Below are positions 1-64,000 of a stretch of 64,000 nt of DNA, one piece after another (position 1 is the stretch's first letter; every line of letters starts with the position of its first letter). Where the stretch lies: positions 162 to 64,161 of the forward strand of contig JBBAQX010000018.1 in assembly GCA_040400085.1 (NCBI GenBank), in the 5' to 3' direction. Made by a program: the position numbers and the translations under genes. The notes below the pieces were generated by a model. The model had not been told where the DNA came from. It ran no database searches and was given only the letters and a program-made list of their open reading frames with translations. The stretch comes from Lysinibacter sp. (GTDB lineage: Bacteria; Actinomycetota; Actinomycetes; Actinomycetales; Microbacteriaceae).

Positions 1-526
1 GAGCGAAAGACGCCACCGTGAGGTAACGCAGTGCCGGATCAAGCCCGTTTGCCGTCGCCGAACGCCACATCTGGAACCATTCCCCGCCAATAGCCATAAA
101 GCCAATACCGAAGATTACGATGATCACGAGGAGGCCGGCATTTGCCCAGTTGCGTGCCGACTGGAAGGTGTTGTTCTTGAAGCCACGCAGCCACTTGACG
201 GTAGCAGTGATCAGTATCACGGCGGCAACCGTTTCAGCAACGATGATGCCAATGTAACCAATAACTTGAATCGGCTCGGCGCTGATAGCGTGCCACATTA
301 CATTTTGGTCGAGGCCGACGCCTGGCTCCTGCCCAAAATTTGTTGTTTGCATCCCCATCACGTTTCGAACAAAATCCCAGTTTGTTGCAAAATCCGTTAG
401 GTTCCCGAATGCGATAAGGGCAAGGATAAGTGCGTTCATCGCGGTGAAGACCGTCGCGATAAGTGGTAATCCATTCCAGCGAGGGGTGGTCTGTAATTCT
501 GCGTTCTCGTTCATGATTTCTTTCAT
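1..526 (-). CDS. DUF2165-family small integral membrane protein (C-terminal end cut by the window edge)
   Basis: My own translation of the minus strand from ATG at 526: MKEIMNENAELQTTPRWNGLPLIATVFTAMNALILALIAFGNL...IGGEWFQMWRSATANGLDPALRY. The frame stays open to position 1, so it is absent from the ORF track. It has several hydrophobic helices and the GGEWFxMW motif that I associate with DUF2165. The listed ORF 234..548 is in a different frame and looks spurious. Confidence 0.6.
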   Translation of the reverse strand, partial: MKEIMNENAELQTTPRWNGLPLIATVFTAMNALILALIAFGNLTDFATNWDFVRNVMGMQTTNFGQEPGVGLDQNVMWHAISAEPIQVIGYIGIIVAETVAAVILITATVKWLRGFKNNTFQSARNWANAGLLVIIVIFGIGFMAIGGEWFQMWRSATANGLDPALRYLTVASFA

Positions 527-908
527 CTCTTTGTCGGTGAAGAACCAATAGTGTTATCGTGCAAAACGCTAGTTGAGACGCTCATCACCTCCTTCTTGCG
601 CTTCGAAAATTCCCAAGTCTACGTCGACGGAAAAATTCAGCGTTTCGATGTTAACAACAGACTAACCCTGTTTTGCAGTTCTTGACCCTCTGGTTTCGAG
701 AGAGGATGCGGCCATCGATTCTGTGCGCATCCGATGGCGAAAGCCGAATGCGAGTGTTCCGCCAAATACGTTGTTTGGCTCGTTCTGAGGATCGGATCGC
801 AACCTGACACAGCGGTGGAGCCTCTTGCTTCAGCTTGGTCGCGCGTTACAGAAACGAAGACGGCGAACCGCAGGGGATCCCTTCAGTGAGCCGTGAGCGT
901 TGGATGAC

Positions 909-1907
<999 letters not shown>

Positions 1908-2506
1908 CTATTGGTGTTGTTCGGCGCGTGACTGTTCGTGGGTTGCGGTTGAGTTGCAAGACTCCGTGACTTTTTCTCGCGCTGGGGTTTCGTATCGAGT
2001 TCTTCCTCGTGGCCCTCAGATAGGCGCATAAGCGACGCGTGACATAAGTACGAGGGCCGGAATGCTTAAGCGTCCGACCCTCGTACTTGCACCAAGAGTT
2101 TCCTGCAATCGTTTACGTTGTTCGCCACAGCTAACGTCCAACGCCCCACCAGAATATAACGAAAACGTAACGAGCGCTAGTTATCTTTTCGTTATATTTT
2201 TATTCGGAACAAATACTTTTGACATTAAACGGATGCGCGGTTGAAGCCAGCGCGGGTTGAATCAGCATGGGCGAAACTAGAGATAGTCCTTTGGTAGGGG
2301 GCAAATAGTACTTTAGGTAGGCGACAGCATGAGAAATAACTGTTGGACTAGAGCCATGACATACATCGATATCACTCCGGTCGCTCAGTCTCACCCGAGC
2401 CAGGTTATTAGTCCAGCCAGTGTTATTCTTCCGCCAACTATCTCAGTGGACATCACTGCATGGGCCTTGGCTGAGACCAAGTAGGACAATGCGGCTTTAG
2501 CCTGAC

Positions 2507-3235
2507 CTAAAAGACGTCTGGGCTCGGAGTGCTGCTGTGGCGGATCGAGACATCTGCATGGCGATCAAATCGGTAGCCGACCCCGCGCACAGTGCGCACG
2601 ATATCTTGGTAATCCCCAAGCTTGACTCGCAGTCGACGGACGTGAACGTCGATTGTGCGCTCGCTGGGGATTTCCTCGTCGCTGGAGGCATCCCAGAGGC
2701 CGTGGATGAGCTGTTGCCTTTCGACGGTTTGCCCCTCACGAAGAACGAGGAACTGCAATAACTCAAACTCTTTATAGGTAAGGGCAATCGGGTTATTATC
2801 GAGCAGTAGCCGTTTGCGAGAAAGGTCTATGACAACGCCGTCTCGGGCTCGGTCAAGGTCAACCTCCGGTTTGCGGTGGCGTGCGATCGCGGCTGGATCA
2901 CCGAGCGCTAGGCGAACGACGTCGACGTCGCGTCCTCCGCTGCCCTCCGGAGCTAGGGCGACTGCGGCATATGTTTCTGAGCCGGGTGCCACGTGTGCCG
3001 TGAGGTTCTTTAGTGCTTCAACTATCGCGCCAAGCGATGTGCCAGCTTCGTTTGCTTTATCCTCGTCGAATCCGACGTAGAGTACGAAGCCGCGGGCTTC
3101 TGTGCCCGCTGGCACGGCCCGGATGCTTGGAGAAGAGGTGATGGGAGTTGCGAGGTCAGGTCGGGCGGAGGTCACCGTCTGGGTGGAGCTGAGTGGCGAA
3201 GAAGCTGAAGAACCAGTGGCTGTAATGGTCGACAT
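2507..3235 (-). CDS. OmpR/PhoB-type winged-helix DNA-binding protein without a receiver domain
   Basis: 242-aa ORF. The C-terminal half reads LTYKEFELLQFLVLREGQTVERQQL...TIDVHVRRLRVKLG...VRGVGYRF (trans_reg_C pattern). The N-terminus is S/T/P-rich and has no phospho-acceptor domain. Confidence 0.7.
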   Translation of the reverse strand: MSTITATGSSASSPLSSTQTVTSARPDLATPITSSPSIRAVPAGTEARGFVLYVGFDEDKANEAGTSLGAIVEALKNLTAHVAPGSETYAAVALAPEGSGGRDVDVVRLALGDPAAIARHRKPEVDLDRARDGVVIDLSRKRLLLDNNPIALTYKEFELLQFLVLREGQTVERQQLIHGLWDASSDEEIPSERTIDVHVRRLRVKLGDYQDIVRTVRGVGYRFDRHADVSIRHSSTPSPDVF

Positions 3236-3728
3236 GATGTAATCCTTTGATGATGCGTGAGCATTTAGCTGAGTATCTCAAGCCATGGTGTGCTCGGAGT
3301 TGTGTGGGAAATATCCTCACGGTCTGGGCCTATTGACCCGGGGAAACGCTCTCGCGTTGAGTTCAGCGGTCTCAACCCACCGTGTGGGGAGTCCGTCAGA
3401 ACTGGCAGCTGGGAAAAGCTAGCTGCACATTCGACAACATGAAGAAGCGCTACCGGCCATCACCATGCCGGTAGTCCTGGTGGCCTCGAGGGCGGTCAGG
3501 GCGTACGCGTTGTCATTCATGTATCAAAGTAAACCCAATATGTCGCTATATGTCAAGTATTAAGTTGTATTACACGCAATGTTACGGAAAATTTCTCAGA
3601 TTTATCACGTTTTTTGTTGCGTCGGTTCTGTGAATCTCGCGTAGGGGTTGCACGATTGCTCTGGACGGCGGGTGGAAGGGACCTAGCCTTGTGGGATACG
3701 CGATTGCAGCAAGTGGACGGTGAGAGTG

Positions 3729-4364
3729 TTAGTCGATCGTCCCATAGAGGCGGTCACCGGCGTCTCCGAGGCCGGGAACGATATAACCGTTTTCGTTGAG
3801 TCGCTCGTCGACTGCGCCAAGAACGATGGTCACGTCGCGACCTTCGGTTGCCTTCTCGAGGGCGGCAAGACCCTCAGGTGCAGCAAGGATACATACAGCT
3901 GTGACGTTATCGGCACCCCGCTCGAACATAAATTCAATGGCGGCGGCCAGCGATCCTCCCGTTGCTAGCATCGGGTCGAGTACGAAGCATTGCCGTCCAC
4001 TCAGGTCGTCAGGAAGCCGCTCTGCATAGGTCACCGGCTGGAAAGTTGTTTCGTCACGTACCATCCCGAGGAAACCCACCTCGGCGGTTGGTAAGAGCTT
4101 AACCATGCCCTCGAGCATCCCCAATCCTGCGCGAAGGATGGGAACCACGAGTGGAAGCGGCTGAGCAAGCTGCACTCCAGTGGTTTCGCATACGGGTGTA
4201 TTGAAGGTTATTTCCTCTACCTGCACATCTCGTGTCGCCTCATAGGCAAGCAGCGTCACGAGCTCTTCGGTGAGGGCGCGAAAAGTGGGTTGCGCTGTGT
4301 TCTTGTCACGGAGAACCGTTAGCTTGTGGGTGATCAGTGGGTGGTCCGCAACAAAAACTCGCAT
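3729..4364 (-). CDS. upp: uracil phosphoribosyltransferase
   Basis: 211 aa. Reads [23 protein letters not shown]..., with the PRPP loop [11 protein letters not shown] and the C-terminal [16 protein letters not shown]. Confidence 0.92.
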
Positions 4365-4432
4365 AGAGTAAATCTAGTGGAAATCGCGTCGTCAAGTCGG
4401 CGATTAGCTCGAATTGGTCTGGAGAGTCGCCA

Positions 4433-4909
4433 GTGGCACAGCAGGGAATCGCGGTGAGCCGCAAGCATCACGAATGGATGTTAGCCGCAATTAGCGAGGC
4501 CAAACTCGCCCAATCGACCCAAGACGTCCCCGTTGGCGCCCTCGTGTTCGACGCGAGTGGCACACTGATCGGATCGGGCCGCAATCGGCGCCACGGCGCC
4601 TACGACCCTACTGCCCACGCTGAAGTGCTCGCGATCCGAGAGGCTGCCGAGAGCATCCGTGATCGAATTCTTGACGGCTGTACTCTTGTGGTGACGCTCG
4701 AGCCGTGCATTATGTGCGCGGGGGTCATAGCTGCTGCGCGGATCCCCGTTGTCGTTTTTGGCGCGTGGGACGATAAGGCAGGAGCTGTCGGCAGTGTCTA
4801 CGATGTGCTGCGCGACCGCCGTCTGCCTCATCGTTCCGAGGTTATTGCAGGCGTAGAGGAAGTGGCTTGTGTCGCTTTGCTTACGGAATTTTTCGCGGCG
4901 AGACGCTAG
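4433..4909 (+). CDS. tadA: tRNA adenosine(34) deaminase
   Basis: 158 aa with the cytidine/deoxycytidylate deaminase zinc motifs HAEVLAIREAA and TLEPCIMCAG. Confidence 0.85.
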   Translation: MAQQGIAVSRKHHEWMLAAISEAKLAQSTQDVPVGALVFDASGTLIGSGRNRRHGAYDPTAHAEVLAIREAAESIRDRILDGCTLVVTLEPCIMCAGVIAAARIPVVVFGAWDDKAGAVGSVYDVLRDRRLPHRSEVIAGVEEVACVALLTEFFAARR

Positions 4910-4928
4910 TTAAGCTCCATATTCTTGG

Positions 4929-5972
4929 CTAAGGTTGTCGTGGTGTTGCGCTTGAGTCGCGGATTATTAGCTTCGTTGCAAGCTCCACGTGATCTGACTC
5001 GAGAGTATCGCCAGCCATGAGTCGGAGAACGCTCCGTAGTGCCGTCCTGCCCATATCTTGAAGCGGCTGCGAAACCGTTGTGAGCCGTGGCATGCTCTGT
5101 TCACTCAGATACGTACCGTCAAAGCCAACCAGGCTCAGGTCTTGGGGTACGTTAATGCCTCGTCGCCGTGCTTCCTCGATTACTCCGAGAGCGATGGTAT
5201 CGCTCGACGCAAAAATAGCGGTTGGCGGGTCGGCGAGTTCGGCAAATGCGGCTAACCCTTCGACACCCGTTACGGGTTGGAAGCTACCCCCGGTTTCATA
5301 ATCGGGAACAGGTTCTATTCCTCGGCCCCGAAGTGCCGCTAGGTAGCCGTGAAGCCGAGCGACGTGACATTCTGCCGATTCAGGTCCGCCGATATAAGCA
5401 ATCTTGGTGTGACCTAGATCGAGTAGGTGATCGGTCGCCAGCTTGCCGCCAGCCCAGTTGGTCGCGCCGATGCTGACTACGCCGTCTTTGATGGGGCTTC
5501 TTGGATCGATGACCACCACGGGGATACCTCTTCGTTGGAAGGAGAGAACCTGATCCGCACTCATCTCGGAGGTCACGAGGATGAGTCCCTTTCTTCCTGT
5601 ATGGATAAGCCGAGCTGCCCATTCTTCGTGGTCCGTTTCGCGGAGCATCGCGGGGGTGGCTTGTGACAGGACGATCTCGATATTTTCGGTTGCCGCGTGA
5701 TCGACCACTCCTCGGAGGACCTCGATGGCATATGCGCTGCTGAGTCCTTCGCAGACAAAGTCAACGAGCGGCGGCCCCTCCGCGCGAATCCTGCGTTGTA
5801 CCGGCGACTCGTAACCGACAGAGTCCAAGGCATATTGCACTCGAATGCGCGTTGCCTCGGCAACGTCGTCACGCCCGTTCAATACCTTTGACACGGTGGG
5901 CGATGAGACGCCGGCTATTTTGGCGACCATGGCCAGCGTTGCGTTCCGGTCGGATTTCATATGAGCATCCAT
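4929..5972 (-). CDS. LacI-family transcriptional regulator
   Basis: 347 aa. N-terminal HTH (ATLAMVAKIAGVSSPTVSKVLNG) plus a periplasmic-binding-protein-like effector domain. It is divergent from the sugar ABC operon. Confidence 0.9.
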   Translation of the reverse strand: MDAHMKSDRNATLAMVAKIAGVSSPTVSKVLNGRDDVAEATRIRVQYALDSVGYESPVQRRIRAEGPPLVDFVCEGLSSAYAIEVLRGVVDHAATENIEIVLSQATPAMLRETDHEEWAARLIHTGRKGLILVTSEMSADQVLSFQRRGIPVVVIDPRSPIKDGVVSIGATNWAGGKLATDHLLDLGHTKIAYIGGPESAECHVARLHGYLAALRGRGIEPVPDYETGGSFQPVTGVEGLAAFAELADPPTAIFASSDTIALGVIEEARRRGINVPQDLSLVGFDGTYLSEQSMPRLTTVSQPLQDMGRTALRSVLRLMAGDTLESDHVELATKLIIRDSSATPRQP

Positions 5973-5976
5973 TCTT

Positions 5977-5993
5977 ATCGAAAATATTTCGAT
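5977..5993. promoter_or_regulatory. candidate LacI-type operator (7-3-7 inverted repeat ATCGAAA-ata-TTTCGAT)
   Basis: Read directly from the sequence, immediately upstream of the LacI-family gene start (5972) in an AT-rich divergent intergenic region. It shares the CGAAA/TTTCG core with the second palindrome at 6096-6124. Confidence 0.45.
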
Positions 5994-6095
5994 GACTTTA
6001 TCCTGAGATAAATAAGATGTTTTGTCAATTTTCGGGTCTAGATCCTTGACTTGCTCATTCTGGTCCCCTTATAGTTTCAATCAATTCGAAAAAAG

Positions 6096-6124
6096 TTGCG
6101 AAACATTTTTAAATTGTTTCGCAA
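6096..6124. promoter_or_regulatory. candidate LacI-type operator (perfect 10-bp inverted repeat TTGCGAAACA-N9-TGTTTCGCAA)
   Basis: A perfect inverted repeat seen in the sequence about 110 nt upstream of the solute-binding protein gene (6236). Confidence 0.5.
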
Positions 6125-6235
6125 TCTCATATACCTTTCAACCACTGCGCGTTCGACTGCTTCGATGGAGAAGCAGTGAGTTGATGCCGACGATACCCGG
6201 CGCCAATCGCGGCGGGCACAACGAAACGGAACATC

Positions 6236-7546
6236 ATGATTCGACATAAATTACTCAAAACTGCTGCCCTCGCAACCGCAGCCCTCTTCGCCTTAGCCGG
6301 GTGTGGCTCAAGCGGACCCGGAGGTAATACCAACGCTGACTCCGCGACGATGTGGGGACTGACAGGAGGCGACGAAACCACCTACAAAAGCTCAATTGAT
6401 GCCTGGAACGCTGATAACGCTGACGAAACCATCAAGCTCGAGTTTTTCGCGAATGATGCTTACAAAACTAAAGTGCGAACAGCGATCGGAGCAGGTCAAG
6501 GGCCGACATTTATCTACGGTTGGGGCGGCGGAGTGCTCAAATCCTATGTCGATGCAGATCAGATTCAAGATCTGTCAAGTCTGATTAGTGAGCATCCCGA
6601 GGTCCAGAGTCGGTACATCCCATCTATTCTCGAAAGCGGTGTTATCAACGGAAAAACATACGCCCTTCCCAACAACAAGGTAGCCCCCGTCGTGATTTAC
6701 TACAACAAAGATGTCTTTGCAGAGGCCGGAGTTACACCGCCAAAAACATGGGATGAGCTACTCGCGCTGGTTCCCGTCTTTAACAAGGCTGGGGTCGCGC
6801 CATTCTCGCTCGGTGGGCAATCAAAATGGCCGAGTCTTATGTGGCTCGAATACCTCGTTGAACGGCTGGGAGGTCCCGAGGTTTTTCAAGCTGTCATCGA
6901 CGGAAAAACGGATGCCTGGTCGGACCCGGCAATTATTAAAGCTCTGACCATGATCCAGGAGCTTGTAGACGCCAACGGTTTCACCAGCGGCTTCTCCTCT
7001 ATAGCCTCAGATAGCGGTGCCGACACGGCTCTCGTCTACACGGGGAAAGCCGCAATGCTTATGCAGGGAGGCTGGGCATACCAAGGGTTTAAGAAGGATG
7101 CCCCCGACTTCGTCGCTGAGGATAAGCTCGGCTTTATTGAGTTTCCCAGCGTCGAAGGAGGCAAAGGTGACCCCAAGAACATCGTTGGTAACCCCTCAAA
7201 TTTCTGGTCGATCTCTGCCAAAGCAACCGAAGCTCAGAAGAAAACAGCATACGACTACATAGTCGACGGCATGTTTACCGATGCATATATCGACGACCTT
7301 ATCGCGTCCGGGGCCGTTCCTGTGGTTCAGGGGGTGGAAGCAAAGCTCGAGGCAAGTGACGACAGTACCTTCCTTACTTTCGCATACAAGCTGGCGAAGG
7401 ATGCACCTCATTTTCAGCTGTCCTGGGACCAAGCGCTCAGCCCTGCACAGGGCGACGCAATGCTGACTAATCTCGACCAAATCTTTTTGAAAGAGATAAC
7501 TCCTCAGCAATTCGCCACAACGATGAACGCAACCCTAGGAAAATAG
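6236..7546 (+). CDS. ABC transporter extracellular sugar-binding lipoprotein (family 1 SBP)
   Basis: 436 aa. It has a lipoprotein signal peptide with lipobox LAGC (ATAALFALAGCGSS) and is the first gene of the SBP-permease-permease operon. Confidence 0.85.
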   Translation: MIRHKLLKTAALATAALFALAGCGSSGPGGNTNADSATMWGLTGGDETTYKSSIDAWNADNADETIKLEFFANDAYKTKVRTAIGAGQGPTFIYGWGGGVLKSYVDADQIQDLSSLISEHPEVQSRYIPSILESGVINGKTYALPNNKVAPVVIYYNKDVFAEAGVTPPKTWDELLALVPVFNKAGVAPFSLGGQSKWPSLMWLEYLVERLGGPEVFQAVIDGKTDAWSDPAIIKALTMIQELVDANGFTSGFSSIASDSGADTALVYTGKAAMLMQGGWAYQGFKKDAPDFVAEDKLGFIEFPSVEGGKGDPKNIVGNPSNFWSISAKATEAQKKTAYDYIVDGMFTDAYIDDLIASGAVPVVQGVEAKLEASDDSTFLTFAYKLAKDAPHFQLSWDQALSPAQGDAMLTNLDQIFLKEITPQQFATTMNATLGK

Positions 7547-7547
7547 G

Positions 7548-8495
7548 ATGACTACGCTCACCCGCGTTCAGCGCAGAAGCGCCCCCATCCAGCCCAGAAG
7601 CGCTCCCGTCCAGCGCCGAAGGGCCCGCGCAGCGGGCCCTTCGGGTTGGTTCGCAGCCCCGGCCCTGCTCGTTTTTGTCTGCTTCGCAGTCGCCCCGCTC
7701 GTCGGGGTGCTCGGCCTCAGCTTTACGGCGTGGGACGGCATCGGCGCTATCTCCTGGGCCGGAACGGAAAGTTGGGCTACGGTTCTGTCGGACCCGGTCA
7801 CCGGGAACGCCCTGGCTGTTACGGCAAAAGTAATGTTCTTCTCGTTCATCGTTCAGGCGCCTATAAGCCTGCTGCTTGGCGTGTTTATCGCTGGACACCA
7901 GAAATACCGGGCGCTGCTGGCCGTGCTGTATTTCCTTCCCCTGTTGCTGTCCTCGGCTGCCGTCGCCATCGCGTATAAAGCCTTGCTTGATCCGAACTTT
8001 GGGCTGAGTGCAGGCCTCAATATCCCCGCTCTTGCGCAGGACTGGCTGGGAAATCCAGATCTGGTTTTGTTTGTGGTTATCTTTGTTATCGCCTGGCAAT
8101 TTGTGCCCTTTCACACTCTGATTTATCAAGGAGGAGTGCGGCAAATACCGGCATCATTGTATGAGGCGGCCGATATCGACGGTGCAAGCCGGGTACAGCA
8201 GTTCTTCCACATCACTATGCCCCAGCTGAAATACACCATCATCACCTCCTCAACCCTCATGATTGTGGGTTCCCTCACCTACTTCGACCTCGTCTTCGTG
8301 CTCACAGGAGGCGGTCCCGGCTACACGACACGGCTGCTTCCCCTGCAGATGTATCTGACGGGCTTTCAGGCAAACGACATGGGGGCGGCGAGTGCCCTCG
8401 GCGTAATTCTCGTTGTTGTTGGACTGGTGATCGCGTTGGTCTTGCAGCGACTCGGAGGCAAGGATCGCCGCGCAAGCCAGACGGAAGGAGTCTAG
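7548..8495 (+). CDS. carbohydrate ABC transporter permease (MalF-like)
   Basis: 315 aa and multi-spanning, with an EAA-type loop (LYEAADIDGASRVQQFFHITMPQLK). Confidence 0.85.
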   Translation: MTTLTRVQRRSAPIQPRSAPVQRRRARAAGPSGWFAAPALLVFVCFAVAPLVGVLGLSFTAWDGIGAISWAGTESWATVLSDPVTGNALAVTAKVMFFSFIVQAPISLLLGVFIAGHQKYRALLAVLYFLPLLLSSAAVAIAYKALLDPNFGLSAGLNIPALAQDWLGNPDLVLFVVIFVIAWQFVPFHTLIYQGGVRQIPASLYEAADIDGASRVQQFFHITMPQLKYTIITSSTLMIVGSLTYFDLVFVLTGGGPGYTTRLLPLQMYLTGFQANDMGAASALGVILVVVGLVIALVLQRLGGKDRRASQTEGV

Positions 8496-9341
8496 ATGTC
8501 TACGCAATTAACGACCAGGCGTTCCGGTCATAGGCCGAACTTTCTGGGGTCGGTTGGGGGATGGGTGTGGCTCGTCGTCATCATTATCCCCGTCTACTAC
8601 ATTGTCGTTACGAGCCTCAAGGGGCAATCCGATTTCTTCAGCGGCAACCCCCTGCTCCCGTCTGCCAGTCCAACCCTCGCTAACTACCAGCTGGTTCTGG
8701 AGAACGACTTCTTCCGATATCTTCTCAACAGCGCTATCGTGACCATTGGCGCGGTGATCCCCACACTCGTGGTTACGTTTATGGCTTCCTATGCGATTGT
8801 CAGGGGTGATAGTTGGTTCATCCGTTCTACTAATTCGCTTTTCCTCTTGGGCCTCGCAATCCCGATTCAAGCCACCATCATCCCGATATATTTCATGATC
8901 ACCCGGGCGTACCTTTACGACACTCTTGTGGCCCTCATCCTTCCCTCGATTGCCTTCGCCATCCCTATCTCAGTTCTTATCCTCAACTCGTTTATGCGCA
9001 ACATTCCTGGTGAACTCTTCGAATCGATGAGGCTTGACGGATGCTCGGACTGGCAGATGATGTGGCGGCTCGCCTTGCCCCTCACCCGACCGGCACTCAT
9101 GACGGTAGGCATCTACAACGGGTTGCAGGTGTGGAACGGTTTCCTCTTCCCCCTAATACTTACCCAAAGCCCGAGTACGCGCGTGCTGCCGATCTCGCTC
9201 TGGACCTTTCAGGGAGAATTCACCGTGAACATCCCCGCAATTTTGGCAAGCGTAGTTCTCTCGACGCTTCCGCTGCTCGCCCTGTACATCTTTGGGAGAC
9301 GCCAACTGCTTAGCGGTCTGACCGCCGGATTCGGAAAGTGA
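8496..9341 (+). CDS. carbohydrate ABC transporter permease (MalG-like)
   Basis: 281 aa and multi-spanning, with the EAA loop LFESMRLDGCSDWQMMWRLALPLTRPAL. It abuts the previous permease gene. Confidence 0.85.
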   Translation: MSTQLTTRRSGHRPNFLGSVGGWVWLVVIIIPVYYIVVTSLKGQSDFFSGNPLLPSASPTLANYQLVLENDFFRYLLNSAIVTIGAVIPTLVVTFMASYAIVRGDSWFIRSTNSLFLLGLAIPIQATIIPIYFMITRAYLYDTLVALILPSIAFAIPISVLILNSFMRNIPGELFESMRLDGCSDWQMMWRLALPLTRPALMTVGIYNGLQVWNGFLFPLILTQSPSTRVLPISLWTFQGEFTVNIPAILASVVLSTLPLLALYIFGRRQLLSGLTAGFGK

Positions 9342-9347
9342 ACACAT

Positions 9348-10568
9348 ATGCCCGAAATGATCCGCAACATACACAAACCGTCCCTGCGTATCGGGATGGT
9401 CGGCTATTCCTTCATGGGGGCCATCCACTCGCACGCCTGGCGAACCGCCCCGCGCTTCTTCGACCTACCCGTAAACGTTGAGCTTGCGGCCATCGCGGGC
9501 CGGGACAGGGCTAAGACCACCGCTGCAGCTGAAACTATGGGCTGGGAAAGCGTCGAGAGCGATTGGCGCCAGCTGATCGCTCGTGACGATATAGACGTGA
9601 TTGATATCTGTTCGCCCGGAGATACTCACCGAGATATCGCTATCGCGGCGCTCGCTGCGAATAAACATGTGCTGTGTGAAAAACCGCTTGCTAACTCGGT
9701 TGAAGAGGCCGAAGAGATGGCTCAGGCCGCACGGGATGCCGCGCAGCGGGGGATCTTCGCGATGTGCGGTTACACCTATCGCAGGACACCTGCGGTAACC
9801 CTCGCGAAACAACTTGTCGATGAAGGTCGCATCGGTGCCATCAGACACGTACGCGGACAATACCTGCAGGATTGGCTCAGCGATGCCGATGCCCCCATGA
9901 CCTGGCGGCTCGACAAAACCACGTCGGGTTCCGGTGCCCTCGGCGACATTGGCGCGCATATTATCGACGCCGCACAATTCGTCACGGGGCTCCCCATCGA
10001 AGGGGTATCCGCGATGCTCAATACCTTTGTGACGAGTCGTCCGATAGCCGGCGAGCTGGTTGGGCTTGGCGGGAGTGGCGACATCGGAGGTGACTACGGC
10101 CACGTTACGGTTGACGATGCCGCATTGCTCACCGCCCGGTTTGCCAAGGGTGCTATCGGGATCTTCGAGGCGACCCGATTCGCCCTCGGACGTAAAAATG
10201 CGATCAGGCTCGAAATCAATGGAACCCGCGGCTCGATCTTCTTCGATTTTGAAGATATGAACGTTCTTAACCTCTACGATGGTTCGCTGCCGCACCACAC
10301 CCAAGGATTCCAGCGGATACAGGTTACCGAACCGGAGCATCCGTACATTGATAGTTGGTGGCCCGTCGGCCACGGACTCGGCTATGAGCACGGTTTCACC
10401 CACCAGGCTGTCGACTTCGTGAGGTCGATACGGGCTGGCACTCAACCTAGTCCTTCGTTTGACGATGCCCTCAACGTCCAACGGGTGCTCGACGCAGTTG
10501 AACGAAGCGCCGAGAGCAACAGTCAATTCGTTCGCACCGGTACCAACGACTCACCAGAAAGCAACTAA
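9348..10568 (+). CDS. Gfo/Idh/MocA-family oxidoreductase
   Basis: 406 aa. N-terminal Rossmann fold (LRIGMVGYSFMGAIHSHAW), the EKP motif (VLCEKPLANS) and a C-terminal alpha/beta domain. Confidence 0.8.
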   Translation: MPEMIRNIHKPSLRIGMVGYSFMGAIHSHAWRTAPRFFDLPVNVELAAIAGRDRAKTTAAAETMGWESVESDWRQLIARDDIDVIDICSPGDTHRDIAIAALAANKHVLCEKPLANSVEEAEEMAQAARDAAQRGIFAMCGYTYRRTPAVTLAKQLVDEGRIGAIRHVRGQYLQDWLSDADAPMTWRLDKTTSGSGALGDIGAHIIDAAQFVTGLPIEGVSAMLNTFVTSRPIAGELVGLGGSGDIGGDYGHVTVDDAALLTARFAKGAIGIFEATRFALGRKNAIRLEINGTRGSIFFDFEDMNVLNLYDGSLPHHTQGFQRIQVTEPEHPYIDSWWPVGHGLGYEHGFTHQAVDFVRSIRAGTQPSPSFDDALNVQRVLDAVERSAESNSQFVRTGTNDSPESN

Positions 10569-11269
10569 TGCCTCAGAAGACGAAACAAGCCCTCATCGTG
10601 AGGGGCGGCTGGGACGGTCACCAACCGGTCGAAGCCACAGAGCTGTTTATCCCATATCTCGAACAGAACAAGTATGCGGTTCGTATCGAGGAATCCGCAG
10701 CTGTGTACGCCGATACCGACTATCTAAGAACCGTCGACCTGATCGTGCAGTGCAACACCATGACCACAATCGAAACAGCGGAGTTTGAAGGGTTGCGAGG
10801 CGCAATCGAAGCGGGAACGGGCCTGGCCGGGTGGCACGGGGGCATCGCTGATTCCTATCGCAACAATTCGGACTATCTGCACCTCATCGGCGGGCAATTT
10901 GCGTGTCACCCGGGTAAACATCCGAGCGAACGAATCGGCGAGCAATCGGACAACTATGTACCATATACGGTAAATATCGAGCCGTCTGCTGCCGAGCATC
11001 CCATTGTTGAGGGAATTGAGGATTTCGAACTCGTCACCGAGCAATACTGGGTATTGCATGACAGCTACATCGATGTGCTCGCAACAACCACCCAGGCGGT
11101 GCGCGCGTGGGACCCGTGGACGCGTCCCGTGACGTCGCCCGCGGTCTGGACCAGGCAGTGGGGGCAGGGCAGAATATTCGTAGCGACGCCAGGGCACAGG
11201 GTAGAAATCTTGGCTAACCCCAACGTGAAATCGATAATCGAGCGGGGGATGCTGTGGGCCAGCCGCTAG
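10568..11269 (+). CDS. ThuA-domain protein (trehalose-utilisation-like)
   Basis: 233 aa. Reads KQALIVRGGWDGHQP...GWHGG...GGQFACHPG, typical of the ThuA family. Its start overlaps the upstream stop (TAATG). Confidence 0.7.
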   Translation: MPQKTKQALIVRGGWDGHQPVEATELFIPYLEQNKYAVRIEESAAVYADTDYLRTVDLIVQCNTMTTIETAEFEGLRGAIEAGTGLAGWHGGIADSYRNNSDYLHLIGGQFACHPGKHPSERIGEQSDNYVPYTVNIEPSAAEHPIVEGIEDFELVTEQYWVLHDSYIDVLATTTQAVRAWDPWTRPVTSPAVWTRQWGQGRIFVATPGHRVEILANPNVKSIIERGMLWASR

Positions 11270-12345
11270 CAATAGGTATCGTTGGCTGCGGCGCAATAAT
11301 CGGCCAGTACCTAGCCGCTTTGCCGAGCCTGAAGCACATCAGGCTGGTTGCGGTCGCCGACCTTGATCTTGCCCGCGCGCAGGCCGTCGCCGATTCCCTC
11401 GAGGGGGTGCGAGCGCTTGGCGTGAGTGAGCTCATCTCGGACCCGGAGATAGAAATTGTGGTTAACCTCACAATCCCAGCCGCCCACGCGTCCATAGCCA
11501 TTGAGGCAATCAGCGCAGGCAAGAACGTCTATGGTGAAAAACCACTCGCTGCGACTGTCGCCGAGGCCAGACAGATGTTGGAGGCCGCGGCGAGCGCCGG
11601 GGTGCGCCTTGGTTGCGCACCCGATACCGTCCTCGGAACGGGTGTGCAGACGGCGCGCAACGTGATCGACAGCGGATCCATCGGTACCCCGATCTCTGCA
11701 ACTGCGACCATGGTTACTCCTGGTCACGAGAGATGGCATCCGAATCCCGACTTTTATTACCTCCCCGGGGGTGGCCCACTTCTCGACATGGGTCCCTACT
11801 ATGTCACAGCGCTCGTTACCCTGCTTGGGCCAGTTGTGTCTGTCGTTGGGTCTGCGAGTCATACCAGAAGCGAACGGATGATCGGCTCAGGCCCCCGCAG
11901 TGGCGAACGGATCCCGGTGCGCACCGATTCGCATGTCACAGGCATCCTCACTCATGACTCTGGTGCCCTCACAACGCTTACGATGAGCTTTGATGCGGTG
12001 GCCACCCGCTCCCCGCATATCGAAGTACACGGTGAACTCGGTTCGCTGATCGTTCCCGACCCCAACCGCTTTGATGGGAACACTGAACTCTTCTTGCTGG
12101 GCTCCGATACCTGGAGCACTGTACCGGTCTCTGCCGGAATCGCTCATGCCGCCCGAGGGGTCGGTCTCGACGATATGGCGGCGGCGATTACGGCAGGAAC
12201 CCCGCATCGGGCGAACGCAGACCTTGCGTTTCACGTTCTTGACGTGATGGAGTCGCTGCTCGAATCCGTGCGCAGCGAACACAGGATGCGCGTGAACTCG
12301 ACGACCCGCCGACCCGCGCCTGTTGCGCTCCGCGGCGCGCCTTAG
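11254..12345 (+). CDS. Gfo/Idh/MocA-family oxidoreductase
   Basis: 363 aa. Contains IGIVGCGAIIGQYL and YGEKPLA motifs and uses a GTG start. Confidence 0.8.
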   Translation: MGQPLAIGIVGCGAIIGQYLAALPSLKHIRLVAVADLDLARAQAVADSLEGVRALGVSELISDPEIEIVVNLTIPAAHASIAIEAISAGKNVYGEKPLAATVAEARQMLEAAASAGVRLGCAPDTVLGTGVQTARNVIDSGSIGTPISATATMVTPGHERWHPNPDFYYLPGGGPLLDMGPYYVTALVTLLGPVVSVVGSASHTRSERMIGSGPRSGERIPVRTDSHVTGILTHDSGALTTLTMSFDAVATRSPHIEVHGELGSLIVPDPNRFDGNTELFLLGSDTWSTVPVSAGIAHAARGVGLDDMAAAITAGTPHRANADLAFHVLDVMESLLESVRSEHRMRVNSTTRRPAPVALRGAP

Positions 12346-13577
12346 GTTTCCTGCGTCGGTTCCGGGGCGCTGGCCCGCGTGTTCAGCGTGCTGAAGGCCA
12401 GCGTCGCCAATGCTGCAGCCTGATCGCCGAGCACGGAATCGTCGAAGAACACCAGCGGCGAATGATTGTAGGCGAGGTTGTTTTGATCCAGCTCAGGCGG
12501 CGACGCCATCAGCAGAAGGAAGCTTGACGGTATGCGTTGCGCGACGAACGAGAAATCTTCGGAACCCATTACGGGCTGAGGCAAACGGATCACGCGTTCA
12601 CCGAAGAGGTCTGTTATCGCATCGAACGCTGCGTCTGTCACCTCCAGATCATTGATCGTAACCGGGTAGAGAACCTCAACGCGGGCCTCTGCGGTTGCCC
12701 CGTGTGCGGCGGCGATGTCTGAGACCAGTCGAGGTAGTTCGGTTTGTACCCTGTCGAGGGTAGCTTCGGACATCGTGCGAATTGTGCCCCTGAGGCTCGC
12801 CTTTTCCGGGATCACGTTGTCGGCTGTTCCAGCACTCAACTGGGTAACTGACAAAACTATGGGGTCAAACACGTCAAACCGCCTGGTCACGAAAGTCTGA
12901 AGAGCCAGGACGCATTCGGCAAGAATAGGAACCGGATCGACCGCGCTAATCGGGTTTGAGCCATGGCCTCCCTTGCCTGTGATCGTGACAGAAAGGAGGT
13001 TAGAACCCGCAGCCACAGTTCCCGACTTGAGGGCGAACACACCTCGAGGCCCAGGAGCCACATGGATAGCATACGCGGCAATTGGGAGCTCGCCAGAGGC
13101 GTCGAGTAAGCCCTCCTCGATCATCATCATCGCCCCGGCATCACCCTCTTCTCCCGGCTGAAACATGAAGATAACGTTGCCAGCGATGGAATCGCGAACA
13201 TCTGCGAGAAGTCGTGCAGCTCCCACCAGACCGCTAGTGTGCAAATCGTGGCCGCAGGCATGCATCGAGCGATTTGTTGAACGATACGGGAGGTCGTTGG
13301 ACTCGGTAACGTGCAGCGCATCCATATCGCCGCGAAGGAGCACGGTTGGTCCGGGCATCCCCCCGCGAAGGACGGCGACGACTGAGCTGAGTCCCTCGCC
13401 TAGTGTGATCTCTAATCCGAGGCCGTCGATTGCTTCGAGAACTTTTTGCTGGGTTCGAGGTAGGTCTAAGCCGAGTTCCGGATCCGCGTGGAGTGCTCTG
13501 CGCAACTCAACCAGCTCTGGAAGGATTTCTGCGCCCTTCGTAGCGAAACGAGTAGCCATATCTGCGTTGTCGATCAT
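12342..13577 (-). CDS. M20-family amidohydrolase (N-acyl-amino-acid / hippurate hydrolase-like)
   Basis: 411 aa with the M20D pattern: RGDMDALHV, HACGHDLH, FQPGEEG, GKGGHGSNP. Confidence 0.8.
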   Translation of the reverse strand: MIDNADMATRFATKGAEILPELVELRRALHADPELGLDLPRTQQKVLEAIDGLGLEITLGEGLSSVVAVLRGGMPGPTVLLRGDMDALHVTESNDLPYRSTNRSMHACGHDLHTSGLVGAARLLADVRDSIAGNVIFMFQPGEEGDAGAMMMIEEGLLDASGELPIAAYAIHVAPGPRGVFALKSGTVAAGSNLLSVTITGKGGHGSNPISAVDPVPILAECVLALQTFVTRRFDVFDPIVLSVTQLSAGTADNVIPEKASLRGTIRTMSEATLDRVQTELPRLVSDIAAAHGATAEARVEVLYPVTINDLEVTDAAFDAITDLFGERVIRLPQPVMGSEDFSFVAQRIPSSFLLLMASPPELDQNNLAYNHSPLVFFDDSVLGDQAAALATLAFSTLNTRASAPEPTQET

Positions 13578-13627
13578 TTTGTTCTCAACTTTCTCGGTCA
13601 GCTAACGGGCATGAGCATCCGCTAGTC

Positions 13628-14590
13628 CTAGTCAGAACTTCGCAGGATGATGGCCTCTGTTGAGGGCGCCGGATCATTGGGGTCAAGGTATACGTCCGGC
13701 TCAAGATAAATCACGCGTGCGGCAGGAACCACCGAACGAATGCGGTCCTCCGCCTTATTGATCATCACAGATAGCTCCGCAACAGTCTTACGCGCTGCCA
13801 CGGAAATCTTGGCGCCGATCATAAATTCGTCTGGCCCCAGGTACAGGGTTTTCATATGGATAATCCGTTCAACCTCTGGGTCCATGAGTAGCGCGTTTTC
13901 GATCAGCGCAACGTCTTCGTCGGACGCGCCCTCTCCAATCAGGAGGCTTTTCACCTCAATACCGAGGATGACCGCAACGGCGATCAACAAGACGCCGATA
14001 AAGACGGTTGCGATGCCGTCGAAAAGCCCGTTGCCGGTGATCACCGTGAGACCCACTCCGAAGAGTGCGAAGATAAGCCCAACCAGCGCAGCGACATCTT
14101 CGAGCAGCACTACTGGAAGCTCCGGAGCTTTGGCTCGCCTCACGAATTGCACCCAGGATTTTCCGCCGCGCAAAGGGGTGCTCTCGTGGATTGCCGTACG
14201 CAAAGAGAAACTTTCGAGGCCAATAGCTATCACGAGTACGCCGATGGGTACCCACCACATCTCGAGCGGATGGGGTTCCTGAATTTTGCTGACTCCCTCG
14301 TAGACGGAGAAAATCCCACCGACCGAGAAAAGGATGATCGCAACCAGAAACGCATAAACGAATCGAACACGGCCGTAGCCAAACGGGTGCTCTTTGTCGG
14401 CTGCTCGCCTGGCCCTCTTATTACCCAAGAGAAGTAGCAACTGATTACCGGAATCTGCCAGGGAGTGGACACCCTCAGCCAGCATTGAGGCTGAGCCCGA
14501 AATAAACCACGCAACAAACTTCGCCACCGCTATTCCGAGGTTTGCCGCGAATGCCGCGAGAATGGCCTTTTGTCCGCCTGAAGCGCTCAC
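13628..14590 (-). CDS. cation diffusion facilitator (CDF) family transporter
   Basis: 320 aa. N-terminal CDF signature (ANLGIAVAKFVAWFISGSASMLAEGVHSLADSGNQ), six TM helices and a cytoplasmic C-terminal domain. Confidence 0.85.
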   Translation of the reverse strand: MSASGGQKAILAAFAANLGIAVAKFVAWFISGSASMLAEGVHSLADSGNQLLLLLGNKRARRAADKEHPFGYGRVRFVYAFLVAIILFSVGGIFSVYEGVSKIQEPHPLEMWWVPIGVLVIAIGLESFSLRTAIHESTPLRGGKSWVQFVRRAKAPELPVVLLEDVAALVGLIFALFGVGLTVITGNGLFDGIATVFIGVLLIAVAVILGIEVKSLLIGEGASDEDVALIENALLMDPEVERIIHMKTLYLGPDEFMIGAKISVAARKTVAELSVMINKAEDRIRSVVPAARVIYLEPDVYLDPNDPAPSTEAIILRSSD

Positions 14591-14642
14591 TGGTCCTCCG
14601 ATTGTCCCGGAAAGGGTTATTCCTCCATTCTATGATGGTGTG

Positions 14643-15491
14643 GTGACCATTCCGACAGAGAACACACAATTGCCTACTATCGCGATACTCGGACTCGGCT
14701 CGATGGGAGGAGCAATACTCGCGGGATTACGCACCCCTCAGGTGTCTGTCGAGGGGGGCATCCGCGTGACCAATCGATCAGCAGCCAATGCGGCTGCCTT
14801 CGATGGGGCGGATGACGTTATCGCCTTCGCCACCGAGACAACCCCCGAGGCGAATCGTGAGGCTGTTCGGGGTGCCCGCGTGGTGTTGGTTGCGGTCAAA
14901 CCGTGGATGGTTGCCGACCTGCTCGCCGAGATCGCTGATGCCCTTGAACCGGACGCGATAGTCGTGAGCGTTGCTGCCGGGGTCACCGTGGCCTCGTTCG
15001 AGGCGGCGTTGCCCGAGACTATTTCTGTTATGCGTTCGATGCCAAATACCCCAGCCGTTGTGGGGAAGGCCGTTACGGGGCTGAGTCATGGTACCCGGTC
15101 GTCCGATGCTGATTTGGCTCTGGTGACACGGGTGTTTGCAACCGTTGGCAACGTTGTTGTTGTCCCCGAATCGCGTTTGGATGCCCTGAGCACCATTTCC
15201 GGATCCGGCCCGGCTTACGTTTTCCTCTTTGTAGAGAAGCTTACGGCTGCGGCGATCGCGATGGGGTTCAGTGCGGAGGAGGCGAAGGTGCTTGTCGAGG
15301 GGACCTTTGCGGGGGCATCCGACCTGTTGATTACCAGTGGGGAGGACGCCGCTGAGCTTCGGAGGCGGGTGACTAGCCCGAACGGCACGACTGAGCGGGC
15401 GATCGCAGTGTTCCAGGAACGTATTCCGGACGAGGTTTTTGTTGAGGCGACGGAGGCCGCGTTGGCCAGGGCAAAGGAGCTCGCAGGTTAA
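14643..15491 (+). CDS. proC: pyrroline-5-carboxylate reductase
   Basis: Contains IAILGLGSMGGAILAGL (Rossmann fold) and the C-terminal SPNGTTERAI. The track ORF begins at 14562 but would overlap the convergent CDF gene. I place the start at an in-frame GTG (14640 or 14643). The start is uncertain but the stop is firm. Confidence 0.8.
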   Translation: MTIPTENTQLPTIAILGLGSMGGAILAGLRTPQVSVEGGIRVTNRSAANAAAFDGADDVIAFATETTPEANREAVRGARVVLVAVKPWMVADLLAEIADALEPDAIVVSVAAGVTVASFEAALPETISVMRSMPNTPAVVGKAVTGLSHGTRSSDADLALVTRVFATVGNVVVVPESRLDALSTISGSGPAYVFLFVEKLTAAAIAMGFSAEEAKVLVEGTFAGASDLLITSGEDAAELRRRVTSPNGTTERAIAVFQERIPDEVFVEATEAALARAKELAG

Positions 15492-15557
15492 ACGACATTC
15501 GGCCCGGGGCGTGAATTCCCCGGGCCGAAACTCGTCAGATTGCTAGGACGAAGGAAC

Positions 15558-17255
15558 CTAGGGGCTCTTGACCGTTTCGATGAGCCCGGTCTCTGCCCTG
15601 CCGCCTCGGTCAGCGGATGGACCTGCGAGCGCCGTCTCGAGCTGCTCCACCGTCAGAGGGTCGACGGCCTCGGGCGATGCCAGGTTAATGAGGTCGTCAG
15701 CGGGCGTAGCCGCTTCTGAGGCGCCTTCAATCGTTGTCGCCAAAGGCTTCTCAACGACGAAGCAGAGAAGAATCGCGGCTACGGCCATGAGTGGCAGCAT
15801 ATACATGAATACGGGCGTGAGGGCATCGTTATACGAGCCGATGATGATGTCCTTTAGCTGAGGCGGAAGCGCCTTGACCATGGCGGGGGTAAGCGAGTTG
15901 ATCCCGCCGCCACCCGCGGAGGCGGCTGCTGGCATCCGTTCGCTCATGAGGTCACCCAATCGGCTCACAAAGAGACTGCCGACCACCGCGGCACCAAGCG
16001 AGGCACCGATCTGGCGGAAGTAGTTGTTTGAAGCTGTGGCGGTTCCGACGATTTTGTTCGGGAATGAGTTTTGCACGATGAGGATGAGGATTTGCATGCT
16101 CATGCCCAGACCGATCCCCATGACTGCGAGGAAGGAGCACAGGATCCAGATCGCCATATCGGGATTCATCGTCGACAGTAAGAAGAGCGAGATTCCGACG
16201 ATGACCGATCCTGCGATGGGGAGCCATTTGTAACGCCCGCTGCTGCTGACGAGTCGGCCCGAAACGATTGACGTTACAAGCAGTGCGGCCATCATTGGGA
16301 TCATCATGAAGCCGGCTTCGGTCGCGTTTGCCCCGGTGACCATCTGCAGGTATGTCGGGATGTATGCCATGGCACCAAACATCGCGACACCCGTGATGAG
16401 ACCAGCGCCCGTTGTCAGGTTGAAGTTGCGGTCGGTGAACAGGAACATGGGCATTATCGGTTCGGAAACCCTATTCTCGACGAGAACGAATGCGATAGCG
16501 GAAACAACGGAAGTCACGATCAGCCCAATGATGATCTCAGAATTCCAATCATATGTTGTTCCGCCCCAGGTGGTGATGAGCACAATGCTCGTTGAAGCGA
16601 CCGCGAGAAGAAGCATGCCGAAAACATCGATCTTGGGTTTTGCGCGGTTGTGCCTAGGCAGACGTAGGAAGACTACTGCCGAAGCGATTGCGAGGATGCC
16701 GAGGGGCACATTCATCCAGAAGGCCCACCGCCATCCGATGCCCTCGGTGAACCAGCCGCCAAGAAGCGGACCCGCAACGGACGACAGCGCGAAGACGCCA
16801 CCCATGACGCCCATGTAGCGGCCACGGTCACGAGCGGGAACAACGTCGGCGATAATCGCCTGTGACAGGATCATCAGTCCGCCGCCTCCGAGGCCTTGGA
16901 TGGCGCGCCCCGTGATGAGCCAGGTCATGTCAGGGGCGAGTCCTCCGACAATCGAGCCTGCGATGAAGAGGCCTATGGCTCCGACGAAGATGCCCTTGCG
17001 CCCGATAAGGTCGCCAAGTTTTCCGTAGACGGGAAGCATGATTGTCGAGGCAAGGATATAGGCAGTTGTAACCCACAGCATGTGGTCGACGCCGTTGAGT
17101 TCTCCCACAATGGTGGGGAGGGCGGTACTGAATATTGTTTGGTCGAGGGATGCCAGGAGCATCGTGACGATAAGGCCAGCGAATACGATGAGTATGCTTC
17201 GCTTTTCGTGCACCGCCGCCGTTTTTTCGGCTGCGATGGTTGAGGAATTACTCAT
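15558..17255 (-). CDS. MFS transporter, DHA2 (EmrB/QacA, 14-TMS) drug-efflux type
   Basis: 565 aa. Reads LDQTIFSTALPTIVGEL, GKLGDLIGRKG, and has many TM helices. It overlaps the upstream TetR gene by 8 nt, indicating an operon. Confidence 0.85.
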   Translation of the reverse strand: MSNSSTIAAEKTAAVHEKRSILIVFAGLIVTMLLASLDQTIFSTALPTIVGELNGVDHMLWVTTAYILASTIMLPVYGKLGDLIGRKGIFVGAIGLFIAGSIVGGLAPDMTWLITGRAIQGLGGGGLMILSQAIIADVVPARDRGRYMGVMGGVFALSSVAGPLLGGWFTEGIGWRWAFWMNVPLGILAIASAVVFLRLPRHNRAKPKIDVFGMLLLAVASTSIVLITTWGGTTYDWNSEIIIGLIVTSVVSAIAFVLVENRVSEPIMPMFLFTDRNFNLTTGAGLITGVAMFGAMAYIPTYLQMVTGANATEAGFMMIPMMAALLVTSIVSGRLVSSSGRYKWLPIAGSVIVGISLFLLSTMNPDMAIWILCSFLAVMGIGLGMSMQILILIVQNSFPNKIVGTATASNNYFRQIGASLGAAVVGSLFVSRLGDLMSERMPAAASAGGGGINSLTPAMVKALPPQLKDIIIGSYNDALTPVFMYMLPLMAVAAILLCFVVEKPLATTIEGASEAATPADDLINLASPEAVDPLTVEQLETALAGPSADRGGRAETGLIETVKSP

Positions 17256-17862
17256 TGAGTGTTGTGATTACCTTTCTGATGAGCTCTGCGGCTCTTGCTT
17301 GAATGTTGTCGCTATTACCGTCATCGGCTATCCACTCACGAACGGCGATGCGCAGGGCTCCTCCGCTGACGGCGAGTAACAATTCGGCCTCTTCTTCCTG
17401 TTCAGCGGCAGAATCGCTGCTGAAACGTGAGTCGGCGCTCAAAAGAAGACGGATGCCCTTGACGAGATGTTCGTTCATCCGCGTTATCTGTGCCGCGTGA
17501 CGACTCAGCAGGTGAGGGTTTTTCTTAATAATTTCGATGCGTGATTTTTGGTGTGAGCGACCGGTTGCGGCCGGGCCCATGAGTGAAACCACGAGTGCCA
17601 CGACGGATTCGATGAGGTCGTTGGTGAGTGAATTTCTGACGTGTGCGGTAAGCCGAGCATCGTCAATTTTCTCATCATAGACGCACAGAATTGCGTCTTC
17701 CTTGCTCTCAAAATAGTTAAAAAATGTTCGGGGAGACACATTTGCTTCTGCGCACATTGCGTCTACGGTTGCGTGTTCGAAGCCGTCGCGGAGTACAACT
17801 GTGACCGCTGCTTCTTCGAGGGCTGTCCGTGTCTCGAGGCGTTTGCGCTCCCTTAGGCCCAT
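17248..17862 (-). CDS. TetR/AcrR-family transcriptional regulator
   Basis: The TetR HTH reads ATVDAMCAEANVSPRTFFNYFESKEDA. I place the start at internal ATG 17862 (MGLRERKRLE...) rather than the track start at 17961. Confidence 0.8.
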   Translation of the reverse strand: MGLRERKRLETRTALEEAAVTVVLRDGFEHATVDAMCAEANVSPRTFFNYFESKEDAILCVYDEKIDDARLTAHVRNSLTNDLIESVVALVVSLMGPAATGRSHQKSRIEIIKKNPHLLSRHAAQITRMNEHLVKGIRLLLSADSRFSSDSAAEQEEEAELLLAVSGGALRIAVREWIADDGNSDNIQARAAELIRKVITTLNE

Positions 17863-17936
17863 GTTTCCTGTGGGCAGAGTCGGACCTGCTGCTGGGCCCA
17901 GGGCTGAGGAATTTGTCGGGAATGTCACATATATAT

Positions 17937-17946
17937 TATGCGCATA
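17937..17946. promoter_or_regulatory. 10-bp perfect palindrome TATGCGCATA, candidate TetR operator
   Basis: Seen in the AT-rich stretch about 75 nt upstream of the TetR start. Its function is inferred only from position. Confidence 0.25.
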
Positions 17947-18153
17947 TCTACAAAACTGCACAACTGCAAGATTGCGTATCTGAAAAATTTTCGACTAGAT
18001 TCCAGTTGCGATGTTTCAGATGGTATTAGTCCAGGTTGATCGGTTGCGGGGAGAGTCGTCTGCATTCTTATCGTCGCCATGCTCGCAATGAGAAGTTTAT
18101 AAAAATCTTGGTTCGTTGCCATGCGGCGCGCAAAGGGCAAGTACCCTGTATGT

Positions 18154-18582
18154 ATGCCAGATATTTTCAATGTCATTGCGGATGCGACCCGACGCGATAT
18201 CCTGCTTATCCTGCTTGAACGGTATCGGCAGGAAAAAGAGATTAGCGTATCCGAAATTGTGGCCAAAATTGAGTTGAGCCAGCCGACCGTCTCTAAGCAC
18301 CTCAAGGTGTTGCGTGAGGCAGAGCTGGTTTCGGTCCGCGAAGAAGGTCAGCATCGATTTTATACACTCAATTATGAGCCACTTGAATACGTCGAAGACT
18401 TTATCGTTCCCTTCCTGAGTGCGGACTTTGATGGTGATGTGTCTGTTGAGTTCGTCGACGTGAAAGAAGAACCTATTTTGAGCGAGGGTGTGGAAACCGC
18501 TGCCGCGTCTTTAGGTCGCGTCGCTGCAGATGCAGGCCACACAGTGCGTGAGCTTGTTGCGCGTTTTCGCCTGCGTTCTTAG
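18154..18582 (+). CDS. ArsR/SmtB-family transcriptional regulator
   Basis: Reads MPDIFNVIADATRRDILLILL...ISVSEIVAKIELSQPTVSKHLKVLREAELV, the ArsR HTH pattern. The start is taken at the second ATG. Confidence 0.8.
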   Translation: MPDIFNVIADATRRDILLILLERYRQEKEISVSEIVAKIELSQPTVSKHLKVLREAELVSVREEGQHRFYTLNYEPLEYVEDFIVPFLSADFDGDVSVEFVDVKEEPILSEGVETAAASLGRVAADAGHTVRELVARFRLRS

Positions 18583-18710
18583 GCGTTTTGTGGCTTCTGT
18601 GCGGACTTGAATAATCTCAGTTTCGTAGTTGAGCACTTTGGCCGCTAGAATGGTGGTTCTGTCGGTCGATTTTTCTTTCGGCTGATTCCTAAGATCGTGT
18701 GAGGTTTTTT

Positions 18711-18809
18711 GTGGGTTCTGTAATTAAGAAGCGCCGCAAGCGTATGGCGAAGAAGAAGCATCGTAAGTTGCTCCGTAAGACTCGTCACCAGCGACGCAAT
18801 AAAAAGTAG
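18711..18809 (+). CDS. 30S ribosomal protein bS22 (actinobacterial 32-aa basic protein)
   Basis: It falls below the ORF-track size cutoff, so I translated it by hand: GTG start, MGSVIKKRRKRMAKKKHRKLLRKTRHQRRNKK, TAG stop. This matches my recollection of the highly conserved actinobacterial bS22 peptide and is followed by a strong terminator. Confidence 0.85.
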   Translation: MGSVIKKRRKRMAKKKHRKLLRKTRHQRRNKK

Positions 18810-18822
18810 CAACAAAAGCGTG

Positions 18823-18861
18823 AGCGCTAGATCCTCCTCAGGGAGGTTCTAGCGCTTTTTG
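18823..18861 (+). terminator. intrinsic terminator (about 15-bp stem with one mismatch, followed by a T-run)
   Basis: AGCGCTAGATCCTCC-tca-GGGAGGTTCTAGCGCT followed by TTTTTG. It lies between convergent genes and may act in both directions. Confidence 0.75.
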
Positions 18862-18916
18862 CTGCCTTCGCAAGCTTTTTGTGAATGTTGGCACGCCTGG
18901 CTGAGGCTTGGATTAC

Positions 18917-19150
18917 TTACCCGGGGATACCCTCGAGAAACTCTGCCAAGTCGGTATTCAGCGCGTCTGCAATTTTGACGAGGGAATGTAGCGTAGGGGA
19001 TGTGTCGCCACGTTCGACCCTTCCCAGACTTGTTGGATGCATGTCGCAAGCCTCTGCGAGGTCTTCAATGGTGAGCTCTTGTGATTGTCTGGTTGAGCGT
19101 ATTCGCATCCCGACCAGCTCGATAATTTTTTGGTACTTCCAGCTATTCAT
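18917..19150 (-). CDS. XRE-family helix-turn-helix transcriptional regulator
   Basis: 77 aa. Reads MRIRSTRQSQELTIEDLAEACDMHPTSLGRVERGDTSPTLHSLVKIADAL, the HTH_3 pattern. Confidence 0.8.
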   Translation of the reverse strand: MNSWKYQKIIELVGMRIRSTRQSQELTIEDLAEACDMHPTSLGRVERGDTSPTLHSLVKIADALNTDLAEFLEGIPG

Positions 19151-19355
19151 ACTTGTAAATGATTGTTATTAAGATTTTAAAAGCAATAGTCTTTGAGCCT
19201 AATGTCTTTAAGCTTACGAAAAATGTGGTTATAGTGAGCGCTTTCTAGTGACTCTGGCTATCTTTATTAGCTTCGTTTTTCTGCATACCGCCCTACGTGT
19301 CGCCTTTGGCTCGTAGAGAAGCCGGCATGAACGTAACGGACGCTATGCTTGGTCC

Positions 19356-19628
19356 ATGGCCATAATTGAGTTGACTCTCATCGGGAAAGAGGGGTGCCAC
19401 CTATGCGATGATGCGAGAGTGGTAGTCCAGGACGTTCTTGCGGGGGCTGATATCCTCTCTCTTGGAAAAGATTTTGTCTTGGTTGAGAAGTCAATTCTTC
19501 ATGACGAGGCTCTGCTCGAGCAATACGCTGAGGAAATTCCCGTTCTTCTTATTGACCAGAAGGTTCATAACTATTGGCGTATTGATCCGGCCCGGCTGCG
19601 CCAGGCACTTGTTGAGATAGGAGCGTAA
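19356..19628 (+). CDS. glutaredoxin-like protein (DUF836/YruB-like)
   Basis: 90 aa with a CxxC motif (GKEGCHLCDD) and thioredoxin-fold spacing. Confidence 0.7.
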   Translation: MAIIELTLIGKEGCHLCDDARVVVQDVLAGADILSLGKDFVLVEKSILHDEALLEQYAEEIPVLLIDQKVHNYWRIDPARLRQALVEIGA

Positions 19629-19629
19629 G

Positions 19630-19932
19630 TTGGGGATTCGTCACGTTGTCACGTGGAAGATTGCCGGCGAGGATGCTGATGTTCGAGCATCCCGTATTGA
19701 GTCGATTAAATCGGCGCTAGAGGCGTTGCCGCCGCTGATTAGCGATATCCAGAGCCTACAAGCTGGTGTGAACACACTCTACGGCGACAAGAACTGGCAT
19801 CTAGTTCTTATCGCGGACTTTGAGAGCATAGAAGCGCTTGAGTCGTATGTCGCGCACCCGGCACATCAGGCGTTGGTTGCTAAGCATAAAGATTATTTTG
19901 AGGAACGCGTTGCTGTTGATTATGAATTTTAG
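19630..19932 (+). CDS. Dabb (stress-responsive alpha/beta-barrel) family protein
   Basis: 100 aa. Reads IRHVVTWKI...HLVLIADFESIEALESYVAHPAH, the Dabb pattern, with a TTG start. Confidence 0.7.
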   Translation: MGIRHVVTWKIAGEDADVRASRIESIKSALEALPPLISDIQSLQAGVNTLYGDKNWHLVLIADFESIEALESYVAHPAHQALVAKHKDYFEERVAVDYEF

Positions 19933-20065
19933 TGCCGCGTAAGAGCATGACGCAGCCTTTCTGGGTCCGTTGCTAGAGTGAGCGCAACAGTGATCATAAG
20001 TGAGAGGGTCTCCGCCTATCGATCGGCGGAGACCCTCTTCTGATTTATGCTGTTTTCGCTGTGAG

Positions 20066-20554
20066 TTAGCGGAAGTTCACGAATTGCAGGTCAACTTCGA
20101 CGTCTGAGCTTCGGAGCAAGGCCATTGTCGATTGGAGATCGTCACGGCTCTTGGATGAGACACGCAACTCGTCGCCTTGGATCTGGCTCTTGACCCCTTT
20201 GGGGCCCTCGTCGCGGATGAGCTTGTTCAGCTTTTTTGCGTTCTCCTGGTCGATGCCTTCTTTCATGGTGGCCTCGATGCGGTGCTCTTTTCCACTGGGG
20301 TAGGGTTCACCAGCGTCTAGGCTCTTGAGCGAGATGCCACGCTTGATCAGTTTTGACTGGAACACATCGAGGACGGCGTTAACCCGCTCGACTGTGTCGG
20401 CCTTAATCATGATCTTGTCGCCGCTCCACTCGATCGATGCGCCTACGCCTTTAAAGTCGTATCGCTGCTCGATTTCTTTTTTGGCCTGGTTGAGGGCGTT
20501 GTCCGCCTCCATTTTGTCAACCTTGCTTACAACATCAAACGAAGAATCTGCCAT
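20066..20554 (-). CDS. yajQ: YajQ-family nucleotide-binding protein (UPF0234)
   Basis: [36 protein letters not shown]... is the canonical YajQ N-terminus. The start is taken at internal ATG 20554. Confidence 0.85.
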
Positions 20555-20668
20555 GAGTCCATGGTAGCCAGTATTTTCTCGGATGCTAGTCTCGGCGCGG
20601 TAAATCGATGAACGGATGCCGGGCATATTGTATGTTCTTGACCCCGGCATCCGTTTTGCGAGTGTTTT

Positions 20669-21394
20669 CTAGTTCTCCGTGACGGTGAGAGAGGTGAACA
20701 AGGTTTTGAGTTTTTTGTAGTTGTCGGTTTCCATGAAGGCGCGGGCCTCGTCGAGGTTTGCGAAGGTCGGGACGAGGGGTGTGCTTGCGCCTTCCACGCC
20801 TCCTTTTATCTGGTCAGCAAAGCTCACATAATAGTGAGGATCTGATTTTGGCGAAGCGTAGACGTTCCAGAGCTGGCATGCTTCTGTCGGATTGATGAAG
20901 TTGATGATTCCCATGGATGCAGATACTCCGCTGGGGTATTCAATTGCGCTGAACTGGAAACGAGGTGTTGTAGCTTCGGAAGATGCTGTGACTGTATCGT
21001 GGGGGAGGTTCATCTCGGCAGTGTCGAGAGCCGTGAACGGATATGGTGTTCCGCAGGGGCTTCCAAATCCGAGCCCCCCGCTGCTGAGGTTCGCGGCTGT
21101 TTGGCCCTTCGCGTCGTTAACCCTGATGTCGACAGCCTTTTGATCTTCAAACGCCGGTTCGGGATATGAAGCTTCGACAGTCCAGTCGGCGGGGTACTTG
21201 AAGTTGAAATAACCGTCCTCGGTGCTGAAGGAATTCCAGGCAGTTTCGGTGGGGGATGGTGTGGTTGAGGGGGTTTTAGAAGGTTGAGGTGTTCCGGTCT
21301 TTGCGGGAACTGGCGATGCGGTTGTGTCGTTTGCGCATCCTGTGAGCGCTAGCGCTGCGGCCGCAACCAGGGCGGGGACGATGAGTCTTTTCAT
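20669..21394 (-). CDS. secreted lipoprotein, unknown function (paralog A)
   Basis: 241 aa with a signal peptide and lipobox LTGC (AAAALALTGCAND), then a P/T/S-rich linker. It is about 60% identical by eye to the neighbouring 241-aa ORF. Confidence 0.75.
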   Translation of the reverse strand: MKRLIVPALVAAAALALTGCANDTTASPVPAKTGTPQPSKTPSTTPSPTETAWNSFSTEDGYFNFKYPADWTVEASYPEPAFEDQKAVDIRVNDAKGQTAANLSSGGLGFGSPCGTPYPFTALDTAEMNLPHDTVTASSEATTPRFQFSAIEYPSGVSASMGIINFINPTEACQLWNVYASPKSDPHYYVSFADQIKGGVEGASTPLVPTFANLDEARAFMETDNYKKLKTLFTSLTVTEN

Positions 21395-21452
21395 AGTGTT
21401 CCTTAGCTAAAGCAATTTTCGAGGCTTAGGAGAGCGGTCTCGCGGGTGTGTT

Positions 21453-22178
21453 CTAGTTCTCGGTGACAGTGAGGGAGGTGAACATGGTTTTGAGTTTTTT
21501 GTAGTTGTCGGTCTCCATGAAGGCGCGGGCCTCGTCGAGGTTTGCGAAGGTGGGGACCAAGGCGCTGTGGTCGCCCTCGCTGCCAGATTGGAACTGGTCG
21601 CCAAAGCTTACAAGACCGTACGGGTTTCCTTCGGGGAGCGCGAAGACGTTGTAAATCATGCAGGTCTCAGCTTGGTTGACGATGTTGAGAATACCGATGG
21701 ATGCTGTTACGCCGTTGGGATTTTCGATCGCGCTGAATTGGAAGCGAGGGGTGGTGAAGCCCGAGGTATCCGCGATTGGGTCATGGGGGAGGTCCAGGTC
21801 TTTTGTATCGAGGGCTGTAAACGGGTACAGGTTCTCGCAGGCCCCGCCGAGTCCAGTTGCTCCTGTGCTTAATGAGGCCACCGTTGCTCCGCTGGAATCT
21901 CGAACCGCGACCTCGATCCGTTTTTGGCGTTCAGGGGTGGGCTCGGGATAGGTCGCTTCGGTTGTCCAGTCAGCTGGGTATTTGAAGCTGAATACTCCGT
22001 CTTCCGAGGTGAAGGTGTTCCAGACCGCTTCAGTCGCCGAAGGCGTGCTCGAGGGTGATGCAGAGACTTCTGTGGATGCTGTTTTCGCGGGAACCGGGGA
22101 AGCAGTTGTTTCGTTTGCGCATCCCGTCAACGCCAGTGCAGCGACCGCAATCAGGGCGGGGGTGAGGAATTTTTTCAT
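21453..22178 (-). CDS. secreted lipoprotein, unknown function (paralog B)
   Basis: 241 aa with lipobox LTGC. The C-terminal 32 aa (LVPTFANLDEARAFMETDNYKKLKT(M/L)FTSLTVTEN) are nearly identical to paralog A. Confidence 0.75.
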   Translation of the reverse strand: MKKFLTPALIAVAALALTGCANETTASPVPAKTASTEVSASPSSTPSATEAVWNTFTSEDGVFSFKYPADWTTEATYPEPTPERQKRIEVAVRDSSGATVASLSTGATGLGGACENLYPFTALDTKDLDLPHDPIADTSGFTTPRFQFSAIENPNGVTASIGILNIVNQAETCMIYNVFALPEGNPYGLVSFGDQFQSGSEGDHSALVPTFANLDEARAFMETDNYKKLKTMFTSLTVTEN

Positions 22179-22306
22179 GGGGATCCTATGTATTGACGGG
22201 ACGGGTTGGAAGAGCTGTGACCAGTGCTATGGGTGCGACAAATCCACCTCATAGCTAGATCATAGCGAGGAGGTGAAATTGTTGCAGGAATATAGAAGCT
22301 TCGCGC

Positions 22307-22942
22307 CTAAAGAAGCTCGTCGTCTTCGTCGTCGTCTTCGTGAGCGGCAAAAATTTCGAGAGCTTCTTCGTCTAAATCATCTTTAGGTAGCCCTGCTTCT
22401 TCACGGATGACGTGGCGCCCGAGGATGAGAAGCTCTCGGTCTTCGAGAAGTATTGCCATCTCGTTGAGGTTAAGATCGGTGCTCTGCTCTATGAGGGAAT
22501 CCATCATTCTTATTCCACGGTTGAACCAGGCAACGGCTTGCTTGGTGTCGTCTACGTCTGAATAGGTGTCTCCGATGAATGAATATACGAGGGGGTCCTG
22601 TGGCTTCTCGTCGCGGATGAGATCGGCAAGTTGTTCGCCTTCGATTTCTTGGCCGGTGCGGAGAAGGGCATCGAGAAGATAGACGCGCTTGTCTGGGGCA
22701 ACGTCGCCTTCGGCGTGCTGCGCGTCACGGGCAGCTTCGTAGGCCTTGATCGGTTCTAGCGCGTCGTAGAAGCACTCTGAGGCGGCAATGTAAAGCGCTG
22801 CGGGGGAGGTGTCCTCGTCGTACTCCGTATTCGGGTCTCTCACTATCGCGAGAAATTCTTCTGCGGTTGCTCTCGCCGCTTCAGGAGTCTCTGCTGCGTA
22901 GCTTGTCTCATCGATGTAGTCCCATGTAACTTTTTTAGCCAT
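22307..22942 (-). CDS. hypothetical acidic protein
   Basis: 211 aa and very D/E-rich with a poly-acidic C-terminus (HEDDDEDDELL). I recognise no motif. Confidence 0.5.
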   Translation of the reverse strand: MAKKVTWDYIDETSYAAETPEAARATAEEFLAIVRDPNTEYDEDTSPAALYIAASECFYDALEPIKAYEAARDAQHAEGDVAPDKRVYLLDALLRTGQEIEGEQLADLIRDEKPQDPLVYSFIGDTYSDVDDTKQAVAWFNRGIRMMDSLIEQSTDLNLNEMAILLEDRELLILGRHVIREEAGLPKDDLDEEALEIFAAHEDDDEDDELL

Positions 22943-23009
22943 GACGCAAGGTTACTCCTTATACTGTGTGATGTTCAGCGGGTTGTGAGAATCGGATAGA
23001 GCGGATCTT

Positions 23010-23408
23010 TTACGAGACTGCTGAGAGCAGTTCTTCTTGGGACCTTATATAGGCCATGAGGATGTCGGCGGTAACGCCGAGTTCGAGGCACCATTGCCCT
23101 GAATCATTGCTGAGCTGAGTGACCCTGGTGAACTCGTCGGCAGTGATGAGCCGTTCTGAGGCAATCCGATCGCAGCGATGTTCGCGTTTCCAATGAGCTG
23201 GGCCAATGGGCATTGGGCGATCATGAAACTCGGCATGAACTATTTCGTGAGCTAGCGTGCAGCGTTCTTGTCTGCTATTCAGGCCCTCTCTCAGAACTAT
23301 GCGACGTGTTTCCTCAAAGTATTCTCCGTCGTTTCCGGGCGAGACCGGTCCGTAGATAACTTCCAGACCCAGTTCGGTTGCGTGATTATAAGGATTGTAG
23401 ATCTTCAT
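23010..23408 (-). CDS. ImmA/IrrE-family metallopeptidase (anti-repressor protease)
   Basis: 132 aa with an HExxH motif (TLAHEIVHAEFH). Its start overlaps the stop of the upstream XRE gene (ATGA), the typical ImmR-ImmA arrangement. Confidence 0.75.
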   Translation of the reverse strand: MKIYNPYNHATELGLEVIYGPVSPGNDGEYFEETRRIVLREGLNSRQERCTLAHEIVHAEFHDRPMPIGPAHWKREHRCDRIASERLITADEFTRVTQLSNDSGQWCLELGVTADILMAYIRSQEELLSAVS

Positions 23409-23842
23409 GTGTAGTCCTCCTCGTTAACGTCAATTGTCGGAGTTTCCTTCGCAACCGCGGGTAGTTCTTGGTCTTGAAGGGTTGCGTTTTTGTTGCCGGG
23501 AAACTCTATTACTGGATTATTCACGATGGTACTGACATTCGTGTTTTCTGATTGGTGAGAGAGAGTCTTGTTCGAAATTGCCACGAAGCGGGCTGCGTCC
23601 ATTGCTGTTGCAAGAACTCGCGCTGGACTCACATCGAGTGCGGAGCAGATGGACCCCAGGTCTTCGACATCTACTACGCGCTGGCCTTTGAGCGTCTTAT
23701 GGAGCGTTGATAAGGGTAATCCTGATTTGAGCGCGAATTGGTGCACGTTGAGTCCTTTGCGCGCCAGCTCTGCCCGGAGCTCACCCGAAACAGCGAGGCT
23801 GAGTGGGCCAATAAATCTTGAGTTGGTTCCTTTTTTCTCCAT
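23405..23842 (-). CDS. XRE-family repressor (ImmR/CI-like)
   Basis: 145 aa with an N-terminal HTH (LARKGLNVHQFALKSGLPLSTLHKTLKGQRVVDVEDLGSICSALDVSPARVL). It is divergent from the HTH gene at 23921. Confidence 0.8.
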   Translation of the reverse strand: MEKKGTNSRFIGPLSLAVSGELRAELARKGLNVHQFALKSGLPLSTLHKTLKGQRVVDVEDLGSICSALDVSPARVLATAMDAARFVAISNKTLSHQSENTNVSTIVNNPVIEFPGNKNATLQDQELPAVAKETPTIDVNEEDYT

Positions 23843-23849
23843 GTAGAAA

Positions 23850-23911
23850 ATAATAGTCAGTATTGAGAAAAATGCAAGAGTGGGTTGCTATTGGTCTTTC
23901 TTGAATATAAT
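23850..23911. promoter_or_regulatory. back-to-back divergent promoters of the genetic switch, both giving (near-)leaderless mRNAs
   Basis: Minus strand: TTGCAT (23877-23872), 16 nt, TATTAT (23855-23850), then 7 nt to ATG 23842. Plus strand: TTGCTA (23885-23890), 15 nt, TATAAT (23906-23911), then 9 nt to ATG 23921. Hexamers were read by eye and there is no experimental support. Confidence 0.5.
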
Positions 23912-23920
23912 CTCATCTAC

Positions 23921-24199
23921 ATGGAAATAAATAACTACACCTGGAGAGTGCAAATCGTTGCTGGTGAAGTCCGGGCCGCGATGGCTCGGAGTGGGGTGAG
24001 CGCAACGATAGTTGCTGAGGGGGCCCGCATACCGGCATCCACTCTTTATCGAAGGCTCAATGCGAGTTCTTCGTTCTCCGTGGAGGAATTGCTCCGAATC
24101 GCAGATTTCCTCCGAGTTGAACCTCGAATTTTTTTCCCAGTTGCCGCTCAGTGGCAAGACATGGAGCGCCGCAGAATGTCGCTCGCAACCACACGTTAG
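23921..24199 (+). CDS. small HTH DNA-binding protein (Cro/antirepressor-position gene)
   Basis: About 92 aa from ATG 23921: MEINNYTWRVQIVAGEVRAAMARSGVSATIVAEGARIPASTLYRRLN...EELLRIADFLRVEP, which is HTH-like. It occupies the position opposite the repressor. Confidence 0.6.
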   Translation: MEINNYTWRVQIVAGEVRAAMARSGVSATIVAEGARIPASTLYRRLNASSSFSVEELLRIADFLRVEPRIFFPVAAQWQDMERRRMSLATTR

Positions 24200-24365
24200 G
24201 ACAACGAATTGATAAACAAAGGAATCTCGCTGCGTACGGGTAGCCCAATCGTGGCAAGCCATGTGCCCAAAGAAAAGACGCCGGTGCATCTGTGTGCGCG
24301 ATGCAAAACTCCTTGGGGTAAATCAGCTCTCCCCTGCCCGAACGAGATTGACAAGAAGGTGTCGT

Positions 24366-25022
24366 GTGTTTGATCAGCTTCACAAAGTAGTAGATATGCT
24401 CACTCTCGGCGAGAGGGTGAGCGTGATTCGCGATGATGGTTCGCTCGCAACCGCTGTACATGAGCCGTTATTACGTCGAATGGAAGGTTCGATCCGGGGG
24501 TCGGTTGGTAAGGGAACCTCAAGCGCTTTGGCTCATGAGAGATCGATGATTGACGGGGATGCGCTGTATCGCTTTCAGCTGATGTCGAATCAGATCCGTC
24601 AGTGGTGCGCATCCCTGGGAGTCGCACCCGCGAGAGATGCGGTCGAGGGCCTCCGATCGTGGGTGTTAGCCTATGAGCAAAGTTTCCCGGAGAAGAAATC
24701 GGTGGAGTTTCGGGTTAAGACTCTTCGCGCTTGGGTTTCTTCGATTCACACGAAGCTGGATCCCTCTCATAAGCAGGATCTACCGGATCCATGTCCGGAG
24801 TGCGGCGCAACCGAATGGTGGAACCCGGCAACTCGGGAATGTCATTACCGCCCACTTGTGGTGCTCTATCGCGACCAACCTGGGTTGGTGGCCACTGCCA
24901 CGGGTCATTGCCGGGCGTGTGACACGACCTGGACAGCTCGGGCTCTCGCCCTGTTGATTGAGAGGGGATCCGAGGTTGAGAACAGGCGCCCGGAAATCTC
25001 TCAGGGGTTGGGTTGTAAGTAG
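24366..25022 (+). CDS. hypothetical phage protein with a C-terminal Cys4 zinc-ribbon (candidate late-gene regulator)
   Basis: The frame is open from 24261. The most plausible start is GTG 24366, preceded by GAAGG, with ATG 24396 as the alternative. The C-terminus reads CPECGATEWW...(31 aa)...CRACDTTW. The function is unknown and the regulator idea is inference only. Confidence 0.5.
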   Translation: MFDQLHKVVDMLTLGERVSVIRDDGSLATAVHEPLLRRMEGSIRGSVGKGTSSALAHERSMIDGDALYRFQLMSNQIRQWCASLGVAPARDAVEGLRSWVLAYEQSFPEKKSVEFRVKTLRAWVSSIHTKLDPSHKQDLPDPCPECGATEWWNPATRECHYRPLVVLYRDQPGLVATATGHCRACDTTWTARALALLIERGSEVENRRPEISQGLGCK

Positions 25023-25057
25023 AGTACAACTCTTTTCGGTGGCATAACGGGTTCTGT

Positions 25058-25090
25058 GGGTCCTCGCGTAACTGCGCGAGGACCCATTTG
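25058..25090 (+). terminator. intrinsic terminator-like hairpin after the early operon
   Basis: GGGTCCTCGCG-taactg-CGCGAGGACCC followed by ATTTGCATTT. Confidence 0.55.
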
Positions 25091-25183
25091 CATTTAATCA
25101 AGGATCGGTCAGAAGAGCCGAAAGGTGTCAGTATGACAAGATCTGATCGGTTTTGGGAATCGGATTGAATCGACTGGGTTTGC

Positions 25184-25241
25184 CGGGTAGTGTTCATAAC
25201 GAGCTCCTACCGGTGTATCTATGCCCGGTAAGGAGCTTTTG
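25184..25241 (+). repeat. repeat unit R1: conserved 38-nt box + terminator-like hairpin + T-run
   Basis: CGGGTAGTGTTCATAACGAGCTCCTACCGGTGTATCTA, then TGCCCGGTAAGGAGCTTTTG. The stem is AGCTCCTACCGG / CCGGTAAGGAGCT (one bulge). Confidence 0.7.
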
Positions 25242-25345
25242 TTGTTCAAGCTCAAACTGCTAGATTGAGTATTTTTCTCACGGTTGATGATTTCTGTTTG
25301 ATTTTGAGAAAAATACCTGATCAGCTTGAATTAGTTGATGATAAT

Positions 25346-25403
25346 CGGGTAATGTTTATAACGAGCTCCTACCGGTGTATCTACACCAGGTCAGGAGCTT
25401 TTG
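25346..25403 (+). repeat. repeat unit R2 (162 nt downstream of R1)
   Basis: CGGGTAATGTTTATAACGAGCTCCTACCGGTGTATCTA, identical to R1 at 36 of 38 positions. The 3' arm, CACCAGGTCAGGAGCTTTTG, differs in sequence but still pairs with the same 5' arm. Confidence 0.7.
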
Positions 25404-25477
25404 ACGTTAACCGGCGATGTGCATTGTCATGAGGTCGGCCGCTTTCGTCGGCTCTCATCACATTCAGCCTTAACCTA

Positions 25478-25506
25478 AACGCCCCGATACTCGGGGCGTT
25501 TCTTTT
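25478..25506 (+). terminator. intrinsic terminator-like hairpin 34 nt upstream of the first tail gene
   Basis: AAACGCCCCGA-tac-TCGGGGCGTTT followed by CTTTT. Confidence 0.6.
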
Positions 25507-25539
25507 ACCCCGTGGCATTGCCGCGATGAAAGGGCGGTC

Positions 25540-25938
25540 ATGACCCAAATAATCATTTTTCCTGATTCCGAGGCGAAGATCATTGAGTATCTCCGAACTC
25601 AGCTAGAGGCGCGCGGCGAAAATCTGCCCGTTGGCCGTTGGCATACCCGTTCGGAGCCTGCCGAACGATTGCGGGTATCCCGCATCGGCGGCAATGCGCG
25701 GAACCTTGTTACTGACTCCGCCCTCATCCAGATCGAGATCTGGGCGTCGGACTTGGCCCGTGGCTCACAGTTGGCGGCGTTAACTCGGGCCTTACTGCTG
25801 GCTTCGCCAAGGACTTCGGACGAAGTCATTCGCGCGGAAGACGTTACCGGCCCGGCACTCATCACTCCGGAAGGTACTGATGATCCTCGTCACCTTTTTG
25901 AGGTCCAGCTCGACTTCCGCGGCACGGCAAGCGACTAA
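25540..25938 (+). CDS. phage tail terminator / tail completion protein
   Basis: 132 aa, immediately upstream of the major tail protein gene. The pattern ...VSRIGGNARNLVTDSALIQIEIWASD...AALTRALL resembles actinophage tail-terminator proteins. The call rests on position and pattern. Confidence 0.55.
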   Translation: MTQIIIFPDSEAKIIEYLRTQLEARGENLPVGRWHTRSEPAERLRVSRIGGNARNLVTDSALIQIEIWASDLARGSQLAALTRALLLASPRTSDEVIRAEDVTGPALITPEGTDDPRHLFEVQLDFRGTASD

Positions 25939-26031
25939 CAACATCCCACCGATGATCATCAACTAATCACACATTCTTATCCTCCAGTTCACCCATTCAA
26001 GGTCAGCGCAACAACCGAAAAGGAAACAAAA

Positions 26032-26610
26032 ATGGGCAATTCAGCCTCCAACGTAATTTCAGGAACCCCTCTCGCCTCCGGCGGCATTCTCGTGGCTCCG
26101 GCAGGGACCAAGGTTCCCGCCGGTATCAGTGATGCACCCGCCGCAGCATTTGTTGTTGCCGGCTACATCGGTGAAGAGGGCATCGTGGAGGGCGGCGAGC
26201 GTTCCACCGAGAAGATCAAGGCTTGGGGCGGTGACACGGTGAAGGTCGTGCAGACCGAGCACTCGCTCACTTACGCTTTTACCTTCATCGAGACGATGAA
26301 CACATCGGTTCTGCAGTCGGTATACGGACCCTCGAACGTGTCCAAGAAGGCGGCGACAGCTTCCACCGGAACAATCCATGAGGTTGCAATCACCGGAGAC
26401 GCCCTGCCTCGTCAGGCATACGTCTTCGAGGTGAAGGATGGCAACTCGCGCATCCGCATCGTTGTCCCCGAGGGCCAGATCACGCAGGTCGGCGAGGTTA
26501 CTTACTCAGACAGCACGCTCGTCGGTTATGCAGTGACCGTTGAGTGCTTCCCCGATGCCCAGGGCGTCAAGGCGCGCAAGTACCTGGACAACGGTATCAA
26601 GGTGGCCTAA
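26032..26610 (+). CDS. phage major tail (tube) protein, non-contractile type
   Basis: 192 aa. Its size, position and beta-rich sequence (TYAFTFIETMN...VFEVKDGNSRIRIVVPEGQITQVGEVTYSD...YAVTVECFPD) are typical of siphovirus major tail proteins. A strong hairpin follows the gene. Confidence 0.7.
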   Translation: MGNSASNVISGTPLASGGILVAPAGTKVPAGISDAPAAAFVVAGYIGEEGIVEGGERSTEKIKAWGGDTVKVVQTEHSLTYAFTFIETMNTSVLQSVYGPSNVSKKAATASTGTIHEVAITGDALPRQAYVFEVKDGNSRIRIVVPEGQITQVGEVTYSDSTLVGYAVTVECFPDAQGVKARKYLDNGIKVA

Positions 26611-26619
26611 GGGTCTCGT

Positions 26620-26707
26620 GGGTTGAGCATCCGTCAATTGAGGGATGCTCAACCCCCACATTCTCCGGGGCGTGAGGTCCTCCTGCGCTGGCCACCTCAT
26701 GCCCCGG
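26620..26707 (+). other. two strong stem-loops between the tube-protein and chaperone genes
   Basis: Hairpin 1 is GGGTTGAGCATCC-N10-GGATGCTCAACCC (13 bp, perfect; 26620-26655). Hairpin 2 is CCGGGGCGTGAGGT-N15-ACCTCATGCCCCGG (14 bp, one G-U; 26665-26707). Neither is followed by a T-run. Confidence 0.7.
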
Positions 26708-26755
26708 TACTACACACATCTTCAGAGTCAGCGCGCTTTATGAAAGGCCAGTGCA

Positions 26756-27061
26756 ATGGTTTACACAGTTCCCGAATCTAAGAAGTCCCTCAAGCAGAAC
26801 CGCTTTGAGTTCAGCATCGACGGTGCCCGTTTTGAGCTACCGAAGTTCAAATTCTTGCCGATCGAGAAGATCGAAGCTCTTGACGCTTCGGAAACGAGCG
26901 GACAATTCTCTACGATGCTTGCGCTCTTCGGGCAGCCCGATACCGCGATTGGTAAGGCGCTGCGCACCCTCGATATCGAGCAGTTTACCGATCTATTTTC
27001 CGCGTGGCAGAAGGATTCCGGGGTGACCGTGGGGGAATCCGAGGCCTCCGCGAACTCCTAA
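26756..27061 (+). CDS. tail assembly chaperone (gpG-like)
   Basis: 101 aa, positioned between the tube protein and the tape measure. It ends ...FSAWQKDSGVTVGESEASANS, like actinophage chaperones. Confidence 0.7.
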   Translation: MVYTVPESKKSLKQNRFEFSIDGARFELPKFKFLPIEKIEALDASETSGQFSTMLALFGQPDTAIGKALRTLDIEQFTDLFSAWQKDSGVTVGESEASANS

Positions 27062-27417
27062 ACGAGTACCCGGAGGCCATCGAGTATGACCTGATCACAC
27101 TCGGCCTGCGGCTCAGCGATCTCGGCTCGGAGCGGCTGTCGTGGCGCGACCTACTCGTCATCGTGACGCGTATGCCACCACACCGCTCCGCGCTGGCGAA
27201 CGAGCGCACGCCCGAAGACGCGAGTTGGACCCTCAGCAACCACCTTCTTGCGGAGGCAATCGACTCGTTACGCCTGCAGCTGTGGGCAAAAACAAAGGAT
27301 GCACAGCGAAATCGCAACCGTCCGAAACCTATACCAAGACCGGGGCGCAGACCGGAAAAAATCGGCAAGAAACCCTTGCCACTCGACTCAATGCGTGACT
27401 GGCTTGGCTGGTCGTAG
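26756..27417 (+). CDS. tail assembly chaperone, -1 frameshift fusion product (gpGT-like)
   Basis: ORF 27004..27417 is in the -1 frame relative to 26756..27061 and overlaps its 3' end. It has no SD or start context of its own. It encodes ...LLNEYPEAIEYDLITLGLRLSDLGSERLSWRDLLVIV..., typical of the T-like extension. The candidate slip site is the G-run in GTG GGG GAA at 27031-27037, but the exact site is unproven. Confidence 0.6.
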
Positions 27418-27426
27418 GAGGGACTC

Positions 27427-29016
27427 ATGGCGATAAGCCTCGAAGTAAGTATTATCAATCCCGGAAAAATCACCGATGCCATAATCGATGCGTTGAAGGG
27501 CGCTGCACAATCGGTGGAGAAAGAAGCCGAAAATCTCGGCGAGAAGCTGATGGACGGGCTCGGCAAAAAAGTTGAAGAAGCAGGAGCCAGCCTGGGAGAA
27601 AAGCTGCTTGCAGGTTTATTTCAGGCGTTCGAAGCCGTTGGTGACGGTTTGTGGAAGGTTATTGGCGATCCGATAAACCAGGGCCTTAGCTCGATGGATG
27701 CTCTTGCCCAAGAAAATACTGCCCTGGTTAGAGGATCGTTCGAAAGTTTAGGAGCCAGTATTCTCGGGTCTTTGACCGCGATGAGTGCCGGTGTGACCGA
27801 CAGTTTTATCGGTGCGCTTGAAGGATGCAAGCAAGGCATCGCTGCTGTTACGGGTGCCCTGCAGGGCGCTATTCAGGGGATTAAGGTTGGTCTTGCCGAA
27901 GCAATTGGGTTAGTGGGGCAGCTAATCACCGCGTTCGGGCTAGCCGCTTTAGCAGCATCAGACTTAGCCGGGCTTATTGCGCTAGCAGGTTCAGGTGGCG
28001 AAAAAGAGGATGAGGGATTTAAATTCAATGGAATTCTTTCCAGCTTAGGCGAGATTGCAAGTGCTATCCCGCATCCGGTAGGTCAGATTATTGGTGCTGT
28101 TCTTTCAATTTACGGTGCTATCTTTCAGTTCTTCGAGGAGACTGATGAAGGAAAAGAAATTTGGGCAGGCTTCGTCTCATGGATAGAGCAGACGCTTACA
28201 GACTTTGCGGTTTTTCTTGTAACTGATTTTGTTCCTGGAGTCCTCGAGGCTTGGGAAGGAATAAAACAATTTTTTTCCGATATGTATCACAACTATATCG
28301 AACCTATAATTCAGGGATTCATAATAGCTCTGCTGGTTTTAGGCGCAATTTTTAATTTTCTCTATGAAAACTTTATACGACCTGTAATTGATGCCATTGT
28401 GACAAAATGGCGAGAATTCTACGAGGGAAACATTCAGCCCATTATTGAGGCTATCAAGGGAAAGCTGAACGAAGCGGGCGGTGCTTTTCGGAGGCTGTGG
28501 GATGAGAATGTGCAGCCAGTGGTGGACAAGCTCAAGGGTGGCCTTGAATCGTTAGGCAATACTGTACGAGAGATTTTCTCGGGAATTGCCGGGTTTGTAG
28601 GAAGCGCTTTTAATGGCCTTATCGACAAAATTCGGGGACCAATAAATACAATTATTGATTTTGTCAATAAAATGATTGATAAAATTAATGGAATTAAAAT
28701 AGACATTCCTGAAATCGCTCGAGCTTTTTTTGGAGGAGCTTCAAGCTTTAGTTTTGACATCCCCAAGATCCCCAAGCTGGCAAAGGGCGGCATCGTCGAA
28801 GCCCAGCCCGGCGGAATCCTTGCCAACATCGGTGAGGGCCGCTACGACGAGGCGGTCATCCCGCTGACCCCGCAGTTCATGAGCGCGTTGGCCGGCGGCG
28901 GCAATAGCGGACGCAACGTCACGGTCGAGCAGCACATCACGACGGTTCAGGATGACCCGCGAATTCAGATGCGACAGTGGTCGCGCGAAGCAGGAAGGGC
29001 GATGAGTCTCGCATGA
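27427..29016 (+). CDS. tape measure protein (short, 529 aa)
   Basis: It sits after the G/GT pair and has a strong SD (TAGGAGG). The sequence is helical and repetitive and rich in A/G/I/L with W/F periodicity (WAGFVSWIEQ, WEGIKQFF, WREFYEGNIQPIIEAIKGKL). The DNA is markedly AT-rich. Confidence 0.75.
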   Translation: MAISLEVSIINPGKITDAIIDALKGAAQSVEKEAENLGEKLMDGLGKKVEEAGASLGEKLLAGLFQAFEAVGDGLWKVIGDPINQGLSSMDALAQENTALVRGSFESLGASILGSLTAMSAGVTDSFIGALEGCKQGIAAVTGALQGAIQGIKVGLAEAIGLVGQLITAFGLAALAASDLAGLIALAGSGGEKEDEGFKFNGILSSLGEIASAIPHPVGQIIGAVLSIYGAIFQFFEETDEGKEIWAGFVSWIEQTLTDFAVFLVTDFVPGVLEAWEGIKQFFSDMYHNYIEPIIQGFIIALLVLGAIFNFLYENFIRPVIDAIVTKWREFYEGNIQPIIEAIKGKLNEAGGAFRRLWDENVQPVVDKLKGGLESLGNTVREIFSGIAGFVGSAFNGLIDKIRGPINTIIDFVNKMIDKINGIKIDIPEIARAFFGGASSFSFDIPKIPKLAKGGIVEAQPGGILANIGEGRYDEAVIPLTPQFMSALAGGGNSGRNVTVEQHITTVQDDPRIQMRQWSREAGRAMSLA

Positions 29017-29840
29017 TTGTTCAATTAGGTGATCTGGTTTTGCCAGATACAGCCGTTCGGGGGTGGCTCTTTTCGAGCCTCACCGATTGGTATTCTCTCT
29101 CGGGTGTGAAAGCCCCGGTCAACGAAAGGCCCCAGTCACACGGGGCCTTTGGTGTTTCTAAGGGGTTTCGGGCCTCGGCCGCGGTGAGTTTCACCGCCCA
29201 CTATCTCGCTGAATCCGAGGACGAACTCCTCGGGGCCTTCGACGATATCCTCGCGGTGGCCAATAGCGGGGTGGTGCCGCTTCGCGTGACGGATGCTCGT
29301 GGCACCACCGAGCGAATGGTGAGCGTGCGGGCAACTGACGTCGAGGACTATCGTGGACGAACATCCGCGTCCATTGATGTCGACTGCCTGGCGAGAGATC
29401 CGCGTCGGTATTCGGTTGATGACTCCTGGCTCGAAACATTCCCTCCGACAGAGAGCAGCGGACTCGTGTGGCCGGTCGTGTGGCCTGCCACCTGGGCGGA
29501 TGAGGGGTCGTCGAGCGGGCGCATCGAGCTGGTGAATCGGGGCGTGATCGAATCTGCCCCGACCTACCGCCTACACGGAGGGTTCAGCACCGCGCTGCTC
29601 ACCGATGTGGATAGCGCTCGCCGGATCGGGCTTGACTATGCCGTGAGGCAGGGGTCTTTCGTGGAGATCGACTTTGCGCGGCGCACCGCGGTTATCGATG
29701 GGCAATCGGATGTTTCGCGCTACCTGGTCCATCGCGAATGGTGGACCGTGGGTGCCCGGTCATCCGTGAGAACACAGTTCGACGTGACGAAAGCGATTGG
29801 CGAGCCGCGATTGCAAGGGAAAGTGAGGTCGGCCTGGTGA
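29013..29840 (+). CDS. distal tail protein (Dit-like)
   Basis: About 275 aa from ATG 29013, which overlaps the tape-measure stop (ATGA). It begins MIVQLGDLVLPDT... and holds the canonical position directly after the tape measure. Confidence 0.6.
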   Translation: MIVQLGDLVLPDTAVRGWLFSSLTDWYSLSGVKAPVNERPQSHGAFGVSKGFRASAAVSFTAHYLAESEDELLGAFDDILAVANSGVVPLRVTDARGTTERMVSVRATDVEDYRGRTSASIDVDCLARDPRRYSVDDSWLETFPPTESSGLVWPVVWPATWADEGSSSGRIELVNRGVIESAPTYRLHGGFSTALLTDVDSARRIGLDYAVRQGSFVEIDFARRTAVIDGQSDVSRYLVHREWWTVGARSSVRTQFDVTKAIGEPRLQGKVRSAW

Positions 29841-30967
29841 CAACCTGGTATGTATTTGAGACGCTCACTGGCCGCATCCTGAGCGAATTTGTGCCGCTGA
29901 ACGGGTCGTGGGATTCGCGACTGAACGAACCCGACAAGGTGGACGTTTCGATCGCGCTTTACGATCCGCTCGAACGAGAACGCGATTGGCGAAATCTTGC
30001 TCTTCCGTGGAAACATTCGCTTGCTGTAGAAGAGTCGGGCCGACTGTATGGTGGGCCTATCCAGCCGCATGCCTACGACGATAATGCACAGACGCTCAAG
30101 ATCACCGCGCTGGGGATTGAGTCGGTTTTTGATCGTAGGACGGTTCTTCCTTTGGCAGCGTTGACGACCCCGCTGGTGACGGCGGCCGGGGTTTCTAACC
30201 CAGCTTTGGCGACCAGTATTCGGGGTGTTGACCTCGGGACGATCGCTAAAAAGCTGTTGCAACAAGCTATGTCCTGGCCCGGGTCGGGGTTGCCAATTGT
30301 GTTCGAGGCTGATCGGGCCGGGATTCATACTTGGTCGTGCAAAGCGATCGAACAGGTGAAGCTGATGGACGCGATCGATAAGCTCACCGATCTCGAAAAC
30401 GGACCCGATTATGCCTTCCGCTTGGAACGCGCCGACTCGTCCCGGTTCGAGTGGCACTTCGTGACGGGGACCCAGACTCAGCCTCGGCTGCAATCCGTTG
30501 GCTCGCACACGTGGGATCTCTCCGCGGAGAACGCGTCGGGCTCCGGTCTAGCGGTGACCACGAATGCCGGCAAGATGGGTTCGCTAGCCTGGGCAACCAC
30601 CGGTGGAAGCTCCAGTGCCGCGTTGGCATCACGCCAATACGATGCGACCCTCGTGGCCCAGGGGTATCCGCTGCTCGAGCTGATTGGCTCGTCGCAGTCT
30701 GGGGTCACCCAGCAGGCCGTGCTGGACGGGGTTGCCCTGGCGCAACTGCGGACGTCACGTAAGCCGTCGGAATTTTGGTCGTTCGAGGCATCCCTCAGCG
30801 AGGTTCCATCGTTGCAGGAATACAGGGTCGGTGACCTCTGCTCCGTGACAGTTCAGGATGACCCGTATATTCCAGATCAGACATACGCTCGCAGGATCGT
30901 AGCCCTCTCGGGAGACGAACAAGGAGATTGGGTCAAGATTACGTGTGGGGAGGTTTACGATGGCTGA
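29837..30967 (+). CDS. tail-associated (Tal-like) baseplate/minor tail protein
   Basis: About 376 aa from GTG 29837, which overlaps the Dit stop (GTGA). It begins VTTWYVFETLTGRILSEF..., like actinophage minor tail proteins, and holds the position after Dit. Confidence 0.55.
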   Translation: MTTWYVFETLTGRILSEFVPLNGSWDSRLNEPDKVDVSIALYDPLERERDWRNLALPWKHSLAVEESGRLYGGPIQPHAYDDNAQTLKITALGIESVFDRRTVLPLAALTTPLVTAAGVSNPALATSIRGVDLGTIAKKLLQQAMSWPGSGLPIVFEADRAGIHTWSCKAIEQVKLMDAIDKLTDLENGPDYAFRLERADSSRFEWHFVTGTQTQPRLQSVGSHTWDLSAENASGSGLAVTTNAGKMGSLAWATTGGSSSAALASRQYDATLVAQGYPLLELIGSSQSGVTQQAVLDGVALAQLRTSRKPSEFWSFEASLSEVPSLQEYRVGDLCSVTVQDDPYIPDQTYARRIVALSGDEQGDWVKITCGEVYDG

Positions 30968-31547
30968 TCCACGTGCGCCGTATGAGGACTATCGTGTGGT
31001 GACCTCTGAGCTTGGTGTGCTTCGTCAAGAGCTTCGACTCCAGCGGTCTGGGTCGCCCGGTTCGTGGTCTGGGGTCGAAACGGGTATTGCTGCTCAGAGT
31101 GGCCTCATACAGACAGCTGCTTTTGCCGCGCCAGCGTCAGCGCTTGCGCCGACAGCTGCTGGAGTGCCTGACCTGCTCGTCTCGCTTGAGACGGATGCCT
31201 GGACTCAGGAAACGATCACCGCGCCTCTTCTTAATCCACAGAACCTCGCCGTCGTGACCTTTGTGGTCTCCGGCGAGATTGCGGATGTGTCGGACGCAGC
31301 TGACGAGACAATCGCCTACCTCACGATTGAGGTCGACGGCGAGGTCGTGAGCCGCTCGCGCCTCGACATTGTTGACGACGCCTTACCGCAGGGCTGGCCT
31401 GGGACAACTTTCTCGAGGGTGTGTACTGCGGTCGTTAACGGCGTCGATGAGGCCGAGGTGCGTGTGCAGGTTGACGCTTTCACCGCAGCGGAAGAACCGA
31501 CGCCTCTCGCCCTGACCGGGCTGACCGTCACAAATACTCACAACTGA
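30960..31547 (+). CDS. minor tail protein, unknown function
   Basis: About 195 aa from ATG 30960, with an 8-nt overlap with the upstream gene. I recognise no motif. Confidence 0.45.
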   Translation: MADPRAPYEDYRVVTSELGVLRQELRLQRSGSPGSWSGVETGIAAQSGLIQTAAFAAPASALAPTAAGVPDLLVSLETDAWTQETITAPLLNPQNLAVVTFVVSGEIADVSDAADETIAYLTIEVDGEVVSRSRLDIVDDALPQGWPGTTFSRVCTAVVNGVDEAEVRVQVDAFTAAEEPTPLALTGLTVTNTHN

Positions 31548-31571
31548 TTTGAACGAACGATTGGAAAAACA

Positions 31572-32621
31572 ATGACACTTCGGAATACTTTCCCGAGCGG
31601 CCTGCCGACTGGGCTGCCGATTCTTGACACGCGCCTTGCTCTTTCTGGGCTCATCGCACGTGATATTACTGGGCAGCCCCGGCTGGGGTTGCTCCCTGAC
31701 TCGCTCGATCCTGTTGTGACGGGTACCTCGTCGATGGCTTACCAGGTTGGACCGTTCCGCGCGGTGACCTCGCGTGGGGGACTTGGGGTTGAGCTGGTCG
31801 CAAACGATGGGGCGGTCAAGGTTGATACGACGGCTGCGCCCTCGACCAATGCCCGGCTTGACGTGATTTACGTGCAGCCTCGGTTTAGTTTGGACGGGGA
31901 TGCGACTGACTTTCCGACTATTGGTGTGGTTCAGGGCGCTACCGCGCCGGTGGCCTCACTCGTGAGGCCACCGATGCCTGCGGGGGCGCTGATTCTTGCC
32001 GTGGCGCAGGTATCGTTTGGGGCCACAAGCACGGCTGGGAGCGGTGTGGTGATCACGCAGCTTGCGCCGTATACGGCGGCTAACGGCGGGACCGTTGTTG
32101 TGCGGGACGTTAGCGACTTGAACGGTTGGGCACCGCATAACAATAGCCGGGCCTATACCCTTGCCGACGGGATTGAATACGTGAGACACAATGGAGTATG
32201 GAAAGGATATTCCAGCGTTGTGCGTCACTTTACGGCTAACTACCGGATGGTAGCGGGGTGGAACGTGTTCTCGACTTCGTCTTGGTGGCAAACCCAGGGT
32301 TCAACGAATGTTGGTTGGACTACAGGCATGGTTGCGCCAGTCGAAGGGCTTTATGAAGTGGAAGCAGGCTTCCATCTGAATTCAATCCACACGGTTATTG
32401 TTGGCCTCAAGCTAAATGACACTGTGGCTCAAGCAACAGGATTTATTGCCGGTTCTACGATCACTGGCAATAGCGGATGGACTTCTGGAATTGTATCGAG
32501 GCAGATCCGTTTGAAGACGGGCGACGTGATTACCCCCGCGGCATACGTACAAACCGTGCCGTCGGTAAATGTTGCAACTGGGCCTCAAACGTATTGCAGT
32601 TTGAGGTTTGTCGGTGTCTGA
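31572..32621 (+). CDS. tail fibre / receptor-binding protein candidate
   Basis: 349 aa, the last large structural ORF. The C-terminal ~130 aa are beta-rich with a C1q/TNF-like pattern (GLYEVEAGFHL...VIVGLKLND...IRLKTGDVITPAAY...TYCSLRFVG). That domain assignment is my inference. Confidence 0.5.
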   Translation: MTLRNTFPSGLPTGLPILDTRLALSGLIARDITGQPRLGLLPDSLDPVVTGTSSMAYQVGPFRAVTSRGGLGVELVANDGAVKVDTTAAPSTNARLDVIYVQPRFSLDGDATDFPTIGVVQGATAPVASLVRPPMPAGALILAVAQVSFGATSTAGSGVVITQLAPYTAANGGTVVVRDVSDLNGWAPHNNSRAYTLADGIEYVRHNGVWKGYSSVVRHFTANYRMVAGWNVFSTSSWWQTQGSTNVGWTTGMVAPVEGLYEVEAGFHLNSIHTVIVGLKLNDTVAQATGFIAGSTITGNSGWTSGIVSRQIRLKTGDVITPAAYVQTVPSVNVATGPQTYCSLRFVGV

Positions 32622-33079
32622 TGAGAAGGCCCGTGGATGCACTAGCATGGCCGCTCAGCTTGTCACGAGTGAGGGCTGAGTTCGGCCCATCTAGGAACCC
32701 AAAAATGATGGGTGCGCTCAAAGCGGTGGCGACACACAGCGGCATGGACTTCCGAGCATCCCTCGGCGAAGCGATCCCCTCCGCCGGACCCGGAACCGTG
32801 ATCCACGCGAAACAAGACCAATTTGGTGGTCTCTACATATGCGTGAATCACGGTTCCGGAGTGATCACCTGGTACTGGCATCTCGACGCTTTCTCCGTCA
32901 GCGAGGGTGACGAAGTTGTGGCAGGCCAAAAACTCGGAGCGGCCGGAAGGACGGGGCTTACCTCGGATGTGCATCTGCACTTCGAGGTGCGGGTGGATGG
33001 GATCCCACGTAACCCGAGGGAATTGGTTGGTGCGGCATCCGCAATCGAGGGGCGCACCTGTCGGTCCACGAATAGATGA
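32621..33079 (+). CDS. M23-family peptidoglycan metalloendopeptidase
   Basis: About 152 aa from ATG 32621, with a 1-nt overlap with the upstream stop. It has the M23/LytM motifs HSGMDF, HGSGVITWYWHL and SDVHLHFEV. Confidence 0.8.
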   Translation: MRRPVDALAWPLSLSRVRAEFGPSRNPKMMGALKAVATHSGMDFRASLGEAIPSAGPGTVIHAKQDQFGGLYICVNHGSGVITWYWHLDAFSVSEGDEVVAGQKLGAAGRTGLTSDVHLHFEVRVDGIPRNPRELVGAASAIEGRTCRSTNR

Positions 33080-33139
33080 TCCGTATGCGGTGCGTCACCG
33101 ATTCGGGTCGAACCAGCACGGCTTAACGAAAGGAGTCTG

Positions 33140-33232
33140 ATGCTACGACGCTTGAAACATTTCTGCGGGTTCTGCCCTCGACAGAAATTGGGATACCGGT
33201 GTAACGGGAAAGACGGGAGGTGCGGCTGGTGA
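33140..33232 (+). CDS. 30-aa Cys-rich small ORF (hand-called)
   Basis: SD AAGGAG lies 4 nt before ATG 33140. The product is MLRRLKHFCGFCPRQKLGYRCNGKDGRCGW, with four Cys arranged CxxC...C...C. Its TGA stop overlaps the GTG of the next gene (GTGA). It falls below the ORF-track cutoff. Confidence 0.4.
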   Translation: MLRRLKHFCGFCPRQKLGYRCNGKDGRCGW

Positions 33233-33540
33233 TTGAGTGGCTATCTGATTATGCAAACGATCTGACCCTCATCCAGACCCTTGTGTGGGTGGGCGCTGCG
33301 ATTACGATTGTGACCTATTTGGTGAAGGCGTATCCGGTGATCCGTCAATTTATGAGAACGATTGAGGCGCTGGCAGACCTTCCCGACTTCATGGCGAAAG
33401 CCGACCGCGAGCTCACCGACAATCACGGGAGCAGCCTGAAGGACGCGATACGCCGGATTGAGAGCTCCGGGGTTCGCACGGAAAAGAAGCTGGACGAGCA
33501 TATCGCTCTGTGTAATGCGAAGGGAGACGAGAATGCATGA
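33229..33540 (+). CDS. phage membrane protein with a single TM helix (lysis-cassette associated)
   Basis: GTG 33229 lies 8 nt after GGGAGG, whereas the track lists GTG 33220. It has a TM helix (LIQTLVWVGAAITIVTYLV) followed by a charged helical tail (NHGSSLKDAIRRIE). Confidence 0.55.
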   Translation: MIEWLSDYANDLTLIQTLVWVGAAITIVTYLVKAYPVIRQFMRTIEALADLPDFMAKADRELTDNHGSSLKDAIRRIESSGVRTEKKLDEHIALCNAKGDENA

Positions 33541-33829
33541 TTCGTTTATCGCGTTGATCCGCACAGTTGTGCCGGCCGGTGTCGGCGCTGTTTTCGCGTG
33601 GATACTGAGCGCCGGAGTCGAGGTCGATCCCTCGGCGCAGGCCGCAGTGGTAACTGGTCTTACAGCTGTGTTTACCGCCGTGTACTACTCGGCAGTTCGG
33701 CTTCTGGCTAGTCGCTGGAGTTGGGTTGGCTGGCTGCTCGGGAGCCCGTCGTCGCCTACATACGGGGCTGGCGCTTCTGCGGTTTCTGACGTCTCGATTG
33801 CGGATGCCCCACAACCCACAACTGAATAA
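33533..33829 (+). CDS. holin-like protein (two TM helices)
   Basis: 98 aa from ATG 33533, with an 8-nt overlap with the upstream gene. It reads MHDSFIALIRTVVPAGVGAVFAWIL...AAVVTGLTAVFTAVYYSAV and lies just before the lysin. Confidence 0.55.
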   Translation: MHDSFIALIRTVVPAGVGAVFAWILSAGVEVDPSAQAAVVTGLTAVFTAVYYSAVRLLASRWSWVGWLLGSPSSPTYGAGASAVSDVSIADAPQPTTE

Positions 33830-33875
33830 GCGCGATTCTCGTCGGTAGATAACGAGGAATATCCGAGAAAATCTG

Positions 33876-33903
33876 AGGCCTGCTCTGTGAGCGGGCCTTT
33901 TTA
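33876..33903 (+). terminator. intrinsic terminator-like hairpin between the holin-like gene and the lysin gene
   Basis: AGGCCTGCTC-tgt-GAGCGGGCCT (one G-U) followed by TTTTTAT. The lysin SD (GAAAGGAG) follows directly. Confidence 0.55.
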
Positions 33904-33918
33904 TATGAAAGGAGAAGT

Positions 33919-34596
33919 ATGGCTATTTCATTTGATGCCTGGGTTGCTCAGGCTGAGAACAAGTGGATTGATCGTGATGGTGCCCCAGCCTATAACGTTT
34001 ATCAATGCCACGATGTGTGGCTTGACTACATGAATAAGGTCTATGATCTGCCCACGTCTTGGGGGTATGCGCCTGGAAATGGGTGGACCAGTAACGTCTG
34101 GACGCAATTCCCTTACAATGCCGGTCTTGCAAATCATTTTGTGAAGGTTGGTCCTGGTGCTGCTCAGCCTGGCGATGTTGCTTTTTGGCCTTCGCCTCAC
34201 GTAGCTGTTGTTTTGGCTGATGCTGGTGGGTCGTTGATTACCCTGTCGCAGAACAACAAGTTTGACAATCCGCCGACGCCAACGGTTCGCACGACGCTCA
34301 GCAAGAGCGGCATGCTCGGGTACTTACGCCCGAAAAATCCACCCAAAAACCCGACTAACCCCACCAATCCAGAAACTGAATTAGGAGAAGATGCAATGAA
34401 AATTTATTTGGGAGCACTTGCAGACGGAAGCCATGCCGGAAAGGTTTGGCTTTTTGGGCCGCGGGGCAAGGTTCATATTGGTAGCCCTGCTGAGGTACGC
34501 CTCCTGCAGCGGTACCTTCGAGAAATTGATGCCGGGCCGCTTCTTGAGGTGGAAGTTGACATTGCGGTTAATCGCTACATATCAAAAGTGCTCTAG
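33919..34596 (+). CDS. CHAP-domain endolysin with a C-terminal (cell-wall-binding?) domain
   Basis: 225 aa. CHAP catalytic Cys context (NVYQCHDVWLDY) and His context (FWPSPHVAVVL), followed by a PKNPTNPTNP linker and a ~70-aa C-terminal domain. Confidence 0.75.
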   Translation: MAISFDAWVAQAENKWIDRDGAPAYNVYQCHDVWLDYMNKVYDLPTSWGYAPGNGWTSNVWTQFPYNAGLANHFVKVGPGAAQPGDVAFWPSPHVAVVLADAGGSLITLSQNNKFDNPPTPTVRTTLSKSGMLGYLRPKNPPKNPTNPTNPETELGEDAMKIYLGALADGSHAGKVWLFGPRGKVHIGSPAEVRLLQRYLREIDAGPLLEVEVDIAVNRYISKVL

Positions 34597-34715
34597 CTAG
34601 GGCTGGATCCCGGCCCCAAAATCGCTGACACCTAAGCTCGAATTGCCATCAGACCCGAATCCGTACTAGTCTTGTCGAGTGCGTTCAAGCCGTTTCCAAC
34701 GGCAAGAGCAAACCT

Positions 34716-34800
34716 GGCGAGTTACCCAAGCGGCCAAAGGGATCTGACTGTAAATCAGCTGTCATCGACTTCGGGGGTTCGAATCCCTCACTCGCCACCA
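34716..34800 (+). tRNA. tRNA-Tyr (anticodon GTA), class II long variable arm, CCA encoded
   Basis: Hand-folded. Acceptor stem GGCGAGT/ACTCGCC, anticodon loop CTGTAAA, variable stem GTC-atc-GAC, T-arm GGGGG-TTCGAAT-CCCTC, and 3' ACCA. Confidence 0.9.
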
Positions 34801-34805
34801 GAAAA

Positions 34806-34841
34806 GCCCGCCCCGACCATCAGGTCGGGGCGGGCTTTTTT
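34806..34841 (+). terminator. intrinsic terminator after tRNA-Tyr
   Basis: GCCCGCCCCGACC-atca-GGTCGGGGCGGGC (13 bp, perfect) followed by TTTTTT. Confidence 0.85.
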
Positions 34842-34891
34842 CGTTGGTGGGGTTGTCCGTGCTGTGGGGTGCTCAGCGCTAGCGAACTCGC

Positions 34892-36133
34892 CTACCGCGT
34901 GAAGCTGTGCCGCCGTCCGAGGGTCACGACGAGTGCGCTGACCACAAGTAACCCGCCACTGCACCACAGCAGCGCGGGAACGCCAGCCCCGTCGAGCAAA
35001 GCCCCGCCGAGAAGCGCGCCGAGAGCGATAGCCGTGTTCCACACCGTTACCAGGATCGATTGCGCGGTGTTGAGCTGAGGCCCATCTGCCACAAACGAAA
35101 CGCCTGCCTGAAACACGGTTGGCGCACCGCCGTAGGCAAGACCCCACAGAACGATTGCCACAAAGGCAGCTGCTCCCAAAACGGCGGGCATAGACACGGT
35201 GGCTGCAAGTGCGACAACCGCGGCTGCGGTAACACCGGTGCTCAAAAGTGCCAGCAACCGGAACCTGCGATCAATAATGGATGCCGTTATCCAGACCCCA
35301 ACCAGCGACGCAGCGCCGAAGGCCAACAGCACCAGGTCGGTGTGCTCCGTAATCCCAGCCCCTCGCATCACCGGAATGATGTAGGTGAAACCCAGGTAGT
35401 GTCCGAGCATGAACGCACCTGTCGCTGCAAGGGCTGGCAATAGCCCAGGAATCAGCAGTGCCCCGAGAAGCGTATGCCGCTCACTCCCCGAAACGGCTTT
35501 CGGAGCCCCGGCAACCGATGGCAGAGCGAGCCGCACCGCGATCGCAAGGCTCAGGGCAATAACAGCGCCGATCATCCACACCGCTCGCCAGCCGAGCGCA
35601 TCGCCAAGAAACGACGAAATCGGCGGGCCAAACGCGAACGCAGCGGATACTCCGATTGTGACTACGGCGAGACCCTGTCCGATGCGTTCCTTTGGCACGA
35701 TTTTTATGACGTACCCGGGGAGCATGCTCCAGAGCACGCCGAGCAGGGCTCCGTTCACGATTCGCACACCGATGATCAGCCAGATCCCCGGGGCAAACGT
35801 GATCGCGACGTTCACCGCAGCGAAACCGAGCAGCACGGCGATGAGGAGTGGTCGCCGCGAGAATCGCTCGAGCAGCATAGTGAGGGGGATCGCGGTGATC
35901 GCTGCCGTGAAAGCGAGGGCACTCACGAGCTGGCCTGTCAAAGCCTCGCTGACCCCGAGTCCGATGCTCATCTGGCTGAGTAGCCCTACGGGCATGGCCT
36001 CGATGAAGCAGATGGTGAAGGCAACGGCACCGAAGAGAATTACCTGCGGCCAGGGCATCCGTAATCGATTTTTGTTGGTGACCGCGGGAATAGCGCGCGT
36101 ATCAGGCTGGTTGAGCTCTGTGAGGGAAGACAT
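34892..36133 (-). CDS. MFS transporter (12-TMS)
   Basis: It is hydrophobic throughout. The start is taken at ATG 36133 (MSSLTELNQ...), 15 nt from the MerR-type palindrome, whereas the track start is 36172. Confidence 0.8.
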   Translation of the reverse strand: MSSLTELNQPDTRAIPAVTNKNRLRMPWPQVILFGAVAFTICFIEAMPVGLLSQMSIGLGVSEALTGQLVSALAFTAAITAIPLTMLLERFSRRPLLIAVLLGFAAVNVAITFAPGIWLIIGVRIVNGALLGVLWSMLPGYVIKIVPKERIGQGLAVVTIGVSAAFAFGPPISSFLGDALGWRAVWMIGAVIALSLAIAVRLALPSVAGAPKAVSGSERHTLLGALLIPGLLPALAATGAFMLGHYLGFTYIIPVMRGAGITEHTDLVLLAFGAASLVGVWITASIIDRRFRLLALLSTGVTAAAVVALAATVSMPAVLGAAAFVAIVLWGLAYGGAPTVFQAGVSFVADGPQLNTAQSILVTVWNTAIALGALLGGALLDGAGVPALLWCSGGLLVVSALVVTLGRRHSFTR

Positions 36134-36147
36134 GTCACAATTTTCGA

Positions 36148-36169
36148 ACCTTAACACTAGTGTTAAGGT
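36148..36169. promoter_or_regulatory. MerR-type operator: perfect 10-bp inverted repeat ACCTTAACAC-ta-GTGTTAAGGT
   Basis: Seen in the 90-nt divergent region between the MFS and MerR genes. On the minus strand, TTGACC directly precedes the palindrome, the layout expected for a long-spacer MerR promoter. Confidence 0.6.
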
Positions 36170-36223
36170 CAAACGCTATCGCTGAGAGCGAAACGCAGGC
36201 TGCACGGTCGAAGGGATCTGAGG

Positions 36224-36613
36224 ATGAGAATAGGCGAGCTGTCCGAAAGGTCTGGGGTTTCAGCCCGTCTTCTGCGCTATTACGAAGAGCAGGACCTCCT
36301 GAAGCCGAAACGCGATAATAGCGGGTACCGTGACTACCCTGAATCCATGGTTTCGCTAGCCGCTCAGATTCGCGAGCTCATCGAATCGGGTCTTACTACC
36401 GAGATTATTCGGCAGATTCTTCCCTGCGTGATCGAGCATAACTCTGCCATTCTTCCGCGCTTTCCGGAGCATGCGGTTGCCCAGCTTCGCGAACACCAAG
36501 CCAAAATAGCGGCGCGGATCTGCTGTCTCACCGCAACTCACGGAGCCATCGACTCTTACCTCGATGCGGTTGCCAAGCGCCAAGAGGAAATGCTCCAGGC
36601 CACGAACTCCTAG
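36224..36613 (+). CDS. MerR-family transcriptional regulator
   Basis: 129 aa. MRIGELSERSGVSARLLRYYEEQDLLKP is the canonical MerR HTH. Confidence 0.9.
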   Translation: MRIGELSERSGVSARLLRYYEEQDLLKPKRDNSGYRDYPESMVSLAAQIRELIESGLTTEIIRQILPCVIEHNSAILPRFPEHAVAQLREHQAKIAARICCLTATHGAIDSYLDAVAKRQEEMLQATNS

Positions 36614-36817
36614 TCCATGTGGTGCTCTCTGGTGTGAGTTCGCTAACGGATGCTGCGCCCGTTTTTACCGAACCCGTCGCGTTCTGCTTTATCCCTCTCC
36701 CCCGGAATTGTGTGAAGTTTTGGCGGTAGACATCGCGGATTGGCGTTGCCCCCACTTAAGATGCTATTCTCTAACGGTTGCCTTTTGCGCGCTTGATAAG
36801 AGTGTGAAGAAGGAAGC

Positions 36818-36889
<72 letters not shown>

Positions 36890-36938
36890 CTGGCTTTGAT
36901 GATTGCCCGCTGATTTAGCGGATTTGAACTAAAGCTGT

Positions 36939-37012
36939 GGCTGGGTAGCTCAGTTGGTGAGAGCGCACGACTCATAATCGTGAGGTCGCGGGTTCGAATC
37001 CCGCTCCAGCTA
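36939..37012 (+). tRNA. tRNA with anticodon CAT (elongator Met, or Ile2 if lysidinylated)
   Basis: Hand-folded as 74 nt: GGCTGGG/TCCAGCT acceptor (two G-U pairs), CACGA-CTCATAA-TCGTG anticodon arm and GCGGG-TTCGAAT-CCCGC T-arm. It lacks the initiator features (no 1:72 mismatch, no GGG/CCC anticodon stem). Confidence 0.85.
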
Positions 37013-37158
37013 CAAAAAGATTTGCCTCCCGTTACGACGGTGATGGAAGAAGGCCTTAGAACCCCAGCCGGACGACTGGATCTAGGGTCTTTCGCTTTGC
37101 GTGCTGCCGTGCTGCTGTGCGTCTGGCTCTAGTGCTACCCGTGCGAACCCGTCTGGCA

Positions 37159-37219
37159 ATCAGTTGGTCAAAGTCCGTGGGGTTTGGACCGAAAATCGCA
37201 CGAACTTTGACCAACTGAT
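37159..37219. repeat. perfect 16-bp inverted repeat ATCAGTTGGTCAAAGT-N29-ACTTTGACCAACTGAT
   Basis: Read directly from the sequence. It lies in a ~460-nt ORF-poor stretch downstream of the tRNA pair and is followed immediately by a 12-nt palindrome AGAAGTACTTCT (37220-37231). Confidence 0.8.
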
Positions 37220-37477
37220 AGAAGTACTTCTGGAGCGAACATCACGAACCGAGGTGATGGGGTTCCGTGACATGAAAGTTCGACCAAGAACTCTGAATGA
37301 GGCAAGACAGAGGCTCAATAATGAGTAGCAGCCTTGGCCAAGTCTACAAAGACCAGCTGTTAACGCGCATCCACAATCGAAAGAACGGTTGATCTCACAC
37401 AGGTTCCTGTGCCAGTCTGGTTGAAGAACAACCCAAGTTGCATGCTCGCCACAGGCGAAAGCGGTCAGGAGCCCGAG

Positions 37478-37813
37478 ATGTCAGAGCTTGAAGAATTCAT
37501 TGCACAGCTTGAGAGCCCACAGCGTGACATCGCCGAGCGGCTTCGCGGTCTTATCGACGCTGCAATGCTCCGGGCGACGGGCCACGTCTGGCACGGGCAT
37601 CCCGTCTGGCTCGAGCAAAAGACGCCAGTCGCCGGATTTAAGCCCTACCCCAAATATGTCACGTTTATGATCTGGAACGCTGCTCCTATCGACGATAAGT
37701 CGGGCGTACTTGTTGCTGGGCCACGGATGTGGACCGTGAAATATGCCGCTGTCGATGAGATAGAGGATGCCGTTGTCACGGATTGGCTCACGCAGGCACA
37801 AGCGGCCAGCTAG
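37478..37813 (+). CDS. DUF1801 (YdhG-like) domain protein
   Basis: About 111 aa from ATG 37478: MSELEEFIAQLESPQRDIAERLRGLID...YVTFMIWNA..., the DUF1801 pattern. Confidence 0.6.
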   Translation: MSELEEFIAQLESPQRDIAERLRGLIDAAMLRATGHVWHGHPVWLEQKTPVAGFKPYPKYVTFMIWNAAPIDDKSGVLVAGPRMWTVKYAAVDEIEDAVVTDWLTQAQAAS

Positions 37814-38005
37814 ATCCGACCCGCTGGTACCACTGCATCCCGTTCGCGATTATCTATACCCTGGTTGATTGCTGGTAATAATCTCGGACTCGTTCGAAGC
37901 GACTAGCGTTTCAGCTTTTTCTGCGTTATGGTACTTGACGTACAAAGTAGTGTGATTGGATACCGGTTTGATATGGCATGGGGATGCCATATCTCTCTGT
38001 GAGCG

Positions 38006-38053
38006 TTATCACAAACCGGTGTTATCGCAACCCGGTGCTATTACAAACCGCTG
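38006..38053 (+). repeat. three tandem 16-nt direct repeats upstream of the sigma-factor gene
   Basis: TTATCACAAACCGGTG / TTATCGCAACCCGGTG / CTATTACAAACCGCTG, ending 20 nt before GTG 38073. An inverted, related copy (GGATACCGGTTTGATA) lies at about 37958-37973, and a 9-bp palindrome ATATGGCAT-gggg-ATGCCATAT lies at 37971-37992. Confidence 0.8.
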
Positions 38054-38072
38054 AGCTTAGGGGCGTAAAACA

Positions 38073-39449
38073 GTGCAGCAAATCGATGAAAAAGTAACGT
38101 CTGAATCAGACGTTGCGGAGTTTTATGTTAGTTCTCGTGCCTTGCTTATCGCCCATGCCCGGCGTTACGTGAGTGATCTCGGATACTGCGAAGACATAGT
38201 CGCCGAGTCTTATCTTTCAATCGTTGAGAGAGTGCGAAAAGGCAAAGGCCCTGCCCTCGACAAATTAGAAGCCTACGCAAAAGTATGCGTTCGGAATGAG
38301 GCTTTTCGTCAGGGCAAAGCCGCCTCACATGAGCTTCCCACGGAATTCGTAGATACGTTGGCAGACAGCCTTCTTGAAACTGTCGAGGACTCAGAACTAT
38401 CTGAGACCTGGGATGAGGCTGCTGCGGCCCGTGCCTTCCACAAGCTGAGCGAGCGCTCGCAGAAAGTGCTGTGGTCGTCACTGGTCGAGGACAAGCGGTT
38501 GGCCGAGATTGCCGGACACCTCGGAATAAACGAGCGAGCAGTCGCGAGCGCCGCCTTCAGGGCGAGAGAAAATCTCCGCCTTCACTATCTTGTCGAGGCA
38601 TCCAACGCTTCTCACAAATGCGGCGAGATGAGGGTCGATTTTCTGGCCAATTATGTCCAGGGGCAGAGTAGTCAGCGTCGAGAGAAGAAGATTGAAGACC
38701 ATCTCGGACGTTGCCTAGCCTGTAGGGAGACTGTTGGGGGCATGAGATCCCTCGGATTGCCAACGTTCGTTATTCTGGGAATCGCCGTTACTGCAGCTGG
38801 AACCCCCGCGCTTTTCGGAGGAGGATCCTCAGCCCAAGCCGCAACCTTTATGACAACGTCGGCAAAATCATCCTGGGTGATCGCATCGCAGTTGGGCGGC
38901 GGATGGCTCAAAATTATCGCCATAACCGGGGTTGGGTTACTCGCTGCCGTATCGATTTGGGCAGTTGCATTTTGGGGTGTGAGCAACGGCGATTCCAGTC
39001 AACGGACTCCCGGAGATACGAATGCGCCGCTCGAAAACCCGGTGAACGGTGAAGAGCAACAGCCTAAAGAGCAGCCCCTCGCCCAAGATCAAGCCGAACA
39101 AAACGTCCCAGAGCTCTCAGGCCCGCTGCCTGCCGGTGTGCGAAAAGTTTCATGGGCACCAGCACCATCGAGCTATGTTGCGGGCGGAACCGACGCGCGC
39201 ATCCTGTTATCTGTTGATTTTGACCAGGAAACTAAGGCTGACGATTACACACTCGTGGTCGTACCGCCTGCCGGGGTCACGCTCACAAAGGCGTCAGCCG
39301 GTTGCACTATCAGCAACGGTCAGGCGCGCTGCATCCCACAGAAAAACCTCCTGGGTGCCACCCAATACAACTGGCAGTTCTTCGCGGATCTCACGCCAGA
39401 TTCGACGGCCAAACTTCCTGTCGCGCAGCTGACAAAAGATTTTTCCTAG
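38073..39449 (+). CDS. ECF-like sigma-70 factor fused to an anti-sigma zf-HC2 motif, TM segments and an extracytoplasmic domain
   Basis: 458 aa. It has a region-2-like stretch (CEDIVAESYLSIVERV...AKVCVRNEAFRQ) and a region-4 HTH (LSERSQKVLWSSLVEDKRLAEIAGHLGINERAVASAAFRARENLR). These are followed by CGEMRVDFLANYVQGQ...IEDHLGRCLACRE (H-x3-C-x2-C), two hydrophobic helices and a P/Q-rich linker. Confidence 0.7.
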   Translation: MQQIDEKVTSESDVAEFYVSSRALLIAHARRYVSDLGYCEDIVAESYLSIVERVRKGKGPALDKLEAYAKVCVRNEAFRQGKAASHELPTEFVDTLADSLLETVEDSELSETWDEAAAARAFHKLSERSQKVLWSSLVEDKRLAEIAGHLGINERAVASAAFRARENLRLHYLVEASNASHKCGEMRVDFLANYVQGQSSQRREKKIEDHLGRCLACRETVGGMRSLGLPTFVILGIAVTAAGTPALFGGGSSAQAATFMTTSAKSSWVIASQLGGGWLKIIAITGVGLLAAVSIWAVAFWGVSNGDSSQRTPGDTNAPLENPVNGEEQQPKEQPLAQDQAEQNVPELSGPLPAGVRKVSWAPAPSSYVAGGTDARILLSVDFDQETKADDYTLVVVPPAGVTLTKASAGCTISNGQARCIPQKNLLGATQYNWQFFADLTPDSTAKLPVAQLTKDFS

Positions 39450-39553
39450 GTCTCTGCGAAAAAACGTAACCAAAATGTGTATCTGCACTCTGACTTGTTG
39501 AGGGTGTTTTTGTTTCACCTCATTGGTAGGGCACTGAGGTGTGAAGGGGAATC

Positions 39554-42500
39554 GTGAAGAATAATTCTGTAAGAAGCCAAGGGCATTTGAGCATTCGGGG
39601 GGCTTTTATCGCTTTCTGCGCTGTTCTTGCGGTGATAGTTGGCGTTATCGTGCCGGCTTCCGTTGTCAGCGCCGCCGAGGTGGAGGTCATCGACGTATCG
39701 TCAATTACATTCACAAACACGATCCAGCCAGGGAACCGGTTGGAGGTAGGACAGACCTCCCGAGTCAGTTTTGATTGGAGCCTCATTGGCACGGGAGCAA
39801 CTGCCGGAGATACCTTCAGCCTTGTGCTTACTCGAAACTTTCAAGCGGTCTCTGGCACAATAGATCTTCGTGTGGCAGGCGGAGCTGACTCCGCTGGAAC
39901 GTGTACCCTGAGCCCGATGACGCCCACCGTTGGGCCCAAAGTAGTGTGCGTACTAAGCGACTACGTGGATTCACACGACGACGTCACCGGTTCGCTGTGG
40001 ATCGAAGTTCAAACGGTGACCTCTACGACAGAGACAAGCCTGAGCCTCACCGTTGACGGAAATGTCGTCCTTGTCCCAATCCCGCCGGGAGGGATCGGTG
40101 CTCAAGGGTATGGACCGGTGCCGACAAACGCAAGCAAGCGTGGTTACTGGAGCAACCCCGAGCGCACTGCTATTACGTGGTATGTCGATGTCCCAGGGTC
40201 CTTCGTCGGCACGACTAACCCCCTGGAAATTGTAGATACATATTCAGCTGGCTTGACCCTTATTGCCAGCGGTGCGCAAGCCCCCAGCTTCACCAGTATC
40301 GAGATGACTCAGGCAGCCTGGGACCTACAAAGCTGGAGCCCGGTCAATCCCGCACAGTGGGAACTGACTCCTGATGTGTCGCAATCGTTCCACGTGAGTT
40401 TGCAGCAGCCGATTGATCAGACACGGCTGTATCGCTTCAAATACCAAACCTCGCTTGATTATCCCGAGAATTCCATCCCCGGCGATGTATTCAGCAACGT
40501 TGCGGTCGTAAACGGCACTACCTACCGCACCTCTCTCACCTACACAACCACTGGTGGAGGAAGCGCTATTGGTAGCGGCAGGGGCGGCTTTATCGTCGCA
40601 AAAGAAGCGCTCGCCGGTGACGGTGTGTCACTCGTGCCTGCCGGTACCGAATATTCAGTCAAGGCAACAATCACTGAGCCTTTCAAAGCCCCCCGAGAAG
40701 TCGAACTGCAGCTGACCGCTGGCGGTGCGCCGAAAGGCGTAGCGAACCTGCCAGAGGGAACGACTGTAACGCTGAGCGAGATAAACCTTCCCTCGGTTAC
40801 CAACGTGAGCTGGGGCACTCCCCGGTTCTCGGCGAATAGCAACCCCAATGTTACAGTTTCCCCCGACGGTTCAACCGTTGAACTGGCCATTGTTGCTGAC
40901 GGTACCTACAGGTTCTCGCTCGTCAATACGGCCGAAGACATCACGCCGCCGCCCCTCTTCTCGGTGGGGGACTACACCTGGGTAGACCTCAATGCCGATG
41001 GATTGCAGGATGCCACTGAACAGGTGCTCCCCGGCGTCACCGTCAGTCTGTCCGACCAGATCGGAGACCCCGTCCGTGACAGCGTCGGGGATGAGGTTCT
41101 GCCCGTTGTGTCCGACGGTCAAGGCGAATATCATTTCGACGGCCTTCCTGCGGGTAAATACCGGGTCCATTTCGAGGCCCCTTCCGGCTATGAACTGACC
41201 AGCGAAACGGTCGGAGCCGATGAATCGTTAGACTCTAACGCTGATCCGGCAACCGGCTGGACCCGGATTATCGACCTTGGAGTCGCGTTAGGCAACACCG
41301 CACCGTCGATTCCGGCTGACGGTGTCAGCGCGCAGTACATCGATAGAACAATTGATGCTGGGTTCATAGAGATCCCCACTCCGGTGGTGCCCTATTTCGC
41401 GGTTGGCGACTACGCCTGGTTTGACCAGAACGCCGACGGGCTACAAACAAGTGGTGAAGCACCGATGACGGGAGTACTGGTGTGGCTCGTGGATAGTGAC
41501 GAGCATCCGGTTAGCGATATCGACGGGCACCCGGTCGCCCCCGTGACCACCGATTCCGACGGAAAATACCACTTTGACCGGTTGCCCGCTGGAGAATACC
41601 GGGTGAAGTTTGACGCTCCATCGGGAATGGAATTCACGTCTCCGGAGGAGGGAAGCGATCCAACTCTGGATTCGCGCGCCCGTGATAGGGGAGTGACGCG
41701 GGTCTTTGAGCTCGGTATCGGGCTGGACAATACCACCGCTACTATTCCCGGTGATGATGTCACGGCATCATATATTGACCGCACTCAAGACGCCGGTTTT
41801 GTTGAGACCGTACCTGTCGTGAACGACGGTTCCGTGAGCATCGTGAAAGACGATGGTCGCACGATCGTGAAGCCGGGAGAGACGCTCAATTACTCTCTTG
41901 TTGTCTCGAATGCGACTCCCTATGCTGCCCCAAATGTTGTTGTCCGTGATGTGATGCCCTCAACCGTCGATCTGGTGTCGAGCTCGATCCCTGGCACTAT
42001 TGCTGTCGATAACCCGCTGGCGCTGGAATGGGATTTGGGCGATCTGCCGGCTGGAGAAACCCGAACTATCGTGGTGACGGTTCGTGTTCATAGCGACCTC
42101 CCCGCCGAGGCGATGATTGTTAATACCGCAACGGCAACCAGCTCGGGAATCTGCGCAGATGATCCGCTCACCCCGGTCAAGGACTGCGAATCAACAGACG
42201 TCGACAGGACACCCACGAGTATCTGGGTATTGAAGGATGACCACGCACATGCCGTCCGCCTCGGGGATAGCCTGACCTACGACATCACGGTGGGCAATTC
42301 CTCCGCGGTGACCAAGGACGCTATCGAGGCAGTCGATTCTCTGCCTTCGAGCGTGAAATTCGTCTCCGCGACGGATGGCGGGAAATACGACCCCGCCACG
42401 CGTTCCGTGAGCTGGACAGTGCTCGATCTCGGGCCTGGGCAATCGCGCGTAGTCCACGTGACAGTTCAGGTTAAGGGCGATATTGAGGGTTCCGTGATCA

Positions 42501-42718
42501 ATACGGTGATATTGCCCTCGGAGCCCGAAGATGGTTGCAAGGATGCTGAGGCCTGCTTGTCGGCGGACCAGACCCTGGTTTCCGGTTCCCTGGCACGCAC
42601 CGGCGGATCGTCTTTTACCGGCCCGCTGTTGCTCGCGGTCTTCGGTGTCTTTCTTGGTGCGGGGCTGCTCGTTCTGAGGCGACGAAAGGGTGATAAGTCT
42701 CTCCTCGTGGCGCGCTAG
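39554..42718 (+). CDS. LAxTG cell-wall-anchored surface protein with SdrD-B-like and DUF11-like repeat domains
   Basis: 1054 aa with a signal peptide. It has two SdrD-B/Cna-B-like units (GDYTWVDLNADGLQD...GEYHFDGLPAGKYRV and GDYAWFDQNADGLQT...GKYHFDRLPAGEYRV). It also has two DUF11-like units (...WDLGDLPAGETRTIVVTVRV and ...WTVLDLGPGQSRVVHVTVQV). The C-terminus carries LARTG, a hydrophobic helix and RRRKGDK. Confidence 0.85.
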   Translation: MKNNSVRSQGHLSIRGAFIAFCAVLAVIVGVIVPASVVSAAEVEVIDVSSITFTNTIQPGNRLEVGQTSRVSFDWSLIGTGATAGDTFSLVLTRNFQAVSGTIDLRVAGGADSAGTCTLSPMTPTVGPKVVCVLSDYVDSHDDVTGSLWIEVQTVTSTTETSLSLTVDGNVVLVPIPPGGIGAQGYGPVPTNASKRGYWSNPERTAITWYVDVPGSFVGTTNPLEIVDTYSAGLTLIASGAQAPSFTSIEMTQAAWDLQSWSPVNPAQWELTPDVSQSFHVSLQQPIDQTRLYRFKYQTSLDYPENSIPGDVFSNVAVVNGTTYRTSLTYTTTGGGSAIGSGRGGFIVAKEALAGDGVSLVPAGTEYSVKATITEPFKAPREVELQLTAGGAPKGVANLPEGTTVTLSEINLPSVTNVSWGTPRFSANSNPNVTVSPDGSTVELAIVADGTYRFSLVNTAEDITPPPLFSVGDYTWVDLNADGLQDATEQVLPGVTVSLSDQIGDPVRDSVGDEVLPVVSDGQGEYHFDGLPAGKYRVHFEAPSGYELTSETVGADESLDSNADPATGWTRIIDLGVALGNTAPSIPADGVSAQYIDRTIDAGFIEIPTPVVPYFAVGDYAWFDQNADGLQTSGEAPMTGVLVWLVDSDEHPVSDIDGHPVAPVTTDSDGKYHFDRLPAGEYRVKFDAPSGMEFTSPEEGSDPTLDSRARDRGVTRVFELGIGLDNTTATIPGDDVTASYIDRTQDAGFVETVPVVNDGSVSIVKDDGRTIVKPGETLNYSLVVSNATPYAAPNVVVRDVMPSTVDLVSSSIPGTIAVDNPLALEWDLGDLPAGETRTIVVTVRVHSDLPAEAMIVNTATATSSGICADDPLTPVKDCESTDVDRTPTSIWVLKDDHAHAVRLGDSLTYDITVGNSSAVTKDAIEAVDSLPSSVKFVSATDGGKYDPATRSVSWTVLDLGPGQSRVVHVTVQVKGDIEGSVINTVILPSEPEDGCKDAEACLSADQTLVSGSLARTGGSSFTGPLLLAVFGVFLGAGLLVLRRRKGDKSLLVAR

Positions 42719-42727
42719 GGGTCAGCG

Positions 42728-43747
42728 CTAGCTCCTCCGAACGTATGTCTGGAGGAGCGATGCGCCGGTGTCCGCATCATCGACCGTAACGACAAACGTT
42801 CGTTTGCCGTCATTCCGCGTTACCTGGATGCCTGCGCTGTCCCGCGTGATGATGCCCCAACGATTGCGGCCGAATCGTATGCCGTACCCACCGAATTCGC
42901 CTAGCGCTGATACCTCGGTCACCGCAACAGTTTCGATAGCGGATGCCGGTATCCGTATCATGGGCCAGCCGAGCGCGCCTCGCGCGGCTAGTCCTCTGCG
43001 AGAAACCGTGACTCTCCAGGAAAGCGTGGTCGTGACTAAGGCTGCCGCGATTGCGAGCACTCCGACAGCAATCCAGATCGCCGCATTTGGGGTCAGGATC
43101 GCGGTCGTGACTACTGCGCCCAGTGCGAGAACCATGGAGATAGATACTACCCACCGAATAAGTGGGGATCCGCTGATGTGTTGTGTCCAGACGGCGCGCT
43201 CGTTGGGGGCTAACCGCATCGGTTGGACATCCTCCGCGTCGCTATCCCCGGCCTCTATCTTGGGCGTGATCGCAGCGGCAATTGCGCCTAGCGCTATGGC
43301 GAAACCAAGCGAGAGGAGAAAGCTTGTCCCGAGCGGGTGACTCTGTACCTCGGTTTCGTCCAGTCCGACTTGGCCGAGCGTGCTCGAAGTGACGAGAGCG
43401 CTGACCAAACCTGTCGCTCCGACGCCAATTCCGATGAGGAACCTGAGGGGTGCGCCTCCCCGTCCGCTGGAGATTGCCTTCCGTGCACTCCCATAGATGA
43501 GAGCGGTGAGGAATGCTCCTATTGCTGCGGTAACTGCGATATTGGTCCATGCCGCTGCGAATCGTTGTGGCGTGCCATCGAAGCTCCACTGCACCGCGAT
43601 GGTTTCGGGTAGCTGGGGGAGTGCGACTACGAGCGCGATAAGCGCGGCTAGCAGTGTGAGGGCAGGCAAGAGTAGCGCGGCCACCAAAAGACGCGTGCGT
43701 TGTGCGCGGTTAAGTTGGCTTTGCTTCGGTGCGTTGTTTGAGGTCAT
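42728..43747 (-). CDS. integral membrane protein with a C-terminal bacterial-PH-like domain
   Basis: 339 aa, about 8 TM helices and a soluble C-terminal ~90 aa. Its start overlaps the stop of the GntR gene by 4 nt, indicating an operon. Confidence 0.6.
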   Translation of the reverse strand: MTSNNAPKQSQLNRAQRTRLLVAALLLPALTLLAALIALVVALPQLPETIAVQWSFDGTPQRFAAAWTNIAVTAAIGAFLTALIYGSARKAISSGRGGAPLRFLIGIGVGATGLVSALVTSSTLGQVGLDETEVQSHPLGTSFLLSLGFAIALGAIAAAITPKIEAGDSDAEDVQPMRLAPNERAVWTQHISGSPLIRWVVSISMVLALGAVVTTAILTPNAAIWIAVGVLAIAAALVTTTLSWRVTVSRRGLAARGALGWPMIRIPASAIETVAVTEVSALGEFGGYGIRFGRNRWGIITRDSAGIQVTRNDGKRTFVVTVDDADTGASLLQTYVRRS

Positions 43748-44097
43748 TTCTGGTACTCCTGATTGATCATCGTAAAGAGCACGGCAGGCTCGATATTTCG
43801 TTGTTTAGCCTCGGCTACGAGGGCGGGGATGAGAGCGTGGAGGCTATCAAGATTTTCGGCGCGCCCTGTAACGATTGCACCGCGGCCTCGATGGAGCTCG
43901 ATCATCCCCTCATCTCGAAGGTCATGGAGCGCCCTGAGTACCGTGTGGATGTTAATGTCGAGTGTGCTTGCCAGCTCTTTCGCTGATGGAAGGCGCTCTC
44001 CTGCCTTGAGGTCTCCGCTCAAGATGTGACTACGGATGCTCGTGGCAATCTGTGTGAAAAGCGACTCCTGCGCCATTGAATCAATTTTTATCAGCAT
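43744..44097 (-). CDS. GntR-family transcriptional regulator (short, YhcF-like)
   Basis: 117 aa. Reads LFTQIATSIRSHILSGDLKAGERLPSAKELASTLDINIHTVLRALHDLRDEGMIELHRGRGAIV, the GntR winged HTH. Confidence 0.85.
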   Translation of the reverse strand: MLIKIDSMAQESLFTQIATSIRSHILSGDLKAGERLPSAKELASTLDINIHTVLRALHDLRDEGMIELHRGRGAIVTGRAENLDSLHALIPALVAEAKQRNIEPAVLFTMINQEYQK

Positions 44098-44120
44098 GAG
44101 ACCCTCCCTTCAATAAATTC

Positions 44121-44147
44121 ACTATATAGTTATAGTACATATATAAC
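44121..44147. promoter_or_regulatory. AT-rich palindromic region, candidate GntR operator/promoter
   Basis: ACTATATAGT (a perfect 10-nt palindrome) followed by GTTATA-N7-TATAAC, 24-50 nt upstream of the GntR start codon. The function is inferred from position. Confidence 0.35.
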
Positions 44148-44298
44148 AAGTTGGGTGTTGTTGCTGTTTTCCCGTCAAGGTAAAACCGCATGCCGCTGAA
44201 TGTTTGATTAGAGAACGATCCGCTCCGTCCAACAGGCGCTCGCAATCTGTAATATTGATCGTGCACATTCGCGAAAACCTGTCGTAGCGGAGGAAAAA

Positions 44299-44709
44299 AT
44301 GTTTAATCGAAAAACTGCCGCATCTGTTGCCCTTATTGGGGCGCTTATGTTGACTCCGATGATCAGCGCGTGCACCGGCAATAATACGTCGGCGGAACAA
44401 AGGCAGACGGTTGATCTCCCGAAAGAATTCCCCGAAGACTTTCCCCTCGTCGAGGGTAAGATCGTCGCCGCAGATAAGTTAGGTGATAAGGGATGGGCGG
44501 CCACCGTCGTGGTTAAAGACGCAGCCGCTCAAGACTCAGCGCTCGCAGATCTCAAGGACAAAGGCTTCACTGAGCACGGTTCAAATGAGAGCGACCCCCA
44601 GAAACGCACCTACTCGCTGGGAAACGGAACACTTTCCGTCACGGTCGTTCTTACCCAGGCTGACAACGAGTTTCTTGTCGATTACTCATTCGCGCCGGTT
44701 GCCCGCTAA
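44299..44709 (+). CDS. small secreted lipoprotein, unknown function
   Basis: 136 aa with a signal peptide and lipobox ISAC (LMLTPMISACTGNN). Confidence 0.6.
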   Translation: MFNRKTAASVALIGALMLTPMISACTGNNTSAEQRQTVDLPKEFPEDFPLVEGKIVAADKLGDKGWAATVVVKDAAAQDSALADLKDKGFTEHGSNESDPQKRTYSLGNGTLSVTVVLTQADNEFLVDYSFAPVAR

Positions 44710-44743
44710 AGAGTCGTTTCCCGGCCGGAGATCTACTGGCACT

Positions 44744-46294
44744 TTAGCGCTTTTGGTCTAGCCACATCACGTAATTGACAACGGCAGGCGCGGCAATATC
44801 CAACTCAGCAATTCCGCCCGTATAGATCGTATCTACCTCGATTATTCGCCCGCTGCTCGCGCCGAGAATCACCAACCGGTCATAATGAGAATCTGTCGGG
44901 GATGTGACGCGGAAGGCTGTTCCCTGCCTTCCCGCTCTATCGGTAACATCCCCCGCGAGTGAGAAGCCTTCGAATGTCTCTAAGAGGCGAAGGATAGACG
45001 AATGTTGGGACGGCGTCAGGGTCCACTCTCCGAGGAGAGCCACAGCGGCATCCACATAAGCTGTCGGGTCGTTCTCATCCTTTATCGTGTCATTATCCGT
45101 GAGATAGACGCGCATGGACTCTGGGGTAGAAGGGGGTGTGTCCCTGAAAGAGACAGGCATCGTGCCAGGAGGATACGCTTCGCTCCGGAGCACGGTTCCC
45201 GCCTGAGGCGAGTTAGCTCGTGGGGCTGGAGATAACGGCGAACCATCTGGAGCGCGAGCACCTTTCGCCGTGACAGTGATAGTTCCAGACAAGTCCGGTG
45301 CCCATGAAATCGATGTTGTCTCGGGAATGATTGGCGCAGACCCAGCGCTACCGTCTCGTTTTACCTGAATAAACCAACCCTCGAACAAGGCAGCCCGCTG
45401 GGGAATCGTCTCAGCCGCTGCCGCGTCCAGCTTAGAAACGAAGTCTGAGACGGCATCTGTCGTTTTTTCTGAAGTCTTATCAACGGCTAGCATCACCGGT
45501 GTCGTCAGAGACGTTTGAACCGGGTTAAGGAGATTCCACGGCTGGGCGACAGCAATCGCGGCGACGAGAAGTAGCGCCAGAGCAGGAACAAGAAAGCGAG
45601 GGCGGAGCCACCTGCGAAAAGGGCTGTTGGCAGCAGAACGGGTGGCCGTGATCTTGTGGAGATCAGCGAGAGCCCTGCGATCAAGCTCCAGGTCAGGTTC
45701 GGAGACGCTTGGCTCGAGGCGGCTGAGCTCCACCATGCTGAGTGCGGCCATATTGGCTTCGTTTCGTACCATTTCGTCCGGGGACGAGCTATCCTGTCGC
45801 GGGTCAGCGGCTCGTAGCTGTTCCGAAAAGAAAGCGTTGGAATAAGCCTGATCGGAAGCGGTCGTATGCGGCAAGGCATCCACAAGCGCCGCTTTCGCGC
45901 GATCTAGGCGTTTCCAAATACTCTTTTCAGTTGTTCTCAGTACCGTACCGACCTCGACCGCGGTCAGATTCTCCCAATAGGTGAGCTGAAGGCATTCCCT
46001 GTCCTTCTCCGGCAGCTGACGAAGCGCGGTAATAACAGCAGCAGCGTCCACGGGAGATGACGAGCTACTAACGATTGGCGCTTGCGACGACGACGGCAAT
46101 TGGGAACGGGCTATCCTGAGCAATACGGCAAACGAAAAATACTTGCGAGGGACGCAGTGGTTCCATACCGAAGCGAATACCTTCGTAACAATCTCGCGAG
46201 ATGTTTCGGAATCGTCGCAGCGCCTCTCAACAAAGCACAGAACAGAGGAATAATGCGCTCTGTAATAGGCCTCGAACTCTCGGCTCGTTGACAA
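44744..46294 (-). CDS. ECF-like sigma-70 factor fused to a TM helix and a large extracytoplasmic domain
   Basis: 516 aa. It has a region-2-like N-terminus (FEAYYRAHYSSVLCFVERR...) and a region-4 HTH (LPEKDRECLQLTYWENLTAVEVGTVLRTTEKSIWKRLDRAKAAL). A TM helix (FLVPALALLLVAAIAVA) follows at about aa 235, then a ~260-aa C-terminal domain. Confidence 0.65.
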   Translation of the reverse strand: MSTSREFEAYYRAHYSSVLCFVERRCDDSETSREIVTKVFASVWNHCVPRKYFSFAVLLRIARSQLPSSSQAPIVSSSSSPVDAAAVITALRQLPEKDRECLQLTYWENLTAVEVGTVLRTTEKSIWKRLDRAKAALVDALPHTTASDQAYSNAFFSEQLRAADPRQDSSSPDEMVRNEANMAALSMVELSRLEPSVSEPDLELDRRALADLHKITATRSAANSPFRRWLRPRFLVPALALLLVAAIAVAQPWNLLNPVQTSLTTPVMLAVDKTSEKTTDAVSDFVSKLDAAAAETIPQRAALFEGWFIQVKRDGSAGSAPIIPETTSISWAPDLSGTITVTAKGARAPDGSPLSPAPRANSPQAGTVLRSEAYPPGTMPVSFRDTPPSTPESMRVYLTDNDTIKDENDPTAYVDAAVALLGEWTLTPSQHSSILRLLETFEGFSLAGDVTDRAGRQGTAFRVTSPTDSHYDRLVILGASSGRIIEVDTIYTGGIAELDIAAPAVVNYVMWLDQKR

Positions 46295-46496
46295 ATTTTC
46301 TCCCGGTATTGTTCATGAATCCTTAAAGGACCACACGAAAAGTCAATTTTACACTCTGTTTGGATTGCTTACCATGTTGACAGAGTTCTCTTTGTTTAGA
46401 CCCCAAATGACTTGGGCAACGCCTGTGAGACTATAAGAAATATTTATATTGGCATCGTGTTGGCGAAATGTGTGAAAAGCGCTTACTCTCGAAGGG

Positions 46497-47306
46497 ATGA
46501 ATACTGCAATTGCGACTCCTTACGAAGACCTGCTTCGTCACACCCTAGCAACAGGAACAGCAAAGGGTGACCGAACGGGAACGGGTACGACCAGCATCTT
46601 CGGTGCACAGCTTCGATTCAACCTGCAAGAAGGTTTTCCGCTCATAACAACCAAACGGGTACACTTCAAATCGGTCGCGTACGAATTGCTCTGGTTCCTC
46701 CGGGGGGAGAGCAACGTAGGCTGGCTCAAGGAGCACGGCGTGCGTATTTGGGATGAATGGGCCGACCCGCAAGGAGAGCTGGGCCCCGTCTACGGTGTGC
46801 AATGGCGTTCGTGGCCAACACCAAGCGGTGAGCATATCGACCAGATCTCACAGGTCATCGAACAGCTTCGCTCAGACCCCAACTCTCGACGAATCATCGT
46901 GTCAGCGTGGAACGTCGCCGACATCCCCCAGATGGCCCTCGCGCCGTGCCACGCTTTCTTCCAGTTTTACGTTGCGGACGGTAAGCTCTCATGCCAGCTC
47001 TACCAGAGGAGCGCCGATCTCTTTCTCGGAGTCCCATTTAATATTGCCAGCTATGCCATGCTTACGCATATGGTCGCCGCGCAAACCGGGCTCGAGGTAG
47101 GCGACTTCATCTGGACCGGCGGCGATTGCCACATTTACAACAACCACCGGGACCAGGTCGCCGAGCAGCTCACTCGCGAACCCTACAACGCACCGAACCT
47201 GAAAATTGTGCGGCAGCGAGACAGCATCTTTGACTACGAATACGAAGATTTTGAGATCGTCGGATACGAGCATCACCCAGCGATCAAGGGCGCGGTAGCA
47301 GTGTGA
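46497..47306 (+). CDS. thyA: thymidylate synthase (ThyA type)
   Basis: 269 aa with canonical motifs: [45 protein letters not shown]. Confidence 0.95.
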
Positions 47307-47848
47307 GTACCCCTCGTATCGGGCTCGTCTGGGCCCAGGCCCGAGACGGAGTGATCGGGCTCGATGGTGTCATGCCCTGGCACGTTCCGGAGGACCTTGC
47401 GCACTTCAAACGGATAACCCTTGGCCGCCCCGTCATCATGGGACGGCGAACCTGGGACTCGCTCCCAGCGAGATTCCGTCCGCTCGAAGGGCGCCGCAAC
47501 ATCGTGATTACCCGTCAAGAAAGCTGGAGTTCCCCGGGAGCAGAGGTGTGTAGCTCGATAGAGGATGCTCTCGCCGTTGCGCTCGCCGGGCGAAGCATGA
47601 GGGAAGGCGATCCCCCAGAAGGTGAAAGCCCTGCGGTGGATGCGTGGGTGATTGGCGGCGGCGAGATCTATCGGCAGGCGATGGACCGAGCATCCGTTCT
47701 CGAGGTAACAGAGATAAACCATGACTTTGACGGTGACACGTACGCACCCGAGATCGGGATTGGCTGGGTGCCCGAGCCCGCACCCGGGCCGTGGCTGACC
47801 TCGACACGGGGAATCGAGTACCGATTCGTCACCTACCGCCGGGCCTGA
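47303..47848 (+). CDS. folA: dihydrofolate reductase
   Basis: 181 aa. Reads [50 protein letters not shown]. It overlaps the thyA stop (GTGA). Confidence 0.9.
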
Positions 47849-47858
47849 GCCATGACGC

Positions 47859-48101
47859 TTACTCGGCGTCGATAATATCCTCTTCAAGGCTCCAGACACG
47901 ATCGCCGCTATCGCCGTCAGAAAGCTCGACGATGAGCGCATGAGCGTCGATATCGTCGGCATAAAGGATTTCGCGAGCAGCCGCGACAACCACCTCGCGA
48001 TCTTCGTCGGCCTCATTCTCCTCTTTAGCGGCAATGAGTGCCTCACGATAGAGAACGATTGCGTTGTCTAGTTCATCCTCGGTGAAGTTTTGGGTAGTCA
48101 T
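47859..48101 (-). CDS. hypothetical small acidic protein
   Basis: 80 aa and very D/E-rich. I recognise no motif. Confidence 0.4.
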   Translation of the reverse strand: MTTQNFTEDELDNAIVLYREALIAAKEENEADEDREVVVAAAREILYADDIDAHALIVELSDGDSGDRVWSLEEDIIDAE

Positions 48102-48161
48102 AACAGTTTCCTCGCTCGGTGTGTAGAAGTTAACGTTACCCGCTGAAAGCGGCCAGAAGAG

Positions 48162-48506
48162 TTAAATCCCCAGTTTTCCTAACATTCTCCAAACGGCTGT
48201 GCTCAATTCGGGATGCTCGCGGGCAATCTCATGCAGCACCTCATCTTCGATCCGATCCGCGTTATGCCTGTGTTCTTGCGCATCGTAGACTGAACTTTTC
48301 CCGGCCAACCGGGCCAAACCATGCTCGGCGGCGAGCCCTCGGGCATGCAGGCCGTCAGAGAGAAGAGCGCCGACAACGAGCTCGTCGATGGACGGAATAT
48401 CCATGATGAACTCTGCCGGGTCTTCTCCATCGCGCGCATGATGCTCAATCAACACCTCTCGTTCAAGGTATGCATTTCGGCGCATATACTCGATTGTGTC
48501 GATCAC
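48162..48506 (-). CDS. hypothetical protein
   Basis: 114 aa. It overlaps the upstream ORF by 4 nt, indicating an operon with 48503..49411. Confidence 0.45.
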   Translation of the reverse strand: MIDTIEYMRRNAYLEREVLIEHHARDGEDPAEFIMDIPSIDELVVGALLSDGLHARGLAAEHGLARLAGKSSVYDAQEHRHNADRIEDEVLHEIAREHPELSTAVWRMLGKLGI

Positions 48507-49411
48507 GGCTGTAGCCTCGCAATCTTCCGGGCGGTTTCAATCGCCTCGACCACTCGGGCGCGAAGGCTATTCGACCGGGCAGCGAACTCGCGCTGCCGCC
48601 GAACGTATTCAGCTTTTCCCTCATCCGTCTCAATGGCGACGGCGCTCAGGTCGTGTTCCGACACGTCGTAGGGAGAAGCTTGCATATCAAGAATACGGAT
48701 GTCTCGGGACAACTCGAAACTATCCAGCAACAGCTCCCCGGGGATCAACGGACCCAGTTTCGTTATCCACTTGTACACGTCCATTCCGGCGTGAAGGCAG
48801 CCGGGTTGCTCCAGCATCGGCTGGTTATCTCTCGTGGGTCTCAGCGCGTTCAGCGGTGCCGCGGCCGGTGTGAAAAAACGGTAGGCGTCGTAGTGAGAAC
48901 AGGCGATCTTATGTGACTCGACAACCGCATCCGTCTCAGCCTGTGAAAGCCGCAATGGCGTGTCCTGGTGGCGAACCTCGTGAGGCGCGAGCTGATAAAC
49001 CATCGCCCATTCGTGCAGCCCGAAACAGCTGAATTGCCCCGGCCTCGCCGCGGTATCTCGCATGAGCCTCTCGATGAAATTGATGGATGCCGGTTTGCTC
49101 TCGATGAACCCCGCAGCGTCTGCCACAAGTTCGGCGCCGCGCGTCTGATACCAGCGCCAGCTCGCCCGGGTCTCGTGCGAGGCATCCTCCAGCGAGACCC
49201 CTGCCCCGGGGTGCCAGCGCCGAAGCAGCGACGGTTTGAAAGGGTAATAGGTGAAGAGGAAATCCTCGATTGAGTGTTTTTCTCCGGTCTGTTGGCGTTG
49301 CCTCCAACCGGCAGTGAGGATATCTGCCCGGTGTCGGTGTCGCTCATCGAGATCTGACCACTCGGCGCGGCTGAGTGCAGCGTATGCGCGAGTTGTGGTT
49401 GTGGTCATCAT
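48503..49411 (-). CDS. conserved hypothetical protein (a family I recall being labelled 3-methyladenine DNA glycosylase in some annotations; unverified)
   Basis: 302 aa. It contains the motif EDFLFTYYPFKPSLLRRWHPG and HEWAMVY. The functional label is from memory only. Confidence 0.35.
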   Translation of the reverse strand: MMTTTTTRAYAALSRAEWSDLDERHRHRADILTAGWRQRQQTGEKHSIEDFLFTYYPFKPSLLRRWHPGAGVSLEDASHETRASWRWYQTRGAELVADAAGFIESKPASINFIERLMRDTAARPGQFSCFGLHEWAMVYQLAPHEVRHQDTPLRLSQAETDAVVESHKIACSHYDAYRFFTPAAAPLNALRPTRDNQPMLEQPGCLHAGMDVYKWITKLGPLIPGELLLDSFELSRDIRILDMQASPYDVSEHDLSAVAIETDEGKAEYVRRQREFAARSNSLRARVVEAIETARKIARLQP

Positions 49412-49523
49412 ACAAGTCTAAGCGTTTGTAGCGGACGTGTTCTCTGTCCGTTCAGGTCCAGAGCGCGGCAGGAGACCGTAATGCACGGTTAGTATTGAAC
49501 TCGCTCGTAAAGAATTTCTGGTT

Positions 49524-50306
49524 ATGCCCGGACGGGGATGGCCTATTCATCTGTTAGGAACCGTCGTGAACCAAACCCAGCTCTGGACCCCTGCGCCCGA
49601 GGTATCAGCCCAACTCTCAAATCCTCAGAATTTTAGTCGCGCGGTGAAGGCTCCCTCAGCGTCTACGAAGGCGCTGTCGACCGTTGGTATTATCGCTTTG
49701 GCGCTGCTGGTCTATAACCTGGTTAACACGATCACGAGCCTGAATAAGAATGGCCTTTCCAGCAAGTACTTCGTGGATATGTTCTTTACCGTTGAGTCAT
49801 ACTCCGGAAGCGTAAATCCGATTCTTGTGCTTCAGGTGTGGGGTCCGATTCTCGCGATTCCTCTTATCGTTGTGCTTCTGATTATTTCTCTCAGTACAAA
49901 GGATGCCCGCGCCCGCAAGGTTTTCGAGGCGTACCAGAGTGGCGGATATATCGCTGTGGCGAATACCCTTCCTCTTGCTGTTGTCTCGGGACGGGTGTCT
50001 TACACTCCCCTGGTGCTCCTGTCGCCTCTGGCTGACGCTAATCTCTCTGCCGACTGGTACATCAATCAGGTGAAGCATATTGAGGGCCTCACCTCGAAAG
50101 AGAAAAAGATCTTGGCGAAAGATTTTGGTCGTCAGGTCAAGAGTGCTGCGAAGCTTCCCGAGATGCGTACAGTTTTCCAGCACGCACCCGCCGAGATGTT
50201 TCTGACGTTTGTGGCTGCGACTAAAGAGCAGTCGCGGCTCTATGTCGTGCTTCCAACGCAGAGTGGACGCACCGCGCTTCCTGTGAAAGTTCAGTCCCTG
50301 GGCTAG
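49524..50306 (+). CDS. hypothetical membrane protein
   Basis: 260 aa with two clear TM helices (TVGIIALALLVYNLV and ILAIPLIVVLLIISL). The start is uncertain. Confidence 0.45.
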   Translation: MPGRGWPIHLLGTVVNQTQLWTPAPEVSAQLSNPQNFSRAVKAPSASTKALSTVGIIALALLVYNLVNTITSLNKNGLSSKYFVDMFFTVESYSGSVNPILVLQVWGPILAIPLIVVLLIISLSTKDARARKVFEAYQSGGYIAVANTLPLAVVSGRVSYTPLVLLSPLADANLSADWYINQVKHIEGLTSKEKKILAKDFGRQVKSAAKLPEMRTVFQHAPAEMFLTFVAATKEQSRLYVVLPTQSGRTALPVKVQSLG

Positions 50307-51091
50307 CTCGGGCGAACCGAGCGCTCTGCGATACCGAGGATGACGCGTTCGGGCAGCAGTCGGCTCACAACCCGCGAGACGAAGGCGTTTCCTATGCCGT
50401 CGACCACGGTCGCTTTTCTGCCTCCCAGAGTTTTTAGCGCGAGTGTCACAACTTGCTCGGGGGTGCGTCGCGAACCAACGGAGGCATTTTCTCCGACGGT
50501 CTCGAAGAATGGTGTGTCTGTCGCGCCCGGGTTAATTGCGAGAACTTTGACGCCGGTATTGCGGTTTTCTGACCACAGCGAGCGGGTGAAGGACAGGACA
50601 AAAGCCTTTGTCGCCGAGTAGACGGCCATATGGGGTACCGATTGGAAGCCCGCAGTGCTTGCTACGTTGATGACGGCCCCGCTGCCCCGTTTAACCATGG
50701 GGGAGATGAAGCGAATGGATGTTCCGACGAGCGTTCCTACGTTGAGCTGTACCTGATCTGCCATGCGCTGCGGGTCGGCATCGTGCACATCGCCGTGCGT
50801 TGCGAATCCGGCGTTGTTGATGAGGATGTCAACGTCGTGTCCGAGTAGTTCCACCTCTGCTTGGAGCTCCTCTGCCGAGTCTGGCTGCGCGAGGTCGAGG
50901 GCGATGGTGTCTACTCGCGCACCTGTTTTCCTCTGAAGATTGTTCTTCAGATCCTCGAGTTTGTCTCCTGATCGAGCTACCAGGATCAGGTTGCTTCCGT
51001 GAGACGCAAGCTGCCTGGCGAACTCTGCGCCGATTCCGGTTGAGGCACCTGTCACGAGTGCTGTTTTACGAGAGTAATAGGTGTGTGTCAT
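50303..51091 (-). CDS. SDR-family oxidoreductase
   Basis: Contains TALVTGASTGIG (TGxxxGxG), NNAG and YSATKAF (YxxxK). The start is taken at ATG 51091 rather than the track start at 51259. Confidence 0.85.
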   Translation of the reverse strand: MTHTYYSRKTALVTGASTGIGAEFARQLASHGSNLILVARSGDKLEDLKNNLQRKTGARVDTIALDLAQPDSAEELQAEVELLGHDVDILINNAGFATHGDVHDADPQRMADQVQLNVGTLVGTSIRFISPMVKRGSGAVINVASTAGFQSVPHMAVYSATKAFVLSFTRSLWSENRNTGVKVLAINPGATDTPFFETVGENASVGSRRTPEQVVTLALKTLGGRKATVVDGIGNAFVSRVVSRLLPERVILGIAERSVRPS

Positions 51092-51339
51092 TTTGCTATC
51101 CGTACATACTAGTTGGTTTGTTTTGAGAACGCGGCGCTCCTGAACGATCCGTGTGAGGCGGTCATGATTCGGTGTGTGCTCGTGGATAATAATACATACC
51201 GAATGGTCGGTTTTGCAAGTGTTGTTCGCTGAACAAAGCCTGATTGCCCACCTGGCCATACCATTCAGCGAAAAAATAGCGTTCTACGCACAATAACCAG
51301 CGGAGTGCCAGCGCGCAGCCAGGACGATATCCTGAGGAG

Positions 51340-51990
51340 GTGACACCAGACGATGCCGGAACCGCGAGCTACAAAACCATTCAGCGCCCGGTAGAGACCG
51401 AGACCGAGATTAAACGGTCGCGATTCATCTGCTTTCTTGAGCCGGTCGACAACGAAGAAGACGCCCGTTCCCGCATCGCCCAAATCCGCGCATTGCATCC
51501 CAAAGCTCGCCACCACTGCAGCGCCTTCGTGCTCGGGGAACGGCAACAAACGCAGAGAACAAATGATGACGGAGAACCCTCCGGAACAGCAGGGGCTCCC
51601 ATGCTCGACGCCCTGCTTGGTGCCGAACTGAGCGACGTCCTCGCAGTGGTCGTACGCTACTTCGGAGGTGTGCTGCTGGGAGCCGGGGGATTGACCAGAG
51701 CTTACCGGGCATCCGTTGCCGAGGCGGTTGCCTCTTCAACGGTTGTTGTGCGCGAATTGCGGATGTCCGTAGAGATTTCTACCGACTACGCCTCAGCCGC
51801 GCTGATCGAGGCAGAAGCCTACCGGCGCGGCTGGGTTGTGCTGGGCAGCGACTACGCAGAAGCTGTCGTGATGACGCTTTCTGTTCCGCCCGGCCAGCTC
51901 GACCTGGTGAGGCAGAGAGTCGCCGAGCTCACAGCCGGGCGTTCGACGCCACGCGAGGTCGGCGTGGGGTACGTGACTCTCGCTCCCTGA
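51340..51990 (+). CDS. yigZ: YigZ/IMPACT-family protein (UPF0029)
   Basis: 216 aa. Reads KRSRFICFLEPV...ARHHCSAFVLG...DDGEPSGTAGAPML, typical of the family. Confidence 0.75.
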   Translation: MTPDDAGTASYKTIQRPVETETEIKRSRFICFLEPVDNEEDARSRIAQIRALHPKARHHCSAFVLGERQQTQRTNDDGEPSGTAGAPMLDALLGAELSDVLAVVVRYFGGVLLGAGGLTRAYRASVAEAVASSTVVVRELRMSVEISTDYASAALIEAEAYRRGWVVLGSDYAEAVVMTLSVPPGQLDLVRQRVAELTAGRSTPREVGVGYVTLAP

Positions 51991-52033
51991 GGGACCTCTC
52001 GCTGGCCGGGCGGCCTAAGTTAGTCCGAAGTCA

Positions 52034-54361
52034 CTAGCCGACGGTTGCGCCAAAGTGAGCCGGGAGCGTCGCGCGCGATGTGGTCCGGAGCTCATCGACG
52101 CCGACAGCGAACGTGTCCTGGACCTCTAGCGCCGCGCCGTCAGTCACGCCGATGCGCAGCACGGGGTAGTCGCGGCCCGCGCACAGACCCTTGAACTTGA
52201 CGTCCTCCTCGCGGGGAACAGAGACGATGACCCGGCCGGTGCTCTCCGAGAACAGCGCGGTCAGCGTATCCACCCCATCGCGATCGACAATGTCGTCGAG
52301 CCACACCCGAGCGCCAACGCCGAAACGCATCACGCTCTCCGCCAGAGCCTGGGCAAGTCCGCCGTCAGCGAGATCGTGGGCCGAATCGATGATGCCGCCC
52401 TGGATGCCAGCCTGCAGCAGCTCAGCCAGGTTCTTTTCCGCGGCCAGATCGACGGCCGGCGGAAGCCCGCCGAGGTGATCGTGAACAGTATTAGCCCAGG
52501 CAGAGCCGTCGAGCTCCGTCTTGGTCGTGCCGAGCAGGTAGATGTTGTGGCCCTCGTCCTGCCACCCTGACGGCACGCGCCTGGCGACATTGTCGATGAT
52601 GCCCAGCACGCCGACCACTGGGGTCGGGAAGATCGGAGTATCGCCCGTCTGATTGTAGAACGACACGTTTCCGCCCGTCACTGGGATCTCGAGGGCGAGG
52701 CACGCGTCGGAAAGCCCCTCGACAGTTTGCTTGAACTGCCACATGACCTCGGGGTTTTCGGGGCTACCGAAGTTGAGGCAATCTGTGACCGCCGCCGGAA
52801 CAGCGCCCGTCACGGCCACGTTGCGGTAGGCCTCGGCCAGCGCGAGCTGAGCACCCGCGAACGGGTCGAGCTGGCAGTAGCGGCCATTGGCATCCGTCGC
52901 AATCGCGAAGCCCAGCCCCGACTCCTCATCGACCCGGATCATTCCTCCGTCATCGGGGAAGCTGAGCGCCGTATTGCCCATCACGTAGTAGTCATACTGG
53001 TTCGTGACCCAGCTCTTGTCGGCCAGGTTGGGGCTGCCGACGAGTGACAGGAATTGCGCTCGCAGTTCCTCCGGCGTTACGTCGCGGGAGAATTTCGCCG
53101 CGGAGTCCGCCTGGAGGGCGTCGATCCACGCCGGGTATTCGACCGGGCGCTCGTAGACGGGTCCGTCGACCGCGACCGTACTGGGATCGACATTGACGAT
53201 CTCTTCGCCGTGCCAGTTGATCACAAGGCGGCCCGTATCGGTGACGTGACCGAGAACGCTCGTCTCAACATCCCATTTGCGAGTCACCTCGAGGAAGGCA
53301 TCGAGCTTATCTGGGGCCACGACCGCCATCATGCGCTCCTGGCTCTCCGACATGAGGATCTCCTCGGCGGTCAGCGAGGGGTCGCGCAGCAGCACGCTGT
53401 CGAGCTCGATAAACATCCCGCCGTCACCGTTGGCTGCCAGCTCGCTCGTGGCGCAGCTGATACCGGCGGCACCGAGGTCCTGAATACCCTCGACCAGTTC
53501 GTCGCGGTACAGCTCCAGGCAGCACTCGATCAGCACCTTCTCGGCGAAGGGGTCGCCGACCTGAACAGCAGGGCGTTTGGTGGGGCCGCCATCATCGAAC
53601 GAATCCGACGCGAGAATGGATGCTCCACCAATTCCGTCGCCGCCCGTGCGCGCGCCGAAGAGTACAACCTTGTTGCCGACACCCGACGCGTTCGCGAGGT
53701 GCAGATCCTCGTGGCGCAGCACACCGACGGAGAGCGCGTTCACGAGAGGGTTGCCCTGATAAACCGGGTCAAAGTAGGTCTCGCCGCCGATATTCGGCAG
53801 GCCGAGGCAGTTTCCGTAGAAGCTGATACCCGACACAACACCGTGCACGACGCGAGCCGTGTCCGGGTCATCGATCTTGCCGAAACGCAGCTGATCCATG
53901 ATAGCGACCGGGCGCGCGCCCATCGAGATAATGTCGCGTACGATACCGCCGACGCCCGTTGCGGCGCCCTGGAAAGGCTCAATATAGCTGGGATGATTGT
54001 GGCTCTCCACCTTGAACGTCACGGCCCAGCCCTCGCCTACGTCGACAACGCCGGCGTTTTCGCCCATGCCGACCATGAGCTTTTCCGTCATCTTTGGTGT
54101 GACCTTCTGACCGAATTGGCGCAGGTAAATCTTCGACGACTTGTACGAGCAGTGCTCGCTCCACATCACCGAATACATCGCGAGCTCGCCCGACGTTGGG
54201 CGGCGGCCCAGGATCTCTTTGATCTTCTCGTACTCGTCAGCCTTGAGCCCCAGTGCGCCGTATGGCTGCTCTTTCTCGGGCGTTGCCTGAGCGTTCGCGA
54301 CGGTGTCAGGAACGTGAGCGTTGGGGTGAGCGGTTTCGGTATGCGGTGTAGTTTCAGTCAC
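52034..54361 (-). CDS. purL: phosphoribosylformylglycinamidine synthase subunit PurL
   Basis: 775 aa. Contains [25 protein letters not shown] and other canonical PurL (small-type) motifs. Confidence 0.95.
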
Positions 54362-54753
54362 GCGACGAGAGCCTATCGATTTCGTGGGATACCAGACTCG
54401 ATTAGTCTACCGTGCCTCTCAACGGACGGATGCGTCGCTCGCGTGGCACCTTCCCGCCGCCGCATCGCTCCTCCAGCGTGACACTCGGGAGCCAGCCGTA
54501 TCCGCACTGTCCGTGCTGCCTGCGTTGTCTCTGTAGCAAGGTCGGGTTTTGTCCCTGCTCTCTGGCGCGAGCTTCTGTCTCTAGTCTCTGTTCCCTGTCG
54601 CTGTCTCCAGAAGTTTTTGGTCCGTCTTGCGGGTAGGCATGTCCCAGACCTACAAAACAGGCCAAAAAGTTTTTACTCGGGCTGCTTTCGGATAAACTTG
54701 CCCCTACGGGGATTTTGGCCGGGGGCAAGCAGGGCGTTATGAGGAAGAAATAA

Positions 54754-56559
<1,806 letters not shown>

Positions 56560-56614
56560 CGTAGCCGCTCAGGTCGACGCAGCCATGCCTCGGCGGAACC
56601 CTGCGCCCCGCGGA

Positions 56615-57901
56615 CTAAGCCGTCTTGCGCCAGCGGCCCACAGCGTTCATGAGGTGGTAGACCGCGATGGCAACGATTGTTCCCATCGCGATCCCGTTGA
56701 GCTCAAAAGCGCCGCTGATGAATTGCACATTGGCAATCGCAAACGCTAACGCGAGGCCCGCAGTGAACTGATTGATGGGCTTACCGAAGTCAACCTTGTT
56801 ATCGACCCAAATCTTCATCCCGATCACACCGATCAAGCCGTACAGGGCCATGGTCACACCGCCGAGAACGCCGGAGGGAATCGAGAAGATCAGCGCCCCA
56901 ACTTTTGGCGAGAACCCCAGAAGAATCGCAAACGTACCTGCAACCCAATAAGCGGCCGTCGAGTACACGCGGGTCGCGGCCATGACGCCAATGTTTTCAC
57001 CGTAGGTCGTTGTTCCGGACCCCCCGAAGAATCCCGCGATCGTGGTTGAAAGGCCGTCGGCAATCAGGGCGCGGCCCGTGAGCTTGTTCACGCTGGGATC
57101 CGTCATCTGAGCGACCCCACGGATATGGCCCACATTCTCGGCAAGAAGAACGAGCAAGACGGGGATAAAGGCAGGCAAAACCATCAGTACGGATGGGTCC
57201 GCAAACGGGTTTGCGGGCAGCGCGAACTCGGGCAGGCCAACCCAGGCTGCATCGTTGAACGCGGTAAAGTCGACCTCGCCAATCACGGCGGCAACCACAT
57301 ACCCTATGACGACGCCCACAAAGATGGACACGCGCCCGATGATCCCGCGGAAAATCACCGTGCAGAGAATGACAGAACCAAGAGTAATGTATGCGGTGAC
57401 CGGAGATTTGCTGAAGTTTTCGTATGCAGTGGGGATCAGGTTAAACCCGATGAGCGCAACAATTGCCCCGGACACGACCGGGGGCATCAGCGCATTGATC
57501 CACCCGGTTCCGAACTTCTGGGTTACCCACCCGATGAGCATAAAGAGCAACCCGATAAGCACGATGCCCAAAAGCGCACCGGGGATGCCAAAACCTGACT
57601 TGGCGGCGGCGATTGGGGTAATGAATGCGAACGAAGACCCTAAGTAGCTGGGCATCCTATTCTTGGTGATAATGAGGAAGAGCAGCGTTCCCACACCCGA
57701 AAAGAAAAGCGTGGTACTTACCGGGAAACCGGTGATAAGCGGAACAAGGAATGTGGCGCCAAACATAGCGATCACATGTTGCATGCCGATGCCGATAGTG
57801 CGCGGCCAGGATAAGCGTTCACCCGGGGCTACCACCTCGCCGGGTGCGACGGTCTTGCCATCGCCGTGAGTAGTCCACGAGAGTTTTGGGATGCGGATCA
57901 C
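56615..57901 (-). CDS. NCS2-family nucleobase (uracil/xanthine) permease
   Basis: 428 aa and multi-spanning. The pattern GMQHVIAMFGATFLVPLITGF...ENIGVMAATRVYS is typical of uracil-xanthine permeases. Confidence 0.8.
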   Translation of the reverse strand: MIRIPKLSWTTHGDGKTVAPGEVVAPGERLSWPRTIGIGMQHVIAMFGATFLVPLITGFPVSTTLFFSGVGTLLFLIITKNRMPSYLGSSFAFITPIAAAKSGFGIPGALLGIVLIGLLFMLIGWVTQKFGTGWINALMPPVVSGAIVALIGFNLIPTAYENFSKSPVTAYITLGSVILCTVIFRGIIGRVSIFVGVVIGYVVAAVIGEVDFTAFNDAAWVGLPEFALPANPFADPSVLMVLPAFIPVLLVLLAENVGHIRGVAQMTDPSVNKLTGRALIADGLSTTIAGFFGGSGTTTYGENIGVMAATRVYSTAAYWVAGTFAILLGFSPKVGALIFSIPSGVLGGVTMALYGLIGVIGMKIWVDNKVDFGKPINQFTAGLALAFAIANVQFISGAFELNGIAMGTIVAIAVYHLMNAVGRWRKTA

Positions 57902-57981
57902 GATATTTACCTCAGCGATAGTGGGACAGGGCCTTAGGTATAGTACATGTGCGGGTCGCCTTCACGCGACCCGAGTTTGGC

Positions 57982-58809
57982 TTACCTGCCCAGTGCCCAG
58001 ATCGCGACGGCGCTCGCCGCGGCCACGTTGAGCGAATCGATACCGTGCTTCATCGGGATCTGAACCACGGTATCGGCAGCCTCGATCGCCTCCGGAGTGA
58101 GGCCAGCACCCTCTGTGCCCAGCACCAGGGCAACCCGGCGAGGCCTTCCCGCAGCCGCAAACAACGCCTGCTCCGCAGCGAACTCGCGCAGGCTCACCGC
58201 GTCGTCCGTCAACGCAAGGGCAACAATGTGAAACCCCGCCTCCGCGAGCATCACGCGGCTGGGTCCCCACGAAGGGATGCGCGTCCACGGTACCTGCAGA
58301 ACGGTACCCATGCTCACCCGGATCGCGCGACGGTAAAACGGATCCGAGCAGCGCTCGGTCACCAGCACAGCATCCGCCCCAATCGCGCCAACGGAGCGGA
58401 AGATTGATCCCACATTCGTCGGGTCAACAACGTTTTCAAGCACCACGACCGTCTCACTCGACGAGAGAAGATCGCGAGGATTGGGCAGCGGGGGCCTGTC
58501 GAGTGACGCGATGAGGCCCCGATGCAACTCGTAGCCGGTCAGCTCGGCGAGTAGCTCACCAGGGCCCGTAAAAATGGGAACCTCGGGATAAGGCGCAAGA
58601 AGGGCCTCTGCCTCAGCGGTGGTTCCGCCAAGCGACAGCACGCCGCGCGGGACGTGACCCGCCCGCAAAGCCCGCTCCAACACCAGCGCTGACTCTGCAA
58701 TGTAGATTCCGTGCTCGGTCTTCTGGTCGTTCTTGAGCGCAACATCGGTGCGGTGTGCGAAATCGGTGAGCCTCGCATCCGCCAAGCTATCGATAGAAAT
58801 TATGGGCAT
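57982..58809 (-). CDS. TrmH/SpoU-family RNA 2'-O-methyltransferase
   Basis: 275 aa. Contains VLENVVDPTNVGSIFRS, LVLGTEGAGL and IPMKHGIDSLNVAAASAVAIW. Confidence 0.8.
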   Translation of the reverse strand: MPIISIDSLADARLTDFAHRTDVALKNDQKTEHGIYIAESALVLERALRAGHVPRGVLSLGGTTAEAEALLAPYPEVPIFTGPGELLAELTGYELHRGLIASLDRPPLPNPRDLLSSSETVVVLENVVDPTNVGSIFRSVGAIGADAVLVTERCSDPFYRRAIRVSMGTVLQVPWTRIPSWGPSRVMLAEAGFHIVALALTDDAVSLREFAAEQALFAAAGRPRRVALVLGTEGAGLTPEAIEAADTVVQIPMKHGIDSLNVAAASAVAIWALGR

Positions 58810-58837
58810 AGGTCACCCCTCGCAGCAGGCTGAAGCG

Positions 58838-59539
58838 TTAGACTGCGGCTAAGGCCCGCAGCGCGCTCGAAAAGAAACGCAGGCCGTCTATGCCTGACCG
58901 CATCGCTTCTGACGTGTCAGGACCAAAACCGGCTTCGACCGCGTGTTCCGGGTGCGGCATCAGGCCGACAACGTTGCCACGCTCGTTGGTGAGGCCCGCG
59001 ATATCGTCAAGTGAGCCATTGGGATTGATGCCCGCGTACCGGAAGGCGACGAGTCCCTCGCCCTCAACACGCTTCAGAGTTTCGGCGTCGGCGATATAGC
59101 CGCCGTCGCCGTTCTTCAGGGGGATGATGATTTCCTCGCCTGCCGCGAATTCGTTGGTCCAGGCTGTGGAGGCGTTCTCGACCGTGAGCGCCTGGTCGCG
59201 GCGAATAAACTGCTGATGAGCGTTACGGATCAGTCCGCCGGGAAGCAAATGAGCCTCGACCAACATTTGGAATCCATTGCAAATGCCGAGCACGGGCATG
59301 CCCTTATTGGCGGCTGCGATGACCTCGCTCATGATGGGCGAGACGGCCGCGATTGCTCCCGCGCGGAGGTAATCGCCGTAGCTGAACCCACCGGGAAGGA
59401 CAATGGCGTCAACACCCTTGAGATCGTGGTCGCCATGCCACAGCTCGACGGCCTCTGCACCCGCGATGCGAATGGCGCGCTGGGCGTCTCGCTCGTCGAG
59501 GGACCCGGGAAACGTGACAACGCCGATCTTGAACGTCAT
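58838..59539 (-). CDS. purQ: phosphoribosylformylglycinamidine synthase subunit PurQ (glutaminase)
   Basis: 233 aa. Reads [31 protein letters not shown] and MPHPEH. Confidence 0.92.
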
Positions 59540-59805
59540 GAGGCCGAGGTTCCGTCTGCTGCGTCGAAGTCGATGTTAACGACATCCTCGATAACGGAGT
59601 TCGAGAGGATGCTCTCGGCAATTTCCTGAACATCGGCTCGCAACTCGTCCGTGACAGGTCCGTCGACCGTGAGCTCGAAGCGCTTACCGATGCGAACCTC
59701 GCTGATCCCGCTCTTGCCGAGTCGGGAAAGCGCGCCGGTAACTGCCTTACCCTGCGGGTCGAGCAGCTCGGCTTTGGGCATTACGTCAACAACAATCTTG
59801 GGCAT
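59536..59805 (-). CDS. purS: phosphoribosylformylglycinamidine synthase subunit PurS
   Basis: 89 aa. Reads [26 protein letters not shown] and overlaps purQ by 4 nt. Confidence 0.9.
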
Positions 59806-59815
59806 GGTATCTATC

Positions 59816-61057
59816 CTAGACCGATCTCGTGTCGTGCGTTTGGGCCTGAGGCTTTGGGTCCGCGCTGTCCGAACTCGCGAGGCCGGGCTCCGCCCGCCGC
59901 ATCCCCCAGAGCTTCATCACGGGCCAGACCAGCAGACCAACCAGCAGCAGGTTGCGAATGGTGAGGATCACAACGGCGTATAGTTCCCCGTCCACGAGTG
60001 GCATATAGAAGATCGGGAAAACCAGCGTGGTGAGTAGGCCGATCACGGCGGTGAGTATTGCCGGGGTTCGCCAATAACGCGAATTGTAGGCAAGCCCGAC
60101 CGCGACAACCGGGGTAATCCACAATACGTATTGCGGTGACCCAACCTTGTTGAAGACGAAGAAAGCGGTAACCATGCCGAGGGCACCGACCAGGATGAGC
60201 TGGGTTCTATCGGTCTGCTTCTTCATCGCGACCAGCATCAGGATCAGGATGGCACCGATTGCCGCGAACATCAGCGGGTTCATCAGGCTAGAGGTGAATT
60301 CAGCTCCGGGTCCCGATACCTCGCGCGTAGAAATCTGGTGGTTGAAATACGGCTGTGTTCCCGGGATCTTCAGCGAGTAGAGCCAGACCCACGGCGTCGT
60401 TATCGGAGCCTCGAGTTGCAATGCGCGGTCCGTTTGCATCGTCGCAAAACTGATGAAGTGCTTGGCACCGCCAGCGATCACCACCAACACCGCAATCACC
60501 GCAGAGACGGCAGCACCGGCAAGAATAATGTGTATCCTCTTGCGAGATCCCGCGACCACGGCGAGCATTACGGCGGCAGGCCAGACCTTGATCCAGGTGG
60601 CAATCGAGAGAACGATGCTCGCCACAATTGGGCGTCGAGCCAGCAGCATCAATCCCAGCACCACGAGCGGCGACGTAATCCCCTCGAGGCGAAGAAGAGC
60701 CACCGGGCTAAGCAACACGTTCAACAGCAAGAACCACCAGGCAGCGATGTAACCGTCAGTGTTGCGCAGGCGGTCGGTGAGCGCGAGCACGCCGACCGCG
60801 TTCAGGGCGGTAGTCATCAGAAACCAGATGAGCAGGTAAAAGTGTGATCCAAGCAGCTGGGATCCAACGATGGGAACGAGTGCGCCAGCCGGGTAGACCC
60901 ACTGGGTGTCGATTCCCTGCCAGACGTTATTTTCGAGCGCTTGCTGGCCCCAAAAGCGATAGAGCGGCAGATCGCCGAGGGTATCGCCGGCGATGATCGC
61001 GGGTAGAAGAGCGGCTAGGAAGATGAGGTGGATGATGACGAAACCCGCTATGAGCAT
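59816..61057 (-). CDS. polytopic membrane glycosyltransferase-like protein (GT87/DUF2029-like)
   Basis: 413 aa with about 11 TM helices and an N-terminal loop motif (GDLPLYRFWG). The family assignment is by pattern only. Confidence 0.5.
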   Translation of the reverse strand: MLIAGFVIIHLIFLAALLPAIIAGDTLGDLPLYRFWGQQALENNVWQGIDTQWVYPAGALVPIVGSQLLGSHFYLLIWFLMTTALNAVGVLALTDRLRNTDGYIAAWWFLLLNVLLSPVALLRLEGITSPLVVLGLMLLARRPIVASIVLSIATWIKVWPAAVMLAVVAGSRKRIHIILAGAAVSAVIAVLVVIAGGAKHFISFATMQTDRALQLEAPITTPWVWLYSLKIPGTQPYFNHQISTREVSGPGAEFTSSLMNPLMFAAIGAILILMLVAMKKQTDRTQLILVGALGMVTAFFVFNKVGSPQYVLWITPVVAVGLAYNSRYWRTPAILTAVIGLLTTLVFPIFYMPLVDGELYAVVILTIRNLLLVGLLVWPVMKLWGMRRAEPGLASSDSADPKPQAQTHDTRSV

Positions 61058-61311
61058 CCGTCTATTGATCAGCCACTGGTGTAGCCGGTGGGGAAAGTCT
61101 TCGGTGTGCTCGTGCTGCGAGTGTGTAGCTGTGGCGTTTATGGTGTCACCTTTGGTCGTTCGGTCGCTGCCGTTTATTCTAGGGGTCCCAGATGAAGAAT
61201 GCTGGATAAACGCTCTGGTTTACATGCTTTTGTCGCTTTTAGGAGGATGCAAGGAATGCATATCAGCGTAAAAATACAATGTAGAACATGTGCAATAGGA
61301 ATGCTATGCGA

Positions 61312-62148
61312 TTAGTGTCGCACCGGCTGGATAATTAGCTGTCCGCTGACGGGATGAGGGAAGACCTCTACGGGATGCTCGTAAACTTCAGTGATGCGTT
61401 CCGCGGTCAGAACCTCGTGTGGGGTTCCAGAGGCTGCGACTTTTCCCTGCCGCAGAAGCGTGATGGTATCGGCGTAGGCGGCGGCGAGGCCGAGGTCGTG
61501 CAGCACGACAACGACAGCATCCCCCTTGTTGGCACGTTCTTTGACGAGAGAGAGCACGTCTTCTTGGTGTTTCAGGTCGAGCGCCGCCGTCGGTTCGTCA
61601 AGCAGCAGGATACCCGTCTGGCCGGCAATGACGCGGGCAAACGCTGTGCGCGCGCGTTCCCCGCCCGAGAGTGATGGCACCTGACGCCTGCGCAGGTGCG
61701 CGATGTCGGTTGCTTCGATTGCGGATGCTATGGCCGCTTCGTCGTCATCATCTCGCTCCGTTCCCTGCCACGGCGCGCGCCCCATCTCGACCACCTCTTC
61801 GACGGTGAAGGGGAAGAACACTCCGTTGTCTTGCAGGAGGACACCCCGGCGACGTGCCAGCTGCTTAAGGCTGAGGTCGTGGAGCGGGGTTCCCGCGATG
61901 TCAATGCTGCCAGCTGCCGTCGCATGGTCGCCGGTGAGCGCGCCCAGCAGCGTGGATTTTCCGGCGCCGTTTGGACCGATCAGGGCTAAGATCTCGCCCG
62001 CGCGAACGGTGAGATCGACCGCGTCGATCAGGTCGCGGCCGGCGATGTGCACGGTGACCCCGCGCGCCTCGATAGCTACCTCACCCAGCGCGATGGGCGT
62101 GGGGATGGCGTGGCGGGAGTTGTTTTTCTTCGTGCCGGTCATCCCCAA
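61312..62148 (-). CDS. iron-chelate/heme-type ABC transporter ATP-binding protein (FecE/HmuV-like)
   Basis: 278 aa. Walker A GPNGAGKST, signature LSGGERAR and Walker B ILLLDEPT. It overlaps the upstream FecCD permease gene. Confidence 0.85.
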   Translation of the reverse strand: MGMTGTKKNNSRHAIPTPIALGEVAIEARGVTVHIAGRDLIDAVDLTVRAGEILALIGPNGAGKSTLLGALTGDHATAAGSIDIAGTPLHDLSLKQLARRRGVLLQDNGVFFPFTVEEVVEMGRAPWQGTERDDDDEAAIASAIEATDIAHLRRRQVPSLSGGERARTAFARVIAGQTGILLLDEPTAALDLKHQEDVLSLVKERANKGDAVVVVLHDLGLAAAYADTITLLRQGKVAASGTPHEVLTAERITEVYEHPVEVFPHPVSGQLIIQPVRH

Positions 62149-63167
62149 CCTCCGGACTTTTTGCGCGTGCGTCTCAGCAGCCAGAAGAAGAACGGCCCGC
62201 CGACGAGCGCCGTGAGCATTCCGATCGGAAGGTCAGCGTTGGCTACAGCCGTGCGGGCAACGAGATCGGCGAGCAAGAGCAGCACAGACCCGCCGAGCAC
62301 GCTGGCGATGACGAGGGGGCGATGTGCCGGTCCTAGGATCATACGCATCAGGTGGGGTATTACGAGGCCGACAAAGCCGATGACTCCGGCGAAGGCTACG
62401 GCTGCGCCGACGAGCAGCGCGACGATAACAATCACGAAGATACGGAGGCCCTCTACGTTGACGCCCAGGTGGCGCGCACTGCGCTCGCCGAGCGACAACA
62501 GGTCCAGCCTGCGCGCAACGACGATGGAGGAGGTGACGCCTACAACCACGAGCGGGAGGACGATGAGGACCTGGTCCCAGCGCGAACCGTTCAGGCTTCC
62601 CAGCTGCCAGAACACGATCTGCTCGCGCGATGCGGCATCCCCGAGGAATGTCATCAGGGCGAGGCCGGCGTTTGCGAACGCGTTAACAGCGATTCCCGTG
62701 AGCACGAGGGTGACTACTTCGGTCTTGCCGTTTGCACGGCTCATGAGGTAAACGAGAAATGTGGCTATGAGACCCGCGACGAAGGCGGTGACAGCGATGG
62801 TCCAATTGCCGAGGAACGTCCACCCAAACACGATGGTGGCGGATGCTCCCAGAGCTGCCCCCGATGAGACTCCGACAACCCCTGGCTCGGCAAGGGGATT
62901 GCCAAAAATCGCCTGCATGAGAAGGCCTGCGACGGCGAGGGCAGCGCCGACGAGTGCGGCCATTACGATGCGCGGAAAACGCACGGTCCAGAGCGCAATT
63001 TCTGCCGACTGGTTCTCCGGAAGTGGTCCGATATCTAACCCAATGCGGTGCATCACGGCACCAAAAACCTCAAACGGGCTGATGCTGAGTTGGCCGGCGC
63101 CCGCCGACACTAAGACGATCACGACGAGCGCGACGACAAGACCCAGGTTGAGGAGGGAGCGGCGCAC
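62139..63167 (-). CDS. FecCD-family iron-chelate/heme ABC transporter permease
   Basis: 342 aa and multi-spanning, with a C-terminal LPIGMLTALVGGPFFFWLL typical of FecCD/BtuC. Confidence 0.85.
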   Translation of the reverse strand: MRRSLLNLGLVVALVVIVLVSAGAGQLSISPFEVFGAVMHRIGLDIGPLPENQSAEIALWTVRFPRIVMAALVGAALAVAGLLMQAIFGNPLAEPGVVGVSSGAALGASATIVFGWTFLGNWTIAVTAFVAGLIATFLVYLMSRANGKTEVVTLVLTGIAVNAFANAGLALMTFLGDAASREQIVFWQLGSLNGSRWDQVLIVLPLVVVGVTSSIVVARRLDLLSLGERSARHLGVNVEGLRIFVIVIVALLVGAAVAFAGVIGFVGLVIPHLMRMILGPAHRPLVIASVLGGSVLLLLADLVARTAVANADLPIGMLTALVGGPFFFWLLRRTRKKSGGWG

Positions 63168-63184
63168 TCAATCAGTCTATCGAA

Positions 63185-63997
63185 CTAGTTGTGTTCTTCC
63201 GTGGACGAGGGGGAGACTCTCACCCGGACGGTGTTTTTCCACGGATCGTTGAAGAGTAGCTCTCTGCCGTCGTGGGCCGTGGCTACCCCTCTCCTGGCGA
63301 GCCTTTGTTCGAGGGCCCCCATGGCATCCATGCTGGGTAAGCGCACGGATACCTCTCCAAGCCCGAGAGCTGGCGTCCGGTCTCTCGCTCCCCTGCTGTG
63401 CCAGGTGTTCATGCCGAGGTGGTGATGATAGCCGCCCGCGGCGACGAAGAGGGCCTGCGTGCCGTATCTGGCGGTCACCTCGAACCCGACCGTGTCTACA
63501 TAGAACTGTTCCGCGGTCGCAATGTCGCCAACTTTCAGGTGGACGTGGCCGACTCCCGCTGCAGTGTCGGCGACGGCCTCGCTGCCTTCGGGCGTGAGGT
63601 TCTCGCTCAGAAATGCGTTGGGGTCGAGCCAATTTGTGGCCATGGCGACCCCGCCCTTCGACCAGTTCCATTCGGACCGGGGACGATCCCAGTAGAGTTC
63701 GACTCCGTTTCCCTCGGGGTCATCGAAGTAGAGAGCCTTACTCACGAGGTGATCGCTGCTGCCGGTGAATGATCCGCTGAAATTGCGGGCCACCGAGTAC
63801 ACGGATGATGCAAGTTCGGATTGCTGGGGGAAGAGGAACGCCGTGTGAAAAAGCCCCGCCGCGTTCTCTGACGCGTGGGTGAGGCTTGGTTTGTGGGCCA
63901 GGACCAGGCTGGGAATGCCCTGCCTGCCGAGCGTCGCGCTTGACGTGTCGTGGCTGAGGACTTGGAGCCCGACCCCGCGATGGTAGTAATCGATCAT
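63185..63997 (-). CDS. VOC (glyoxalase/extradiol dioxygenase-like) family protein, two-domain
   Basis: 270 aa. Contains HVHLKVGDIATAEQFYVDTVGFEV and DPEGNGVELY type VOC motifs. The start lies close to the window edge. Confidence 0.65.
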   Translation of the reverse strand: MIDYYHRGVGLQVLSHDTSSATLGRQGIPSLVLAHKPSLTHASENAAGLFHTAFLFPQQSELASSVYSVARNFSGSFTGSSDHLVSKALYFDDPEGNGVELYWDRPRSEWNWSKGGVAMATNWLDPNAFLSENLTPEGSEAVADTAAGVGHVHLKVGDIATAEQFYVDTVGFEVTARYGTQALFVAAGGYHHHLGMNTWHSRGARDRTPALGLGEVSVRLPSMDAMGALEQRLARRGVATAHDGRELLFNDPWKNTVRVRVSPSSTEEHN

Positions 63998-64000
63998 TGA

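Follow-up and report, generated by a model that had tools for sequence, protein, structure and literature searches.

Within the 64-kb stretch of DNA analyzed here (the window), positions 23010-34596 hold an intact and contiguous set of switch, leader, tail and lysis modules that is a candidate inducible F-type tailocin-like element. The order is ImmA/XRE switch, cro-like HTH gene, DUF7341 zinc-ribbon gene, 517-bp leader, tail genes and lysis genes, and none of the seventeen genes is interrupted by a stop codon or frameshift. Start/stop overlaps are kept at six junctions (ImmA/XRE, TMP/Dit, Dit/Tal, Tal/p195, p349/M23 and TM1/TM2), the same count as in the first-pass annotation. "Tailocin" is a functional category, and the cluster fits its layout with the function unproven; we regard such an element as the likeliest reading of the cluster, known here from its genes, at about even odds. 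As most relatives of its tail genes are complete prophages, we infer that the cluster arose by deletion from a temperate siphovirus prophage resident in the chromosome of a member of Microbacteriaceae. This prophage lost its integrase, its replication genes and all genes for the head and for packaging, and four modules were retained: the ImmA/XRE-cro switch, the DUF7341 gene with its native leader of ~0.5 kb, a full non-contractile tail set and the lysis cassette.

The host PurL is 92% identical to that of Lysinibacter cavernae, which by sequence places the host in the Lysinibacter/Klugiella clade of Microbacteriaceae and agrees with an earlier guess of a Microbacteriaceae-like organism. The host is a soil-type actinobacterium. 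Cellular genes occur on both flanks of the cluster, as had been described. The right boundary is marked by a forward-strand tRNA-Tyr (34716-34800; ARAGORN, Rfam) oriented away from the element, and its side shares no att-type repeat of at least 13 nt with the left end of the element.

The switch begins with two reverse-strand genes that overlap by 4 nt, judged from their coordinates, and are read as co-transcribed. The first (23010-23408) encodes an ImmA-like zinc metalloprotease (Peptidase_M78/DUF955; phrog_87 at 8e-15, PF06114 on the identical Logan gene) and is a predicted anti-repressor; its HEIVH motif is seen directly in the translation. The second (23405-23842) encodes an XRE/CI-like repressor (phrog_4583 "transcriptional repressor" at 1e-10, with HTH_31/HTH_3 on record). 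Divergent from the repressor, on the forward strand like all the genes that follow, is a cro-like HTH gene (23885-24199; phrog_4583 at 8e-13 over residues 23-81), with its true start probably at ATG 23921 or GTG 23948. These matches support the repressor pair facing an HTH gene that was noted previously. The early genes end, ahead of the late leader, with a 253-aa ORF (24261-25022) encoding a DUF7341/phrog_1467 zinc-ribbon protein (PF24030 at 2.6e-5, phrog_1467 at 1.6e-6). Homology to its family of 262 representatives begins near residue 37-43, so the real start is probably 24366 or 24396 rather than 24261. DUF7341 is matched by 47 of 50 family members, and the four cysteines of the zinc ribbon are invariant columns in the family alignment. 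Pfam gives DUF7341 no function, it has no PDB entry, and a single-sequence structure model reached a pLDDT of only 37. Late activators of phages of Gram-positive bacteria lie directly upstream of terS (PMC3753634, PMC3152322), and the DUF7341 protein is a putative late-gene regulator.

The non-coding gap between 25022 and 25540 does lack head genes, as first reported, but it is densely structured rather than featureless. Repeats, hairpins and fold statistics define a forward-strand tail-operon leader of 517 bp (25023-25539), with no such match expected by chance (fold z = -7.6; hairpin z from -3.9 to -6.4). Four terminator-like hairpins are present in the leader, which matches no Rfam family. 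It contains the terminator of the early operon (25056-25087), tandem 63-nt units (R1, 25184-25246; R2, 25346-25408), a palindrome (25269-25316) and a last terminator (25477-25505). R1 and R2 each fold into a hairpin with a U run after it, and ahead of each is TTGAAT-N17/18-TA(G/A)TGT, a putative promoter that a consensus scan did not call. The last terminator ends 35 nt ahead of the first tail gene, thus transcription must start from a promoter farther upstream and pass through this terminator. In Arthrobacter phage Kukla a homolog of the DUF7341 gene, gene 83, lies in front of the terminase genes, separated from them by a gap of 512 bp and gene 84; for this reason the DUF7341 gene and the gap of ~0.5 kb are the native front of a late operon.

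The gene roles named in the first-pass annotation are all backed by PHROG and Pfam matches. The first tail gene (25540-25938) encodes the tail terminator, or tube cap (phrog_123 at 3e-22; 40% identity to a Cryobacterium prophage terminator), and is followed by the tail tube (major tail) protein (26032-26610; phrog_117 at 8e-50, PF25681 Phage_TTP_17, 71% identity to Cryobacterium sp. BB736). The tail assembly chaperones (26756-27417) comprise G (26756-27061; phrog_8595 at 2e-24) and a T extension in the -1 frame (27004-27417; phrog_1326 at 1e-38), with DUF5361 on record. They overlap by 58 nt, as do their counterparts in the Cryobacterium prophage, and the overlap contains G runs at 27020-27023 and 27031-27035 and presumably the slip site. 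The 529-aa tape measure protein (27427-29016) has hydrophobic segments and 27 PHROG tape-measure-type matches (best 3e-25), and its residues 198-497 align with residues 398-698 of the Cryobacterium protein.

Next is a Dit-like distal tail protein (29013-29840; full-length match to phrog_5577 at 4e-47, phrog_33 "Dit" at 2.5e-4, PF22768 SPP1_Dit at 1e-3) with 47-51% identity to relatives; its gene starts at ATG 29013, in an ATGA overlap with the tape measure gene, and not at 28977 as first called. The Tal, or baseplate hub, role of the following 376-aa protein (29837-30967; phrog_1885 at 3e-57) also stands, with the start moved from 29738 to GTG 29837. Nearly all of its 41 homologs have 371-398 aa, thus it is full length for the family, and its AlphaFold model (pLDDT 91) adopts the hub fold of gp27 and Mu gp44. 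Foldseek matches of the model to hub proteins include tip chain 9j1k_L of the Listeria monocin, 6v8i_AE of 80alpha, and the Bxb1 and Douge tips. A 195-aa protein (p195; 30960-31547) has no PHROG or Pfam match and is assigned to the tip; all relatives have a syntenic gene of 176-186 aa, with conservation limited to the first ~30 residues. The 349-aa protein (p349; 31572-32621; phrog_3398 at 2e-39) belongs to a group that annotations of Microbacterium and Arthrobacter phages call "minor tail protein". Its N-terminal ~200 aa are conserved (45-70% identity in the closest relatives) and its C-terminal ~150 aa are variable (5-25%), a pattern that makes it a probable receptor-binding protein.

The lysis genes start with an M23 peptidoglycan endopeptidase (32621-33079; PF01551 at 1.8e-26, with HxxxD and HxH motifs in the translation). 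Its role is as first proposed, with the start at either 32621 or 32705, and its gene has a TGATG overlap with the p349 gene ahead of it. Two small membrane proteins follow (33229-33829), identified from hydropathy and from the genes called on the identical Logan contig: TM1 (33229-33540, one TM) and TM2 (33533-33829, two to three TM; phrog_10742 at 1e-22), whose genes overlap by 8 nt and whose position suggests that they are holins. The last gene (33919-34596) encodes a lysin previously called CHAP. It matches phrog_52 at 6e-8 and phrog_29272 "endolysin" at 5e-6 and has the Cys in YQCHD and the His in PHVAVV, but its match to PF05257 (E = 3.5e-4, 21 bits) falls short of the Pfam threshold, hence CHAP-like. 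Its C-terminal module of ~68 aa is a separate 62-aa ORF in the related element L023, described below.

Head, packaging, integrase, replication and sheath genes or their remnants are absent from the whole 64 kb. A tblastn comparison of the whole window with the terminase, portal, VG15, scaffold, capsid, protease and connector proteins of relatives and of Arthrobacter phage Kukla gave no match other than the tail terminator. Gene matches and tblastn thus bear out the earlier description of a siphovirus tail and lysis architecture under an ImmA/XRE switch, lacking sheath, integrase, replication genes, terminase, portal, protease/scaffold, capsid and adaptors.

Three other assemblies contain the same junction or identical sequence. 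One Logan contig, assembled from SRR11430616, is 100% identical over 15 kb, a second strain (GCA_025354585.1) has the same junction and 99.3% identity over 3,375 nt, and SRR23617307 has the junction again on a third contig, of 1.2 kb. On a further 4.6-kb contig the Tal, TM1 and TM2 proteins differ by 0-1 residue. The junction is real and older than the strain split. Among 5.8 billion proteins searched, the closest relatives outside the species reach 71% identity for the tube and 55% for Tal.

Two further headless elements share the Dit-Tal-tip module at 48-55% identity. One, L023, is in the complete genome of Lysinibacter sp. HNR and has its junction directly ahead of the tube gene; the other, L030, is on a metagenome contig with the junction ahead of a head-tail adaptor. 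Both have a repressor, a phrog_1467 gene in the same position and a gap of 365-530 bp. As the right end points differ among the three elements, each lost its head in a deletion of its own, and only the left boundary of the deletions is common to all three. The monocin locus of Listeria has 17 genes: a CI-like repressor with a DUF955 protease, two early genes in divergent orientation, a tail module and a lysis module (PMC6872733, PMC11830787). The cluster, as read from its genes, equals this layout module for module, which supports the F-type tailocin reading of the first-pass annotation for architecture and leaves the function a candidate one. Three grounds place the cluster above an ordinary remnant: the junction in a second strain, independent head loss in two elements and the monocin-like layout.

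If the cluster works as its genes suggest, DNA damage or another stress would activate ImmA, leading to cleavage of the XRE repressor and transcription of the rightward operon with the cro-like and DUF7341 genes. The DUF7341 protein would then allow RNA polymerase that starts in the leader to pass R1, R2 and the last terminator and so reach the tail operon. With chaperones G and GT, the tape measure would set a tube of roughly 80 nm, capped by the terminator protein, with a tip of Dit, the gp27-fold hub, p195 and the receptor-binding protein. Lysis of the producer by the membrane proteins, the M23 peptidase and the CHAP-like enzyme would free headless tails, which may bind and kill related bacteria as monocins and F-pyocins do.

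An alternative to which we give appreciable, though less than even, weight is that the cluster is an inert and fairly recent remnant, a cryptic prophage that makes nothing useful. Its head, integrase and replication genes would have gone through a few large deletions, which can outrun point decay, so intact genes are expected in a young remnant. Most relatives of the tail genes (about 17 loci) are full prophages, which the first-pass annotation had counted against its reading if joined by a recent deletion scar and disrupted genes; no gene is disrupted here. For the same reason there is no sign of an old, vertically inherited headless lineage among the relatives found. The only known carriers are two strains, about 99.3% identical and of one species; in Listeria, maintenance across species at a fixed locus is the strongest sign of domestication. 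The Promicromonospora relative L013 is visibly decayed, and the element of Lysinibacter sp. HNR has lost its tail terminator, which is more in line with simple decay than with a functional machine. At 529 aa, the tape measure is shorter than in any relative with the length read (642-1170 aa). In the second strain, a 1-nt deletion at 24129 frame-shifts the last ~23 codons of the cro-like gene, which may be decay or a MAG error, and both tip genes fall outside the 90% clusters, a divergence that could be disruption rather than exchange. Against an inert remnant, all seventeen genes are open with their overlaps preserved, and the integrase side, the early/replication block and the head block must have gone in three or more separate events that spared exactly the switch, leader, tail and lysis genes. 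A useless inducible lysis cassette would be costly to keep, the junction predates the strain split, and the left boundary is common to three independent headless elements, although this boundary could stem from a bias of mutation around cos or around the repeats of the leader and not from selection.

It is improbable that the cluster provides tail and lysis functions to another element, either complemented by head genes elsewhere into transducing or infectious particles or with its tails captured by capsid-only elements. Only 64 kb of the genome is visible, so head genes could act in trans, and a Listeria monocin regulator controls a co-resident prophage (PMC6872733). However, the first late gene is the tail terminator; the cluster lacks any head-tail adaptor or head-closure gene that could join a capsid, as well as terminase, integrase, replication gene and recognizable pac or cos function, and there is no partner element in the window. 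A MAG assembly or binning artifact, in keeping with the lack of a close relative in a species-representative genome collection, is very improbable, given the independently assembled junctions and the cellular genes on both sides inside single contigs.

The first-pass annotation had suspected that a tailocin-like system of this kind would be new for Microbacteriaceae-like actinobacteria, and the searchable literature yielded no actinobacterial F-type tailocin. If the tailocin-like reading is true, the cluster would encode a tail-shaped bacterial killing particle of a kind not previously described in Actinomycetota.

An ImmA-like M78 protease carrying the motif HEIVH (23010-23408; translation, PHROGs and Pfam) and an XRE repressor (23405-23842; PHROGs), both on the reverse strand, lie at the left end of the cluster at 23010-34596. 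Facing them is a cro-like HTH gene (23885-24199; PHROGs), and together these genes form a predicted switch that, from homology, would be stress-responsive. All genes from the cro-like gene onwards are on the forward strand. Next is a 253-aa ORF (24261-25022), a DUF7341/phrog_1467 protein by PHROGs and Pfam, whose start we corrected to ~24366-24396. After a 517-bp leader (25023-25539), PHROGs assigned a tail terminator (25540-25938), a tube protein (26032-26610; also PF25681 in Pfam), chaperone G (26756-27061), its T extension in the -1 frame (27004-27417) and a 529-aa tape measure (27427-29016). These are followed by a Dit-like distal tail protein (29013-29840; PHROGs and Pfam), a Tal-like hub (29837-30967; PHROGs and an AlphaFold model), a 195-aa tip protein (30960-31547) and a 349-aa protein annotated as “virion structural/minor tail” (31572-32621; PHROGs). 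The N-terminal part of the 349-aa protein is conserved and its C-terminal part variable, a pattern typical of receptor-binding proteins. The predicted lysis cassette comprises an M23 peptidase (32621-33079; Pfam), two small membrane proteins (33229-33540 and 33533-33829) and a CHAP-like protein (33919-34596), the last a weak assignment with a Pfam match below the cut-off.

The AlphaFold model of the Tal-like protein (27 homologues, pLDDT 91) has the gp27/Mu gp44 hub fold, and structure comparison matched it to siphophage and tailocin hubs, the monocin tip among them. PDB sequence searches with the CHAP-like protein, the 349-aa protein and the tube returned nothing informative. PHROGs, Pfam and the hub model recover a complete non-contractile tail gene set: terminator, tube, chaperones, tape measure, Dit, hub and fibre/receptor-binding protein. 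The tail, switch and lysis roles proposed in the first-pass annotation were upheld by these searches, and the coordinates agree with the -1 frame relation of the chaperones and with six overlapping gene junctions. Its gene boundaries needed revision: the starts of Dit and Tal were moved to 29013 and 29837, that of the DUF7341 gene was also corrected, that of M23 is at 32621 or 32705, and the CHAP call is weak. The last ~68 residues of the CHAP-like protein (34387-34593) make up a module that, in L023, an element of Lysinibacter sp. HNR, is encoded separately by a 62-aa ORF (14930-15118). A similar motif (MIRIQSPGRG...), judged by eye, is present at the end of the L023 amidase (13660-13809). 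This may be a shared lysin C-terminal module with a wall-binding or regulatory function.

Head-gene panels from eight related phages and prophages (including L001-L003, L022, L024, L025 and Arthrobacter phage Kukla) gave no tblastn match in the 64-kb window at E <= 0.05; the only match of the relatives' head-side panel was the tail terminator. Accordingly, the tblastn panels revealed no capsid, portal, terminase or scaffold gene in the cluster and no cryptic head function. Searches with the relatives' proteins found no integrase or early-gene remnant, and comparison of the two ends of the element revealed no att-type direct repeat longer than 12 nt. The switch and the leader are separated by just two genes, and replication functions are absent from the cluster. 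None of the 17 ORFs matched a sheath protein in PHROGs. The absence of head, packaging, integrase and sheath genes noted at first reading is thereby borne out. We rejected an intact temperate siphovirus prophage, as the head and packaging genes present in ~17 related loci, the integrase and att sites are all missing from the cluster. A PICI-like satellite was also rejected, with integrase, replication and packaging genes all absent. An R-type tailocin or extracellular contractile injection system, which would have a sheath protein and a contractile baseplate, was set aside, given the lack of a sheath match and a tube of the siphovirus TTP_17 family.

The flanking genes are cellular, as first described, and encode MFS transporters, TetR, ArsR, a glutaredoxin-like protein, YajQ, MerR, tRNAs and an ECF sigma factor. 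A tRNA-Tyr gene (34716-34800) is located 120 bp beyond the final gene of the element and is oriented away from it, so that its 3′ end is not at the junction. We rejected this tRNA as the integration target, because it is the 5′ end of the tRNA that faces the element. Genes for tRNA-Thr and tRNA-Met follow at 36818-37013, and an Rfam scan of 22000-37500 detected these three tRNAs and nothing else. Directly left of ImmA, region 20669-22942 encodes two tandem paralogous 241-aa proteins with weak PsbP_2-like matches and a very acidic 211-aa protein; these genes, without family assignment, may be former-prophage cargo or host genes. Further right, and unrelated to the element, region 38073-42718 encodes a 458-aa ECF-type sigma factor with a long C-terminal extension, then a surface protein of 1,054 aa that carries SdrD-like and DUF11 repeats.

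The host belongs to the Lysinibacter/Klugiella clade. PurL (52034-54361) is 92% identical to that of Lysinibacter cavernae, 91% to that of Klugiella xanthotipulae and 88% to that of Lysinibacter sp. HNR, in line with the Microbacteriaceae-like host first proposed, and the window G+C content (~56%) is the same as that of the HNR locus. Homologues of the tube number in the hundreds; the best match other than itself, 71% identical, is in Cryobacterium sp. BB736. That locus and about a dozen others (hosts include Microbacterium, Streptomyces, Pseudoclavibacter, Nocardioides and Arcanobacterium) are complete prophages, in each of which the tail terminator is directly preceded by genes for terminase, portal, VG15, scaffold, capsid and three connectors. 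The tip module (Dit, Tal, 195-aa and 349-aa proteins) has versions with 47-55% identity within Microbacteriaceae, and it occurs within complete phages in Klugiella xanthotipulae and two metagenome contigs. Since these relatives are complete and carry the head block, we infer that the element is a prophage that lost it.

Compared with the Cryobacterium sp. BB736 and Microbacterium sp. KR10-403 prophages, the tube is 61-71% and the T chaperone up to 75% identical; for Dit, Tal and the N-terminal region of the receptor-binding protein, identity to the Klugiella xanthotipulae prophage is 47-55%. The terminator-to-lysis gene order is shared with complete Microbacteriaceae prophages, whereas their upstream terminase-to-connector genes are absent from the window. 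The tube is 71% but the terminator only 40% identical to the Cryobacterium prophage, and the element is mosaic, like phages generally. Beginning with the first late gene, everything up to and including the last connector is gone, and the leader front end now abuts the terminator gene; the integrase side and the replication/early block have also been lost. The metagenome relative L025 has an integrase behind its lysis genes, unlike the window. The first-pass annotation had named, as grounds against its reading, full prophages at orthologous loci in relatives together with a recent deletion scar and disrupted genes in this copy. Complete prophages were indeed found (~17 loci), but no scar was demonstrable at the head-block junction, because the frame ending in the ATGA overlap at 25540 crosses a terminator hairpin and is unlike connector-gene C-termini. 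Single-protein scans retrieved no relative from GTDB genomes (tube) or IMG/VR (terminator, DUF7341, Tal), and a metagenome scan yielded two distant loci only. The 27-sequence Tal alignment was too divergent for scanning; an 11-sequence version applied to IMG/VR returned six loci, none of them clearly headless.

We compared the cluster with known F-type tailocins. The 17-gene monocin locus of Listeria has a CI-like repressor and a DUF955 protease (MpaR) divergent from two early genes, followed by a tail module (FtbF terminator, FtbG tube, FtbH/I chaperones, FtbJ tape measure, FtbK Dit, FtbL hub and FtbN-P fibres) and a lysis module (PMC6872733; PMC11830787). The cluster has the identical module order in ~17 genes, and its tail components pair one-to-one with FtbF-FtbP, as the F-type architecture first suggested would predict. 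Both hosts are Gram-positive and both loci are without head, integrase and sheath genes. Structure comparison paired the hub model with chain 9j1k_L of the monocin tip, with 8% identity in that match. However, the early genes differ (DUF7341 versus lmaC/lmaD), and apart from common phage folds the two loci show no detectable relationship in sequence. The cluster originated independently of the monocin, from Microbacteriaceae siphophages.

F-type pyocins (Pseudomonas), rhizoviticin (Alphaproteobacteria) and efagins (Enterococcus) are likewise headless gene clusters for a non-contractile tail, located on the chromosome and equipped with regulators and lysis genes of their own; each is thought to be independently derived from siphophage tails (PMC10811719; bioRxiv 10.64898/2025.12.13.693970). 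The cluster differs from this group in ancestry (lambda-like in Pseudomonas), cell envelope type and regulators (PrtN/PrtR in Pseudomonas). Throughout the genus Listeria the monocin locus is conserved, and it has proved bactericidal in experiments; every high-quality E. faecalis genome has intact efagins, whereas the cluster is known, as genes, from 99.3%-identical strains of one species only. A full-text literature search, in an incomplete library, found no description of an F-type tailocin in Actinobacteria/Actinomycetota, in agreement with the initial impression that none was known from Microbacteriaceae.

The gap ahead of the tail terminator had been described as 0.5 kb of non-coding DNA. 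It contains no head-gene remnant, as that description implied, but it is a structured leader, not a featureless spacer. A terminator with a 14-bp stem (25056-25087) lies just past the early operon. It is followed by two 63-nt direct repeats, R1 (25184-25246) and R2 (25346-25408), each a hairpin then a U run, with a palindrome between them, GTATTTTTCTCA-N24-TGAGAAAAATAC (25269-25316). A last terminator (25477-25505) ends 35 nt ahead of the ATG at 25540. Each R unit is preceded by TTGAAT-N17/18-TA(G/A)TGT, and its strong hairpin (AGCTCC...GGAGCT) and U run follow within ~10 nt. These two tandem promoter-hairpin-like units (25130-25417), about 162 bp apart, look like promoter-plus-terminator modules or two tiny RNAs, and they match no Rfam family. 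As there is no room for a promoter downstream of the last terminator, transcription would begin at the R units and would have to read through the terminators. The arrangement is reminiscent of lambda PR′-tR′ and Q.

From its position, the DUF7341 protein is the obvious candidate for the read-through factor. The family (262 representatives) has four invariant cysteines, and its gene is the final one ahead of the late genes in all four contexts examined. In phages of Gram-positive bacteria, late activators are encoded by genes directly upstream of terS (PMC3753634, PMC3152322). The sole phage match of the 253-aa ORF is gene 83 of Kukla, in which gene 83, a 512-bp gap, gene 84 and the terminase at the genome start occur in this order; therefore, the DUF7341 gene and the ~0.5-kb gap constitute a native late-operon front end. 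The Kukla late leader (L027 4090-4140, between genes 83 and 84) also contains a tRNA T-arm-like string, GGTTCGATTCCGCC, possibly the core of an attP site that came from a tRNA, or else a tRNA-like element. Pfam gives no function for DUF7341, PDB sequences had no match to the protein or its profile, and a single-sequence AlphaFold model was unusable (pLDDT 37). The comparison gives the DUF7341 family a testable role, as a late-gene switch of actinophages.

Two further elements that share the tail-tip module are also headless. L023 (1-15200; CP121684.1 positions 2240798-2256000) is from a cultured, completely sequenced relative, Lysinibacter sp. HNR. It begins with a repressor, cro, a replication initiator, a 112-aa gene, a phrog_1467 gene and a 530-bp gap that leads directly into the tube gene; after this come chaperones, tape measure, Dit, Tal, tip genes, amidase, holin and M23, and finally cellular genes. 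No head-gene match and no tail terminator were found in L023. The gene caller had overlooked the M23 gene (14396-14914) and the 62-aa ORF (14930-15118). L030, on metagenome contig ERR13998725_186922, has ImmA, XRE, a phrog_1467 gene and a 365-bp gap, then a 58-aa gene, a head-tail adaptor, a head closure protein, terminator, tube, tape measure, Dit and a Tal 55% identical to that of the window. The L030 gap (about 1790-1825) contains a hairpin with the same stem as the window repeats, AGCTCC...GGAGCT(U)n.

L023 and L030 each have a repressor (ImmA also in L030), a phrog_1467/DUF7341-type gene, a 365-530-bp gap and a Dit-Tal-183aa-receptor-binding-protein module like that of the window, and lack head genes. 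The DUF7341-type proteins of the window and L023 show no pairwise similarity and are linked via phrog_1467 only. The right end points differ, at the tube in L023, adaptor Ad1 in L030 and the terminator in the window, and the chromosomal locus of L023 differs from that of the window element; we therefore infer independent deletions. The L023 and L030 tube genes are unlike that of the window (24-37% identity), and L023, unlike the window element, retains a replication initiator and is without a tail terminator. On sequence grounds, L023 and L030 appear to be parallel derivatives, not orthologues. Retention of the switch, phrog_1467 gene and leader in all three can mean selection for continued, controlled tail and lysis expression, or a mutational bias whose anchor lies near cos or the leader, and the two are not separable. 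A related prophage in Promicromonospora kroppenstedtii (L013, 4100-11300) is visibly decayed, with the terminase reduced to an 85-aa fragment, the terminator to a 76-aa fragment and the tube matched only in part, and is a contrast case for neutral decay in this phage group.

Judged from its genes, the cluster has the structural features of an F-type tailocin, and we see about an even chance that it is a functional, inducible tail-particle system, whose tails would have a predicted length of about 80 nm. That it is instead an inert young prophage remnant is a serious possibility, if not the one we favor. The gene set is complete, and the known carriers are strains that are 99.3% identical; homologue searches found no more distant ones. 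In the second strain (GCA_025354585.1), which is 99.3% identical across 3,375 nt with the junction unchanged, terminator plus tube have 2 substitutions in 978 nt, too few for dN/dS, and the DUF7341 gene has 11. A 1-nt deletion in its cro-like gene (24129; L005 ~900), which shifts the frame of the last ~23 codons, reflects either real regulator decay or a MAG consensus error. A 4,626-bp NCBI contig represents a near-identical strain (P0442, P0445, P0448). Its Tal and two small membrane proteins (TM1 and TM2) differ by 0-1 residues from those of the window and its M23 is the same apart from the first residues, and the 195-aa and 349-aa proteins have no counterpart in the 90% identity clusters. 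Either the fibre/receptor-binding cassette was exchanged in that strain, with a break point near 32705-32745, or the tip genes within 30960-32745 are disrupted. Trans-complementation with another element, for which the window offers no head gene, has a small probability. An assembly artefact is very improbable: the element or its junction was assembled independently three further times.

If merely a remnant, the cluster is an ordinary cryptic prophage; as a tail-particle system, it is a candidate further F-type tailocin of an already known sort. A broader scenario, which we consider rather unlikely, is that Lysinibacter/Klugiella repeatedly made prophages into stress-inducible F-type tailocins, the first described in Actinomycetota, keeping DUF7341 and the terminator-rich leader as a Q-like antitermination switch for the tail and lysis genes and swapping the receptor-binding cassette among otherwise identical strains to retarget killing. 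The complete prophages and three independently beheaded derivatives with one tip module are rare “intermediates” that could show whether domestication was selected or merely biased decay. F-type tailocins have so far been found in Pseudomonas, Listeria, Enterococcus and one alphaproteobacterium. If killing particles are made, F-type tailocins would extend to the high-G+C Gram-positive phylum. This would be an independent case of a DNA-less flexible tail killing a Gram-positive cell, and would provide a compact, retargetable scaffold (about 10 kb, with a modular 349-aa receptor-binding protein) for Actinomycetota, a phylum with pathogens of plants and animals among its members.
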